From contig CAJINV010000001.1 of the NCBI GenBank assembly GCA_905178155.1, positions 8,463,599 through 8,527,598 of the forward strand: a DNA stretch of 64,000 nt, given 5' to 3'. The stretch is from Amoebophrya sp. A120. Taxonomy: Eukaryota; Protista; Dinoflagellata. The translations under genes were made by a program, and so were the position numbers. Positions 1 to 64,000 of the stretch are shown one piece after another. The notes under the pieces were generated by a model. The model was not told the DNA's origin, did no database searches, and saw nothing but the letters and a program-made list of their open reading frames with translations. Numbering within the stretch: position 1 is the stretch's first letter; every line of letters begins with the position of its first letter.

Positions 1-1110
1 CGTCGTGGTCGTCACCGTCGTGGTGGTCGTGGTGGTGGTGGTGGGCAGTGCCACAAACCGCTCCGGGTCGTACGGGACCAGGTTCCCGTCCACCATCCGC
101 AACCCGGGGCCCGCCGCCCCCGCCGCCCCCTGGCCCTCCTGCGCCGCGTAAAAGTTGCCGTACAGCGCCGCCTCCAGGTACGGCCGCATGCGGATCCGCC
201 CGCCCTTCAGCGCCAGGTCCTCCTCGAACGCGTACGCGATCGCGTCGTGGATTATCAGCGCGTTCTCGTACGTGTCAACGCCCACGAGCTGAATGCGGAA
301 GGAGTGGAACTTGGCGAGGGGATATCAAACGCAAAATTCGATCGATGTTTCTGCGATCTACGGATCACTCATGAGGTAATACTTTGTGATGCGCAACAGC
401 TCGTAGGCGCCTTGGAGACTATTGGCAAAGAAGTGCTGTCACGGAGGACGAGATCAGTTCTTTTACACTTTACATGATGGTTGGGCCCTTCTTTGGAAAA
501 ATATTTGACCCGAGCTACTTCCGGTGCATGCAGGATGTATAACGTCGTACAAAAATGTAAGTAAGGCATTTCTACTTCGCACAGAAACCACATCAAATTT
601 TGCATTTCATAACGTTTCCCCGTCTGCTTTAGGACCGGGTGGCACACAGATGCTTTCCGGGCTAAGAGCGAACATACCGTATTCGGTGGCGTCCAGGAAA
701 CCGTCTTGAGTCGCATCGATGCAGGTAAACAGTTTCTGCGCAAACGCCATGCGTTCGTTACTTAGATCACCGCCGAAATACTCCGCCTTTTGGAACTCAC
801 TCAGCTCAATTCTTGTGGCCGGGTTTGATATGGGGCCGCTTACAAGTCCGATATCCGAGGAGGGGTTTGAGGTTCCGATATCCGCGTAGGTCGGCAATGT
901 GGTCGGCAGCTGCGCAAGCAAGTTCGTGAGCGACACCGTGTAGGTTAGGCTGACCACATCCCAGGTGTGCTTGCAGTCACAGAACTATACTCAAGCAAAC
1001 CGCGCGAGTCGGTCCTGTGATAAGAACGTACCTCGTTAAATGCATCTTCGTCCACCTCTGCTTGACAGCGGCAGAGGATTCCGTCCTCGGAGCCTTTGAT
1101 ATTCAGTGGC
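1..1110 (-). CDS. Downstream exons of a minus-strand gene (EF-hand-like loop, Gly-rich stretch, poly-Thr tract); runs off the window and possibly continues the 1989-aa ORF
   Basis: An exon ending ...CRCQAEVDEDAFNE|gtacgt splices GT-AG to tatag|FCDCKHTWDVVSLTY (ORF 607-957, containing DATQDGFLDATEY). Positions ~120-1 read AGPGLRMVDGNLVPYDPERFVALPTTTTTTTTTVTTT. Confidence 0.55.
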
Positions 1111-1293
1111 TGTGCAAAGATTATTTTGTGCGAATATGTCGACTACCGCATGACAAAATTCTTCAACTTCCATGGTACGCCTATAAGGCAAAAACAAGGA
1201 AAACGACCGTGCAAGAAGAAAGTGTGGACCACCACTTCTGGATCGTCTTTCCACAAGTGCAACAATGACCAGGGTAATTATATCTATTTGTCA

Positions 1294-4200
1294 TCACTGA
1301 GACCGCGCAGCGCGCTTCTTCTCCAACTTGCATAACAAACTGTAATCCACTGGTCGCCCGGTCGAGGACGTCGCTGCGGGCGTCGTGCCCACCAGGCCAC
1401 ACTTCGCCGCGTAAGAGGACCCCATGTCCGGGTCCGGCCACACTTGGTACTGCCCGTGGGTGAGAAAGGGGCCCGCGAACAGCGGGTTGAACGGCTGCTC
1501 CGACCCGTAAATCGGGTCCCGGCGGAAAAAGTTGTACATGGCCAAGGCGATCGCGCGCCCGAGGTTTTGCCCCGCGACGAGGCCGAGGTAGTCGTCCGTG
1601 CAGCCGGCCACGGCGAGCAGCAGCTGTAGCCGGAACCGGACGCCGAACGGGTTGTCCGCCTGCTTCGACAGCACAAACGTGCCGGTGGGGTCGTAGGTTT
1701 GCATCTGCAGCAGCCCCGCGGACGGAAAGGGCTGCACCGTCAGCGTCCGCTGAAAGGCCGTCGGATCCCCCAGCTGCTGGTAGATCACGACCGGGGCCTG
1801 GAAACAGCACGGCTTCGGCACCCGCTCGCCGGCGGCGTCCACAATCATGTATTTCCCGTCGGGCACGAAAAGGCGGGGCTCCCCGTCCGCGACCGTCGCA
1901 TTCGTTGTCCACTTTTCCAGTGCGCGCGCAACCACGTACTCCAGGTGCTTGTTTTCGCGTGCCTGGCTGTCGGCGTCCAAACTCGGCGCACCAGGTGCCA
2001 AGTAGTCCACCGCCCCGGCAAACTCGAGCGCGGCTTTCACTTCCTCGGCCCCCGCCGCGGTGGGAAAGCCGGCAATCTCCACGTAGAAGTCGCTGTACGG
2101 AGTAGACCCGCCTTGCAAAGCCTGGGCGCACTTCGTATCGAGGACGCGGTACTGGTTGAAGTGCGGCAGGAACGGGTGCGTCAGCTTACTGCGCAGCACC
2201 GTGTCTACGTAGCTCTTCAGCGCCAACAGCAGTGGCACGCCCACCTTCCGCTTCAAATACAGGTTTTGCCCGGTGCCGCCCAGGTCAAAGACGCGGTTGT
2301 CGTCGCAGTTTCGGACCGCGTGGTCCGGGTGAAACACGAGTTTCAAACCGATGTGCACCGCCAGCGTGTACAGCTTGCCCACCGGGTCCAGCGGCGCGCC
2401 CGCGTCGCTCGTGGCGCTCACCACCGTGTCCATCGCCTGCCACTCCGCCGTCGGGTTGTGCGCCGCGTACAGGACCGCGTACGTGTCCGGGGCGGGAATG
2501 AGCGCGGTCGCGCCCACGGCGGGCTGGATGTCGGAAAAGGTCGCGTACGCCACCACCGCGGGGTACCGGTAGCCGGGGTGGTTCCGCAGGTAGCCGCCGT
2601 GCCACTTCCAGATCGTGTAGTTCCGCGTGGGCTCCACGTACATCACGGTCGCGGCGCGGCCCCCGGAGCCGCCGCCGCGGTTCCAGACGTTGGCGCGGAT
2701 TTCCGCCGTCGTGGCGTCCGCCGTTTTGCCGACCCCGACCACGAGGTAGTCGTCAAACGTCTGCACCAGGTGCCGCCAGGGGGATTCCTTCACCAGCCAG
2801 GAGTTTTGCGCGAGCCAGGTGTCGGGCAGCGCGTCGTCCCGCCACTCCACGATCTCCTGCAGCGCGAGCGCCAGCTCTTCCGCGCTCTTCTGGCGCCAGA
2901 ACGGACCAATCTCGAACCGGAAGGGACCCTGGGGCGCCATGATTTGGTCCACGCGGCGGTGAAACCGGCGGCACGGCGCAAGCATGGAGGTGACCTGGAT
3001 GTGGCTGCGCGTCAACGAGTTTAGCAAGCGTGTGCTCAGCGGCCAACTTGGAGCCCACCGCTTGCTTTCCGGGGACAGCGTGTCGTACACCAGGCGGCTG
3101 CCCTGCGGGATTTGCGGGCTCGGCGACCCATACATGAGCAGAAACTGGTACAAAGCCTCGGACAGCCGGGGGCCCAGCGTGTCCACGAACCACTGCTTGC
3201 CGCCCTCGGCGTCCGGGCTGTCCAACGGCGGGCACTTCGCGTCGGCCACCCCGAAGTCGATCCGGATCTCCAGCTCGACGCGGTACTGCGAGTAGCTACT
3301 GCCGGGCTTGTTCGCTACTAACATTTGCGCAAAGTCCTTCTTGGAGTCGGCCCGAGCGCCGGCCTGCGCCTCCCGGAACTTTGCCTGCACCAAGTTCGGG
3401 GCGTAGTAGCTGGCTCCGAGGCCAAGGGGAACCATCCGGCCCCACCGGGTCCGCCCCCCGTTGAGAGGGTCGCCCGCGTAGTAGCTGGACCGAAAGCCGA
3501 GGCAGAACATCTCCCACCAATTTTGGTTCGCGGCCGGGATGCCGCCCGGGTAAGGGGCCCGCACGCCGAGATCGACCTTGTTGTCGGCTTTGGCCTGCTG
3601 CCACGGCAGCGATTCGTCTAGCCCGGCGGTCAGGTGCCGCCACACCATGAACACCCCGGTCCGGGTGACGGGCACGTTTCTGGCGGACACATCCCCTATG
3701 GCCATGTCGTACACTCTCCGCTGCCACAGCGAGTGCCAAAATAGCCGCTGCATCTGCTCCACGGCTGCGAGGTCCGGCACGCCCGTGATCTGCAGGTAGA
3801 AATACATCTCTTCCTGATTGGCGTCGGACTGGGGGCAGCTCGCGCCAATCACATTGACCTGGTCCGGAGAGAGCAGCCATCGCTGCTTCATACTGGGCTT
3901 CCAGTTGATCTCCGCGTCATTGGTAAAGTAGTCGTACCAGCCTTTCGCCAGCCCCGGTCCCATGGTTGCGTTCAATGCAAAGTGGTTTTTGAAGTTCCGA
4001 CCCGGTGGCGTTACCGCCCCGCCAGCAGCAATCGCGCCCAGGGCCACAAGATCCAGAGGCGGGTCCTCGGCGTCATCGACCATGTCAATGGTACCGCCGC
4101 CGCAAATGCCACTCACATCGCTGACTTGGTAGTCGAACTGCATCAAGAACTTGAAGCCTGGGTCCGTGAACGCGGCCTGCGGCACCGCCAGCGCGGGCTG

Positions 4201-7200
4201 CTGCGGGCTCGTGGCGGAGAGCGCGATCTCGCTGCTCGAGTTTTGAAAGTTGGTCTTCGCGTACCACGGCAGCAGAACGTCGTCTCGCGGCGTCCGCTCG
4301 ACAAGGACCTTGCACTTCTCTTTTTGCTGCTCCGCGGTGGACGGCGCGGCGAAGTTCGCGGCGGACACGACGCCCGGTCGCGCCTGCGTGCAACTGACGT
4401 AGACGGCAATGTTGGTGCTGTTCTCCAGCCAGAGGTTACCGTCGCCCGAACCCGGCACGGACATGTTGAAGCCGACCTGCGAAAAACCGGGCGCGGTGAA
4501 CGACGCGTCGGGCGTTGTGGTCGACCCCAACGACACGCCGAACGGTGTATCGTCCGTGAACTGAATTTGCAGCGTCTGTACATCACTGAGGGAATTGGAA
4601 GCTGTGGTCGAAAAACCCTCTCGGGCGGTGGTGTACAACCCGGGCTTGGCGTGACCCGCCCACGCGGACGAGGCGGACGACACCGTTTGGAACTGCAGGT
4701 CGCGGATCCACTCGTTTTCGATCTGCTTCTGCTCCTCCTCGACCAGGTAGTCCGGCTGGTAGAAGTCCCGCGCTTGCGTGCGGTCCGGGAGCGACCCGAG
4801 TTCCTTCATGTTCCGCGGCACCAGCCGCTTGGACAGGCGCCACTGCATCGCGGCCTCCATGAATTCGTCTCCCTGCCGCCCCGTGCTACCGGACGGCGGC
4901 ATCGAGGCGGAAAACCGGCCGAAATTCGCCATCAGGTGATCCAGGTCCGGATGCTTCTTCAAGCAAGACGAGTCGCACACCTGGCCGTTGACGAGGAAAC
5001 CGGCGGTCAGGCCGCCCTTGCGCACGTGGCCGAAGGGCTGCGCCCCGGTTCCCCAGTGGTGCCGCAAGTTCAGCGTCGCGAGCGTCTCCACGCAGTCGCC
5101 GGGGTACTCTCCCTCGACAACGCTGTTGGTCACGTTCCGGCACACCCGCACGCGCGCAAAGTAGCCGGGGTGTGGCGCCGTGGACTGGTAGGCCTTCTGG
5201 TCCGCGTCGGTCGCTGGATAGCTGCCGCCAACCGCCGCGTCCACCGGAATGACGCCCGGGGGCGGCATGGGCGTTGGCACGGGCACGAGCTGCTCCGCAC
5301 CCACAATCTCCTGGAAGATGTCGCGCAGTTCGCGTTCCAAGCCCTGCGTGCTGTTCACGGGGTCTTTGTCGTACCGCTCCAGCCCCGAAGAGAATACGCG
5401 TCGCCAAACCCCCGGCCGCGGACCGCAGTCTGTGCAGTCGGTCCCACGCGGGCAGGTGAACCGCAAACTGCCGAGTGCGGGCTTTACCGACGTAAAATGA
5501 CCCGCCTGCGTGGCCGTGGGCGCTCCCGCGACGTGTTCCGCGGTCTCCTCCTCGCAGATGCCGTTCTGCGCCGTGGGGCAGGTGTCACTGCACCCGGGCA
5601 GCTCCCCGAAGCACTGCGACTGGACGCCCGCGGTGAAAGGGGGCGCCCCCTGTCGGTGGTCCGTGTTCTCCCCGCACATTCCGTACGTGAGCACGGCGCC
5701 CGTTTGCGGCGTCATTCGCGCCTCGTTCACGACGAACGCGGGGTGCTCGCTACCGCTCGTCAAGCCGAGGCGCAGCGCCTCGTGGCAGTGCAGCGGGTAG
5801 CTCGGGCCGTCCCACTTCCCCGTGCGGCGGTACAGAATGCTCGCGTCGTGCTCGTAGTGGCCCCCGAGACCCATGACCCCGTTGGTCCGAAACGTGTTCT
5901 GCGTCGGCGTGTTCTCGCAAAACCCGTGCGCCTCGCGGCAGTAGGGATAGTCCTTGTGGAAGCAGACCCGGTTGTGGTAGGCGGGCCCGCACCGGGGCCG
6001 GTCGCCGCCCGTGGACGCATCCGGGACCGCGGGCTCGGGACAAGCGAACGGACCGATTTCCTTCAAATACAGATCCTCCAGCTGCGTCCAGGCCGAGCAC
6101 ACCGGGGTGCCGAACCCGAAGCTCCACGTGTCGTTCGCGGATTGCAGCACCGTAGCGACGTCGTCCTTGGTGCTTTTGATTCGGTGCGCGAACACGGTCG
6201 GGACCACCAGCTTGTACGGCCGTGCGATGCTAAGTGTTGGGAGCGTGTTGGATAGATAAAACCCCTGGCACCGGTCGTCTTTGTCGCATTGGTCGCGCAC
6301 GAAACGCAGCGCGTCCGGGTACTGCGACACCGGGGTGTCGGCCGCGGCGGAAACCGCGGTCGGATGCTCTCCGCAGGCACCGGCCGCGGTGCTCGGCCCG
6401 CGCACGTACCGCCCGTCGTATTTGCTGTTCGACACATCCCGACCGGTGCTGTCCTGGCAGCCGCCGACGCTGCCCATCAGGTTGGCGCGGTACCCATCCA
6501 AGTGGTACACCGGCTGCGCATCGCGCCACGCGAGCGCGTCCGTGGCCGCGAGGAACGCGAGGTCGTCCATTTTCTGTTCTGCGGCTTGGGCCGTTTTCTG
6601 GCAGGAGCCCCCCTGCTTGGACGCGGTTATGGCGTGGTGGCACCGCTTCCGGTCCGCGCTGCAGCGAACCCCGAAGTACAGAGTTCCTTCGCTGGAAGTG
6701 CCAGACCTCGTCCGACACTCGCTGCAACTGGAGCTACCACTGCACGCGGCGGTGAGGATAGGAATCGTGGTGCTTCTAGAGCGGTAGCGGTGGCAATTCT
6801 GGTGATTCACGCTGTACTCGCGGAGGCACATCTTGAATTCCTCCAGATGCGTGTACGAGATGTGCATATCCTCGGAACGGTCCACCACGTTTACCTGGCG
6901 GTAGGTAAAGTCCTTCATGAACTTGCAGGGGTTGCTTTGGCAGGAGGGCAATGACAAGCTCCGCCTCTTCTCAGGTGCTTCGCTGGCTGCGTGGTGCTGC
7001 AGTTCAATTGTTCCGGAAGTTGTTTCAACATCTTCGCGTAGCATATAATTATTCCAAGTATTATTACTTGTGGTCGCTCGGAGCTGTACATCAAGACCTT
7101 CTTGCGGCAGCTCTCCGGCTGCGGCATTCGCACCAAGGCGTAGAAGAAGATGCGCGTGAAAGAAAAAGCTGCATGCGTGCCACAACAGTGAAGGGTGAGC

Positions 7201-7263
7201 CGGAACCCGCCGGCGCCTCTGGGCTTTCCAATTCTTCATGTTCATGCAAAGTACGGTGATCAT
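1294..7263 (-). CDS. Large (1989 aa) uncharacterised, probably secreted/surface protein with Cys-rich N-terminal modules
   Basis: Uninterrupted 6-kb ORF with strong GC3 bias, a hydrophobic N-terminal segment and Cys clusters (e.g. RCGPAYHNRVC..YPYC..HGFC; CSDTCPTAQNGICEE..CPRGTDCTDCGPR). Confidence 0.85.
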   Translation of the reverse strand: MITVLCMNMKNWKAQRRRRVPAHPSLLWHACSFFFHAHLLLRLGANAAAGELPQEGLDVQLRATTSNNTWNNYMLREDVETTSGTIELQHHAASEAPEKRRSLSLPSCQSNPCKFMKDFTYRQVNVVDRSEDMHISYTHLEEFKMCLREYSVNHQNCHRYRSRSTTIPILTAACSGSSSCSECRTRSGTSSEGTLYFGVRCSADRKRCHHAITASKQGGSCQKTAQAAEQKMDDLAFLAATDALAWRDAQPVYHLDGYRANLMGSVGGCQDSTGRDVSNSKYDGRYVRGPSTAAGACGEHPTAVSAAADTPVSQYPDALRFVRDQCDKDDRCQGFYLSNTLPTLSIARPYKLVVPTVFAHRIKSTKDDVATVLQSANDTWSFGFGTPVCSAWTQLEDLYLKEIGPFACPEPAVPDASTGGDRPRCGPAYHNRVCFHKDYPYCREAHGFCENTPTQNTFRTNGVMGLGGHYEHDASILYRRTGKWDGPSYPLHCHEALRLGLTSGSEHPAFVVNEARMTPQTGAVLTYGMCGENTDHRQGAPPFTAGVQSQCFGELPGCSDTCPTAQNGICEEETAEHVAGAPTATQAGHFTSVKPALGSLRFTCPRGTDCTDCGPRPGVWRRVFSSGLERYDKDPVNSTQGLERELRDIFQEIVGAEQLVPVPTPMPPPGVIPVDAAVGGSYPATDADQKAYQSTAPHPGYFARVRVCRNVTNSVVEGEYPGDCVETLATLNLRHHWGTGAQPFGHVRKGGLTAGFLVNGQVCDSSCLKKHPDLDHLMANFGRFSASMPPSGSTGRQGDEFMEAAMQWRLSKRLVPRNMKELGSLPDRTQARDFYQPDYLVEEEQKQIENEWIRDLQFQTVSSASSAWAGHAKPGLYTTAREGFSTTASNSLSDVQTLQIQFTDDTPFGVSLGSTTTPDASFTAPGFSQVGFNMSVPGSGDGNLWLENSTNIAVYVSCTQARPGVVSAANFAAPSTAEQQKEKCKVLVERTPRDDVLLPWYAKTNFQNSSSEIALSATSPQQPALAVPQAAFTDPGFKFLMQFDYQVSDVSGICGGGTIDMVDDAEDPPLDLVALGAIAAGGAVTPPGRNFKNHFALNATMGPGLAKGWYDYFTNDAEINWKPSMKQRWLLSPDQVNVIGASCPQSDANQEEMYFYLQITGVPDLAAVEQMQRLFWHSLWQRRVYDMAIGDVSARNVPVTRTGVFMVWRHLTAGLDESLPWQQAKADNKVDLGVRAPYPGGIPAANQNWWEMFCLGFRSSYYAGDPLNGGRTRWGRMVPLGLGASYYAPNLVQAKFREAQAGARADSKKDFAQMLVANKPGSSYSQYRVELEIRIDFGVADAKCPPLDSPDAEGGKQWFVDTLGPRLSEALYQFLLMYGSPSPQIPQGSRLVYDTLSPESKRWAPSWPLSTRLLNSLTRSHIQVTSMLAPCRRFHRRVDQIMAPQGPFRFEIGPFWRQKSAEELALALQEIVEWRDDALPDTWLAQNSWLVKESPWRHLVQTFDDYLVVGVGKTADATTAEIRANVWNRGGGSGGRAATVMYVEPTRNYTIWKWHGGYLRNHPGYRYPAVVAYATFSDIQPAVGATALIPAPDTYAVLYAAHNPTAEWQAMDTVVSATSDAGAPLDPVGKLYTLAVHIGLKLVFHPDHAVRNCDDNRVFDLGGTGQNLYLKRKVGVPLLLALKSYVDTVLRSKLTHPFLPHFNQYRVLDTKCAQALQGGSTPYSDFYVEIAGFPTAAGAEEVKAALEFAGAVDYLAPGAPSLDADSQARENKHLEYVVARALEKWTTNATVADGEPRLFVPDGKYMIVDAAGERVPKPCCFQAPVVIYQQLGDPTAFQRTLTVQPFPSAGLLQMQTYDPTGTFVLSKQADNPFGVRFRLQLLLAVAGCTDDYLGLVAGQNLGRAIALAMYNFFRRDPIYGSEQPFNPLFAGPFLTHGQYQVWPDPDMGSSYAAKCGLVGTTPAATSSTGRPVDYSLLCKLEKKRAARSQ

Positions 7264-8526
7264 GCTACTAGCGGTAATGTCAATAGTGCTCGAGTATGAA
7301 TTCAGAAATGAGGGAAAATATCATGGAGTCTAGGGGTCATGCTTACATACCATGCTTGCATAAGTACTCAACCGACCCCCCCTCTATGGCCGCCAGGAGG
7401 AAATAAAATATTGTGGTGCATCATGGGTCAAATACGAATTATTCAAATGATACAGGTTAAAGAGTGTGTTTCTTGAATGAGTTGGTGGCCAGCACCTGTG
7501 TGTAGAAGTCAAAAATTGAGCGGTCAAAAATAACGAACTAACATGGCTGCTAAACGAAGAGAATCAAAACAGGCACCGACACACGTTTACGAGGAAACAC
7601 CGACGGGCAGACTTCAGCTTTCACGCGGCTGTCACCGAAAGTGATATTCACGACACTGTGTGATAAGTAGCACGAAATGAAGAACCGAGCAGACACCAGC
7701 TGGTGCTTTCTTGCGAAACCAAAACCGAGTAGAAGTTTTGTACATTTCGGGAAAGATGACCGAAAGCATTTACAGGAGCACACCGATAATTTTTCGCGTT
7801 CTTATTCCAAAGAAGCCGAATGAGCTGTGCAAACGCTCGAATTCCGTGCTGACAAGGAAGATCATGATTACGTTTCCGCAAAGCAGTACCGATACGTTCA
7901 GAAAGACCGATCCACATGCACAACGAAGATTGCAGCAGGAAAAAACAACGAGTAGAGCGTTGCTCCCCTTGCTCATCAAAAAGACACAGCTACTGCTTGC
8001 ATCAGTTGTGGTCGACAACTTGTCGCTCGAGATGCATATGAGCACGACCTCTGAGTTTACACTACTGTGCTGATACTTTTTTCAAGAAGACAAGATGCAA
8101 ACATATCAAAATCATATCAAGAAGATGAAACTTGTTCTTTCTGTATGGTTTCATTGAAACTGAAACATCATAAAACCGAAACTGGGGTTGCAATAAACTG
8201 GGATGATTCGAAGCAATACTGGGCAAAACTGCTTCAAGACAATAACTCTAGCTCCGTGTGCTGCAGCTTTTCCAGGCACTGGGCGAGGTCCTCTCGCAAC
8301 TGCTCGCATCCCGGAACGTCAGCGCGCCCGCTCGCACACGCCTTGCTGCCGGACTTTGACGCGGACCTTTTGGTTCCGAAAAAACCGCATTCGAGAGGGC
8401 AAACGCCTCGTCCACTATAAAAGCCGCAGCACCCGAGTGCGCTAAGGAGCATGTAGCTCATGCGATTCGTAAATATGAAATCTTTATCACTATTCAAACT
8501 GTACAATGTCAGAGTCATTTTAGTGC

Positions 8527-9891
8527 TTACCTCTCCGACGCCTCCTCGTCCTTGGCAGTGCTGCTCTTCAGCAGCTCGACGCAGCTGCGCTCTTCTCGGG
8601 TCCACGACTCGGGTCGTGCGTAGAAAAGCTTTTTGGAATTGGTCACCACGCCCAGAAAGTGCTTGTTTTTTTCCGGAAACGCCAAGGCGTCATCCACTTC
8701 CTGGGCTCGTTTCATACTGCCCTTCTCGTGCGCGGCCTTGTACAGTCTCTGCGAGAAGTGCGACTGGAGCAGCGTTGGCCGCTGCTCCTGATTGTTGTGC
8801 CCCGTAGCCGCGGTCGTGGCCGGTCGGTCAGCGTGTTCCGTCAACCAAAATCGGTCATCTCCGAGGTTGCCGGCGGTGGAAGACTGGTCGTTGCTGGAGC
8901 ACGTTCGGTGCTTGCTCTCCGAGCGTATCATCGCGTTCACGAAGAGACCTTGTGCGTTGGTCACCGTCAGAGGCGACGTGGTTGTGGAGACCGGTAATGG
9001 GTTGATGTTCTGCCTTCTGTTGTTACCCGAACTACGAGAAGTTGCAGCCCCCATCTTGCTCTTATCGCAGCTGCCGCGGTTGGTCGCCAGGTCCTTCAGC
9101 AGCCGGCGGCCCTGTGTCCGCGCGTACAGGTTGGCGAGCCGCGTAGTCGGAAGTTGCTTGCGCGTGCGGGCCTGCGCGCGAACCGGGTCGGGCGCCAGGG
9201 TGGTGCCCGCCTCTTCCAGCGTCGGAAACACCAGGTTGCCGTCTTCGTCCCGGTAGAAAGTGGCCACTTGCCCCGCTACGGCACCGGCGAGACCGAGCGG
9301 GCTTGGTTGCCGAACCGCCGGGAGCGGCGGGGAAACCTTGTTTGAGGAAGAAAGATTAGCGTAATTTCCACTGCTGTCTGTCGATCCGCGCAAAGTTTCA
9401 GCAAAGTTTGAACAACTGTTGCTCAACGCGTCTGGAGGTTCCTCTACACTCGAGTCAGCGTAAGTGCGGAAACGCGGCGCCGGGACTCCGGCTGGAAAAT
9501 TTTGTAGCATCTTGCTGGTTCCGAGGGAAGTACTGCGGTTATTTTGTCGGCCGTGGTTCAATGACAGGTCGGTGTTGATGGTCAGAGATTTCGGACTCTG
9601 GAAGCACAGCGGATGGCACTTTCGCTTGTCAAAGTGCCGAAGGAAGTCTTGTGTCAATCCAAACAGCATTTGGTCTTCCAGATAGTTTCGTGGCTCTGCA
9701 GTAGCGCCGCCTGCGACGGCCGGTGGCTCCGCCGGCGGAGCAGAATCAGTTGCGCCCGGTCGTTTATCTGGCGACTCGCCAACGGTAGCGGGTCGGTAGC
9801 GTCCGGGAAGGAGGTTCGGCCGGCTGAAGCCTGTGCGCTCCGGGCGCGGTCGCTTTTCCGCGGGTCTTCCTCTGGGTTGAAGCTGCCACAT
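8527..9891 (-). CDS. Hypothetical low-complexity protein (454 aa)
   Basis: Long ORF with coding-like composition; no recognisable domain. Confidence 0.55.
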   Translation of the reverse strand: MWQLQPRGRPAEKRPRPERTGFSRPNLLPGRYRPATVGESPDKRPGATDSAPPAEPPAVAGGATAEPRNYLEDQMLFGLTQDFLRHFDKRKCHPLCFQSPKSLTINTDLSLNHGRQNNRSTSLGTSKMLQNFPAGVPAPRFRTYADSSVEEPPDALSNSCSNFAETLRGSTDSSGNYANLSSSNKVSPPLPAVRQPSPLGLAGAVAGQVATFYRDEDGNLVFPTLEEAGTTLAPDPVRAQARTRKQLPTTRLANLYARTQGRRLLKDLATNRGSCDKSKMGAATSRSSGNNRRQNINPLPVSTTTSPLTVTNAQGLFVNAMIRSESKHRTCSSNDQSSTAGNLGDDRFWLTEHADRPATTAATGHNNQEQRPTLLQSHFSQRLYKAAHEKGSMKRAQEVDDALAFPEKNKHFLGVVTNSKKLFYARPESWTREERSCVELLKSSTAKDEEASER

Positions 9892-11053
9892 GATTTCTCA
9901 CGCGAACAACTTGAGTTCTGCTCGACGAGCGGGCTGCAAAGAGCTCCGATAGCACGACAAGAGTGCAGACAAAATAACTCGCACAACATAGCTAAACTTA
10001 TTCAGCAACAGAAACAAACAATATATCCGTCTCGCAAACTTTAGATGCCCAAAGAAAAAACGGAGGAAGTTCGTGCGGGAACACGACACAGGTTGATTAG
10101 CAGCTCTTTCGCGACGTTTCTGGATTTAGTTTGGCTAATTTTTGCCTATTTCCTAAAGCATTTCTGAATTGCTGACTGCCTTCGCGATGTTTTCGGATTT
10201 ACTTGGTGTCAATCACGTCCAGGTTTCCACTCACATTTGGTCAAGACACCTTTGAGTCGCTACCAGTTGAAGCCTATCGCGTCAAAAAATTTTGTCCACC
10301 CAGTTCGGGCTCCGAGTGGATAGTGTTCCGGTCCATGATGACCCATTGATTTTGATTGACGGGAAAAAACGTCGCTGCCCCATCCTGGTCCGCATAAACT
10401 CAACTTCCAAAAAGCACTCAAGTGTCCGAACCATCTTTCCTGGCACTACGGCAGCCGAAGAGAAGCGCTTTTCTGTGCGGGCCGCTGTTCCTCCCGGTTG
10501 TCGCATCCGCAACCCCAGGCCGCTCGAGTCTTTGGGGATACTACTTACCTTGACACGTTGCTCCATTTGCTTGCGCTGCTGCAGAAACTTGGGGAGGTGC
10601 TTGCAGTTGTGCTCGCTGTCCGTGCCAAGTGTCCACGTGGTGAATTTTCGAATGGAGGAACCGCGCACATTTGCCGACCCCCCGGAGCGCAAATCTCAAG
10701 AGGGGCGCTTGCCTTTGCGCGCATGCAACGTTGCGCGAGGCAGTTGCGGCCTTGCCACCGGTGCCACTGTTTCTCGTGTCATGGTTTGGTGTGCTGCCCA
10801 GCGCGGCGAACACGGCGAAGGACTGCGGACACCGCTCGCAAAACAATAACGACGATCACATTGCGGCTATATCGGGGCGCGCGCCGATGAAACAAACTCG
10901 CGGGCGTGAATATCGGCAGGCAAGAATGACAATGCGGCTGCGCCTTCTCCACTAGCACTTGCAGCGATTCACAGGCACTGATGATAGTACGCCGAGACCA
11001 ATCCCGGGCGCCCGCAAAGCCCGGTCGCGATCCCAGCGCACCGCCCCCCCGCG

Positions 11054-11411
11054 GGGTAGGGAGGGGGTGGGGAGGGGGTAGGGAGGGGGTAGGGAGGGGG
11101 TAGGGAGGGGGTAGGGAGGGGGTAGGGAGGGGGTAGGGAGGGGGTAGGGAGGGGGTAGGGAGGGGGTAGGGAGGGGGTAGGGAGGGGGTAGGGAGGGGGT
11201 AGGGAGGGGGTAGGGAGGGGGTAGGGAGGGGGTAGGGAGGGGGTAGGGAGGGGGTAGGGAGGGGGTAGGGAGGGGGTAGGGAGGGGGTAGGGAGGGGGTA
11301 GGGAGGGGGTAGGGAGGGGGTAGGGAGGGGGTAGGGAGGGGGTAGGGAGGGGGTAGGGAGGGGGTAGGGAGGGGGTAGGGAGGGGGTAGGGAGGGGGNGG
11401 GGGGGGGTAGG
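11054..11411 (+). repeat. G-rich 11-bp minisatellite (GGGGGTAGGGA)n, about 30 copies
   Basis: Near-perfect tandem array visible directly; an N at 11398 means the true length is uncertain. Confidence 0.97.
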
Positions 11412-12063
11412 AAGAGGAAATGCGGTAGGAAGAAGCCTGGCGAGGGAGGAAATGGTCTGAGGTCCGCAGTGTTCTTCTGTGGCATGTCAATAGCGCAGTC
11501 ATAGGCAAAGAATAGCGCGCGCGCTTTATTTTATGCACAAATTTACAGGTAGAGTATATACATACTCCACGAATTTTTGTATTTTTCAAAAATTGAAAAA
11601 TTTTCAAAAGTTAAAAAAATGCTTAATATTACAAAAGAATGCACAGAGAAACTAAGACGAGGGGCCCACGATGCATTTTTCTTGTCATTGTCATTATTTT
11701 TTTCAGAAAATACATTGTATATTCATAATTTCTGGCGGAATTGAAAAGGCTAAAAATTTCGACTTTGTGAAAATTTTCGGGAAGCTGTGGAATTGCAAGG
11801 AATTTACTTGTAAAATTGCAAGCCTTCCAATGCGTTTTATGTTTTCAAACAATTAGCATTGTAGTGATATACTACAAGTAGGCATATGTGAACACTTTGA
11901 AAATTTTTGAAAATATCTATTTTAACAATTTTCATTTTTACCTTAATACAAAACGCCAAGAGATCACCTATGTAGATAGCGCATTACATATATGCTCACT
12001 AGCATTAGTGTGCTACTTTAAAACTTAAGCTTCTAGCTTTTTTCTTTTTTCGAAAAATTTTGA

Positions 12064-13010
12064 CTGTGCGAATATGGGGCCTTTTCAAGTTTGGCCGCAA
12101 GGCGGCCCTATCCGGCTCGCTTTAATTAGTGCAGGTCTGAAATAAAGTTGCTGACAGCCGGAGTTGTCGTTTGCAAACCTGACAAGGCAAAAACTTGCCA
12201 TATTCGGACCGGTGAAACCTGTGCGAATATGGGGCCTTTTCAAGTTTGGCCGCAGGGCGGCCCTATCCGGCTCACTTTAATTAGTGCAGCTTTGAAATAA
12301 AGTCGCTGACAGCCGGAGTTGTCGTTTGCAAACCTGACAAGGCCAAAACTTGCCATATTCGGACAGGTGAAACAGGTGAAACCTGTGCGAATATGGGGCC
12401 TTTTCAAGTTTGGCCGCAGGGCGGCCCTATCCGGCTCGCTTTAATTAGTGCAGCTTTGAAATAAAGTTGCTGACAGCCGGGGTTGTCGTTTGCAAACCTG
12501 ACAAGGCCAAGACTTGCCATATTCGGACAGGTGAAACCTGTGCGAATATGGGGCCTTTTCAAGTTTGGCCGCAAGGCGGCCCTATCCGGCTCGCTTTAAT
12601 TAGTGCAGCTTTGGAATAAAGTTGCTGACAGCCGGAGTTGTCGTTTGCAAACCTGACAAGGCCAAAACTTGCCATATTCGGACAGGTGAAACAGGTGAAG
12701 CCTGTGCGAATATGGGGCCTTTTCAAGTTTGGCCGCAAGGCGGCCCTATCCGGCTCGCTTTAAATAGTGCAGCTTTGAAATAAAGTTGCTGACAGCCGGA
12801 GTTGTCGTTTGCAAACCTGACAAGGCCAAAACTTGCCATATTCGGACAGGTGAAACCTGTGCGAATGTGGGGCCTTTTCAAGTTTGGCCGCAAGGCGGCC
12901 CTATCCGGCTTGCTTTAATTAGTGCAGCTTTGAAATAAAGTTGCTGACAGCCGGAGTTGTCGTTTGCAAACCTGACAAGGCCAAAACTTGCCATATTCGG
13001 ACAGTGAAAC
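12064..13010. repeat. Six-copy tandem satellite with alternating 155/164-bp units
   Basis: Units starting ctgtgcgaat at 12064, 12219, 12383, 12538, 12702 and 12857. Copies 2 and 4 carry an extra acaggtgaa. Confidence 0.95.
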
Positions 13011-13165
13011 TTTTGAAAAAAATAAAAACACTTGACGCATGTCTAGTGTTTTAGTATGTGATGGAGTGTCTATGCAGAAAAGTAATCATATGGCTGCACC
13101 TTGGGCCATTTCAGTTCACAAAATCCGCCAAGGCAGCCACTTGGAAATTTTTGGGGTATATGATG

Positions 13166-13400
13166 CCCCCTCCATGTCCCCTTCCCACCCCTGCCATACC
13201 CCCCCTCCTCTCCCTAGCCCTTCCCTGGTCCCTCCGTAGCCCCTCCCTAGCCCCTTCCTAGCCCCTCCCTAGCCTCTCCCTAGCCTCTCCCTAGCCTCTC
13301 CCTAGTCCCTTCCTAGCCCCCCCCCAGCCCCTCCCTAGCCTTTCCCTTTTCCTTTCCCCTCCCTGCCCTGTCCCGAGCCCGTCCCGACCCCCTCCCTACA
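13166..13400. repeat. C-rich degenerate microrepeat (ccctagcctct)n
   Basis: Repeated ccctagcc(t/c)(c/t)t units at 13210-13340 within a pyrimidine tract. Confidence 0.85.
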
Positions 13401-14584
13401 GACTTCCGGAGGCGCCTGGGATGCGCTTGCTAGGCCCCAGTGGCCGCGCATTCTAAGCCCCTGGAGTTGCAGGCCCGGGCGGACTCCTGGTCTCGCATGC
13501 TCGAAAGCCCCTGCAGACGCGGGTTTCGCATGCTCCCACGATCGATTCAGGCAGGGTAATCGGACCTGGAGGGCTCCTTGGAACAGCGGAAATAGGCCCC
13601 GGGCGGCGGGGTATTGCGTGCTCGGGGACGAAGTGTGGCCGGGGGGCACACAGCCGGCCAGGCTTTGTTTGTTTCGCGGGGGCCACGGGAGCCGGCGGCG
13701 GCCGGTCTTGGCAGTGCTAACCGTCGGGAATGGCGGCCGGGCTTGCGGCTCTAAAGAGCGGGGCCAGGGCGCCCGGAACCGGGCGGGGGGCTCCGGCAAC
13801 CGGGTCTGCAGCTCCTCTTGCCGTAATTTTGCTCAGTCGCGCGATCCAGGATGTCCTCCAGCTAAGGCCAGCATCAGCGATGCGCTATTTCCCACTGGAG
13901 TCCGGAGCGTGGCCATCATGGCCGGGGTGCGCAAGCGCAGCCAATTTTTGGGATTGCCGAAAATTGAACCACCGGCCCAGAGAGCGGATCTAATCGGGCC
14001 CAGCCGGTTACTTAAGAGAGGCGGCAGAAGAACATACTGGGCGCGCTGCTGTGTTGCCGTTTGACGGAAACATAGGCCGAGCCATCGGCGGCGATCGCGC
14101 CATTAGATTTGGGCACTTGCTCGCTCCTGCCGGCTCAAAAGCCTCACTATCCCAACGAACCGCAGGGGCCCGCGTTCAAGTTCGGGCCCCGCGCGCCGGG
14201 GGCTCCAAAGATCAAGGTTTCTGCGCGTTGAAGTTTCCCGGCGCCCGCCCAGTTGAGGCGCTGAATCTTGGCCGCGGTCGCCGGCCGCAAGGCAAAAGCA
14301 TTTTAGAAGCGAATAGATCTCGTAGGTGCAGTTCCATAATGAGGGTCCTTCGAAATAGTCGCGCGATGATCACTGAGAGGCCAGTAACCTTGGGGAGATC
14401 CCGACTGCATTTTTTTGGAGCGATCTTGCGGCCATGCCCAGAAATGTTGTTCCGACTATGTAAAAACGAGCACCGGCAGCACGGCCGAATCAAAATTAAT
14501 AATTAGTTAGTTCGCATTCAATACTGCAGCGGCCTCAGAAAGAACAGCCTCAAAGTTAAACGTGACCCGCATTGAGTATATCGA

Positions 14585-15205
14585 ATGTCTTTTCCGAGCC
14601 GAGCCCTGGCCTCCAAAGTAACAGCGCCCCGCGTCGCGGCGATATCAGCAGCGCGGACCCGCCCCGGAAGTGCCGCGGTGTGCGGGATCTCGCCCAAGAA
14701 GAGCGTGGCATCTAGTTCCGGTCGGCGAAGCACGACTTTTGTCAGTGTTTCGTCTTTTGTGGCTCCCGCTTCGACGAGCAAAAAACAACAACGAGCCATG
14801 GGAAATTTGTGGTCTTCGCCGGCCGCCACTGCGCAGGTGCGCCTGGAACACACCGGGGCTGCGCTAGATGGAGGCAGCACCACGGGGCCAGCAAAAGAAA
14901 GTATCGATGTGCACGGTCCGCTTGGGCAGGGCATGCGGCAGAAGCTCATTGAGGAGTTGTCCCCTATATTCTACCTGGAAATGGAGGATGAATCGCATGA
15001 GCATCGCGGGCACGCAGGCGTGCGAGACGCAACTACGGCCGAAACGCACTTCCGAGTCGTCGTAGTGAGCGACAAGTTTGAGGGTATTTCGCGGGTTCAA
15101 CGCCAACAGCGCGTGTACGGCATACTGAAGGAAGAGTTTCAAACGCAAGGCCTTCATGCGCTGTCACTCAAATGCCTCACAACATCAGAATACGAAAAAT
15201 TATAA
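14585..15205 (+). CDS. bolA: BolA-family protein with N-terminal extension (possible organellar targeting peptide)
   Basis: DESHEHRGHAG..ETHFRVVVVSDKFEGISRVQRQQRVYGILKEEF..GLHALSL is the BolA signature; the leader is Ser/Arg/Ala-rich. Confidence 0.92.
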   Translation: MSFPSRALASKVTAPRVAAISAARTRPGSAAVCGISPKKSVASSSGRRSTTFVSVSSFVAPASTSKKQQRAMGNLWSSPAATAQVRLEHTGAALDGGSTTGPAKESIDVHGPLGQGMRQKLIEELSPIFYLEMEDESHEHRGHAGVRDATTAETHFRVVVVSDKFEGISRVQRQQRVYGILKEEFQTQGLHALSLKCLTTSEYEKL

Positions 15206-15825
15206 TGCGACCAAGGTTCCTATGTATTACTTACTCCCTCCGCAACTATGCCTTTTGCTTTTCTGATGGAAAGGTGGCGGTTGAAGTGTGCAAATCAATG
15301 AATCAATTGGCCGACCACGAGAGGCTGCACGGAAAAAAAGGAAACTCGGTTCGTGTGTTTGTTTATCGTATATTTGTCATTTTTTCCGAAAGAAAAGCAC
15401 TCCTCTTCGGTTTATTTCCCTTTTGACGATTTTTGTCTGTCGAGCTGTGGATGCAAAGTGGATACTATTTCTTGCACGAGCGAATGGTCGTTATGCTCAA
15501 ACTCGAGGTATAATTAATCGTTGGCACGATTTTTGAGGGTCAAGAATTTTCTCAAATTGGATCTCTACTTCGTGGAACAGGAGTAACCCCCTTGATGTTG
15601 ATCTTGAGCCCTTGTTAGTTAGAAGAGTCAAGACCTAGTACCCAATCTCTTAGGAATATGCGCGTTTAATAGGACGCAGCAGACATGTTTAACCCATCCA
15701 CAACGAGCTCAAAACACACTCATAATGGTATTGAAATTCCCAAGTTAAAAGTCTGAAGTTGCTCCAGAAATTCGCAGTAAAAACAACTTTTTTCCCTCCT
15801 ATTTGTCCTCCACCCTCTCGACACC

Positions 15826-17848
15826 ATGCGGGGCGGCTTCGGCGCCTCCGGGCAGCAGCAGTCGCAAGACTGCGCGTTTGAGGCCGGAAAAGTGAACGGC
15901 ACGCCGATCCGCGTGAGTTACTTTCTCGTGATCATGTTTGGCTACCAAATTCTGCAGGCCTTGCAGCAGCGCGCCCCCGTGTGGTGGCTCCCGGTCGCCT
16001 ACGCCGCCGGAACGCAGCTGATCCTGCTCGCCACCATCCTGTGCCACGAGTTCGGCCACGGCACGATGGCGAAGTACCTCGGGGGCCAGATTTCGCAGAT
16101 CCTGCTCTGGCCGTTCGGCGGCATCTGCTTCAGCACCCGCCCGGGCAACGTGTACGACGGGCGGACGAAGATCAAAAACGAGATGAAGATCGTGTGCGCG
16201 GGTCCGGCCACCCACTTCTTCCAGGCCCCGTTTTGGGTGCTGCTGCTCCAGTTCCAAGCCTTCGCGTACGACCTGGACCTGCTCCCGCTCGGCTTCAAGG
16301 ACCGGAGCGAGCTGTGGCAGCTCCTGATCCCCTTCGCGCCCCAACCGCCGGTCCCCTTCGAACAGCTGCCGAACCTGTTCGCGGGCCTGGGGTGGATGCT
16401 GTGCGTGTGGGCGGCCACGACCAACGTGTTTCTGTTTCTCTTCAACGTGCTGTTCCCGATGTACCCGATGGACAGCGCGCAGATGCTGGTCTGTGGGTTG
16501 CAGCTCTGCGGCGGCACGGCGCAGACCGCAGCCAAGACGCTGGTGTTCGTCTCGGTGCCGATGAGTGTGTTGCTGTTGATCTATGCGTGGTCGAACCGGA
16601 ACGCGGGGATGATGCCCGCGATCAGTGGGTACCTGGCCATCATGTGCCTATCAAATGCAAAAGTGTCTGGGTCTGGAAACTTGTGATGCTAAAATGTGCA
16701 TGATGAAAACACTTCCGAATGCAGTCCGGCATGACAACTTCCAAAAACGCTTTCTCATAGGCAATCCGCATGAGAAACTGCGTTTTTGCATGACAAAAGA
16801 GGCTGCGACTTCTGTTGGTTATGCAATACAGATTTTCTAGGTATGGAAAGCTAGCATTACTTCCAGACCCAGACACTTTTACAATCCATAGTGCCTGATC
16901 GAAGCCTATAACATCTGGCAGCTGTACGAGAAGCGGCAGTTGCACACGCACCGACTCTTCGAGCTGGCCCGGTCGGGCACGTATTTTGATCCCGTGCAGA
17001 ACGCGCGGAGGATCAACGTGTCGGGCCTAGACGACGACCTGAACGCAGGCGGAGATGGCCGAAATCGCGGCTTCTTGTCGGGCAGAAATAACAACGATTA
17101 CGTCCTGTTTGAAGGACAGGGAACGCGATTAGGCGGAGAGAATGACGATGTGGTGGTGCCCATAGCCGCACCAACAGGTACGCCCATGCCAAACCCTTTT
17201 CAAGCGCCTGGCAGCGGAGGTGCAGTAATACAACAACCTGCAGGTGGTGCTCCGTCGCCTGCTGTTGCGCAGCAGCAAGTTGTAAGAACCACTGCAGCGC
17301 CAGCACAACAGGATACTGGGAACCGAGCGGCCGGACTTTTCCCCGCGGTAATTTCCACACCCGCACCAGGAGCGGCACCCCCCTCCGGCGCCGCTGCTCC
17401 GATGCAACCGCCCACAGTGCAGCGAATGAGCAACAGCAGAGTTTCGCGAGCTTTTGGTACTTCCGAAGATAGGAACGCGAACAACGGGGTGAGTCACCCG
17501 TCAGACGGGACCTCTCCCCCGGTTCACAAGTCCCCGAGCGGCGAATTTCTGATACCCAATCCGGAAATAGCAAGGTCGCTGCAACCGTCATCTTCGGAAG
17601 GGCCAAGAACAGTAAATCTTCAAGACCAACCTCCTACCTCTTCTCCCGCGACCGGGTTAATACCTCCCACCTCGGCGGACCGGCAAGCGTTTCTGGCGAG
17701 GATGGAGAGGCAGCGCCAGGAGCAAGCGATGAGTGTGCGGGAGCTGGCTGAGGCGCGTGATGGAGTTCCAAGCAACAACGCCCCGTCGCCGCCCCGTCGC
17801 AATGTGCAGAACCAAAAGCAGAACAACCGAAATCCGAGTGGCAGGTGA
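15826..17848 (+). CDS. Peptidase M50 (site-2 protease-like) membrane metalloprotease; 2 exons split by an introner
   Basis: HExxH (CHEFGH) in a TM segment and NxxPxxPxD-like NVLFPMYPMDS. Removing 247 nt joins ..LAIM|CLIEAYNIW.. in frame with ORF 16940-17848. Confidence 0.88.
16649..16890. mobile_element. Introner family A (TSD gtgcc)
   Basis: TIR tatcaaatgcaaaagtgtctgggtctggaa / ttccagacccagacacttttacaatccata; gtgcc at 16644-16648 and 16891-16895. Confidence 0.93.
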
Positions 17849-18759
17849 GAAACTTGCCGGGCTCGGTCTGGTTTGGGAGATTCCGTTCTTCAGATAGTAT
17901 TCACAATCTTGATTATTCTTCCACTACCCACGCTAGGAATACAATAAGAAAGCGAAAAAACCCCCCGGATGAACCAACAGAGAAATCCCGACACAAATGC
18001 CCACCCAAAAACGAATACTCGACAGAATTCACGATGCATTTTTTACACCCGTTGTGTGTCATCTTGTCATGATCCTCATCGATTCATGAGCACCTGATGT
18101 GTGATGCAACATACTCTACTCGAGCGGCGTCAGAGGACTGTGTTCACTTTGCGGAGGCGTGGGTGCTTGCGTATCGCAGAACGTCGTGTCGACGTTTTCA
18201 AGACATGGGATCCTTTTTGCTGTGCGCCTCGACTGTCGGTTTACTCACGCGGAGCGCATCGGTTCTCGCACCGCGCTTAAAGATCATTTTTGTAACGCCG
18301 AGCTCTGTTCTTGGAAAAGTGCTGTCGCTCGATCGCCCTCCGATCTGAAAACGAAAAACTCCGTCAGGCCAGTATCCTACTTTACGCTTTTTCCCTTCTA
18401 CCAGTTTCAACGACTTGATACTTCTGCGAACGCCAGCGCTGTACAATGTTTCGCCATCATTTTTGTTTCGGTAAGAGTAAAAGTGCTTAGACGTAGACCT
18501 ACCCAAGTGAGTTTAATAAGAGTAAGTTCACCCCACCACATGCGACCCACGTTTCCCCCGCTGACCTAGTTCCACATAGAAATTAGTTTTAATGGAACCT
18601 CTTCGATTTCTGTGTCCCACTCCCACATGACCTCGATGCGTTCGTCTGCCATCGCTATCAGTTCAAACTGAAGAGCGTTTCGCTCCTCATCCATCCTGCG
18701 TCTGCAGGAGAGCAGCGGGGAGGAGAAGAAGAAGAAACAGGGGAGAAATCAGGGCCAAT

Positions 18760-19069
18760 TATTACAATGAAGAATGCCCCCGCCCTCCAATTTGCAAAAG
18801 TTTGTCATGCAAAGTTTCCAAATGAAAGCTTTTTCTTTTTGTCTTGCATAAAAGGATTGCGACCCTTTCTGATGCACATTCTAGGTACGCAAGGTGCCTT
18901 GTGCATAACAGATCCGGCTGCTGTTGGGCCCCTTCGAAACACAAATTCGAGCTATTCAGCATGGAAAATTTGTGATGCTGAGATATGCAAGACGGGAAAT
19001 GTTTCTATTGGAAAGGTTTGCAATACAAATGCTGCCAAGTGTCGGGTGGGGGCATTTTTCACTGTAATA
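18760..19069. mobile_element. Introner family B (TSD ccaat)
   Basis: TIR tattacaatgaagaatgcccccgccc / gggtgggggcatttttcactgtaata; ccaat at 18755-18759 and 19070-19074; homologous to 22630-22937. Confidence 0.92.
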
Positions 19070-19072
19070 CCA

Positions 19073-21260
19073 ATGAGCACGAGTTTCAAACTCGTGACGG
19101 AATACTTCGTATCAAATGCAAAAATGTCTGGGTCTGGAAGAATGCAACTTGTCATGCTAAATCTGAAGCATGCAAAAATCTGTGTTGCGTGACTACCAAA
19201 AGTCGTCCAGTTTTGACCAAGTCGGGAGGGAGTTTCTCATGCAGGATAGGCATGGGAGAGATCGCACAGAATCTGTCACGCAAGGTCCTGCATTCCAGAC
19301 CTCATGGGTCATGGAGAAGCTGCATGACAAATCGCGCACTCTTCCAGACCCAGACACTTTTGCATTTGATACTTCGACCGCGCTTACGATTTAGAGAAAA
19401 GGCGCTTCAAAGGGAAAACCGTGGTCGAACGAAATGCACAGCGCAGGTTCATCTACAGCGCCGTGCAAGACTGGTATCTTATGATCTATGTATGCTTGGA
19501 GAAGCCATGATTCTAGGTTGATAAGGTGTAGAGGTGTAACTGAATAGGTCTAAGTTTATCGTCTTGCATGAAGACCGCCCGGTTATTCAATACGTAGTAC
19601 GTCATCGCTTCTGCTACAGAATGTAGCAAAGACAATGCGTTAAATTCGTTCCACTTTCCCAGAAACTTAACCGAAAAATACCAGCGCGGAAGCGGACTTT
19701 CAGCAGCTCCAGAGAAAGTATCAGTTCGAGGAGCTGACGAAATTCCTAAAATGCGAATCCTACAAACGGGGTCTCCTCGCCACGTTGTACGACACGGTGC
19801 GCGGCTTTCTCGTTTTACTCGCGTTCCTCGGCGGATTGTTTCCGATCGGACTTCTGAGCTTCCTGAGCCGAATAGTGATCAACCCCATCCTCCGGTATGT
19901 TTTCCGCGTTTCCGAGCAACATATGCCCTGCTACAAAATTTTTGCGCCCCTGATCGGGGAGGCGCTGGCGAGCCTGACGGGGGCAGAAGTAGTCGTCAGC
20001 GGGGACGAACATCTGGCGCACGTAAAGAAGGAACCGGAAAGATACATAGGTACAAACATACGACGTTCGTCATGAGTAGTTGCGCGGAAACAAAGAACGT
20101 TAAGAGAGAAGTAAACAGTTGATGCGCGATTCAAAATCTGCATGCGATCGCCTCTTGTTCAACGTAACCAGTGACCGTCAAATAAACCTTCACAGGGATG
20201 TTTTCTCACGGCGCGAACCTCGACCCGTTTGTCGTGATGCAGGGCGTGGGCAGCAAGGTGTCTTTCCTGTGGACCTACAAGCATTCGCTGCTCTACCTGC
20301 CTGGCGGGTTGGTTCTCGGGTACGGCATATCAAATGTAAAAATGTCTGGGTCTGGAAGATTGCTACATTTGTCATGCATGTCTGACATGGCTCAAGAATA
20401 TGTGATGCATGGGCACAAAGCTGTCCTCTTACCTGTCATGCAAAAACGCAGTTTTCCATGCGGAACACGCAACACATAGGAGCCCAAAAATTTGTTATGC
20501 TTGGCTCTGTATTGCAGTGGAACTCCCATTCACTTTTAGCTTTACAAATTTCCAGACCCTGACATTTTTACATTTGATACGGCATCGGACAGGAGGACGG
20601 TGCCATGAATCGTAGCAACCGGGAGAAGGCGATCCAGACGTGCGACCGCCTCGCGAAGTCTCCGCTGCCACCGATGGTAGCCCCGGAGGGGACGCGAAGT
20701 AAAACAGGATTGATCCTGCCGGAGCTGAAGAAGGGCGTTTTTTACGTCCAGAAGGACAGGAGTGCAAGGATTGTGCCGATCGTGGTCATTGGCAACTACG
20801 AACTGTGGCCACCCGGGAGGCCCATGCCGAAGATGGGAAGGTATGGCGTTGCCGTTGACGTGCAGTTCGCCTTCGTGCTATCGAGTAGAGAATAAAACTT
20901 TCATAAGGACCCAGTCCGCAATCTCGAGTGAAGAGCACAACTACGGTCAGAGCAGGAAAATATGTGTGACTTTTGTACTAACCTATCGGCCGCAACGCAA
21001 CTACAATTTTTTCCAATTTTAACAGGGTCCAGATCTCCATCCTCCCTCCGATGGATGTTCCGGCTGACGAGGCGCAGGATGTCACCCGGGAGCGCGTCCG
21101 GCAAGCCTACATTAAGGAATCAGCAAGGGATTTTGGAGACTTGAACAGAGTCAGCACTCGATTCCTGCTGAAACACTTTCTGGTGTGGATACCCTTTTGG
21201 CTTTGCTCCCTGTACCTCATGTTCCTGGCGATCACGTCTGCATTAAGCCGCGTGCTCTGA
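19073..21260 (+). CDS. PlsC/LPAAT-type acylglycerol-phosphate acyltransferase, multi-exon (5' end uncertain)
   Basis: HxxxxD (SHGANLD), PEGTRS and KKG..IVPIVV motifs. The frame is restored by removing two introners plus GT-AG introns (e.g. 19474-19684). Confidence 0.85.
19110..19371. mobile_element. Introner family A (TSD cttcg)
   Basis: 31-bp near-perfect TIR; cttcg at 19105-19109 and 19372-19376; internally very similar to 55418-55680. Confidence 0.95.
20328..20579. mobile_element. Introner family A (TSD cggca)
   Basis: TIRs tatcaaatgtaaaaatgtctgggtctggaa / ttccagaccctgacatttttacatttgata; the join gives GYGIGQEDGAMNR. Confidence 0.95.
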
Positions 21261-21989
21261 TGAAAGGGGAGAAGCAGAAAACGGAGCAGGGTTTTCCGTG
21301 CCGACACCCGGGCATGATTGTGAAACTGCATGGGACAGCACAAGCGAGGTCGTGCAGACTCGTCGTGTTTAATATCGGATCGCCTCCTACCTGACCGATC
21401 TAACGATTTTCGAAGAAAGAGGCTTGCGACAGGGTTTTGAGACACATGTATCGGGAATAGCAAAAAGCCCCTTTGGTTGTTGTGAGGGATGCCACGTGTT
21501 CATCAGCTTGTTGAAAAATCCTGTGCGCTCCCCGGGGGACGCAGAATGCACGTTTTAACTACACTTGCTTTTGCGTTTGCTTTAGACTGTTGCAGAGCGT
21601 AGTAAACTTAGCAAAAGGGTCAGTGAGCGATACTTACGCACGAAAAATGCAAATCCGGACACAACTTTGAGCGTTTCAAAAAGCAGCCACGGGCATTGAC
21701 AGGCAATAGAAATAATTTCCAGTAGATACTTAAAATAGTCTCACTTTCTTCCATTATTCAATTCAATTTCGCAACTCTTTTGGCCTTCAGACGTTGTTGG
21801 TCAGATGCAAAAAGTGTCCAGCAGACACAGCAGCCGATGGTACTATAATATTACTTGCTCGCAAGAAAAACAAGCACCCCAAAAGAAGATGAACATACGA
21901 AGCTAGCACCAAGGTCTCTACCGGGGACCTGTTTCTACCTGCGGATCGGAGGATCTTGAAACCTTGCTTATTCCACCTCGCCCGCGAAG

Positions 21990-24900
21990 ATGGACATGCT
22001 TTTCGACGGACCGGAGGAGATGGCGGTGGTTGGGGCGGGCGTGAAGAAAAAGTTCACCAACATATCGACCACGAACATCAAGGGCGGCGGCTTTCACTTC
22101 AACAAGCCGAGCTCGCCGTCGAAAAAAACAGCCGAGGAAGCAGATATTGCTATCCTGTTCAAAAGTATAGTACTTGCGCAGAAGTAGTTGTAAAACATTT
22201 GATGCACCAAATGCATAGAACATGACAAGTTTTGTAGCTTCTGGTAAATCAGATGCACCAAAGACATAGAACATGACAAGTCTTGTAGCTTCTGGTAACT
22301 CATCTGCATGGTAATATCGACGTTGCAGTTTTTGTGAATAAAAATGATGAAATGCAATGTATGCAAGTATTTGTCTTTTCCAATGCATAACTGCCGGAAT
22401 GAACCACCAACTGACGGTGTACGGACGCAGCGCCTCGAATTCCCCCACGAGTTTGCGGAACAGTAGGAACGACCTGGGCATGAGCTCTGGCTTGGCCACC
22501 GCCAACAGCAACGCGGACAGCAAGGCGCAGCTGGACGAAAAGATGGCCAGTATGGAGCAGGATTTGCAAAAGTTACGCGTGGAGCTGCGGTCTCTGGCCG
22601 AGAAAAACGGCACCGATAAAGACGCACTTTATCAAAGGGAGAAATGCCCCCACTGCGGAAGTTGCAAAAATTTGCGATGCAAAGTTTCCAAATGGAAACT
22701 TTTTGTCTTGCGTGAAAGGACTATGAGTCTTCCTGATGCAGGATACAGGTAAGCAAGGCATCTCTTACAAGACAGGCCCGGCTGTTGCTGGGGTCTTCTG
22801 CAACACAAATTTTAGCTATTCAGCATTGAAAATTTGTGATGCTCAAACATGCAAGAGGAGGAATATTTCCATTGGAAAGCTTTGCAATACAAATGCTGCC
22901 AGGTCGTTATGGGGTGGGAGCATTTTACATTGTAATACACCGATGGCAGAGTACGGGGGTAGGTTGCGGGCCAGTTACGACAGCGTGCTGTCGCAGCTCG
23001 AGATCGAGTACGAGGGCCGGAAGGAAAGCGCCAAGCAGAAGTTGTACGACCAGCCAGCGAGCTCGGCAGGGTTCGGGAAAGGCAGGTCGGCGGGAAATCA
23101 GGTATTATAATCTACGGACCGTGCAGCTCGGCAGAAGATATATGAAACCTGGTCTGCGTATCTGATGAAAAGGCTAGGCCTTTTAGTGCTATTCTATTAA
23201 TACCCAGAACAAAAATTTCAACCCTTTGATATTAGCAGACCGGTAAGTTGTAGATTCTTCTATCTCGTCTCTCAGGCACATCGGTTTCGGCTGCCCCCGG
23301 ATGCCGCTACGGTAGATGCGCAGGACGAGATGCTCTTTCTCCTGAAAAGATGTTTCCAGCGCCAGGCCAGCACACCGGGCGGTTTGGAGAAAGACATATT
23401 TGCAACGGACGAGACCGTGAATGTGGCGAATCTGTGCCTCGCTATGGAGGTGTTTTTTTCGAACATTTGTTTCTGCCACCAGAGCGTCTTGTTTGATGGT
23501 AAGTATGTGAGCCAGTAGTTTCTGATCAAAAAGCGCACTCGCATGTAGTTCCTAGTACTATCCACGAAAAATCGAATACAGGTGGACCCCGCCCTCAAAC
23601 CTTGGCTCGGGCGGCTAGCTCGCTTAGACTGTTACACGGACGAAACCCTGACCCTGCAAGAGGTGCTGCTCTCTATGCGGAACGGGCACCCGAGGTCGCG
23701 GATCTCCTACACCGAATTCCGCGAGTACTTCACTCGCGGCGGGTCGCAGGCGGGCGTAGTAGGAGCTGCCGACGCTTCCCAGAGCCCCACGAAAGACGCG
23801 GCGGGCGGAGCCGGCGGCGCGGGGAAGGCAACGGCCAAATCCAAATCCTCCTCCCTGCGCGCGTCTACGGAGAACAATACCACCCCCAACTTGAAGCGCA
23901 GCAAGGCCACCGGCTCGACCACGGCCTCGTCCTCTAAACCACCGGGCGGAAACAAACAAACGGCAGCGAAAAAACCAACCACGCCGAGCACGGCGAAGGC
24001 AAGTAACAAGGCCAGTTCTACCTTCGCCAGCAAGCCGGCCGATTTGAAGGCGTCCCTGGACGCAAAAACGAAGGCGGCCCTGGAGCTCCAGAAGGACATA
24101 AGCGCGTTCCCGGGCAAGGCGGCGCCGGTCTTCACCGAAGTCCGAGCGGAAGACGCCGGCGCTTCCACATCAAACGGCACGACGAGCAAGAAGAAACCAT
24201 CGCACACCTTCGCGCTGATCGGGCTCCGCGTGCTGCTCGAGCAGGAGTACGGGGATTTGGACTCCGTGTACCGGAAACTGGACCAGGAGGGGACGGGCTT
24301 CGTTTCCCTGTCCGAATTTACGCTCGAACTCCGAACGCGGACGGACCGCTTTGAGCCCGGGTTCGCGGACGGAAGCATCGAGACCGTGATCGATGCCCTC
24401 CGGAACGAGAACGCCCAGATGGACATAAGTGAGCTTCTCGGCATCCCCGTCCCAAAGTGGAGCAACGCGGCCGAGCGAGTGGACGGACGAACCCAGGTGG
24501 TGCCCAAAGACGAAGCCTTCTCCGCCTTCACCTTTGGCCAGACCGGGCCGGGAGGCGAAGAAGGTTTGAGCTATTGATTTCGTTTCATCGTCGGCAGGAT
24601 CAAAATACGGCATGCTGCATGCGTAATGCTGAAGTGCGATTGGTAAAAATAGAATTATAGAAAACCATGAATCGAATACATTCTTCATCTTCTATCAGGC
24701 GCAAAGCTCGAGCTTCCGGCCCAAAAGTTTCAAAATTTTATTGACGACGTCGCTGCGGGGTCACAGTCGACGGGCGAAAAAATGGGCGCCATGCACTGGC
24801 AAGCATTGGAGGATTTGTTCAAGTCCATCGATACAAAAAAAGTAGATGTGCAGCGGTTTTTGTACAAGGTACAACTTCTTGCAACTTTTCTCCTTGTTTT

Positions 24901-27900
24901 TCCGCGCCGGTGCTGTTCTTCTTTCAATCTCGAGTAAGTCTTGGCACGGGAATTCAATCTTCGCATGATTTTCAGGTCCGCGACTCGTCGGATTCGCCTT
25001 TCGTGCAGAATAATTGGCTGAGCCTCATTGTCGCCGATACGCGGGATCCGGTAACCGCCGAGGCGCGGGGAGTGACTTTGGCACAGTGCCTGGAGTATCT
25101 CGAGGACTTGAAAGTGTACGAGTCGCAACCGTTCTACTTCTTCCAGAAGCGGCTAGAAGAGGCCCCGAGCAAGCGATACCCGAAGCTGGGGGAGTACGTC
25201 CCCGTGGACGCGGAGAAGGAAGTGGGCAACCAGTGGCTCGTGAAGAACTACAAGGTGGATGCAAAAATCCTCCGGCGAGTCTGTGATGTTTTCACGAGCT
25301 GTCAGAGCACCAAGCCGGAGTTTCCGGTGCGGAAGGCGGAGTTCATCATGCAGCTGAAGCAAAAGGCAAGCCTGCTGGCGGACCTGCACAAAACACCGGT
25401 CATGATGGTGGAGGGCGGCGGGGAAAAAAGTATAAGATGTGTAGTTGCTGCAATGAGTTATCAGCTGATGTATAGTCGTACGTATGATTGTGTATAGGTT
25501 TTAAGCAGACCCTCTAAAAAACCACAGCAACAGTAACCATTCTAAACCAAACCCCAGGTTCTCTCTCGCCACTTTGGGCAGAGATCATTCCTGGCCTGGC
25601 TGGCTACAGTAAAGACATGCTGCAGTGGTCGGACGTTTTGGAGGTGGTAAAGGCAAGGTGTGACGTCTACAAGGCTATCACGGACGGCAAGCAGGCGGCA
25701 AAAGATGCTCCCGGAGAGAGTGCCACGAAAAAATCGCCTCCAAGCAAAAAGAAGATGAAGTACGAGCCCATAGTGGTCACGACCGCGGAAGACGACGACC
25801 TCCCGGCCGCGGCGAAGGAACTCCAGGCAATGGTGCAGTCCATCGAACGTGGAGACCAGGATGGCCGCTTTGCTTCTACGTCGCCGGAGAAGGGCGGCCC
25901 AGGTTCTTTTTTTCTTCGGGAAAGGGATGATTTTAGTTTTTCCGATTGTCATGCAATTTGTTAGAAACTTCAGCGAGTGTCAGTGTGAGCTTTTGCTTTA
26001 TCGCCGTTCAATAAGTATTTTGAAACTCCACCTCCTACTGCCCAGGCTCGCCTGCGCCCTTCGTAGCGCCAATCGTAACGCAACCCGGCGACGAGTACTC
26101 ACCCAACAAAAAGGGGCGGTCCCTGTCCCCCATCCCGCCCGCGGAGAGCTTCGATCTGGTGAGACGGACGCAAGACTTTTCGCTCGTCAAGGGTCCGGAA
26201 CTCGCTGACATGATCGATAACACACTGGATGTAGAGGACCCGGCAACGGAAGCCCAGAACCGCGCGCTCATGCCGGTGGGCAAGTTGCAGCTCGTGCTTG
26301 ACGCAGACTACTCGGCGTTTCTACAGGCCAGCCAACCGGAAACGCGGCTCGAGGCGGTGCGGAGAAGGGTGTGCACGGTATTATATTTGAAAAAAGGTCT
26401 TTGACGATGCAACATCTCCTGTCAGCCGGATTTGTCTATGAAGTAGAGGAAGTTCTTTTCTACGTACTACTGCGACAAAACCAGGCGCGAGTAGTGAATT
26501 AGACTCCTAGAAGTTCTGATGTTCTAGACCTTCATTGAAGTAATTCTAAAATGCGTGCAGGTCCTCGAGCTGGACCCCACGTGCGTAAGCCTGAAGTCGC
26601 TCTCCCGCAAGAACGGGCTCCTGCAACTCGACCTGGAAACCGAGCAAGTGAGCCCGGACTCGGCGGACAAGCGGCTCGGGTTCGCGACCCAGGGGAGTTT
26701 TGACTTGAACGGCGTGATTGGGTACAGAGTAGTCGATCTCCGGTTCCAGGGCCGGGTCTTCATCGAGGACGGCGAGAAGATCTACCTCCGGCCCAACGTG
26801 GCCACCTTCGGCAGTACCGGCGACAGTATAGCACCCGCCGCTGGACAAACGCAATTCCCAGCAGGGCGGGGAAACAAAACTTTGTCCAAGGAAGAACTCA
26901 CCGAGGAGGAGCGGAAGTACGCGGACTGGTCAAGTTCGCGCAACGTGCTGGAAAAACATGGGGAGAAGTATGCAAGTACACCGAGCCTGATCAAAATGCC
27001 TTCCTTTGCCGCCCCAGACAACTACTGGGAATTGAGGCGTATAGTTCTGGTTCAGAAGATGAAGAATAAATTACGGTGGCCTGATAGATTCATGATGTTG
27101 TGACAACCCTAGCGTGCGCCGGGTTCATCTTCGAAGAACTTGCTGCGGAGATCAACGCACTGCCTTGTTTTTGCGTCGTTCTTGCGTGATAATGATCACG
27201 AGGTCTTGTTGCACTGATCCAACATTTTTGTTTTATCAATCGAAAAAATTTACAGAGGGCACGCGCATCCGCGACCGGCGGCTGAACACCATGATATCGG
27301 AGCGCGACAAGGAACAAACCGGAAGCACCAAATTTGTCGCGAATCCAGTTCCGCAACACATCTACCTGCCGCGGTATTCCCAGCTGGACCTGGCGGAGAA
27401 GGCGAGAAGATCTAGCGCGAAAAATCTCGCGCGCCTGAATTACACAAACGAAATATCCTGAGTAAAAACGTCCCCACACCAGAGTCAAGATGGGGACTCG
27501 GCTAGACAAATCCACAAATTTTGGCTGTTTTGCATGACAAATTTGAACTCGTAGTCTAGTGCTGTTTGACCTACCTCAGCAGCATCACAGATCTACTATA
27601 TGATGCTGATTGGAGCATGACAAATTCCAAAACACGACTGCGACAAGCTCTTTATGGGGCTCCGCATGAGAAACATTTTCACCATGCAGATCTGCATCAT
27701 TGTGATGGCACTTAGGAGTCCGCCTGACCCACCCGCCCTGCGTCTCAGGCCATCTGCGGCTATGGCACAATGGGGGGGCAAAGTGTGTCGCATTTTGTTT
27801 AGCATGACAACTCTGGGGTGGGGACGTTTTTACACAGGATACGAAACCACCGGGGAACAAAAGAACAACGCAACCACCGAGCGGCCCGCGACGACACGGG

Positions 27901-29305
27901 GCCGGTCCCTCTCCCGCGGGGGCGAGAGAGACATCAGTAGCTCGGAGACAAAACGCATGCGCAGCCAGAGCGCCGACGCGGGAAAGAATGCTGCGCAACC
28001 GGTTCTCACGTGGGACACGGTGAATAAGAACTACCAAGAGAGCAGTAAGTACCAGCTGTACAAGGCAAATCGCTCCGCTTCCGTTCCACCAAAGTATGAC
28101 AAAGTGTACCAGGCCTTGTATGCGGACAAACTCGCAGATGATGAGGAGAAGGTGCAAAAACCCTTCGTGGCAAACGGATTTAAGTGCGGAAAGCCGCTGC
28201 CACAGAAACAAGAGGAACCGGAATGGCCCCTGAAGGTCAAGGAAGTCCCAAACTTTCGCCAGATACACGTCAGGAACCAGAGGCAGTTTGTGGAGAAAAA
28301 GTATTGTTTTGGATGTCATGTTGCCACCTCAACTGGTGCATCGTCTGTTTCTGTGGAATACTTGGCATACGCCGTTTTCATTTGCAGGTTCTTGTGCGTA
28401 GAATAATTGGTTTTCAAAACAATTTTCAACACCCCAACACACCATGGGACGACCGAATCTTTTGTCAATTGAATGGGAACAAATCATGCATGATCACAGG
28501 CAGGCGTACAAGCAGGCATTGGGCGTGACCGCGGGGAAGGCGTTCAATTTCACGGCGAAAAAGCGGCTGATCCGTGCGCCCCCGGTAGACGAGACGGACC
28601 TGCGGTGGCAGAAAGCGACCGGCACGGTGAAGAAGCCACGGGGGCAGAGCTCCTTTTCGCGCCCGAATCTGATCGAATCGGAAAAACCCAACGTGATGCC
28701 CCCAAAGACGACGGCCAAAACGCTGCAGCAACGGCAGCACACGGCGCAAAGGATACGAGAAAGACAACAGCGGGAAGACGAGCGCAAACGTGAACTGGAG
28801 AGCTATTTACCGAGCGAAGACACTAAGGAACGCGTGCAGGCCACGCTGAATAAGGAGAAAAGCACGCAGGGTAGGATAAACTGCATTGATTTGTTTTGAA
28901 CTACGGGCTGAAAAGGAATAAATTCAACAGATTTTTGGTCGGTGCGTGCTGCATTTTTGCACGGTAGGGGAAGAAGTACTTCTGAGTACCCTAGTGCAAA
29001 TCAATTTGCCGTGTGAAGATGTTTCCGAAAAATGAAAATCAGCGATGGAGCTCGAGCGCCGCACGTACGAGTTTCGCATGGGCCAGATCGCCACGGAAAA
29101 GCGGTGGAAGAAGCAGCTGAAGGAAATCAAGGAAAAGCTGAACAATCGCCCCCTCCTGATGGAGCGCACGCAAATGGAGCAGGCCCGGGAGCGGGCGAGA
29201 CAGCGGGCGCTGCTGCGGGTGAAGGCCACCATGGAGCAAAAAGGCGTCAAAAACGTGGACGCCCACTTCAAAATCGAGGAGCTGAACATGATGGAAGGAC
29301 TGTAG
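21990..29305 (+). CDS. Large multi-exon coiled-coil protein with EF-hand-like region and FAM161/UPF0564-like C-terminus (could be more than one gene)
   Basis: Chain of GC3-rich exons joined by GT-AG introns and three introners. C-terminal KPFVAN..VPNFRQIH..NNRPLLMER resembles FAM161 motifs as recalled; LDQEGTGFVSLSEF is an EF-like loop. Confidence 0.6.
22151..22389. mobile_element. Degenerate introner family H (TSD attgc/actgc) with internal ~51-bp tandem duplication
   Basis: Left end tatcctgttcaaaagtatagtact matches the 47253 element; the join gives ADIAGMNHQ in frame; duplicated unit at ~22202-22303. Confidence 0.8.
22630..22937. mobile_element. Degenerate introner family B (TSD cactt/caccg)
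   Basis: Colinear homology with 18760-19069; ends tgtaata; the join gives KDALMAEYGG in frame. Confidence 0.85.
27454..27841. mobile_element. Introner family D, long variant (TSD cgaaa)
   Basis: TIR tatcctgagtaaaaacgtccccacaccagagt / actctggggtggggacgtttttacacaggata; the join gives NYTNETTGEQ. Confidence 0.95.
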
Positions 29306-30814
29306 GACGAGCGGTGTACTATCCCGCTGACTTGGTTGGGTACTCGGTTTTTACAAATCAAAAATAGGAAAAATAAAGTAAGGCTTATGAATAAAGTAAC
29401 TTCATTTGAAGCTTTTTGCAAAAAAAGCTGGAAATAATTTTTCCAAAAGTCTTTCAAGTTTCAAGAATTTTATAAAGGTTTCATATGGAGTTCTTTTGGT
29501 GCACCGAATTTCGGCTGATTTTGCTGCGGTATGTGTCACGAGCACTGGTGGAGTAGTTTATCCGCCACGTTCTGATGTTAGCTTTTATTTTGCAGGTTAC
29601 TTGCTATTTGTATTCGCTTTATCACAACTCAGATGATCTTTAGGATGCAGCAGCTCTCACGTCTTGTCCGAGCTTGCTGGCACAACTACCAGTCTTTTAC
29701 CAGGTTTCGTCACACGAACTAGTATCGGTTTAATTGCTATGGCAAACTAACGATTTACCCGAATTGCAGACGGTTGCCCCGTCGATTTTGATTAACGAAA
29801 GTTAGTATCTCAAAAACTATGAAATACAACTTTCAAAGTTTCGCAATTACAACATCGTACAGTAGCTATGTTTTACGCTTCGACCAGCTTTCTCAAACTT
29901 CATCTACACAGGCTCAGTTTTCGTGTAATTTCCATTATAGATAGAGATTCTTACCCTTTTTTCACGCGCTTTTTTTTTTTCGTTTTTATCGCACCCAGGA
30001 AGACCAGAGCGCAGAGCGATCTCCTCTCGACGTGTGAAAATGCGTTTTTTTCGAATTTGTTTTCCTATACTTTATCGTTGAAGAATTTGGTATATCACTT
30101 GACTTCTTGTTTCGATTATCTGCAGCTACAAAATTTTAACAATATGGGACTTTCGTTTCAAATGCACAGGACCACGCCGGCCGTTGATTTGAACAGAAAC
30201 AGATTTGCATTTGAGATTTGCCACTGCCATATTGATCCTGAATGTTGCTCATTCAGTTGACACTTGAAAGGCAAGCTGAACAGAATTTGAATTGTTGTCG
30301 TGAGCTACAATTTTACAACATAGAAATCGAACACAGTGAAAGGGGTGGTTATATCAACAGGTATCCATTGCCTCGGGAACAAGGCCATGCTGTAACGTGA
30401 TGGGCTTCTTGGAAGCTAGAAGGTTGTTTTGTAACGGGCTTCTTGCGGCGCGTTATGAAGATACAGATCAGTCGATAAAGGAATGTTAGAAAAATCTCCG
30501 TTGTCGTTGACACTTCGTTTTCGTTTGGGGCCCGTGGGAAAGGGAAAGGCAACGCTTCCCGTTGGGCGATGGGTCGCAGGAGTCGTATTCTAAATGGTTG
30601 CTTGCTTTAGTCGTATTCTCGTTGGGAAGTGGTTGCTTGCTGGCCTCGTTGGGAAATTATCTAAATGGTTGCTTGCTGGCCTCGTCGTGAACCGGTTCGT
30701 GGAATGGTGGGGAGAAAATTTTTCTGCAGTTTCTGTAGTCTAATGAAGAATGCGCAGCTCAGGTTCCACCAAGTGCGTCGTGTCTGTAATCTCTAGTGTA
30801 GGTTTTGTTTATAG

Positions 30815-32830
30815 TTGTCTTCTGTACAAGACAACATGGTTGCGCCGTCGCCGGTAAAAATCGGGGCTGTGACACCGGTCGACGGAACAAAAGTGGCCGC
30901 ACAGGTGAAGGCGCAGAATGAAGATCCAGCTGCAATCACGGTGCTTTTCTCGAAAATGAAAATATCTGGAGCCAACTCCATTTTCAGTTGGCTTTTCGTG
31001 CACCCGCTCGGAAGTGGTGCAGCCGAAAATGCTGCAAAGACCCTCAATGCAACGCTCCACCTTCCAGCAGAGACCTTTGTCGCGAACGCCATCAAGAATA
31101 AGATGGTCCAGCCCTGGGCGACCGGCGCCTGGAACCGAATGCTGGCGGTAGTCTTGGTCACGCTCGTGATGGGCTGGTACCCGATCATCGTGTTCGTTTT
31201 GCCGAATTTCATCACCTGGCACCCCAACCCGGAGCACAACTTCGCCTGCTACTTCGTCGGAAATCTGCCCATGATGTGGCAGCGATTTGCTCGTAATAAA
31301 ATTCTATGGCGTTCTTTCGTTTGTTTCTGAGTTCTCTGTCGTTTTTCTCAATAGTACTAGATGTAGTTCTACTCTTATGGTTTTACTCATATCCGAAAAA
31401 AATTACGCAGCACGATGATAAAGTCGAGTCATGTGGAGGTCTTTACACAACAACAAAATTTTACCGTTTCCCAAATAAATTGTTCCAGTTTTCCCAATTC
31501 CGCACCTGGTGATTTTCTGGAGTTTCGCGGTTCTCCGTTTCCCCGGCACCACCTGCTGGAATTGGTACCAGCGGATTTTCCACTTCGTCTGGGGCGGCGT
31601 GATGCCCGTCATTTACGCGCTCGACGAGGTGTACGGGTCACCGCTGGATGAGTACGGGATTCCCGAGTCTTCCCCCACGCACAAGCTGGTATTCACCATC
31701 GGTCTCGTCATTTCCCACCTTGCCTTCTTCACGTCCGCGGTAGTGTCGATCTACGACGCGCGGCAAGCGCGGAACAGTTTCCGGGAATGGAAAGAAGAAC
31801 TGGCAGACCAGTTGCTCTTCGTGGACAGGTATCCACCGCAAAAGTATACTCGCGCTCGTAGTGAAATTGCAGTTATGCAGGGGAAATCTCGCCACGACGC
31901 GCTGGCTGGTCCAGGTTGATGGGCTTTATTTTTCAGATTGAAAAACAAAAAATTTGCGATGCCAAAGAATATACCCAGTATCTTTGCGATGCATACTAGC
32001 AACGTCGGCGTTATCGAGGACGAAACCATCGAAGAGGACGAGCTGGAGTTACGCATTGCAAATATGTCTGAGCAGTCTGGGTGTGAATTTGTGCTGCGAG
32101 ATCTGAAGGTGCGAATTAAACCGTAAGAAGCCTCGCAAGAGGACTTCTAAGACAGTTGATGTTCTAGTTCTGTCCTACTAGCGGCCGCTCTGCGACGCGA
32201 GTATTAGCAACACAAATTTCCAGAGTCCAGTCCCAGACATAATATTTGCATTCGACAATAGTATCTCAACGTCAACAGTGTTGAAAGTACTCATCATGGC
32301 AGTAGTGTGTTCAACAAGCGAATAACTTCTCCCGGTGCAGCAGCGCCAGCGCGGAATATCCCACCTATTCCTCACAAAGAGAAACTCGCTTACTACGACG
32401 ATGTGCGCAAATCGTACGAAAAGGCAGTTCTCGTCCTGTCCTTCATTGGCCTCGTGGGCTTCGTGTGCGTAGTGCGGAGTGTGCAGTTGCTGTGGAATGC
32501 GGGCGTTGGAGGCTGCTTTCTGAACCAGTATAGAGATGCGGAGCCTCTGCGTTTATTTTTTTTTCATGCTGCGCAGCTATTGTTCTTGACATGAAACAAG
32601 AATGGTTTTTAGCATGCTGAAATGAACCTATCAGTTCGGCAGCGCAACTAAAGAAAAAACCCACACATTTTAAATTTCAGAATTGTCGGCGTCACCTCTG
32701 TGCAAAACCAGTGTCACTGCGAGTCGGCCACACTTTGGTCCTGCTTCTTCATGATGTTTTGGTTCTACGTCGGCAGCTTTCTCCCACTCTGCGCCCTGGA
32801 TACCTGCACGTAAAATCAACCGTCGGAGTT
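30815..32830 (+). CDS. Multi-exon polytopic membrane protein of unknown function (ends approximate)
   Basis: Hydrophobic ORF segments 30815-31292, 31489-~31829, ~31938-32108 and ~32340-32580 with GT-AG junctions (e.g. 31293-31488). Confidence 0.6.
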
Positions 32831-33719
32831 GTGGAGGAGCACGGTCTGAATTCTGAATCGGGGCGGACACTTTTTTACTCCTCGTATTTATTTTTAAATG
32901 AAAGAACTGCCCGAGCCAGGAGGAGTCTCAACTGTACCTTTTCTTGAATTCGTTTGTAAGTAGATTTGAGAATAAACTTTTCCTAGAAAATTAATACAGC
33001 CATGTGCTTATTATCTGTCATGGTTTCAAAGCCGGATGAAAATGAATATGGACCTTGTGGTTTCTACTTGAACTAGCCAAGTATCGCTGCATGTGTCAAG
33101 CAACCCGAGAAAGTAGAAACTTGAAACCGACAGACCCCGGATTTTCTTGCTTGACCTAGAGGGGACATTGGGAAGTAGGTCACGGGTCACAGCAGGCGTC
33201 GTATAAATTCATGTTTTCGACGGTACAGAAGTGGGAAACGTACTACTTACAGAGAGAGTGGTGCCTTTTGCGTGTGAGCCGGGAGAGATAAGAGACAAGG
33301 GTCTGGCCAGTACGACGAGCAAGTGAGGGGCAGTGGAGCGTGTTTTTGGACGAGATGGCATAAAAGCAAAAAATGTGGCCTCCGAACATAAATCAATATC
33401 TCGTGACAAGATGTTTCGCTGGAATTTTTGGATGTTGCCTTGATTGGGAGCGAAGCCGGCGAAAGTCCGCTCATGGACGTCGATCCACCGCCCTGGCAGC
33501 TTGACGGAAGAAGTACCTCGTAGGAAAAATGCGGCGGCGTAGGAAGGGCGTGGAGCAGTAGCGAGAAACGTTCTCACGGGAGGACGCTGAAAACGACCAC
33601 GCCGATCGAGGAGAAGGAGAGGAAAAGTAAGATCATCTTTTTCTTGTCGCGGCTGTGTGGTCCACGACTTCTTCTACTGCGGGCGTTGGTGCTGCTCCAG
33701 AACAAAGAGGACTTGCACA

Positions 33720-36700
33720 ATGGGGGGCTGCTGCGCAAAAGCGAAGGACCCGGTGGGGTGGCAGCCGGTAGTGGACCTCAGGGATCGGACGAGCCAGCGG
33801 GAGCTGAGATCGAAAAAGTCCGTGCGATATCATACATCACAGATATTCGATGAGGACTATTCATTGGAGAACGAGGTGTGAGTTTGTTTCTCTTGATGCA
33901 ATGATTTCTTGCATTTTTTGTAATGTCGAATCTGCAGGGAGAAAAAACAAAAAGCCTTCGAAACAAAAAAAAGAAGATGCAGAAGATAGCAAAAACTACA
34001 TAAGAAAATAACCTCTCGCACGCCCTGATATACTAAATACAATATCAGGAAGTGCTCGGTAGTGGCTACAACGGGATGGTGAAAGTTTGCGTTTCGCGCG
34101 TGACCGGGGAGCGATGCGCCGTGAAGTCCTTCACGAAGCAAGTTTCGACCACGAGAAGTTCAAAGTCCCCCGGCAGCGACGACGACGACCCGCATCGACA
34201 GCTACTGAAAAACGAGTGCGAGATCTACCTCGCATTAGACCACCCAAACATCGCCCGGTTATGAGAGTGCACAGCTCCCCCTCTCCCTTATTTGTAATGC
34301 AAAATGCCAAATCCATGCCTTGCCTCTAGGCTCTCTCTGCATGACAGATTTCGGAAGCGCAAACAGTACTAGACTAGGCGCATAAATTTGTCATGCGTAG
34401 GCTCCACGTGTGCTGGTGTTTGTATAGCTGTTCAAGCCATACAAATGAGGGGGTGGGGGAGTTGTGCACTCTCATACCGGTTGATCGACTGTTACGAGGA
34501 CCAGTTTTCCATCTACTTTGTGATGGAACTTTGTTCCGGCGGCGAGCTGTACGCGCGGCTGATCGCTCAGAAGCAGTATTCTGAGTCCGATGCACAGGCC
34601 GCGGTGAAGCAGATGCTGCTAGTTATCACAGTAGAGATGAAGAATACAGTAGAGCCATAGAAGTTGTCTTCCAGAAAAAAAATTGATTTGCATTGCGGGC
34701 CATGATCTGCGCCCCTTTTTGTTGTCCGCATATGTTGATACAGGATTTTTTTTGTTGACAGGACTGTGGCAAAAATGTGATTTCTTTTTCTGGCACTCAA
34801 CGGGTTTGCAGCTTTTCTGTAGGATATAAGCTACCAACTATTTGCACCACCACGGTATCGTGCACCGGGACTTGAAGCTGGAAAATTTTCTCTATTGGGC
34901 GGAGGACAGCGACGTGTTGAAAATGATCGATTTCGGCTTTTCCCACGTGCTGAACGACAAAAAGCCCGTGGTTGCGGCCTGCGGCTCGATTTCCTACATG
35001 GCACCGGAAGTGATCGCGTCCGCCGCGGCGGCGCAGGCGGTGGAAAAAGCAGCCAGTTCTACTTCGTATCCCACAGAAAAAAGCTGGCAGGGCATATTTG
35101 TAATGCAAAAATAAATACACGGAAAAATCTGTCATGGGCGGCCTCATAGCATGCTATTTAGGATATGCAATACAAATTTTCTTGTCAATTTATTTTCGCA
35201 TTACAAATATGACCTGCCAGTTTTTTTCTGTGTGATGCTTCGTCGTCGAAGCCCATACCGCCCGCGGCGGAGAAGGAGGACCCGATCACGGACAAGGTCG
35301 ACATGTGGTCCCTGGGGGTGATCTATCCTCAGTAAAAACGTACCCACGCCAGAGTTGTAATGCAGATTTGCAAAGACAGGAAGACTTGTAATGCGCATCC
35401 CCATGAGAGCCATTTCCAATCGTGTTTTGGAATTTGTAATGCTGTAAACAGGATGAGCAGATGGATTTCTGATGCAGCTGGCCTTGCGAACCTGCACTAC
35501 GCTACGGACTGCAGCTTGTGATGCGTGACTCACAAAACTCCTAGGTTTGTGTTGCAAAATCCCCATCCTGACTCTGGTGTGGGTACGTTTTTACTCAGGA
35601 TATGATCACCTTCATGCTTTTATCCGGCTACCCGCCGTTCTCCGGGGGGCACGAGACGGAGCTGCTGTCGAAAATCCAGAATGCGCAGTACGTGATGATA
35701 CCCGAAAGGTGGCACAACGTGTCGGCCAAGGGCCGCGATTTCGTGGAGAAGTTGCTCGTGGTCTCGAAAACGCAGCGCATGACGGCGGAGGACGCGCTGC
35801 ACCACCCGTGGATAACCGAGGCGATCGCGCCCTTGTCGTCCTCCGCCGGGGTGCAATGGGGAACCGACGTGCTCGGCGGCATTCGAGAGTTTGCGACGGC
35901 AAGCCACTTCAAACGGGCATGTTTGAGTATGATGGCCTGGGGACTCACGCCCAAGGAGCGGGCACAGGTAACAAGAAGTTTAGTTGTACTGGTGTGCGAT
36001 GAGCGATCTGCTGTCCTTGGCAGCACGATGTCAGAACTACGCCTAAATTTTTAACTTGTCTCCAGTGCTGGCGTCAAAAACTACTTACGTACCTCGTCGC
36101 CTGTGGGAGTGAGTACTTACTAGACGTCGTTGCAAGAGACTTCTGGGCTCGGCGCCGTCGTATAGTAAGTTTTTACTCTCCCACAGGTCCGCGACTTGTT
36201 CTATGATCTCGACCGGGAAGGGGACGGCTTCGTCACACTCGACGTGTTCAAGGAGGCCTTGCAGGAGCACTACCCCAGTGTCGCCTCGGAGGAAATAGTA
36301 AGGCTTTTTCACGCGGTCGATACGAACCACTCCGGGAAGATTTATTACAACGATTTTCTCGCAACAATGCTCCAGTTCCGGCTCCACGTGCACGAGTCCC
36401 TGCTTCGACACACCTTCAACCAACTAGACGTCGGGCGGTCGGGAAAAATCACCGTGGAGAACTTGGCAACCATACTCGGAAAAACCTTCGAGGGCGCCAC
36501 CGTCGAGGAGTTCATGGATGAAGTCAAAGGTACAAGAACTTCTGCGACTGTATTAGATTGATGTTGTCGGCGGAACCACGGAGGAAAAGCATTTTTTTGA
36601 CCTGTATAAAAATCGCAGCATATAATTAGAACAATGAGCTGCAAGTCGACGACCAATGACAGTTTATTTGAACGGACGATTGCCGCGTTTGTACTAGTTG

Positions 36701-37794
36701 TGTTCTGGAATAACCAAAAAAAGGTGACCGCAACGGCGAGATATCGTACGAAGATTTCTGCAAGTACCTGGGTTGCGATCCGAATTCGAGCAAGTTGATC
36801 GTCGCCGCGGACGCGCTGCGGGGGGTGTCTCGGGAGGTCTACGAGGAGGTGGACCGCAAGCTGGAGCACCAGGAGGAGGTCGTTTCCAAGCTGTATATCC
36901 TGAGTAAAAACGTCCCCACACCAGAGTCAGGATGGGGATTTTGCAACACAAACCTAGGAGTTTTGTGAGTCACGCATGACAAGTTGCACTCCGCAGTGTA
37001 GTGCAGGTTAGCAAGTGCAGCCGCATCACAGATTCATCTGCTCATCCTGTTCACAGCATCACAAATTCCAAAAGACGATTGGAAATGGCTCTCATGGGGA
37101 TGCGCATTACAAGTCTTCCTGTCTTTGCAAATCTTGGTGTGGGGACGTTTTCACTCAGGATACTGTACCAGGAGGAGGAATCCAAATCCACGGTGAACGT
37201 GTATGGTGCTCTCAACTGTTACATTCTCAACTGTTACATATATTTGTGATGCAAGAATGGCAAAACTGAAGAGGGAAGATTGCGCCTTTTGCATGACAGA
37301 TTCGGCACAGATTCCCAGCCTGTTTGGGCCTTCCAGAATTTGTCTTGCGCAGCAGCTTGATCGCGTCGAATCTGATTGCAGTTTTGCATGACAAATCGTG
37401 TAACAGTTGAGAATGTAACGTTTGAGAACGCCATAACGTGGGCGGGGAGCAGACGGCCCAACAGATAAAGCAGACCGTTTCGGGCAGTACGTGGCCGCGG
37501 GAGGAGAGCAAGCTCGGCACGGCCGCGAAGGTCGCCGGGGAGCAGCAGGCGGCGCAGCTGGGGCTGGCGCACCACCACGGGCCCGAACGACAACCCTCGA
37601 AATCGGGGCTGGTGCCGCCGCCCCAGCTCGGACCGTCCGCGATTCTCGCAGTGTCAAGCAGGGACCATTTGTCGAGGGACAAAATATCCGGGACCGTCAT
37701 GAGTCGGAAGAGCGGTTCGAAAAACACCCCCACCAAAGTTGAGGAGGTACCGGTGGCGTTCGACCCGACAAAGGAGGACGATACGCGGATATAA
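33720..37794 (+). CDS. Calcium-dependent protein kinase (CDPK-like) with N-terminal acylation motif
   Basis: MGGCC N-terminus; LGSGYNGMV, AVK, HPNI, HRDLKLEN, DFG, APE, DMWSLGVI and GYPPF motifs; EF-hands DLDREGDGFV, DTNHSGKI and DVGRSGKI. Six introners plus GT-AG introns. Confidence 0.93.
34260..34476. mobile_element. Introner family F (TSD ccggt)
   Basis: TIR tatgagagtgcacagctcccc / ggggagttgtgcactctcata; the join gives HPNIARLIDCYED. Confidence 0.95.
34624..34826. mobile_element. Highly degenerate introner (TSD remnant ctagt/taagc)
   Basis: tatc...gata ends; the required intron length is 208 = element + 5, giving QMLLATNYLHHHG. Confidence 0.6.
35067..35237. mobile_element. Introner family C (TSD cttcg)
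   Basis: TIR tatcccacagaaaaaagctggcagggcatatttgtaatgc / gcattacaaatatgacctgccagtttttttctgtgtgatg. Confidence 0.94.
35324..35602. mobile_element. Introner family D (TSD tgatc)
   Basis: 32-bp TIR; the join gives WSLGVITFMLLSGYPPF. Confidence 0.96.
36896..37162. mobile_element. Introner family D, opposite orientation to 35324-35602 (TSD ctgta)
   Basis: The internal sequence is the reverse complement of the 35324 copy; the join gives VSKLYQEEES. Confidence 0.96.
37202..37435. mobile_element. Introner family E (TSD acgtg)
   Basis: TIR tatggtgctctcaactgttacattctcaactgttaca / tgtaacagttgagaatgtaacgtttgagaacgccata. Confidence 0.94.
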
Positions 37795-39264
37795 TGACAG
37801 GGGTCGACGTCGCATCAACATCTCTTTATACATAAATGTGTTTTGCTTTGAAAATAGAGTCAATAGGTACAACCGTTGTACGTGGTGAACAGAAATTTCA
37901 AAGTTCTTCGTCACACGAAAAACAAATACAATCGCAAAAGTTTATCGCTCATTTCTAAAAAAACAATCCAAAAAACCTCCTTGTAATTTGCATACCAATA
38001 GATCGCGATGATGCACGGTGCAAGAACGGCACCGCAGCAATGAGTATCGATTTTATAGTATGGTAAGTCACAGTATTGTTCAAGAGTACAGGGCACGAAA
38101 ATATTGGAATTTTCCAGTTGATTTTTGATTGGCAAAAGAGCGTGATGCGATTCGGTCACCCTTCTACCGGGGTGAGGTGCAGATCGTTTTTTCACCGAAG
38201 ATCTAGGGCCTTTGCCGGACGCACAGTGTTGTCCAGTTTTCTGTTTGCTCTTTAGTAAATAAAGTATGCGCAAGCCAAGCTATATCTCGCAGACACGCGT
38301 CTGACGTGCTAGGCGTCGAAAGCATTTCTTTTGGCTGCATCCTCGTCAACTCGAAATGCTTGACTCGGCTACTTTTCGTTTCGAGGACGTAAGTAGTAGA
38401 GGATTTGCAGTTTACGATTTTTTTTTGGGCTCACTACTTCTCTTTTTTTCGCTCTTTGTGGACAGATTTTCTGTACTATTGGAACCAGGACATCTTGGAT
38501 TTTGCTATTTCCACGCGAGTGCAGAATCAAAAAGGAGAAAGAACATGTACACTACGGAGTGCTGAAATTATTTTGATCCCTCAGGGCACTGGAACCACGC
38601 ACAAGAGCGTGTTAGGTTTTGAGGCTCGTGGTTGGCACGGGCAGTGTCATTTGTTCGAGTTTTGAGGCAAAGAAATATTATTTGCATTGCCAGAAATCTT
38701 GATCGCAAAAGTCTTTCTTCAACACTGCCAACATCGGTGCCAAAATGCGGTTCTGAGTTTGGAAAAAAATACTCGTGTATCTCAGAATCCTGGTGATCAA
38801 TTATTTTTTGCCATTGGAGATCTGCAATCGAGATCGCCTGCGAAACAAATTTTCAGAGATCAATAGAATGCGCTAGATCACGTAGTTATACAAAGAGAAG
38901 AGAAGATCGATCCCCCTTCATTTTCATGCGATCTTTTTCCTGTCATTTTTTTCTACAGTCTCATGTGCTACCCCTGCTCTAGATAGACGTTTCTCCCCAC
39001 CACGGCGCTTTTTGTGCGTGCCAACATGCGCATCCTAGGTTTTCGACATGTTCCCCGCATGACGCAGCCCTGCTAGTCGTTATTGAGGGCTTGACAAAGC
39101 TGTTTTTTGATGATGAGCGCAAGTACCACAAGAATAATGAAACAAGCAACATTTTTTACAATACTGACAATGAGCCGCGACTACAAAGTGGCTCTGCCAA
39201 GATTTGGCTAACGCACCAAACATTCTTTGTTTTTTAGTTTTTCCCCAGTGATCCACTAGACCGC

Positions 39265-42200
39265 ATGAGCAAAGTTAGGAAAATAAGAGAAAGCACGACA
39301 CCGAGCAAGAAGAGCACGAGAAGAATACCCCGGGCGAGGCATGTGTATGAGCACAGTATAGTTTACGACGACAACAGCCGATCCTCTACTCGGAACAGCA
39401 GCACAAAGAGCGACAGCACTACAGTGTCGTCTAGAACAAGGCTACGATCGAATACAACACCCGATGGCGCGACCACGCGCTGCAAAAATATTAGCAAGAA
39501 AAAGAAAATAAAGAAGACGGTGGTGACCACCACGGACATATCGTTATCAGGTGGAAAAAACAACACAAAGAAGAAAAAAACCTCTTATCCCGCGAACAGC
39601 ATCATACCCGAAAATAACGACAGCGAGGAGCAGGAGTTACTGGATTCGGAAGATCTCGACCTGATCGAAAGATTCGAAAACCTTCCCCCGATGTCGGTGG
39701 AGGTCGACCACGCGTATCTGGAAGACTTCTTCAACGAAGATATTGCCGACGACGACGCCCCTGCTTTGGGCGACGACGGGTTCGACGTTCCCGGCGCTCC
39801 TGGCACAAAACCGGAGCAGGATGTTGAACAGGAGGACAGGCAAAACGCAGGGCAGTTGTTCGAGGAAAGGCAAGAAACGGACCACTACGGGGCTGCTGGT
39901 TCCGACGGCGACGAGCAGATGGTGGGTGAAGTAGATGAACAGGAGCTGGAACAAGTAGATCAAAATAATGATGCCGACGGGGGTGCACAGGAAGAAGAAA
40001 ACGAAGATGCGCGTGCAAGCAGTTTTGCTCCTGGTGAACATGATATGGAAGACCTATTCGAGATTGCGGATCAACCGTTGGACCATGACGAGGAAAATGC
40101 GCGAGAAGACGACTTCGCTTTCGCCGATCCAGAGGGTAGAATTGATGCTGGGGACGATAAAGACCTGTTCGGGAACGATTTGGACGATTTGGCTCCCCAA
40201 GACGCAGTTGCCACACCGTTGGACGAGGACGCTGGCCGCGAGGAAGAAGTTGGTCAAGAAAATATGGAAAAGTGCGACGACGTCGAGGTTGCTGGACGGC
40301 GCGATCTATCAAACGCCGAACAAAACTTTTTTGAAGAGGAACAGCCGGTAGAGGAAAAGAAGCCTAACAAGAGCAATTACGACGGTGAGAAGATCGCGAT
40401 TGTGAACAAGAGCAACGAGGAAGGTCTTGTGGCTGACGCAGCAGCTACTGCTTCTATGGACGATGTTGAAAATAATTGCGAGGTGTCACAACGACCGGAG
40501 AACCAGCAAGTTGCAGCTGTTCATCCGGAAGTTGAGGACGATGAATTGGATGAGTTGTTCAGGGACGATGACACAAAGGACCTGCCGCTGGTGGATCTCG
40601 ACGACCCGCTGCTAGCGATGGATCTTCACGACTCTGAGGAAAAAGAGCCGCAGTTTTCATCGGTCGACGTTCAACAGCAGTACAACCTGGGCCTCGACTC
40701 CCTTGAGGGCGATCACCGGGGCTCGCCGGAGCTCACGTCACAGAGCAGTAGTGCAGGACCGAAGAAAAACGTAGACCCGAGCAGTTCAATATTCCAGAAA
40801 AACGAGCAGATCGGCGGCTCCTCCTCCTCCCGCGCTCGAAACACGAATGCTGGCGCAGCTTCATCGTCTCCTTCTGCTGCCAACAGCAACAAGCGGAAGT
40901 CGAGTCGGAAACAGAACCCGGTTATTGCAGCAGAGTCGGAGAAGAGTAAGAAACAGAAGGTGGAACAAACAAGCCAGGGCGGCGGGAAAGGTGACTGGAC
41001 GCTCCATCACGTAGTTGACGACGACAACAGTTCGGGCATCTTTGGGGGCGAAAATCGAGAACAATCCCCAAACGAGGACCCAGATGAAGGCGCGGAGGTG
41101 GACGACCCGCTTTCCTTTCTGGAGGAACAGCAAAACAAGCCGAAGAACGCGAAGGTCAAGCCAAAGACCGCGAATAAGGCGGCGAATCCGAAGCGGAAGC
41201 CGGCGAAAAAACCCAAGAAGGACATCACGGGCGGGAATTATAATGGCAGCCAGAGTGGTGCCCTCGTGCTCGTCGCAAATGACAACCAAGACGACGGAGT
41301 GGAGCACGAAAACAACCAACTCGCGGTCCTTTCACAGGAGAACATGATGAAGCCTTGGGAGGGCGAAGTCGACGAGTCCCTGCCGCTGCAGGAACAGCGG
41401 TTGCTCCACCGGGAGCGTACGCAGGCTAAGTTTTCCCTCTACTCCAAAACAAGCAACATCGTCCCCAAGGCGAAATCCGGATTCGAGCTTTGGCTCGAAG
41501 AAGAGGGCTACCTGCACGACGACCCCGAAGCCGCCTGGAAAGCCTGCCCCGACCAGGCGCAGTACTTCGCCAGAGCGAAGGACGACGTGAACAGGTACAC
41601 TCGTCTCTTCATACGTTTCTTGAAAGCTCGTTGTTGATGGGATTTATTGTCCTCGCTTGGCTTCAAACTCAAGAGTGAATTTCCATTTTTTTTCACTTTC
41701 CGACTTTTGCCACGGAAATCAATTGCAGGACCACGATGACGTGTACAACATCTGTCAGAAATGAAACCAAAAAACAGGTATGAGGAAGAACTGAACGAAG
41801 TCCACGGAGTGCGCAAGGACGCGATGTTCTCTTTGATTATGCTTGCTGGAAAGCGTTCCAAGAATAAGGGCGCGCCCGCGAGCAAAGCCCAGGAACAATT
41901 GGTTGTCCAGGAACCCGACGAATTCGCAAATCTCTTCGGCAACACCGGGGCGGAGGCAGGAAGGTATAGAAAAGTGTCAACATCTTCCAGTGCAGCTGAT
42001 GCAAACGCAGCATTAACTTTTTGTCCAAACCACGGCCGATGAGGAGCTTTCAAGTAATATCTGTAGATCTTTACAACTTCACAACTTCACAACTTTCAGA
42101 TCCAGTTTCTCTTTTCATCCGAGCGTTTTACTTTTACAACTTTCTTCTAACAAACCCACAGCTCCGGAAATGTGGAGAATAACAACGAGGAAGAAGAAAA

Positions 42201-43023
42201 TGCGCTGGCCATGTTCGGGGAGGACCCGCAACCGGCGGACAACAACGACGTGTCCGGCAACAACGGACCGGTCGCGCAAGTCCGTCTCGACGAGAACGGC
42301 GAGATCGTGATTGAGGACAATTTGAACATGGAAAACGGACAGATCGTCGACGCCAAGGACAACAACATGCAGCTCCCCGAGCACTCCCTCCTGGCCAACA
42401 TGGCGAACCTGGGCAGCAACCACAAGCGGAGGAAGGCGGCGCAGAAGTGGACCGTCGAGGACACGAAGAAATTTTACGAGGCGGTGTCCGCGTTTGGCTA
42501 CGACCTGGTGCTGATCGGCTCCGTGTTCCCGCAGAAAACTGCTGCGCAAGTGAAGGCAAAGTACACGCAGGAGATGAAGAAGAACCCGGATCTGATGGAC
42601 GGGGCCTTCATGGAAAAGAAGGACTGCAAGAAGTTCTTCGAGAAGGAGAAGTGGAAGATCGACGAGTCCAAGCACTGGCGGCCGCCGCTCGCGAACGGCA
42701 GTCCGGAGGAGGAGATGAAGGCGCTGGAAAACGGGGCGGCGGACGACTTTACCAGCGGCGACTTCTTCCAGGACATGGGGTTGGAAAACACCAGCGGCCT
42801 CTTCGGCGGCTCGCCCTTCATCAACCCGGCCTCCAGCTCGCGGTTCGGGCCGCCCACTGCGCAGGGCGGGCCGAAGAAGCGCTTCGCGCCGCCCGGCCAA
42901 CAGGTGGGGTTGCCGGTGTCAACCTCGGCCGCGCGACCAGCGGTTGCTCCGCCACCCGCTCCGAAACCGGACACCGACGCCGACTTGTTCGATGCGCTAT
43001 TTTACGATGGGGCAACAGGATGA
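39265..43023 (+). CDS. Acidic nuclear protein with HMG-box-like segment and Bdp1 (TFIIIB B'')-type SANT/Myb domain; 3 exons
   Basis: KWTVEDTKKFYEAVSAFGYDLVLIGSVFPQKTAAQVKAKYTQEMKKNP matches the Bdp1 SANT pattern; PKAKSGFELW..AWK..YFARAKDDVNRYEEEL is HMG-like. GT-AG introns at ~41596-41778 and ~41964-42161. Confidence 0.75.
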
Positions 43024-45353
43024 CGGAGGACGGACGGTGCGAGTTTGGTGTGATCACGTTGATGAAATGACTTTGAGTATAGCGACAATGAGTAATGAGT
43101 GATATTTGCTCGATGGTACAATAAGGATTCGCTTTCTGGTAGCAAGCGCGCAGAGATTAACTTGCCACTACGTACTGGCGGAAACAGCAGAGACGAGCAC
43201 GGATCTAGGTTAGCGTTGTGACCAAGAAGGAAAAGCAGCTTTTTCCATCGTAAATGGAGCAAGATTGTATAGCAAGTGTTCGCCACTTTTACTGATGACT
43301 CCAGACCTGCACCTGCCGCCGCTCAAGATTTCGTCAGAGCAAGTGCGCTGGTTTTGGCTGCGTGATTTCCTTCGAGTTCGTTTCAGATCGCTGCACTGCA
43401 AGAGGGGCGCGCCCTTCCGTGCGGGCCGCGAGTTGTCGGGGTCTCTAGCGGAAGGGTCGCGATCTCCGGCCTCCATCGGAGAAGGCGCGGGCCCGAGGTG
43501 TAGCGCCCCGGCAGCGGCGCGCGCATTTCGGGGCTGGGGCGGAGCTATGCCGCGGCGGGCGGCGTAGCTGGCGCGGAAGGCCGAGGGCGCGGGAGCCGCT
43601 GCCACTTTGCTGGGGCGCCTATTCGCGACAGGGCGGGCCCGGCGCGCCAGAACTTTGCAGAAGCGGCCCCGGCGCTGCTCCGAGGGGTGGCCACGCTCCA
43701 CACGGATCTGCTGCGCGAGACAGGTAGAAACGGACCTACTGCGCGAGTTGAGCCCAGCGGCGTGGGCACCAGGCTGCCGGTGTGCCCGGTCGTGGGCATC
43801 GCGTTGGGCGATGCTGAGGCCATGGGCCGGCCCCTTTCGGTGTTGGAAGTGCGTTTGAGGGAGAGCGTTTTTGTTGGCCTGTGCCGCGATGTGGGGCTGC
43901 CGGCGGACGTAGGGGCGCCGCGACTGGGAAGGCCGCAGCAACTACTGGCCAGGATCGACGAAGAACGAGATGGGCGCGCTGTAGTTGTGTGGGATTCGGA
44001 TGTCGGTGCGTGCTGCTCTGGAGGAAAACCCCCGCAAGCGCGAACCTCCGCCGAAGCGGCGCCGTTCCTACTGCGGACCACTGGCCTGGCCAACACGCTC
44101 AACCGCCTCGCCTTGGGGCATTCGAAGGGGCCCCGGGGCAAGCTTTCTAAGGTCTGCGCCCGCCTCTGCGGGCAGGGCGGCCGGCGCGTTATTACCCCGA
44201 CCCCCTGGCCCGGGCGTGCGCCCGCCGGCAAGGCCCAGGCCCCGGCAGAGCTTGGCGCCGCGCGTGCGCGCCCATGAAAGAGTCGCCGGAGAGCGTACTT
44301 GCCAAGACCCTGACCGAAGCCGCAGCCGAAGCAATCGCGGACGGCGCCAATAACAAGACGCGCCGAAGCAGAGCGGTTCCGGTGCAGGATCTACCCAATT
44401 ACTGGGCGAGGTGCCGGGCCATTCCGGTGGCGGTGCCGAGATCTGGAACGGGGGAGGCCCCCCCCTTTGAGAGGACCGGCGCCGCCGCCGGGGAATCTGT
44501 ATGCTTGCTGCTTGCATTTCATGCAGCGCAGCTTTTTTCTAGATTCGGCGGGCCGGCCCGGGGGCTTGCCAGCTGGCCCAGGCGCCCATCCCCCATCGCC
44601 CGCCGGCGCACTCCAAAGCACTGTCGCGCTTCTACCCTTAGCGCAGTGCGTGCCCCTGGCGCTTCTTAGCGTTGCCCTTCATATAGAAAGCGGCGCGGTG
44701 GCGGGGCATGCTGCGAGCCGTGATGGAAGACGGACGAAGGCCAGTTGCGTGTGAGTGCGCCTGCGCATGTCGGAGTTTGTTGCAAAAGGGCCGGCGCGCA
44801 GTCTCCGCCGCCGATTCTAGTCATTCTAAAAATTTCGCCCGTCGCACTTCTGCGACCCACAAAAGTGCTGACTCGCCTGTGTTCCAAGAAGCTACATGTT
44901 AGTCCACAAGGACGTCGCGCAATCGTGTAGTAAGTTCTGAGCCGCTGGAAGTATAGTGAAAATCTGCTACAGCAAAAACATTTGAGGAAAATTCACTTGG
45001 TGACGAATTTCTGTTTTCAGTTCTACTCTCAAAGGACAAAATGTAAATGAAATCGCCAAGAATGGAGCACGGCGCCACGATGGATGCGCGCTTTCTTAAA
45101 TGTCAATGTTGATCCTCATGACACTAAGATCGAGATCATCATGCCGAAACTGAGCGCATCTTCGCCTCAATTTCTCTAGATCACTCGGACACGACTGAAC
45201 TTAAGCATAAAACTCACAGGACCTCTGGCATTCACCATGAGTAGTGTTCTTTTTTTCAACTGTTTAGAAGACCCCACGGTGTAGTGCTCAAAGTCAATAA
45301 CACGTTCAAATACACGACTTTCTACGCAACTTCCAAAACAACCAGAAATCAAT

Positions 45354-45725
45354 ATGGCGGGTACGGACGCTCGCATGATATTTGTGGGCGGGCTCCATGA
45401 GGAGGTGACCGAGGAGTCCCTACGACAGGCATTTCTGCCCTTCGGCGAGATCAAGGAGTGCAAGATACCAAAACGAGAAGGGAAGACCCGGGGCTTCGGC
45501 TTTGTAGAGTACGAGGATGAGGAGGATGCGAAAGCGGCCATCGACAACATGGACCAATCAGAGTTCTTCGGGAAAACACTGGTCGTGAACACGTCGAAGT
45601 CCCAAGCGCTCGGACAGACGGCGCAGCGCATGACAAAGCCGGTATGGGCGGACGACATCCTGCACGGGCAAATGCTGCAGCGGGGCTTGGGACTGCAGAA
45701 GGGGAAATTGCGGTGTCTCGCATAG
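45354..45725 (+). CDS. Single-RRM protein resembling the cyclophilin-33/PPIE RRM (3' end may be spliced)
   Basis: RNP2 IFVGGL, RNP1 RGFGFVEY, AAIDNMDQSEFFGK and KPVWADD. Confidence 0.88.
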   Translation: MAGTDARMIFVGGLHEEVTEESLRQAFLPFGEIKECKIPKREGKTRGFGFVEYEDEEDAKAAIDNMDQSEFFGKTLVVNTSKSQALGQTAQRMTKPVWADDILHGQMLQRGLGLQKGKLRCLA

Positions 45726-46604
45726 TTCTTACTAGGCGGCGTTTACGCCATATGCGAGCAAACGAAAAGAGACGAACTAGTGCCCGCGTGAAGATTTTAA
45801 TCCGCACCCCCAAGGACGACCCGAGAAAACCTGCAACCTCCCCGGTTTGGCGTTCCAATTTTATCGCAATGATGACGCAAATTTAAACTCAAAAGCAATG
45901 CGACCTCCGGATTTCCGGATGGTGTAGATCATTGTATACTGCTGATGCTTTGTTGTTCGATGCAGCAAGAGAAGCTAGGTGTTTCGTCATTTTGAAGATC
46001 GGTGACCGCCCAAGAAGCATTCGGTTCGATGAAAAACAATTGCTCGTCGGATTCTGTTGTAAGTTGCGGTTAGATTCGGTTGAAATAAGTTTGTCGCCTC
46101 GGTTTTGTCCCCAAGCGGTTTCCGCAGAAGTCTCTTTTGTTTCGTCGGTACTGAAGCTGACGGAAAAATAACCTGTATCGGAATGTAAACGAAAACGAAA
46201 ACAAAGGTTCATCGGATGGTAAATTATTCACACGACGCTCCTTGGAATTGAAGCCGTCAGAAAAGTTGTTCGGTAGAAGTGGAAGGAATTTCATTGATGC
46301 TGGTCACTGTTTCTTTGTAAAAGTAAAAGTGGAGACTTGTGATAAATTTTCAGGTCGTCAACATTCAATATTTGTCCCTGCGCACTCTAATATAAAACAG
46401 TAGTGTTGATAATCGGAAAACCATAAATCATGTTCGACGGATCCTAACCCCATATTTGTATTTTAGGATGAATAAGGCGACTTGGATTTCGAACAGAAGT
46501 GTTTTGGTATTTCGCAGCGTTATAATGTATCGACACCGAGTCGATAATTTGAATTCTTAGTGCCAGAGACATCGGAATACTTTTCTTCTACGCCCTAAGT
46601 GATA

Positions 46605-48571
46605 ATGAGTTCCGCGTTTCCGGCGTCCTTCTCCGGGAACGGCGGGCAACGGTCCTCGGGTAGCGCCGTAAGTCCGCCGCGACCCACCACTCATTTTGAC
46701 ATTGCGGCTCCGACACCCTCCAGACCCCGTCGGTTAAGCGAACTGCAGGACCAGCTAGAGGAGCAGCGCTTGGCGCTGGAAAGAGTCAAGCGGGCCAGTG
46801 GTGCCTTTCTCGTGGAGAGAGCGTCCGCTCCGAGACCCGCTGCACGGGCATCTACTACATCGGAAAACATCAAAGCCGATGCTGAGTTCGTCTCGGCTGC
46901 CTTTGGCGATTCGTACAGGAAAGAGCCAGAGGAAAGGATTGATGGCCAGCACTTCCGTGTACACGAGAGCGCCGCGCGCACCACGGGGGCACAATCTGCT
47001 TCCCTGGCGAGGAACACCGGCGCGCCGGAACAGGTGAAAAAAGCGCGGCAAGCCGTGGACTTCAATCTTCCTCGGGGAAGTTTGAAGTCCACGGGTTCCC
47101 CCACAACCCACCGTGCCTTCCCGACATGGATGGAGCGCGAATCGGAGGAGGAAGGGGAGGACGACGACTGCTGTACCAGGTTCCGGAAAAAGTTGAGCCG
47201 ATTCGTGAAGCACCCCATGTTTGAGACGGTCATTCTGTTGCTCATCCTCGTCTATCCTGTGCAAAAGTATCGTACTCGTATAAATGCGAGTCTTGCATTA
47301 CAAATCTTTTTCTTATCGTAAATCCGCACTACAAACTTTATAGTATCATGCTGAGGAAATTTGTAATGCATTTATACGAGTGCGATGCTTTTGCATTTGA
47401 TATCGTCGACCTCTTTGTCGTGCTCTCTTCCGAACAATCCAGCCACGAATTCCAGTTCAAAAGCCACCACGGCTACGGGAAGCAGACCCTCATCGTGGGG
47501 TACGACGAAGCGAACGATGTTTTGTTCATGGAGCCACCGACTTACCACCCACCTGCTGGAGGTACATCAGGAGGCCACAGCAGTTTCTCGTTTTTGGAAA
47601 CTGAGGAAAGAACAGGGGTTCTTGCAGCGACTTCGATTTTGGTTCAGGATGGAGGAATTGCAGGATCTTCCGGGGGGCATGGTGTTCCGTTTCGTGTTCA
47701 GGCGGATGTGGAAAAACGCGCTGGAAGCGAAACTTCTGCCTCCACCGATGAGGCGATGACTGTCGAGGAAAAAATGGGTCTGGTCGTCGAAGATTTGTCC
47801 AGGGAACAAGGAAATTTGCCGGACAGTGGGGGCGCGCGGCGTCGGCGGCGAACTGAGGCCGGCGGAGATGATGATGACACTGCGCACCGGCACCAGAGCA
47901 GCGGATTTTTGGAAGTTAACAAGGTTGGGGAGAAGAAAACGGGCCGCACGACTACAAAACTGGGAAGAACAGCAACAGGAACGACAAAACACCAAGTTTC
48001 CAGCGGTCACCACGAGAAGCCATCGAAGGCGTTTATTAGTCGCGCGTGGAAATTGAACTTCATCACGGTGGTCATTTCCAAAATCCTGCTTTGCATCTTC
48101 ATGTTGGAGATCACACTGCACATCGTCGCGCACGGCTTCAAAGGCCACTTTCTGGAGGGCCACGGGCACTGGTTCACGTTGGTTGGCCACTGGATTGACG
48201 CCATCGTCGTGCCGACAAGTTTTGTAATCGAATTCTTCTTCGAGGAGTCCATGCACGCCGCAGATCTGCTCATCGTCCTCCGGCTGTGGCGGTTCGTGCG
48301 GATTCTGGTCGGGTTTTACCAGTCTATCGCCGTGGTGGTGGACGAACAAGCGCGCTGTGAGAAGATGATCGAGATCACATCGCAGGTGAATCACTTTCTG
48401 TCCCAAAAGGGGTTGCATGACGAGTTCGAAACATACCTCGAAGAGCACGACGAGCATCAACACGGAGAAGAGGGGGACGCGAACGCCGGCAGTGCGAAAG
48501 AAAGCGCCTTGTCTGTCTTTCGCTCCTTGCAGAAAGGGTCTTTTCGCAGTGGGAAAGCGGACGCGGAGTAG
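46605..48571 (+). CDS. HVCN1: Voltage-gated proton channel Hv1; 2 exons split by an introner
   Basis: S4 RxWRxxR signature (LRLWRFVRIL); S1 Asp in ILLLILVDLFVV after introner removal; S2 F..E and S3 D; no pore domain. Confidence 0.88.
47253..47402. mobile_element. Introner family H (TSD tcgtc)
   Basis: 35-bp TIR tatcctgtgcaaaagtatcgtactcgtataaatgc / gcatttatacgagtgcgatgcttttgcatttgata. Confidence 0.95.
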
Positions 48572-49451
48572 TTCTTGATGGGGAGTATTTATTGTTTTTT
48601 TATTCCATTGGTGTTGTCATATATGAAACCTTGTTTTTTCGTAGCGTTTAAGTAACATGTAAGATCGCATCTCAAGTACCATTTTTATTTTAACATTGAC
48701 CTCATTTAACATTGACACGACAGTCACAGTAATTGATAGAGTAAATCGCAAACTCAAGAAAAGACTACGCAGAAAGATTCTTTCGTGATCCTACAGATTC
48801 GGGATCAGCAGTAAAGTTCATTCATTACAAACCAAGACGAATTCTATGGTTGATGATGAAAGGAGACGCACTGCGACGGATGAAAAACAACAAGGCGGCT
48901 GCAGTGCCCCGCCCATAAGACCAGCCGCAGCAGGGAGCAGTTTTAGTGTACGTTTGCTGCTATCGGTGCTGCACTTTTTGTCTCGAAAGTTTACCAAAAA
49001 CATCGAACATTGGTCGGTTGTACCGGAGCAGCTCCCTGTTTCACCGCATCTCGCAAAGGCAGGAGCTTTTATTCTCGGTGTCACGAAAGAACGTCCCGTA
49101 ATAAAGTCCTCCGTCATGTCGGTTTGATCTCTGACTCTCGTGAAATTTAATTGGTCGCAATACCAGCAGCAGGCTTTCCTGCAGTTCATCGGAGAACAAG
49201 TCTTTTCTTATTCCAACTATGCGAATTTCTCTTCTGCATTGCAGGTAAGTGGGACAGGAGTCCTCGTTGCATGGGGAACACTAGTTCTCTGTATTGACGA
49301 AGCACTTGGGAGGACACGCTTATACTATAGAAAAAAAATTGCAACTCCTTCAGGTCGTGTAAGTACTTTTCTCTTGCGTACTAACTTGCTGCAATTTGAT
49401 ATTTCCAGCACTACATCAGTAGTATCCCCAGCAATTTTCCGCAGCCACAAA

Positions 49452-50719
49452 ATGAGTGCAAAAATCGATTGCCAAGAACGGAGTCCGATTCAAGAGAATG
49501 AAATCGTTCCCGGGCTACCGCCCGAAAGCGCCCGCGGAAGCAGTAGTCGGTCCAGGAACAAGAGCCCGCTTAGCAGTAAAGCCACGTCCCGAAAAGGCTC
49601 GAAGAAGCGGGCGCGGTCGGTGTCTCCGCAATCCCCGACGGCGGTGGAGAACGTCGGTGTGAGCCCCTCTGTGCGGGACTGGAACGACGTACCGGGGGCG
49701 ATGATTGTTCCGATGGATCACGCCGGGGATCATATAGATGGTGGAAATTTGGATCCTACAAATGCAGAAACCAAAGAAAAATCAAAATCCTTCTGCATAG
49801 CCTTTCACCCGGCCGTGAAGAGCAAAGTTTCCGACGCCAAGAAAATCGTGCTCGTTTGCTGCCCGGGGAATGGGCTCGGGCCTGGCCCACTGGGGAGCTT
49901 CGGCCCGGACAAACTGTTCCTCAAGCTCGCGCAAGAGATGACGACCGCGTGCCGTACCTGCCGGAAGCACCGGCACTGCGAGATTTCGGTCGTCAACGTC
50001 GTGTACCACCGGCGGGCGCAGGTGGAGCCGGCCGTCGAGGACGTCGTCGTCGCGGTCCAGTGGGTCGCGCGTCAGTTTCCGCCCGACACCATGGTCGTTT
50101 TGCTAGGTTGGTCCATGGGCGGCGCGGTCGTGATTGAAGCGGGGTATCGGGTGACGCAGACTTTGAAGGTCGTTCCACCCGAAAATTGTAGCATCATCAC
50201 GCTGGGCGGGCAGTCGGCCAAGGCGGGGAAGATTGTCGCTTTGCACGAAAAGACGCCACTGCTCATCCTTCAAGGGGGCGCCGACCGGTGTATCCGCCCG
50301 CAGTGTGGCATATCAAAAGTCAAAATGTCTGAGTCTGGAAACTTGTGATGCTGGGTGGCGTCTCATGATGACGCTACAAATGCTGTCTCAGCATGACAAG
50401 TTTCTGAGCTCCTAGGTGTTGCCTATTCTGCATGACAAACTGCGCTTCTGCGTCACAGAAAAACGGAGCTCTTGGGTAACGTGCGTGACAGATTTAAGAG
50501 TCATGTCAGACAAGCATGACAGTCATGAATTCTTCCAGACCCAGACATTTTTACAGTTGATATGGCAGGGGCTTGTACAAAAGGAGCCTGGACGCGGGAA
50601 AAACCAATGTTTTCTACGAAGAGTTTCCGGAAGACAGTCACGACACCGAGACGGCTTACCAGTTTTTGATCAAGCAACAAAAACTGCTGGAGTTGCTGGG
50701 CGCAAAAAAGGAAAAGTAA
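49452..50719 (+). CDS. Alpha/beta-hydrolase; 2 exons split by an introner
   Basis: GWSMGG nucleophile and QGGAD acid; the candidate catalytic His (EDSHD) is in frame only after removing 50311-50567. Confidence 0.88.
50311..50562. mobile_element. Introner family A (TSD tggca)
   Basis: Imperfect family-A TIRs; tggca at 50306-50310 and 50563-50567. Confidence 0.93.
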
Positions 50720-51817
50720 GCGAGTTTTTACATCGGAACAAACAAAATTTGCCAATCAAAAAAGCGTAAGACAGGCCCACAACGACCTGCAGCGTTCGTA
50801 AGCGACACAAGCAAGAAGAAAGTTCAAAAATACAATAAAAAAAAAAACAGTTCCTTCAAGCACAAGCTCCAAACTTTTTACACTTTTTACTTTTCAACAG
50901 CGAGAAACAGGACTACGTTTAAATTTTTAGAACATCACTGCTTTGTAGCCTTCCCAGCTTTTCAGTAGACTTTTAACTTTCAGCGTCAAGCTTTTAACTT
51001 TTCAACAACTTCAGTAGCAAACAAAATAGTACTCCCAAATCACTTTCGAACTTCTTATAAGAAAGAGCTTTCTCTCGTCCTCAGCAGCAGTTCCTTCTAG
51101 TTTTTCTAAGGTTGGAGCCAAAGCAGCTCCACCAAGTTGTCCTCTTTTTGTTGAAGTAGCGCTAGACACATGTGAAGAAAGAACAACTTTCAAGCGGTTC
51201 CATGTGACCACTCTCAACAAACAAACAAAAACTTGCCATCCACTAGTTTTCGAATCGCACGGACCTCCTGTGGACCGACCTGAACCTTTGAACCTGCGAG
51301 ATGCGACCCTTAGTGTGCCAATCTCTACTTCAATATTGCGTCTTTATACTTTTGGTTTTGCTTACGTTAGGGGGTACTTTGCCGATCAGAACGAGTGGTG
51401 TTCAAGCGGGATTGGACAAAACAGGGCTCGTGCATCCTGAGTGTTGTTGCGTAATTTGAAGGAGCAAATGCCGCTGCAGCCAGAAAGCATTGCCATCGTG
51501 ATGTAGGAAAAGTGCAAGATCGGGCTCCCATTGCTGGTCTACGCTGCCCTCAGAAAGAACAAGTCGTGTAGATCTTCGGTCAGATTGTATGTCTATGTAG
51601 TCAATGAAGTTCCGACGCAGAGGCAAGTCCTGCAAAACAGCGATCTTAAAGACCCTTTTTCGCCCAGGTCCTCATTTTGGAATGGGACTTCTTTACTTAT
51701 AATTTGTGTAAGTATGATAAAAGTGGCTACTTCGACGTACTGCTTCTGCTGCACCTGGGTCGTATAACGCTGTACCAAACACAGTAGGACACTCTAGATA
51801 CGAGTACCAACAAGATC

Positions 51818-54800
51818 ATGCGCGAATTCGTCGAGGCCTGCCTGGCGCAGGCCCGCGTGGATGCGGAAGAGATGCGGCCGCGCAACTTGCTCAGAAAGGG
51901 TCGATCCCGGGGCGAACGCATCTACATGCGGGTTGTGGGCCTGTGCGAGACCTCACTTCGCGGGTTTTTGGTGAAACTACCCCTGTTCCTGCTGGAGAGG
52001 ATACCGCACGCCGCCTCGCTCTGCTCCATTGGGTATCTGTACGTGTTTGCGCAGTGCACGGGGATGGCGTGGATGCTGCTGCTGCATTTTGCTTCGGTGT
52101 TGACCCAGGCGTTCGCTCGCTGTCTAAAGGACAGCTCGGCGAGCTGTTTGCGACCGCCGGAACACATAGAAGCTTCAACACAAACAGCCGGATCAGCAGC
52201 GAGCTCAATTTTCTCGGCATCAGTGCAGAGTGGTGGAGAAAGGGAAAAGGGGACAACGACTAGCAAGTCCCCAGCAGACATTTCGATCATTGAGCCATGG
52301 AACTTCAACACACCATCAACGGAGACTTTGATCGTCTTCTACCTGTACTATGCCATGGGCCGCATGCTGATCTTCGTGGTCTACGGACTGTACACCATTG
52401 GCTGGGAGTCCTTTCACGACTTCCCCACCGTGCGGAAGACGTATCCCACAGAAAAAAGCCGGCAGGGCATATTTGTAATGCAAAAATAAAAACACAGAAA
52501 AACCTGTCATGGGCGGCCTCATAGCGTGCTGTTTAGGATACGCAATACAGATGTTTTTGTGTATTTATTTTTGCATTACAAATGTGAATGTCTAGAAAAA
52601 AAAAATCCAATAGAAATTCTCCCCCGCCCCAATAGAAATTCTCCATATAGAGAATCTCCCGCGTCGAGTCTTTCGGTTCCCGCTTTGTCTTCGATTGCGT
52701 TTGATCTTCGCCTTCGCCTGGCGCAAAAGCTGTTGACCTTCCTCTGGCGCAAAAGCTGGCCGACTTTTTCAAAGTGCTCTTCTTGTTCCGTGCCCATGGA
52801 CGGGTAAAAAAGTTCCTGTGCATGTTTCGGCCTCGGGGGGTTCAGGTTTTTCGGGAAAGAAAGAATAACTCTGCAACGACCTGGCGGCCGGCGTAGGGGA
52901 AATAAAGAATATTCCCGCACAGTGCGCGCGCGCGGGCTTCTTTTTGAGCGGCCGGACGCTCTTGCTCGCCTATGCGCGGCATCTGGGTGGCGGCGTGGCG
53001 GAAATGAAAAAAATTTCTGCGCACTGCGTGGGCGCGGGCTTTTTCTTGTGAGCAGCCGGAGGCCCCTTATCGCCGGCCCGCGCGCCACATCGGTCTTGCG
53101 GCGTGCCGGTATCGGAAAATAAAAATGCGCGCCGTCGCCCGCGCGCCGCGCTTTGTAGCGATGTGGGATCGAAGTCTAAAAATTTTCGCGCGCTGCGCGC
53201 TTGCGAGTTTGCTTTTCTGAACGGCCGCGCACTCCCGCCGCCCGCGCGCCGCGTATGGTGGCGATTTGGGATCGAATTCAAAAAATTTTCGCGCGCGGCG
53301 CGCGCGCGAGTTTTTTTCTCTGAGCGGCCGCGCACCCCAGTCGCCCCCTTCGCGCGCCGCGCTCGGTGGTCATGCATGCGGAATCGAATTCGAAAAATTT
53401 CCGCGCGCGGCGCGCGCGCGAGTTTCTCTCCCTGAGCGGCCGCGCACCCCCGTCGCCCGCGCTTTGGCGATGCGGAGTCGAATCGAAAAAATTTTCGCGC
53501 GCTGCGCGCGCGTAAGTTTTTTTCCCTGAGCGGCCGGGCACCCCCATCGCCCGCGCGCTGTGTTTGCTTGCTTGGTGGCGGGGCGTGGGATCGAATTCCA
53601 AAAAAATTTGCGCGCTGCGTGCGCCCGAATTTTTTTCCCCGAGCGGACGCGCACCCCCGTCGCCCGCGCGCCGTGCTTGGTGGCGATGGGTGTCTGTCGG
53701 GTCGAATTCAAAAAATTTTCGCGCGCCGCGCGCGCGCGAGTTTTTTCTCTGAGCGGCCGCGCATCCCGATCCCGGTCGCCTCCCTGCGCGCCGCGCATGG
53801 TGGCGATGGGTGTGCGGTCGAATTCAAAAAAATTGTGCGCGCTGCGCGCGCGCGATTTTTTTTCCCTGGGCGGCCGCGCATCCCCATCGCGTGCGCGCCG
53901 CGCTTGGTGTCGATAGATGTGGAGGCGAATTCAAAAAATTTTCCCGCGCTGCGCGCGCGCGAGTTTTTCTCCTTGGCCGGTCGCGTATGTCCGTCGCCCG
54001 CGCTTCGCGCTTCGTGGCGATAGATGTGGAGGCCAATGCAAAAAATTTTCGCGCGCCGCGCGCGCGAGAGTTTTTTTCCTTGGCAGGTCGCGCATTTCCG
54101 TCGACCGCGCTTCGCGCCTGGTGGCGATGTGGGATCGAATTAAAAAAATTTTGCGCGTGGCGCGCGCGTTTCTTCTTCTACTGGGCGGCCGCGCACTCCT
54201 TTGCGCGCGCCACACATGGTGGCGCGTTTGCTGGGATTCAAAAAAAGTTTCGCGCGTTGCTGTCGCGCGCGCGGGTTGTGGGGGGAATGGGTTAAATTCT
54301 TTCGCGCGGGGTGCGGCTGCGTCGTGGTTGGGTCGGTGGAATGGGATAAATTCTCCTGCGCTGCGCGCCTGGAGTTCGTTTTTTCGAGCAGGCGGCGCGC
54401 GCTCCTTTTCGTGCGCCGCGGCTCTCGGCGTTGGTTGCGGGAATGAAAAAAAAAACTCCTCACGCTCCGCCCGCCTAGGCTTTTTCTTTCGTGCGCCCTT
54501 TTCCCGCGTGCCGCACCTAGATGGCGGCGGACCGGCGTTGTGGGGGCCCAAAAAAGTTTCGCCCTCTTTCGGGCAGGCGCGCGGACGTTCTCGTGTGTCG
54601 TGCCTGGCGCCGCAAAGTGGGCCGATCAAAGATTTTCGAGGAGCGCCGCGCGCGCCTACATTATCGCGCGTCACACCTAGTCGGTGTGGCCGTGCGTCGC
54701 GAAGATAATCTTCCGGGCTGCCGCTAGACGGCCTGGGCTGCGTACCTGTAGCCTTCCTGGGCAGGCTGCCCCTAGCATGATTGGGCTACCTCTGGCCTGC

Positions 54801-57800
54801 CGGGGCTGCCTAGCGAAGCCCGGCTTGCGGGTCTGCCGAGCAACAAAAGCCGATCTTGCTGGGCTGCCAGCCTTACGCACCTAGCAGAGCCTGGCCTGCT
54901 GGGCTGCCTGCCTAGGCTAGTTGCTAGGGCTGTCAGCCTAGCCGAGCACAGCCTGGCGCGCTAGGGCTGCTGGCCTAGCGAGGCACAGCCTGGCTTTGCT
55001 TGGGCTGGCAGCCTAGCAAAGCCTGGGTTGCTGGCTGGCAGCCATCTTAGATAGAGAGTCTCCATCTGAGATAGAGAATCTCTATCTCAGATGGAGAGTC
55101 TCTATTTCGGATGGAGAGTCTCTATTTCGGATGGAGAGTCTCTATTTCGGCTTCGCCACTGGTGGAGAAGCTGCTGAAATATAAGAAAAACACATGGGAA
55201 AACAGTAAGAAACAGAAAAAGAAAAAAAAGAAAGAAAAAAGAATACAGATACTCTATCTCTCATGGAGAATTTCTATTCTCCTCCGAGAATCTCTATTTC
55301 AAATAGAGACTCTCGGAGATTTTCTATTTCGAGAGCTGTACAATTGACCTTCCAGCTTTTTTCTGTGGGATAAGACGGTTTCCCTGTCCATGCGCGAGAT
55401 CGCGGAGCGGTACACGGTATCAAATGTAAAAATGTCTGGGTCTGGAAGATTGCAAACTTGTCATGCTAAATCTGCAGCATGCAAAAATCTGTGTTGCATG
55501 ATTAGCAAAAGTCGCCCGATTTTGACCAAGTCGGGAGGTAGTTTCTCATGCAGGATAGGCATTACAGAGGTCTCGCAGAATCTGTCATGCTAGGTCCGGC
55601 ATTCCAGACCTCCTGGGTCATGGAAAAGCAGCATGACAAATCGCGCATTATTCCAGACCCAGACATTTTTACATTTGATACACGGTGCGGGTGACGTGCC
55701 GGAGCCGCAGCCTGTCGCCGGCCGCGGGACTGGACAGCACGGCGACCTCCCGAACCTTCCCGCCGAACTCGTCCCACGCGAGCAGTGGTAGTCCGTTGGA
55801 AATCGACGAGTACCCGCCAATAGTAGACACGGATCGACCGAGCACCGCCTCCCTGGAGTCACGGTCGACGCGGGCGAATAGTTCCGGCGTCGGAAGCGAT
55901 ACCCTGGTGTCCTCGCACAAGATTGTGGACGAATTCGACCGGAGTGGGACCACCACGGCCACCGCGATAAGCGCGGTGACGGGAAAGGCCGCGCGGGTAG
56001 TAGAACTGAGCCCGAGAGAGAGCCAACTGCGGTCGGGCAGCAGTGTGACAGAGGAAACAGCGGGGCTCCGCCAGCGCCATCCGCAGAACGTTCGCAGCCA
56101 CAACTCGTCCGCCAGTCAGATTGATGGCAGAAGTGCGGGCGATCGCGACAACAGGTCGGATATATTGAAGGATGGGCTGGAGATTGTGGATCATGGAACT
56201 GTCCACATGAAGGGCCCCACTACGCGGAGCCGCAGTATCCAGAGCGAGGTGTCGACCGAAGGTGAGGAGCCTATGACTCCAAATACGGAACAAGGGGCCA
56301 ATGGCGCGGGAAACAATGCATTTTTCTCGTCAGAAGACGAGGAGCGAGCGAGGTTACGCCGGGAGAAGAAAAAAACCGGGGGTCGACGCGCGCTGCTGAT
56401 ACTTCCGCTTGTCTGGCTCTTCGTTTTGTGCGGCTGGCTCGCGGTCAGCAGCTTCTACTTCGACTTCACAGAGGGGTTATCTTCAGCAGATATGAGGAAC
56501 AGCAGCAGTAGCACGCTGTCCATGTCGGAGAGTATCATGCGACCCACGGGGCGCCTCCACCGGTGCTTCCTGTTCCTGATGCTACTCTCGCTCGTCCAGT
56601 GGGCGGCGCAGTACCTGTTTCTGTTTCCAAATCTCTTTTCCGCTTTGCTCCTCACGCCGCGCAGCACGGCTTTGTTTGGGTTCTACTTCCTCTTTTCCAT
56701 CATTGGCGGGGCGAGGCTAGTGTCCTGGTTCCTGTTTCCGCAGGGGAAGCAAACGAAAATGTTTTTCGGGGTCATCCCACACCACTTGCTGGATGTGGTG
56801 CTCGTGATGGCGTGGATGGGCTGGATGATGTGCACGTTGTTGCACTTGTTCGGTTCGCGGACGGCTTTCAAGCAGACCGGGTTTTTCAAGGAGCGGTTCA
56901 ACGACGACCAGCTGTGGCGCAACCACATCGCGATTTTCAAAGTGACCTACATCGTCCCCTTGATTCTCCACTTCTTCCGGGGATCGCTCTTCTCCTCGCA
57001 TTTGGGAATTCGGCACGCGATGAACGACTCGCTGATCATCATGGTGATGTACCCGCTGCTGCTGTTGTTGATTTGGACCGCGACGTTTCTGCTCGTCGCG
57101 GCCCTCCGCCGCGGCCGGCGCATCGGCATGCTGCAGCTCGCCACAATGGTGCCGCTCTGGTTCGTCAGTCAGTACGTCTGCTGGCGCTACTTGCAGCTGG
57201 AGTCGAAGTCAGCGATTTGTCTGGTCTGGGCGCATGGTGTGAGGCAGAGCTTACGGTTGTTCTCGCGAAAGACGCCCGCGTGGCTGGCCGCGGTGACGAG
57301 GGATTTTTTCGCGCAGATAGATGCACTGCTAGGAAGGGAGCCGAATGTGGTTGACAGGAACAATACTAAGAAGCTGTCCGCCGCTGCGTCGCCCACCTCC
57401 CCTGGCGTTTCGACGTTGTCAAAATCGAACCACGGTACTGCTACCGCGACGCCAATCTCCGCCGTCAAAGATGAGCCGGGGTTCGCTAGTAGCAAGCGCC
57501 GGGCGCGCATGTCCTCGCCGTCTCCGGAGAGTCCGATTTCAAAAATCAGTGTGGGCTTCGCGATGGGCAGCGCGGGAGATCCGCACGGGGAGCGGGACGA
57601 GGAGAACGAGAAAAATCCGATTATGAAGAAACCCAGACAGTCCATGCAGTACGTCATCGACGGGTACGGAAAGATGCTTTTAGTTTTGTCGGTGGTGTAC
57701 CTCGGCACCTGTCTGTTCCTCGCTTTCGTCGGCGAGATGCAGCGAATCTACAACATTCTCCCCATGACGATCTCGATGCACACGAGCGCATCGGACATCA

Positions 57801-59994
57801 TCTCGTTTGAAGCGAACCAAAGGGGTGCGGCGGAGAACGGTGAACAGGAAGCCACTAGTTTGGCGGCAGGCGAGAGCGATAAAGTAGACACTAGCCTTTC
57901 TGGCGAACAAACAAGCGTCACACTACTCCCAGACCCGAACTTCGTTTCTGTGAGCCACGTCGTGAGCCACTTGCAGGTGAAACTCGCAGACGCGAAAAAG
58001 CAGAAAAGTTCCAATTGGGTCGGCGGCTTGCTAGCTTCCATCACCGGCGGGGATAAAGAACAAGCAGCGGTTTCTCTTTCCGGTGCATCTTCGACAGCTC
58101 AAAGTACTGGGAAAAATCATCTCGGGGACCAGCAAGCGCAACCGCCGGACGGGAAGAGACCGGACGAGGATGGCAGCGAGGTAGAGTCAGAAGACGTAAA
58201 TGTCCTCTCTTCCACCTCGGCTGAACCTGGTAACGAATTCCGGAGCCGGAACCCGTTTTGGACGGTACCCAAGTACGCCGCCTGCGGCCAGCTCTACCAC
58301 GGGCTGACGCTGCTGGATTGGGCGCTGGTGGCGGAGAGCGTGTACCTCGAGTCGAAAGAGGAAAGGGAATATTTTCTGGAGAAAGTGGTTTTTCCGAATT
58401 CCTGGTACGAAAAGGACTTGTCGCAGCGGCCCCAGGTGCGCACGCACTCGTTCTCGAAGCACGGCAGTGCCGCATACATGGAGATTTTCTTTCCGGAGCA
58501 GGACATGACCGTGGTCGCGATTAAAGGTAAGTAACTAAAAGGGTCGATGTTGAGATTTCGAGATCTACAAGTAATTGATTTGGGATGCAATTAAGTTGTA
58601 GTTGTACACGGTAGTTAGAGTTACTTATTCGTTCTTCGGTTTTCAACGCAGTGAAGATCATCACCACATCACAGGTACCGACCCGCTGAAGTTGCTCGAT
58701 TTCCTCGAGGACCTGCGGATGTGGCGCGATGCGGTGGTGGTCAGTTTGCTCGCAAACCTATTTCCCGCCGTTCGCGCCTGGCCAAAGGCGACGACCGAGA
58801 TGGTGATTCGGTTCCAGCACGAGTTTCTAGAGAATTTAGGCCTGGTCGAATCTCACTGGGCATTCGACGAGTTGCTGCACAAGTACGGCGGCAGTGAAAC
58901 GGTACTAGTACAACCTACCGGGATCACAGAATTGCAGAACATCAAGTCGGAAAATGGTGTTTCCACGGCCTCGGCCGCGGCGAGTCCTGCCCCGCTTGAT
59001 GCAGATGCTGCAGAGCCACCACCGCAAGAAAAAGAATTATCCGACGAGAATCCTCCTGCACCGAAGCCGTCAAAAACCGTGTTTGTGGGGCACAGCATGG
59101 GCGGAGGTATTGCCAGCATTCTCGGGTTATCAAATGCAAAAATGTCTGGGTCTGGAAGAATGCAAGTTTGTCATGCTTGTCTGGCATGACTCGAGGTCGA
59201 GAATGTGTGTTGCATAGGCACGAAAAAGCCCTCTTACCTGTCATGCAAAAACGCAGTTTGCCATGCGGAATACGTAAGACATGGTAGCCAAAAAATTTGT
59301 CATGCATAGCTGCGTATTGCAGTGCGTCTACCATTCATTTTTAGCATTACAAGTTTCCTGACCCAGACATTTTTGCATTTGATACAGGTTTCTTAACCAC
59401 GCACCGGTAGTCGCTTTCCAGCCGCCCGGTGTGTACCACTCGATCGCGAAATTTCAGCAGGTAAAGCGGGACATGAAGGCGTATGACTTTGTGCACCACG
59501 AAACTCTGAACATTCTGGTGGAAGACGACTGGATCAACAACGTGTTTGACGAGCACGGCGGTTTGTTGCAGCAAATCGGGTGCGATTACCCCAATCGCAG
59601 CATGTACCTGAGCTGTCACCTGCTCGAGTCGGTAATCAACCACTTGTACAAGAGCTGCGGAGAGGACAGAGCGGACGACCTGGTGGAAATGGTCGAAGAG
59701 AAAATAGTTAAACCCGCGGGAGCAGGTAGTGCTGCCGCGTCTACCTCCACCAGCAAAGAGGCCGGCGTGACGAGGACCACAAAGGTAGAACGGCGCATCA
59801 GCAAGAAGCCGAAGCGGTTCGACTATGTGGAGTGGAAGTTTGAGGTGCTGACGCAAAGCACTTGGGACACGATTTCCGAGGAGGTTTCGACCTATGTAAG
59901 ATCGTCCACCTTCTACAGCTACTTTGTCGCGCTGTCCTCGTTCCGCTACACGGCCGCCTGTCTGGCGCTCGTCGCGGTGGTGCGGTTATTGTGA
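51818..59994 (+). CDS. Multi-pass membrane protein with C-terminal class-3 lipase domain (5' end uncertain)
   Basis: VVAIKG|TDP..DFLED, VFVGHSMGGG and AFQPPG motifs. Exons are joined across introners 52442-55372, 55418-55680 and 59128-59384 and GT-AG intron 58527-58674. Confidence 0.85.
53150..54300. repeat. Degenerate ~95-115-bp tandem repeat (about 10 copies), core gaattcaaaaaattttcgcgcg
   Basis: The core recurs at ~53274, 53386, 53480, 53593, 53704, 53820, 53928, 54036, 54137 and 54234. Confidence 0.9.
54715..55150. repeat. CTAG-rich microrepeats followed by 20-bp tandem repeats (gatggagagtctctatttcg)
   Basis: gggctgcc/cctagc units at 54715-55045; five ~20-bp units at 55050-55150. Confidence 0.85.
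55418..55680. mobile_element. Introner family A (TSD cacgg)
   Basis: Perfect 30-bp TIR; the join gives ERYTVRVTC. Confidence 0.96.
59128..59384. mobile_element. Introner family A (TSD cgggt/caggt), excisable as canonical GT-AG intron 59126-59387
   Basis: Family-A TIRs; the join gives SILGFLNHAPVVAFQPPG. Confidence 0.94.
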
Positions 59995-60361
59995 TGAAAA
60001 TTAACACGAGGAGATTTGATTCCGAAACGCAACATGATCCAGATCTGCTGGCTCGCTGCAGGAGCACTAGTCTTAGTCGAATCTTCCTTCTGAGGAAAGT
60101 TGCGCTGCTAGAGTGAAAATCGATGCTGGCGTGTTCCATATTGATTTACCGCACACAGGTTGAAGATTGGTGTTTACAAATATGTAGACGGTCTCCTCTC
60201 TTTCATTTTGCAGTTTCAGTTTGGTCTCTTCGTTGAAAGATCATATTCAGCGATCACTTTGCGAATTTGAAGGTTCAGTACGTAAGCAGTCGACTTGTTC
60301 ACCTTACTGTGGAGAAAAAGAGTCGTCGCATCATCTGATGAAATTCTAGGAGCAAAGAAAA

Positions 60362-63300
60362 ATGAATGAAGGCAAAGTCGAGACCAGCGCAGCTGTCGGA
60401 GATGCCGTTTCTGCGGAGCAGGACATGAAGCGGCAGGAGGCACGGAAGCTTGTCACAAAAGCTCTTTTGTTGGGGGGACACTTACCCAATGACGAGGACG
60501 CAACTTCGTATTACCTGGGTTATGCAGGGCGCGGTGCGGAAAGTGCGCTGACGTTTGACGAGTGCGAAGAAGATTTAGCGCAACGAGAAAGATTAGCAAC
60601 TCGCGCTCTAGAACTAGACGCGAACTGCATTCCTGCCTACGGAGTATTGGCCGGCGTTGAATACCATCGGGACAACTTGGTACCCGCAATGTTATCTGTT
60701 AGCGAAGCAATACGGAGATACATCGATGGGCGCGGAACCGCGGATGCAAGAATGAGGGAAGAGCTGAGTCGGATTGGGGATCTAGTGTGGTCGATATACC
60801 ACGACGCAAGGGACGAGGCGCAGTTGCTCGCAGCATTGGGGTGCCTGAAAGAACGCATTCTTGTCGTCACAGCGGAAGAATCTGCCCGTAATAAAAATTT
60901 GCTCTGTCGTGTTTCCTCATTGCAGCGACTGTTTGCAACTCGATTGTGTATAAGACGACGGGCCGGCTTCGATCGTGACGCACTGTTCGATGCAGTGGCC
61001 TTGCAGGTATGCAGTCTGAGGGAAAGTAGCTTTTATCGCTACGGTGCCAGTAATGCCGCGGAGCTGGAGACGGAGATACGCAATAGGTTAAGACTCGCCG
61101 CAAATGTCCGCGCTTGTGAGGATGAAGTCCGAGAGGATGGCGACGTAGAGCAGGTATGCAGCAGTTCTAGGTCTAGTTTATACGTCACAGATATGCGGAC
61201 GTTTCGCGGCTACAACAGTTTTGCGATGGAGGTGTGCCGCTCTGATGTTCGTCTGCTTGGTGTCGGAAGAAACAGGCCAGAAGCGCAAACGATCGTCGCA
61301 ACATTCTTCAAACATTATTTTATGAGATGTCCCTGGTTGGCGTTTTTTTTCCTCAGGCAGAAGGACGATCATACCCAAGACGCCCGGGTGGATGAGAATT
61401 ACTGGAAATTATCGCTCATGTACGCGACGGGGGTAGACGTATTTAATTTCAAGCTGGACCGTGAGGGTCACGAACTGTGGGAGCAACTTGGTCCGAAATT
61501 GTCCGATGATATAGTGATGGAAGATTCTCCCATCGCCATGAAAGCTCAATACCCGCAGCCTCTGGAATTACGTATGGAAGACATACGCGACATGCGGTCG
61601 CCGTACTCGCAAGCAGCGGTATCCGCATATCTGAAGCAAGGGCCGATGTTTATTCGCTACAGACAATTCCCAGGCAAGCGCGGGCGGATGGTCATACTCT
61701 GTACGGCAGATTCCACACTCGTACCAAAGAAGGCTCGAGAAGCTCGTCAAGCCTTAACACAGAAGGAGGACGAGCTTCTTGTATACGTGTTTGAACATGC
61801 TCATCTGGTAGTACACCATGCGGGTGTGAGTTTAGTGAGAGGCCTCGGCCAGCTGAAGCTATTTGGCGCGGCCGACGCATGCGAAGGCTGGCTACTTCTG
61901 CGGTATTCCGACATTGAAGACTTGCCGCGTCTTTGGTTTTTTCAACAATACAACCGCATGCGCCAGAAGGAAGGATTGCCCGACCCTCGTGTGTCGCCGA
62001 ATAGCGAGGGCGTCGAGCGCATTTCTTGCAGCCCGCTTGCGCGGGAAACAAGCCGGAGTCCGCGACTCAAATCGGACAAAAGCTACCCATGTCCCGACTG
62101 CGGAAGCACTTTTTACGAGAAGGACAAACTGAAGCGCCATCGAAAGAATTGTGAGCAACGAATGGTCGTCTGCACGGAATGCGGCGAGAGTTTTGCAGCA
62201 TGTGATCTGGCAAACCACGATAGGGAAGAGTGCGCTTACGGGCTGACATCTTGCAAAGATTGCGGAGCGGAAATGAAAAGAATGCATCTTGAGGACCACT
62301 TACAAAAAACGTGCACAGAGCGCACCGTTTCCTGTGGGCAGGTAAACAGCGACGGATCCAGAGCATGTAAATGGACCGGTCGGTTTTGCGAGCTAGCAGG
62401 ACACAGGCTAGATTGCGCTTTCACGACAGAGCCTTGCAGCTGCTGTTTGCTAGAGGTGCCGCGGTGCGATCTGCAAGCAGCGCGACACAGGTGCCCCACA
62501 GTGGACGCGACAGATACATGCAAAATTTGCAGGGAGACGTTTGGAACGCTGTATGCAGGGTCTTCCTCGACGGAACCGGTGCTGCCAGTGATTCCACTGC
62601 TGGGCGCGAAGCGGCTTTGTACCTGTCGTGACTGGAATTACTGCGTATCCTGCTTTCGCTCTTCGTTGCGCAATTTTGCCGGCGATACAATGCCGTGCAT
62701 GTTTTGCCGCCAGCTCTGCGATGAGGCGACTCTGGTCCCGCTGCATTTAGTGTCCGGCTTGGCGGTGAAATCTTCACTGAGCACGCAAATGAGTTTGCGT
62801 GGTAGTGGACCGGCGTTCGCGGAGCTGAACTCGCAGGCAATGTTACTTCCGCGCCGTGGTGCTACGATCGGGTCAGTCCACTGGGTCTCTCCGCTTCACG
62901 TTCGATTCACTCACGACAGTATCAAACTATGTTTCGGTGAGTATATGGACAAGCGAACAGGCTTGCAACACACGGACCAGAGCATCCTGGATTCGCTGGA
63001 GCAACAGCTGAGATCTGTCGCAGAAGACGGACCGGCCGGACTCGACTGCCTTGACGTCTGCTGGGCGCGTCCGCTACATGGTGAAAAATTGGAAGCGGAC
63101 GCGCTTTTCCTCGCCGGAACGGGCAATCGCAGACTCTGCATGTGGCGGATGCTGGCGATCATGCGTCCAGAGAACTTCGCGCTCATAAAGGTTCGCATAG
63201 TCAGCAAGGACAGCACCAAGGTGAGGTTTCCTGAGAAGTGCACAACATCTTGCGCAGGGAGGTGGGTAGAGATTCGGACAAAAGGCCGGGTGCGTTTTTT

Positions 63301-63490
63301 CGTGGGCTCGCAGGAGCATGCGGACGGCAAGTGGAACCCTGCGGATCCCCATTGCAAAGGCGATCCTGGTATAAAATGGCCGGACGCAGAGAAAATTTTT
63401 TCACGTTACGTAGCAGACCCACGGAGTGGTCCCGCATCTCAGCCACCCTTGGCGGAAACATCAAACATGGGAAAAATCGCTGGAGCATGA
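60362..63490 (+). CDS. Intronless 1042-aa protein: helical N-terminus, TRAF-type zinc fingers, RING-like motif, C-terminal ParB/Srx-like domain candidate
   Basis: Repeated CxxC..H...C units (CPDCG, CTECG, CKDCG); CKIC...C..YCVSC...CMFC; VRFTHDSI...GNRRL. Confidence 0.8.
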   Translation: MNEGKVETSAAVGDAVSAEQDMKRQEARKLVTKALLLGGHLPNDEDATSYYLGYAGRGAESALTFDECEEDLAQRERLATRALELDANCIPAYGVLAGVEYHRDNLVPAMLSVSEAIRRYIDGRGTADARMREELSRIGDLVWSIYHDARDEAQLLAALGCLKERILVVTAEESARNKNLLCRVSSLQRLFATRLCIRRRAGFDRDALFDAVALQVCSLRESSFYRYGASNAAELETEIRNRLRLAANVRACEDEVREDGDVEQVCSSSRSSLYVTDMRTFRGYNSFAMEVCRSDVRLLGVGRNRPEAQTIVATFFKHYFMRCPWLAFFFLRQKDDHTQDARVDENYWKLSLMYATGVDVFNFKLDREGHELWEQLGPKLSDDIVMEDSPIAMKAQYPQPLELRMEDIRDMRSPYSQAAVSAYLKQGPMFIRYRQFPGKRGRMVILCTADSTLVPKKAREARQALTQKEDELLVYVFEHAHLVVHHAGVSLVRGLGQLKLFGAADACEGWLLLRYSDIEDLPRLWFFQQYNRMRQKEGLPDPRVSPNSEGVERISCSPLARETSRSPRLKSDKSYPCPDCGSTFYEKDKLKRHRKNCEQRMVVCTECGESFAACDLANHDREECAYGLTSCKDCGAEMKRMHLEDHLQKTCTERTVSCGQVNSDGSRACKWTGRFCELAGHRLDCAFTTEPCSCCLLEVPRCDLQAARHRCPTVDATDTCKICRETFGTLYAGSSSTEPVLPVIPLLGAKRLCTCRDWNYCVSCFRSSLRNFAGDTMPCMFCRQLCDEATLVPLHLVSGLAVKSSLSTQMSLRGSGPAFAELNSQAMLLPRRGATIGSVHWVSPLHVRFTHDSIKLCFGEYMDKRTGLQHTDQSILDSLEQQLRSVAEDGPAGLDCLDVCWARPLHGEKLEADALFLAGTGNRRLCMWRMLAIMRPENFALIKVRIVSKDSTKVRFPEKCTTSCAGRWVEIRTKGRVRFFVGSQEHADGKWNPADPHCKGDPGIKWPDAEKIFSRYVADPRSGPASQPPLAETSNMGKIAGA

Positions 63491-64000
63491 TTTCGTCGAC
63501 CTGGAACAGTATTTCAGATACAGAAAAAGGTCTCTATTCCACACACATGGTCCACGTCCACGAAGATGATTCTATGAGATCATCGCAGCAAAAAGACCAA
63601 ATGCAACTTGCAAGGAGCAAAGCGTATAAAGAAGAAGTACCGCGTCCGTGTGGTGAGTTCCATTCTGTTCTGTCTGACTTTGAGATCATTACAGCTACCA
63701 TTGCGATCTGAAGGTCCTTCGACTTCCAAGAAGTTTTTTTGAATTTTCTTTCACCGTGCTCTCCTGTGTAGCGAGACTGGTTTTGGATTTGCATAATATA
63801 TGTGTCGCTAAAGGTTGTTGCGCTGAGTTTCAAAGCCCCAGCAGTGTTTTAGGAGTGGTAAAGCCATCACGTAAGACATGTTTGAAGAAGATAGCTAGTA
63901 TCTAAAAGATTCTCTCGCATTGATTACGCTTAATTTCAATGGAATGAATGCATTTTTGTATTGTCTGTGATTGTGCACGAAATTCAAATTTTGTTTCACC

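What the first reader, a model, noticed from the sequence alone, without database searches (positions are those of the whole stretch)
35324..37162. Same introner in opposite orientations within one gene implies orientation-independent excision
36896-37162 is the reverse complement of 35324-35602 (gtaatgcgcatccccatgagagccatttcc versus ggaaatggctctcatggggatgcgcattac), and both must leave the same + strand CDPK mRNA. Family A shows the same pattern: 16649 and 50311 are inverted relative to 20328 and 59128, all in + strand genes. Spliceosomal signals are directional, so this points to recognition of the TIR stem and symmetric motifs.
Basis: partly seen in the sequence, partly recalled or inferred. 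Interest (0 to 1): 0.8.

Follow-up and report, generated by a model that had tools for sequence, protein, structure and literature searches.

The report
Transposon introns spliced in either orientation
Two copies of one small hairpin-ended transposon sit in opposite directions in a kinase gene, and both are missing from the gene's transcript assemblies; these match an intron class already published for the marine parasite Amoebophrya, and direction likely does not matter because the splice signals likely lie in the element's two matching ends.

Summary
Observation confirmed. 36896-37162 is the reverse complement of 35324-35602 (88.5%). Both are TAT…ATA inverted-repeat elements with 5-nt direct repeats and no GT-AG ends. 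Transcript-type contigs (one sample) lack both: the first by a direct joint in 4 of 4 runs, the second by exact length arithmetic in 2 of 2 runs. The spliced gene encodes a 695-aa kinase with EF-hands that runs past 36896. In 80 further loci plus the window, copies lie in both orientations about equally (16:18 and 9:11 in strict calls).

The inference is weaker. Terminal inverted repeats look the same either way round, so orientation independence places the signals in the ends but cannot tell a stem from linear signals. Spliceosomal introners that work in either orientation are published (Polarella, Aureococcus). I found no RNA-stem selection (G·U 101, A·C 92), but a directional trace: AG enriched at one repeat position. 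The class matches the Amoebophrya introners of Farhat 2021; my searches found no report of their orientation neutrality. The scan found this class, with a 1+4 cut, on other DNA of this genome.

The parts
33720..37794 (+). CDPK-like gene (kinase plus EF-hands), 10 exons, 695 aa after removing 9 introns
   Evidence: Pfam on exon pieces: Pkinase E=3.8e-5 (below the curated cut-off), EF-hand_7 E=1.6e-16; 2 of 4 pieces had no hit
35324..35602 (+). E1: 279-nt TAT..ATA TIR element, 5-nt DR TGATC, inside the kinase domain; removed with one DR copy (284 nt)
   Evidence: direct joint in 4 of 4 runs; hairpin z=-7.6
36896..37162 (-). E2: 267-nt copy of the same family, inverted, DR CTGTA, in the C-terminal tail; removed with one DR copy (272 nt)
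   Evidence: exact length arithmetic; hairpin z=-5.9
27454..27841 (-). Third family copy (388 nt, DR CGAAA), oriented like E2, in the upstream + strand gene
   Evidence: the 981 nt missing between 27038 and 29042 in X1 equal 217+393+199+172; spliced ORF 3402 of 3405 nt
34260..34476 (.). TIR element of another family, DR CCGGT, removed (222 nt)
   Evidence: joint in 4 of 4 runs
34624..34826 (.). Aged TIR element with a decayed DR (2 of 5 letters alike), removed (208 nt); places the cut after DR position 2, 3 or 4
   Evidence: joint 34620->34829, 2 ambiguous letters
35067..35237 (.). TIR element ending ATG instead of ATA, DR CTTCG, removed (176 nt)
37202..37435 (.). E3: TIR element, DR ACGTG, removed (239 nt)
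   Evidence: length arithmetic
16649..16890 (-). Family A-related copy in reverse orientation, DR GTGCC, removed (247 nt)
   Evidence: contig pieces 16643->16891 contiguous in X3 and X4
20328..20579 (+). Family A copy, forward; element + 5 removal gives an open frame; no RNA joint was printed
50311..50562 (-). Family A copy, reverse, in an alpha/beta-hydrolase ORF; no RNA joint seen
59128..59384 (+). Family A copy, forward, imperfect DR; outside both read lays
31830..31995 (.). Aged TIR element (13 of 20 terminal pairs) that is a canonical GT-AG intron 31829-31999, cut 1 nt before TAT and 4 nt after ATA
32050..32254 (.). Aged TIR element with decayed ends, removed (213 nt); intron ends in AG under the 1+4 cut
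   Evidence: joint 32046->32260, 3 ambiguous letters; end placed from the sequence

Best explanation
E1 and E2 are opposite-facing copies of a short inverted-repeat element flanked by a 5-nt duplication, and transcript-type contigs lack both together with one duplicate copy; they are likely non-autonomous DNA transposons that a loosened spliceosome likely removes by reading only the ~30-nt ends, which are the same in either direction. Shown: the copies, their polarity, removal of element + 5 nt in both orientations, no canonical ends at any of 6 registers, and no significant orientation bias among strand-called copies. Inferred: the cut falls 1 nt before TAT and 4 nt after ATA, so the donor N-TAT mimics this genome's usual GTA(T) donor with a free first base, and the acceptor is set by distance from the 3' end with a weak residual liking for AG. 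The hairpin probably helps bring the ends together but is not shown to be required.
For: Joints and lengths. No GT/GC/GA-AG pair at any register of E1 or E2. Orientation relative to the host strand: E-type 16:18, A-type 9:11 among 54 strictly called of 155 superfamily copies; 8 of 15 locus-strands with two or more strict copies hold both orientations. Interior polarity is consistent over 2460 of 2460 pairwise links. Three junctions with decayed repeats (34624, 32050, 31830) all allow the 1+4 cut and keep AG at DR positions 3-4 in both copies. 11 of 14 canonical introns start GTA and 6 of 14 start GTAT. AG at DR3-4 in 21 of 169 sense-oriented copies, against 12, 9, 12 at the other positions and 6.5% background (one-sided p=0.003, one of four positions). 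Farhat 2021 reports nearly all spliceosomal proteins, with U1 snRNA not detected. The review PMC11282704 says Fritillaria TIR-derived non-canonical introns appear to be removed by the spliceosome.
Against: No call shows which machine cuts; lariats and branch points were not observable. The RNA evidence is assembled contigs of one sample whose RNA label is a guess; contigs drop minor isoforms, and the one raw-read run laid (X9) did not cover the gene. E2's joint rests on lengths. My junctions allow cuts after DR position 2, 3 or 4, not 4 alone. The AG excess is small (12%) and not significant against the antisense control (21 vs 11, p=0.11). With looser strand calls the superfamily leans 38:55 (p=0.097, CI 0.31-0.52), so a mild orientation preference is not excluded. 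101 of 155 copies had no strict call, and the fetched loci have no RNA check.
Confidence: 0.55

Rival explanations
1. One reading: a structure-reading route, as in Euglena nonconventional introns, recognises the paired terminal stem and measures the cuts from it; linear sequence is secondary and the standard spliceosome may not be involved.
For: Both copies fold into a long terminal stem (z -7.6 and -5.9). Many families with different end sequences share only TAT and an A-run. U1 was not detected. In Euglena, removing the base-pairing impaired splicing in knock-ins (PMC12501133 passages).
Against: No G·U over A·C excess on the transcribed strand (101 vs 92 in 169 copies, share CI 0.45-0.60). 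Stem positions 4-8 are mismatched in 46-81 of 169 copies per position, right beside the cut. The directional AG trace and the GTAT-like donor point to the spliceosome. The stem is expected from transposition alone. These tests have limited power because the copies are young.
Confidence: 0.3
2. The missing segments are a reverse-transcriptase skip across a hairpin between direct repeats; the elements stay in the mRNA.
For: Direct repeats plus secondary structure favour such artefacts (PMC4176328 passages). No direct RNA reads were available.
Against: Keeping E1 breaks the reading frame inside the kinase domain. The aged element at 34624, with only 2 shared letters, is removed precisely in 4 of 4 runs. 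Every removal restores long open frames. For E2 alone the protein argument is weaker: retention leaves the kinase and EF-hands and changes only the tail.
Confidence: 0.04
3. The elements are cut out of DNA (like ciliate internal eliminated sequences), or the transcribed strain lacks them.
For: A transposase acting on symmetric ends would ignore orientation. The RNA-type and DNA-like runs are different samples and studies.
Against: DNA-like run X6 has unbroken contigs at depth 42-46 across both junctions of 34260 and of 34624, with GT-AG introns retained. At E1 and E2 its contig reaches only 26-27 nt into each element, below the 31 needed to count as bridging, and 139 joints were not shown. The RNA-type exon pieces listed around these genes show no differences from the window, yet lack even aged elements.
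Confidence: 0.04
4. Both orientations are removed, but one works better because interior, directional signals (branch point, the TGTNATGC motif) contribute; independence is only partial.
For: Looser calls lean 38:55 (p=0.097); the close E1 subfamily gives 8:15. Polarella either-orientation classes all show a bias.
Against: Strict calls give 25:29 (p=0.68); mismatch counts of the 5' and 3' arms are alike (90 vs 99, 94 vs 114). The lean could come from insertion rather than splicing.
Confidence: 0.07

Closest known systems
Introner elements among the non-canonical introns of Amoebophrya sp. A120 (Farhat et al. 2021, PMC7789003; read: abstract, sections 10, 11, 12, 16, term passages, term search of the one supplement text; figures not seen)
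   Same: Repeated non-GT-AG introns of about 240 nt with terminal inverted repeats starting TAT followed by an A-run, 3-5-nt direct repeats at the boundaries, many families, hairpin proposed.
   Different: The paper does not treat element orientation: 'orientation' occurs 4 times in the main text (the passages shown concern gene order), 'strand' 0 times, and likewise in the supplement text. It leaves the cut position undefined. Repeats here extend to about 32 nt against the 8-20 reported.
Either-orientation introners of Polarella glacialis and Aureococcus anophagefferens (bioRxiv 10.1101/2020.10.14.339549, passages; the original Aureococcus paper was not held)
   Same: DNA-transposon-derived introns with target duplications that create introns in either orientation.
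   Different: Those keep GT/GC/GA-AG splice sites from the element or the duplication and show an orientation bias; E1 and E2 have no canonical site at any register and no significant bias.
Euglena nonconventional introns (PMC12501133, passages; review PMC11282704 section 6)
   Same: Non-GT-AG introns with complementary terminal triplets at fixed spacer distances from the cuts, end pairing, probable MITE origin.
   Different: Code is N3-CDG...CHG-N5-6 then a purine, pairing shown to matter, circular products; here N1-TAT...ATA-N4 is inferred and pairing is untested. Unrelated lineage.
Fritillaria borealis non-canonical introns (review PMC11282704 section 6; PMC13326754 abstract start and passages)
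   Same: TIR/TSD-derived non-GT-AG introns attributed to a modified U2-type spliceosome.
   Different: Preferred AG-AC/AG-AT ends and a conserved U1; here the end dinucleotides come from the random target site and U1 was not detected in the published Amoebophrya strains.

Membership tests
Amoebophrya A120-type introner elements | Repeated intron family | tested here: met
   3 copies in the window; 78 E-type copies among 293 catalogued elements
Amoebophrya A120-type introner elements | Terminal inverted repeat starting TAT, then variable letters, then an A-run | tested here: met
   description
Amoebophrya A120-type introner elements | 3-5-nt direct repeat at the boundaries | tested here: met
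   5 of 5 letters for E1 and E2; 248 of 293 perfect, though the catalogue required at least 3
Amoebophrya A120-type introner elements | Non-canonical splice sites, absent from RNA | tested here: met
Amoebophrya A120-type introner elements | Host genome is that organism | not tested
   No genome held; rests on architecture and on unchecked earlier notes
MITE / non-autonomous TIR DNA transposon | TIR, fixed-length TSD, no coding capacity, insertion in both orientations | tested here: met
MITE / non-autonomous TIR DNA transposon | Cognate transposase | not testable with these tools
   No genome held; no transposase family among 8 window ORFs scanned; Farhat found none in A120
U2 spliceosomal intron | GT/GC-AG ends | tested here: not met
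   none of 6 registers for E1 or E2
U2 spliceosomal intron | Lariat and branch point | not testable with these tools
   contigs only; the raw-read run did not cover the gene
Euglena-type nonconventional intron | N3-CDG...CHG-N5-6|R code | tested here: not met
   ends are TAT...ATA
Euglena-type nonconventional intron | End pairing required for splicing | tested here: inconclusive
   stem present; no G·U excess

The most novel reading that the evidence does not exclude
A complete, direction-free splice code lives inside a ~30-nt transposon end: a U1-independent machine measures one base out from one side and four from the other of a TAT/ATA-closed hairpin, so any such element can land in any exon, either way round and at any target sequence, and be removed without a scar. 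That would explain the unchecked spread of these elements and give a portable self-erasing insertion cassette.
Probability: 0.3. Interest if true: 0.8.

Novelty: new member of a known kind. Interest (0 to 1): 0.42.

Why it matters
How these published non-GT-AG introns are spliced is open. Orientation neutrality narrows it: the interior cannot hold an essential directional signal, so the code sits in about 30 nt per end plus the position of the duplication. That makes small reporter tests possible, and a same-gene inverted pair is a natural control. It also means almost every exonic insertion could be tolerated, which would help explain the element numbers. Introner surveys that demand 5'-to-5' alignment (PMC12130899 methods passage) may split or miss such families. 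It does not by itself show a new splicing machine.

Tried and rejected
No whole genome was held, so the bias test used 80 loci found by an end pattern (80 returned, possibly a cap; none overlaps the window by more than 400 nt; same strain not established). My first intron model was off by 3 nt; boundaries were re-read and then matched the joints printed. Locus-level strand calling on unspliced ORFs failed because exons are short and was replaced by junction scoring. Laying a DNA-like run beside the RNA runs filled the joint table, so E2's joint was not printed. RNA joints for 19110, 20328, 18760 and 22630 were not among the 15 of 32 rows shown; none was seen for 50311 or 47253. G·U versus A·C test: null. 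5' versus 3' arm asymmetry: null in 44 E and 46 A copies. 'Symmetric interior motifs' rejected. Three papers were not held (their ids were recalled or taken from a reference list). Searches for a prior report of orientation neutrality in Amoebophrya: (0 papers); subscription journals are mostly outside the library.

Full report
Observation. E1 (35324-35602) and E2 (36896-37162) both begin TAT, end ATA, have about 32-nt terminal inverted repeats and are flanked by perfect 5-nt direct repeats that differ between sites. E2 is the reverse complement of E1 over the whole length, 88.5% identical. A third copy at 27454 faces like E2. The family A claims also hold: 50311 and 16649 align on the minus strand to 20328 and/or 59128 beyond the ends.

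Host gene. Removing three GT-AG introns and six inverted-repeat elements, each with five extra bases, gives a 695-aa frame from 33720 to 37794. Exon pieces hit Pkinase weakly and EF-hand families strongly (2 of 4 pieces hit), which fits a CDPK. Keeping E1 breaks the kinase domain. Keeping E2 would stop the frame inside E2, after the EF-hands, so protein logic alone does not force E2 out; RNA was needed.

RNA. Four contig runs of one sample, labelled RNA by guess, hold 52-55% of the gene's words. They skip canonical GT-AG introns, so they behave as spliced transcripts. In one search all four show the joint 35318->35603 (284 nt, 5 ambiguous letters) and the joints at 34260, 34624 and 35067. In one search single contigs of 3257 nt (X1) and 3084 nt (X2) span the gene; the model reproduces both lengths and all 5 and 3 checked positions exactly, and in X1 the stretch 35962-37441 fits only the subset that removes all four introns, E2 included (1 of 16). 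E2's joint was not printed as letters. The copy at 27454 is removed by the same arithmetic (981 = 217+393+199+172), and the reverse family A copy at 16649 by contiguous pieces in X3 and X4. Forward family A copies rest on open frames only. The DNA-like run X6 keeps introns and bridges two other elements; at E1 and E2 it reaches only 26-27 nt in. The raw-read run X9 did not cover the gene.

Orientation beyond the window. An end pattern fetched 80 loci. With the window they gave 293 distinct elements. 155 form one superfamily (E and A types) whose interior polarity is consistent in 2460 of 2460 links. Host strand was called with a codon model trained on three window genes and self-trained; strict calls exist for 98 of 293 and agree with locus votes in 89 of 91 cases. 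Relative to the host strand, E-type copies are 16:18 and A-type 9:11; three smaller families give 7:5, 2:3 and 1:4. Looser calls give 38:55 for the superfamily (p=0.097). Both orientations are common in exons; a mild lean is not excluded. These loci have no RNA check.

What this does and does not imply. Flipping such an element changes only its interior; the outer ~32 nt read the same. So the essential signals lie in the ends. This does not separate a paired stem from linear signals read by a directional spliceosome, and introners with ordinary splice sites that work either way round are described in Polarella and Aureococcus (bioRxiv 10.1101/2020.10.14.339549, passages). The interior TGTNATGC motif is directional and flips with the element, so it is not a symmetric splice signal; a role in transposition is my guess.

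Tests of mechanism. Both copies fold a long terminal stem, as any inverted repeat would. If RNA pairing were selected, G·U mismatches should exceed A·C on the transcribed strand; they do not (101 vs 92 in 169 copies; 58 vs 54 in 98 strict). Positions 4-8 of the stem are often unpaired, while 9-14, the A-run, are mostly paired. The 5' and 3' arms diverge alike. No register of E1 or E2 gives canonical ends. Three junctions with decayed repeats limit the cut to after repeat position 2, 3 or 4; all three keep AG at positions 3-4, and one (31829-31999) is a GT-AG intron in exactly the register one base before TAT and four after ATA. Canonical donors here start GTA in 11 of 14 cases and GTAT in 6 of 14, so N-TAT resembles them. 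AG is enriched at positions 3-4 of sense-strand repeats (21 of 169 against 6.5% background, p=0.003; against the antisense control 21 vs 11, p=0.11). I noted this register before reading the earlier notes, which propose the same 1+4 cut; they are unchecked and not independent support.

Best reading. Likely a relaxed spliceosome that takes N-TAT as donor and sets the acceptor by distance from ATA, probably helped by the hairpin (0.55 for the mechanism; about 0.9 for orientation-independent removal itself). A stem-measuring route like Euglena's stays open (0.3). Reverse-transcriptase skipping and DNA-level loss are unlikely (0.04 each).

Known work. The elements meet the sequence features of the A120 introner elements of Farhat et al. 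2021; I did not test the host's identity. That paper proposes the hairpin and an alternative mechanism but, in the text I could search, does not discuss element orientation (figures S19-S25 could bear on this and were not visible). Searches showed no such report. The finding is a real, apparently unreported property of a known class, expected from end symmetry, useful as a constraint rather than as evidence of a new machine.

Noticed in passing
window 52442-55372: A 2931-nt TAT..ATA element with a perfect 5-nt repeat, apparently inside an exon; its first 146 nt are 90% like the 35067 element and its interior holds a ~107-nt CG-rich tandem array (53132-54196) and 20-nt repeats. If spliced, it is a tenfold longer intron with the same ends. 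No RNA test.
   Followed up: partly
window 31829-31999: A canonical GT-AG intron that is an aged inverted-repeat element in the 1+4 register, suggesting such elements can age into ordinary introns.
   Followed up: partly
window 11053-13340: An 11-nt G-rich array (33 copies) and a looser inverted copy at 13210-13340 enclose an AT-rich stretch and six 155-nt repeats; could be a larger element or a chromosome structural site.
   Followed up: no
window 1294-7320 (-) and 8527-9897 (-): Long minus-strand frames of 2008 and 456 aa with no Pfam hit, opposite to the + strand gene block that follows.
   Followed up: partly
window and loci L001-L080: E-type and A-type elements have different ends but related interiors with consistent polarity, i.e. 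one superfamily whose ends have diverged or been swapped.
   Followed up: partly
L008:3001-4148, L018:3759-4965, L005:2673-3703: Elements of 1.0-1.2 kb with family ends; may be nested insertions or mis-paired neighbouring copies.
   Followed up: no
window 35067-35237, 32050-32254; L052, L066, L014, L078: Elements whose terminal TAT or ATA is mutated; the two in the window are still removed in RNA contigs, so the triplets are not strictly required.
   Followed up: partly

What the first reader, a model, noticed from the sequence alone, without database searches (positions are those of the whole stretch)
52442..55372. A 171-bp introner expanded to a 2.9-kb intron by a nested repeat-rich element
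A family-C introner was interrupted inside its right TIR by a ~2.75-kb non-coding element with TGT..ACA ends, subterminal inverted motifs, a ~110-bp CG-rich tandem array and 20-bp repeats. The outer TIR ends and the agacg TSD are intact, and the flanking exons still join in frame (PTVRKT|VSLSMRE). If it is spliced, excision depends only on the outer ~28 bp pairing across 2.9 kb, and introners act as safe landing sites for other elements.
Basis: partly seen in the sequence, partly recalled or inferred. Interest (0 to 1): 0.75.

Follow-up and report, generated by a model that had tools for sequence, protein, structure and literature searches.

The report
Transposon nested inside a spliced introner
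In the marine parasite Amoebophrya, a 2.76-kb repeat-rich element, likely a non-coding DNA transposon, sits inside a 171-base mobile intron, and a contig from a likely RNA run joins the gene's exons exactly across the whole 2,936-base nest without GT-AG borders, so the cell likely recognises these odd introns by their ends and tolerates what lands between them.

Summary
The nest is real. The host halves (52442-52587, 55348-55372) add up to 171 bp and match a sibling introner at 153 of 171 bases without gaps. The insert is 52588-55344 (±1) between two copies of TGA. TGT..ACA lies 1-2 nt inside these ends and gives no duplication. A 4,813-nt likely-RNA contig with no mismatches skips exactly 2,936 nt; none of the 7 equivalent cuts is GT-AG. 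The spliced frame equals a public 1,520-aa Amoebophrya A120 protein. DNA runs hold the insert at single-copy depth plus diverged relatives; the 2 listed flanks of relatives are not at this host site, so targeting is unsupported. Its layout is CACTA-like (palindromic subterminal motifs, captured 107-bp array, 2-3-bp duplication) but it lacks CACTA ends; the family is unassigned. Folding predicts the outer stem and the host's inner hairpin survive, equally with shuffled inserts. That pairing drives splicing is inferred. No listed DNA contig bridges the host-insert junctions. The scan noted larger nested inserts in introners elsewhere in this genome. Verdict: new variant of a published intron class.

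The parts
51818..52441 (+). Exon 1 of the host gene (M...PTVRKT); last 6 nt can be assigned to either side of the cut
52437..52441 (+). Left copy of the 5-bp direct repeat AGACG of the host introner
52442..52587 (.). Host introner, first 146 bp: outer left arm 52442-52469 and intact inner inverted repeat 52468-52507 / 52547-52586
   Evidence: 132/146 to sibling
52585..52587 (+). Left TGA, likely target duplication of the insert
   Evidence: sibling contigs continue directly into the right arm after 52587 (loose ends)
52588..55344 (.). Nested 2,757-bp element (ends uncertain by 1 nt; right end not confirmed in another copy), with diverged relatives in the genome, no recognisable gene
52609..52659 (.). 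Three copies of a near-palindromic 12-16-nt subterminal motif (left end)
   Evidence: (D16)
52711..52758 (+). Two 22-nt direct repeats
   Evidence: D20
52881..54460 (+). CpG-rich tandem array, unit 94-116 nt (core 53132-54196, 10 units, mean pairwise identity 75%, CpG o/e 1.68)
54808..55030 (+). Degenerate 37-bp repeats
55042..55150 (.). 20-bp repeats, 5.1 copies, each carrying the subterminal motif
55243..55331 (.). Right subterminal motifs, inverted relative to the left ones (16-nt perfect pair 52631-46 / 55263-78)
   Evidence: (I16)
55345..55347 (+). Right TGA
55348..55372 (.). Host introner, last 25 bp (outer right arm)
   Evidence: 21/25 to sibling
55373..55377 (+). Right copy of AGACG, removed with the intron
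55378..55417 (+). Short exon 2 (39-40 nt by placement) between two introners
55418..55680 (.). Ordinary 263-bp introner of another family, spliced in the same contig (internal control)
35067..35237 (.). Uninterrupted 171-bp sibling of the host introner (empty-site reference)

Best explanation
A 2.76-kb element, likely a non-autonomous cut-and-paste DNA transposon, lies inside a 171-bp introner 25-28 bases from its right end, and a likely-RNA contig lacks the whole 2,936-base nest exactly, likely because the splicing machinery reads only the introner's ends, which are predicted still to pair. Order of events (inferred): (1) the introner entered the exon and duplicated AGACG; (2) the second element inserted between the host's inner hairpin and outer right arm and duplicated 2-3 bases; (3) the pre-mRNA would fold into an outer stem, the untouched inner hairpin and a separate insert domain, so the same non-GT-AG cut removes everything with one repeat copy. 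The palindromic motifs at both ends of the insert would be binding sites for a transposase supplied from elsewhere. The insertion likely persists because it is spliced out (survival), not because the element aims at introners.
For: Shown: colinear 171-bp host; siblings run straight through the site (11-12 contigs per DNA run with loose ends behind 52587). Contig X3 record 3 (4,813 nt, depth 30, 0 other letters) joins 52435 to 55372 and also skips three other introns, two with possible GT-AG ends, so it is a transcript. X4 (same sample) has a 4,791-nt contig whose piece stops at 52435 and whose depth reappears in the last bin. Spliced ORF = P0001, 1,520/1,520 aa; retention would stop at codon 224. 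None of 7 placements is GT-AG; an in-frame GT-AG alternative (2,945 nt) exists but is not what the contig shows. Insert present in DNA run X1 as four zero-mismatch contigs at depth 41-49 against 47 for the exon; relatives at 85-95% raise summed depth to 55-1,194. One relative starts at 52587 after 411 unrelated nt; another leaves at 55333 into 13 kb of other sequence. Predicted: outer-stem pair probabilities 0.74-1.0 over the first 18 pairs, inner hairpin 0.93 or more in 23 of 24; arm duplex -36.3 against -37.8 kcal/mol in the sibling.
Against: No listed DNA contig bridges either host-insert junction (1,765 pieces not shown), and no long reads were seen. The joint is seen in one sample only (X3, X4); X6 does not cover it, and X9/X10 carry no reads on the exons. 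'RNA' is the tool's guess. That the RNA sample's cells carry the insert is inferred from strain identity. P0001 probably derives from the same kind of data and is not independent. The terminal repeat of the insert is weak (6 of 10 at best), the duplication is short enough for chance (1 in 64 for 3 nt), and the one other right end stops 11 nt short. No transposase or autonomous partner was found. Equilibrium folding of 3 kb ignores co-transcriptional kinetics.
Confidence: 0.65

Rival explanations
1. Targeted nesting: the element's transposase prefers introners, for example next to the motif that the introner families share, and so hides in self-removing introns.
For: The insertion lies 4 nt 3' of a copy of the shared 13-nt motif at 52571-52583, found 27 times at 2 or fewer mismatches in the window, mostly in introners. 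Unreviewed scan notes report other elements landing near such a motif.
Against: 2 of 2 listed flanks of other copies do not continue into this host family (X4 record 21, X1 record 7). The motif has several copies per introner, so nearness is expected. One insertion only.
Confidence: 0.15
2. The insert is a rolling-circle (Helentron/HINE-type) non-autonomous element carrying a satellite-like array, and the TGA match is chance.
For: Subterminal inverted motifs around a central tandem array fit the HINE layout (PMC7492417 passages); the terminal repeat is weak.
Against: HINEs make no target duplication and prefer TT; here every model that restores the 171-bp host needs a 2-3-bp duplication and the site is not TT.
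Confidence: 0.12
3. Two-step removal: the insert is first spliced as an intron of its own through its paired subterminal motifs, restoring a short introner that is then removed.
For: The insert's ends are predicted to pair with probability about 0.5.
Against: It lacks the TAT..ATA ends and 5-bp repeat of the spliced elements; its ends are no closer in the fold than in shuffles (33 steps against 7-50 in 9 shuffles); no such joint appears among the listed RNA joints (19 joints hidden).
Confidence: 0.06
4. Misassembly, or an allele absent from the cells that made the RNA.
For: No bridging DNA contig among those listed.
Against: Exact 171-bp complementation with a duplication; locus-identical insert contigs at full single-copy depth in X1 (half to three quarters of the exon depth in X2); two 169-nt zero-mismatch pieces in a separate estuary study, X8, at depth under 3.
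Confidence: 0.05

Closest known systems
Introner elements / non-canonical introns of Amoebophrya sp. A120 (Farhat et al. 2021, PMC7789003; abstract, passages, sections 11, 12, 16, supplement search)
   Same: TAT start plus A-run, inverted ends, short direct repeat at the exon borders, non-GT-AG removal, multi-copy family; host gene named A120 by its source.
   Different: That study analysed introns of 40-1,000 bp only and does not use the word 'nested' in text or supplement. This one is 2,936 nt and holds a second element.
Non-autonomous CACTA (En/Spm) elements (PMC8978399, passages)
   Same: Subterminal 10-20-bp units in direct and inverted orientation, 3-bp duplication, captured satellite array.
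   Different: No CACTA terminal motif, only a weak terminal repeat, no transposase; the duplication may be 2 bp.
Ginger1/Ginger2 transposons (PMC2836005, passages)
   Same: TGT..ACA near the ends.
   Different: Termini are not TGTNR, no 4-5-bp duplication, no 40-270-bp terminal repeat.
HINE/Helentron elements with central tandem repeats (PMC7492417, passages)
   Same: Central satellite-like array between modules with subterminal inverted motifs.
   Different: HINEs make no duplication and insert at TT.
Euglenid nonconventional introns (PMC11282704, PMC12501133, passages)
   Same: Non-GT-AG borders, paired ends, lengths up to several kb; small central changes (5 bp) did not affect splicing in Euglena tests.
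   Different: Euglena uses a CAG..CTG code; an unrelated lineage; kb-scale central insertions were not tested in the passages seen.

Membership tests
A120 introner element (host) | Inverted repeat at the intron ends, starting TAT + 7 nt + A-run | tested here: met
   TATCCCACAG followed by six A; 28 nt, 89%; definition
A120 introner element (host) | 3-5-nt direct repeat at the exon borders | tested here: met
   AGACG on both sides
A120 introner element (host) | Repeated family | tested here: met
   Sibling in window 153/171; summed DNA depth 47,575 against 47 (no true copy number)
A120 introner element (host) | Removed from RNA at non-GT-AG borders | tested here: met
   One contig joint of 2,936 nt in a likely RNA run; 0 of 7 placements GT-AG
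CACTA/EnSpm (insert) | CACTA terminal motif in TIRs | tested here: not met
   Ends read (A)ATGTC and ATTGTA on the other strand
CACTA/EnSpm (insert) | 3-bp target duplication | tested here: inconclusive
   TGA, but 2-bp models fit equally; one copy only
CACTA/EnSpm (insert) | Subterminal 10-20-bp units, direct and inverted | tested here: met
   3 left, 8 right, 1 internal; 2 elsewhere in window
CACTA/EnSpm (insert) | Cognate transposase in an autonomous partner | not testable with these tools
Ginger (insert) | TGTNR termini with 4-5-bp duplication | tested here: not met
   Fifth base is a pyrimidine at both ends; no repeat flanks 52589-55342
Ginger (insert) | 40-270-bp terminal inverted repeats | tested here: not met
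   Longest end-to-end arm pair is 16 nt, subterminal
HINE/Helentron (insert) | No duplication, insertion at TT | tested here: not met
HINE/Helentron (insert) | Central tandem array between modules with subterminal inverted repeats | tested here: met
A120 introner element (insert itself) | TAT..ATA ends with 5-bp repeat | tested here: not met
   Not among 16 candidates
Spliced-leader-capped retroposon (insert) | Leader relic at the 5' end | tested here: not met
   A recalled 12-nt leader core hit 2 places in the window at 2 mismatches, none in the insert

The most novel reading that the evidence does not exclude
The insert belongs to an unclassified DNA transposon group (CACTA-like subterminal sites, no CACTA ends, 2-3-bp duplication) that seeks out introners as shelters, and Amoebophrya's non-canonical splicing is set by a 25-28-bp terminal helix alone whatever the length between, so that introners act as universal splice-out cassettes for other mobile DNA.
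Probability: 0.15. Interest if true: 0.75.

Novelty: new variant of a known kind. Interest (0 to 1): 0.5.

Why it matters
How Amoebophrya removes tens of thousands of non-GT-AG introns is open; no U1 snRNA was detected (PMC7789003). This locus is a natural insertion mutant: a 17-fold longer intron with only the last 25-28 bases of the right arm left beside the exon is still absent exactly from a transcript contig, next to ordinary introners in the same contig. That confines the needed signals to the ends (and possibly the intact inner hairpin), argues against a length limit, and concerns a size class that the published analysis excluded (over 1 kb). It also shows how exons can hold kilobases of mobile DNA without loss of the reading frame. 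Transposons inside introns are common in general, which limits the surprise.

Tried and rejected
No second copy of the insert in the window. Exact-pattern scans found nothing in metagenome contigs or viral contigs. Rfam: 9 matches, all far below gathering scores, hairpin look-alikes. No run was on record as an RNA holder. Idea that the insert's own end pairing brings the splice sites unusually close: rejected, 33 steps against 7-50 in 9 shuffles, and the outer stem formed in 10 of 10 folds. GT-AG readings: 2,934 and 2,958 nt give early stops, 2,945 and 2,969 nt are open but contradict the contig. A second long candidate, 3697-6868, is at chance level and lies in a 2,008-aa ORF. ATG-started frames in the insert (11 of 60 aa or more, longest 263 aa, mostly repeat-derived) were not searched against protein libraries. 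The host protein had no relative but itself among 7,991 candidates scored; Pfam gave only sub-threshold Lipase_3 (E 0.0017). Earlier-finding searches by sequence found no look-alike. One paper on duplication lengths was not held.
Full report
Setting. The window carries many TAT..ATA elements with 5-bp direct repeats: 16 candidates up to 4 kb, of which 14 are 150-388 bp, one is this locus and one is at chance level. The gene around the finding encodes P0001, which its source names an Amoebophrya sp. A120 protein. The ends match the published A120 introner signature (PMC7789003 section 11).

Observation. The arms 52442-52469 and 55345-55372 are 89% complementary over 28 nt, and AGACG flanks both. 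52442-52587 plus 55348-55372 make 171 bp and match the sibling at 35067-35237 at 153 positions without a gap. In DNA runs X1 and X2, 12 and 11 contigs of other family members continue after 52587 straight into the right arm, which fixes the insertion point. TGA stands at 52585-87 and 55345-47. The TG model gives the best terminal symmetry, 6 of 10.

Splicing. Contig 3 of run X3 (RNA by the tool's guess; 4,813 nt, depth 30.3, no other letters in the four listed pieces) joins 52435 to 55372, skipping 2,936 nt, and also skips 268, 148 and 262 nt further on. Joining at these places gives a 1,520-aa frame identical to P0001; retention stops at codon 224. The cut can slide over 6 nt; none of the 7 placements is GT-AG, and the open GT-AG alternatives (2,945 and 2,969 nt) would remove bases that the contig keeps. 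X4, of the same sample, has a 4,791-nt contig whose listed piece stops at 52435, with depth 15.5 in the last bin as expected from about 41 covered bases; its joint row was not displayed. X6, X9 and X10 gave nothing on this joint. So the evidence is one sample, and contigs drop rare forms, so efficiency is unknown. The public gene model already treats the stretch as an intron.

The insert. It has three near-palindromic 12-16-nt motifs at the left end and eight at the right; 12 of 14 window hits lie in these 2.76 kb. Between them lie a CpG-rich array of 94-116-nt units (mean identity 75%), 37-bp repeats and 20-bp repeats. Rfam gave nothing at threshold. In X1 four zero-mismatch contigs inside the insert have depth 41-49 against 47 for the exon; in X2 15-25 against 33. 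Diverged relatives raise summed depth to 55-1,194 per bin in X1, which suggests several to about ten related copies, though summed depth is no copy number. One relative begins at 52587 after 411 unrelated bases (X4 record 21), another contig ends at 52588 (record 22), and a 13.5-kb single-copy contig leaves the alignment at 55333 (X1 record 7). The left end is thus supported to 1 nt, the right end is not confirmed, and neither listed flank is this host site. An estuary metagenome of another study holds two 169-nt pieces identical to this copy at depth under 3. No listed DNA contig bridges the host-insert junctions; 1,765 pieces were not shown.

Family. The layout resembles non-autonomous CACTA elements (subterminal 10-20-bp units, 3-bp duplication, captured satellite; PMC8978399 passages) but the CACTA motif is absent. 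Ginger fails on TGTNR, duplication and repeat length (PMC2836005 passages). HINE fits the array but not the duplication or the TT site (PMC7492417 passages). It works like a CACTA-type derivative by inference; it is not filed as a member.

Mechanism. Predicted folding of the whole intron keeps the outer stem (0.74-1.0 over the first 18 pairs; 0-0.92 over the last 7) and the host's inner hairpin (23 of 24 pairs at 0.93 or more); the insert's ends pair at about 0.5. The arm duplex is nearly as strong as the sibling's. With 9 dinucleotide-shuffled inserts the outer stem (20-23 of 25) and hairpin (20 of 20) formed every time and the insert ends were as close, so nothing special in the insert is needed in this model; that folded RNA ends tend to be close is general (PMC13490249, search listing only). 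End-defined removal is therefore the best reading, but pairing versus end sequence is untested. Euglena offers a tested analogue with an end code (PMC12501133 passages). An earlier scan note proposes cuts one base before and four after the arms; placement 52441-55376 fits, but the repeat prevents a test here.

Known or new. The intron class is published. Farhat et al. limited analysis to 40-1,000 bp. 'Nested' had 0 hits in PMC7789003 text and its one held supplement, PMC12130899 and PMC11282704; a search for 'introner' with 'nested insertion' found 0 papers, and searches listed none on this by title or abstract start. Gozashti et al. filter out secondary transposon insertions into existing introns, so the general event is recognised. 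Their datasets and Roy et al. 2023 were not read and may bear on this. Unreviewed notes of this scan describe 2-14-kb inserts in introners elsewhere in this genome, some with spliced contigs; none matched this insert by sequence. I did not check those loci.

Verdict. A real nested insertion in a spliced non-canonical intron, with an unassigned passenger element. New variant of a known kind; interest 0.5.

Noticed in passing
window 11053-13396: A second array-bearing block outside any long ORF: inverted 11-bp G-rich/C-rich arrays around an AT-rich stretch and six 155-bp tandem units at 92%. It contains the window's only N (11398). Ends and duplication not defined.
   Followed up: partly
window 55378-55417: A 39-40-nt exon between two introners is kept correctly in the transcript contig.
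   Followed up: yes
window 51818-59994: Host protein, 1,520 aa, with hydrophobic segments and a GHSMGG lipase-like motif split by an introner; no relative found but itself.
   Followed up: partly
window 52585-55345 (tables 5 and 5c): Single-copy sibling introners differ by a few extra bases right at the insertion site (for example CTG between 52585 and 55345). Ordinary variation or excision footprints; not resolved.
   Followed up: no
window 52616-55142: An X6 contig joint skipping 2,525 nt between two motif copies (side 30, depth 40.7): a short internally deleted relative or a mapping artefact.
   Followed up: no
window 16649-59384: A 13-nt motif (52571-52583) recurs 27 times at 2 or fewer mismatches, mostly inside introners of different families.
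   Followed up: partly
window 1294-7320 (- strand): A 2,008-aa open frame with no introner, in a GC-rich stretch.
   Followed up: no
window 35324-35602 and 36896-37162: Two copies of one introner family in opposite orientation in the same kinase-like gene, 89% alike, able in principle to cross-pair over 1.3 kb.
   Followed up: no
window 50885-51230: Contigs of other copies with loose ends lie on this intergenic stretch in likely RNA runs, suggesting another repeat.
   Followed up: no
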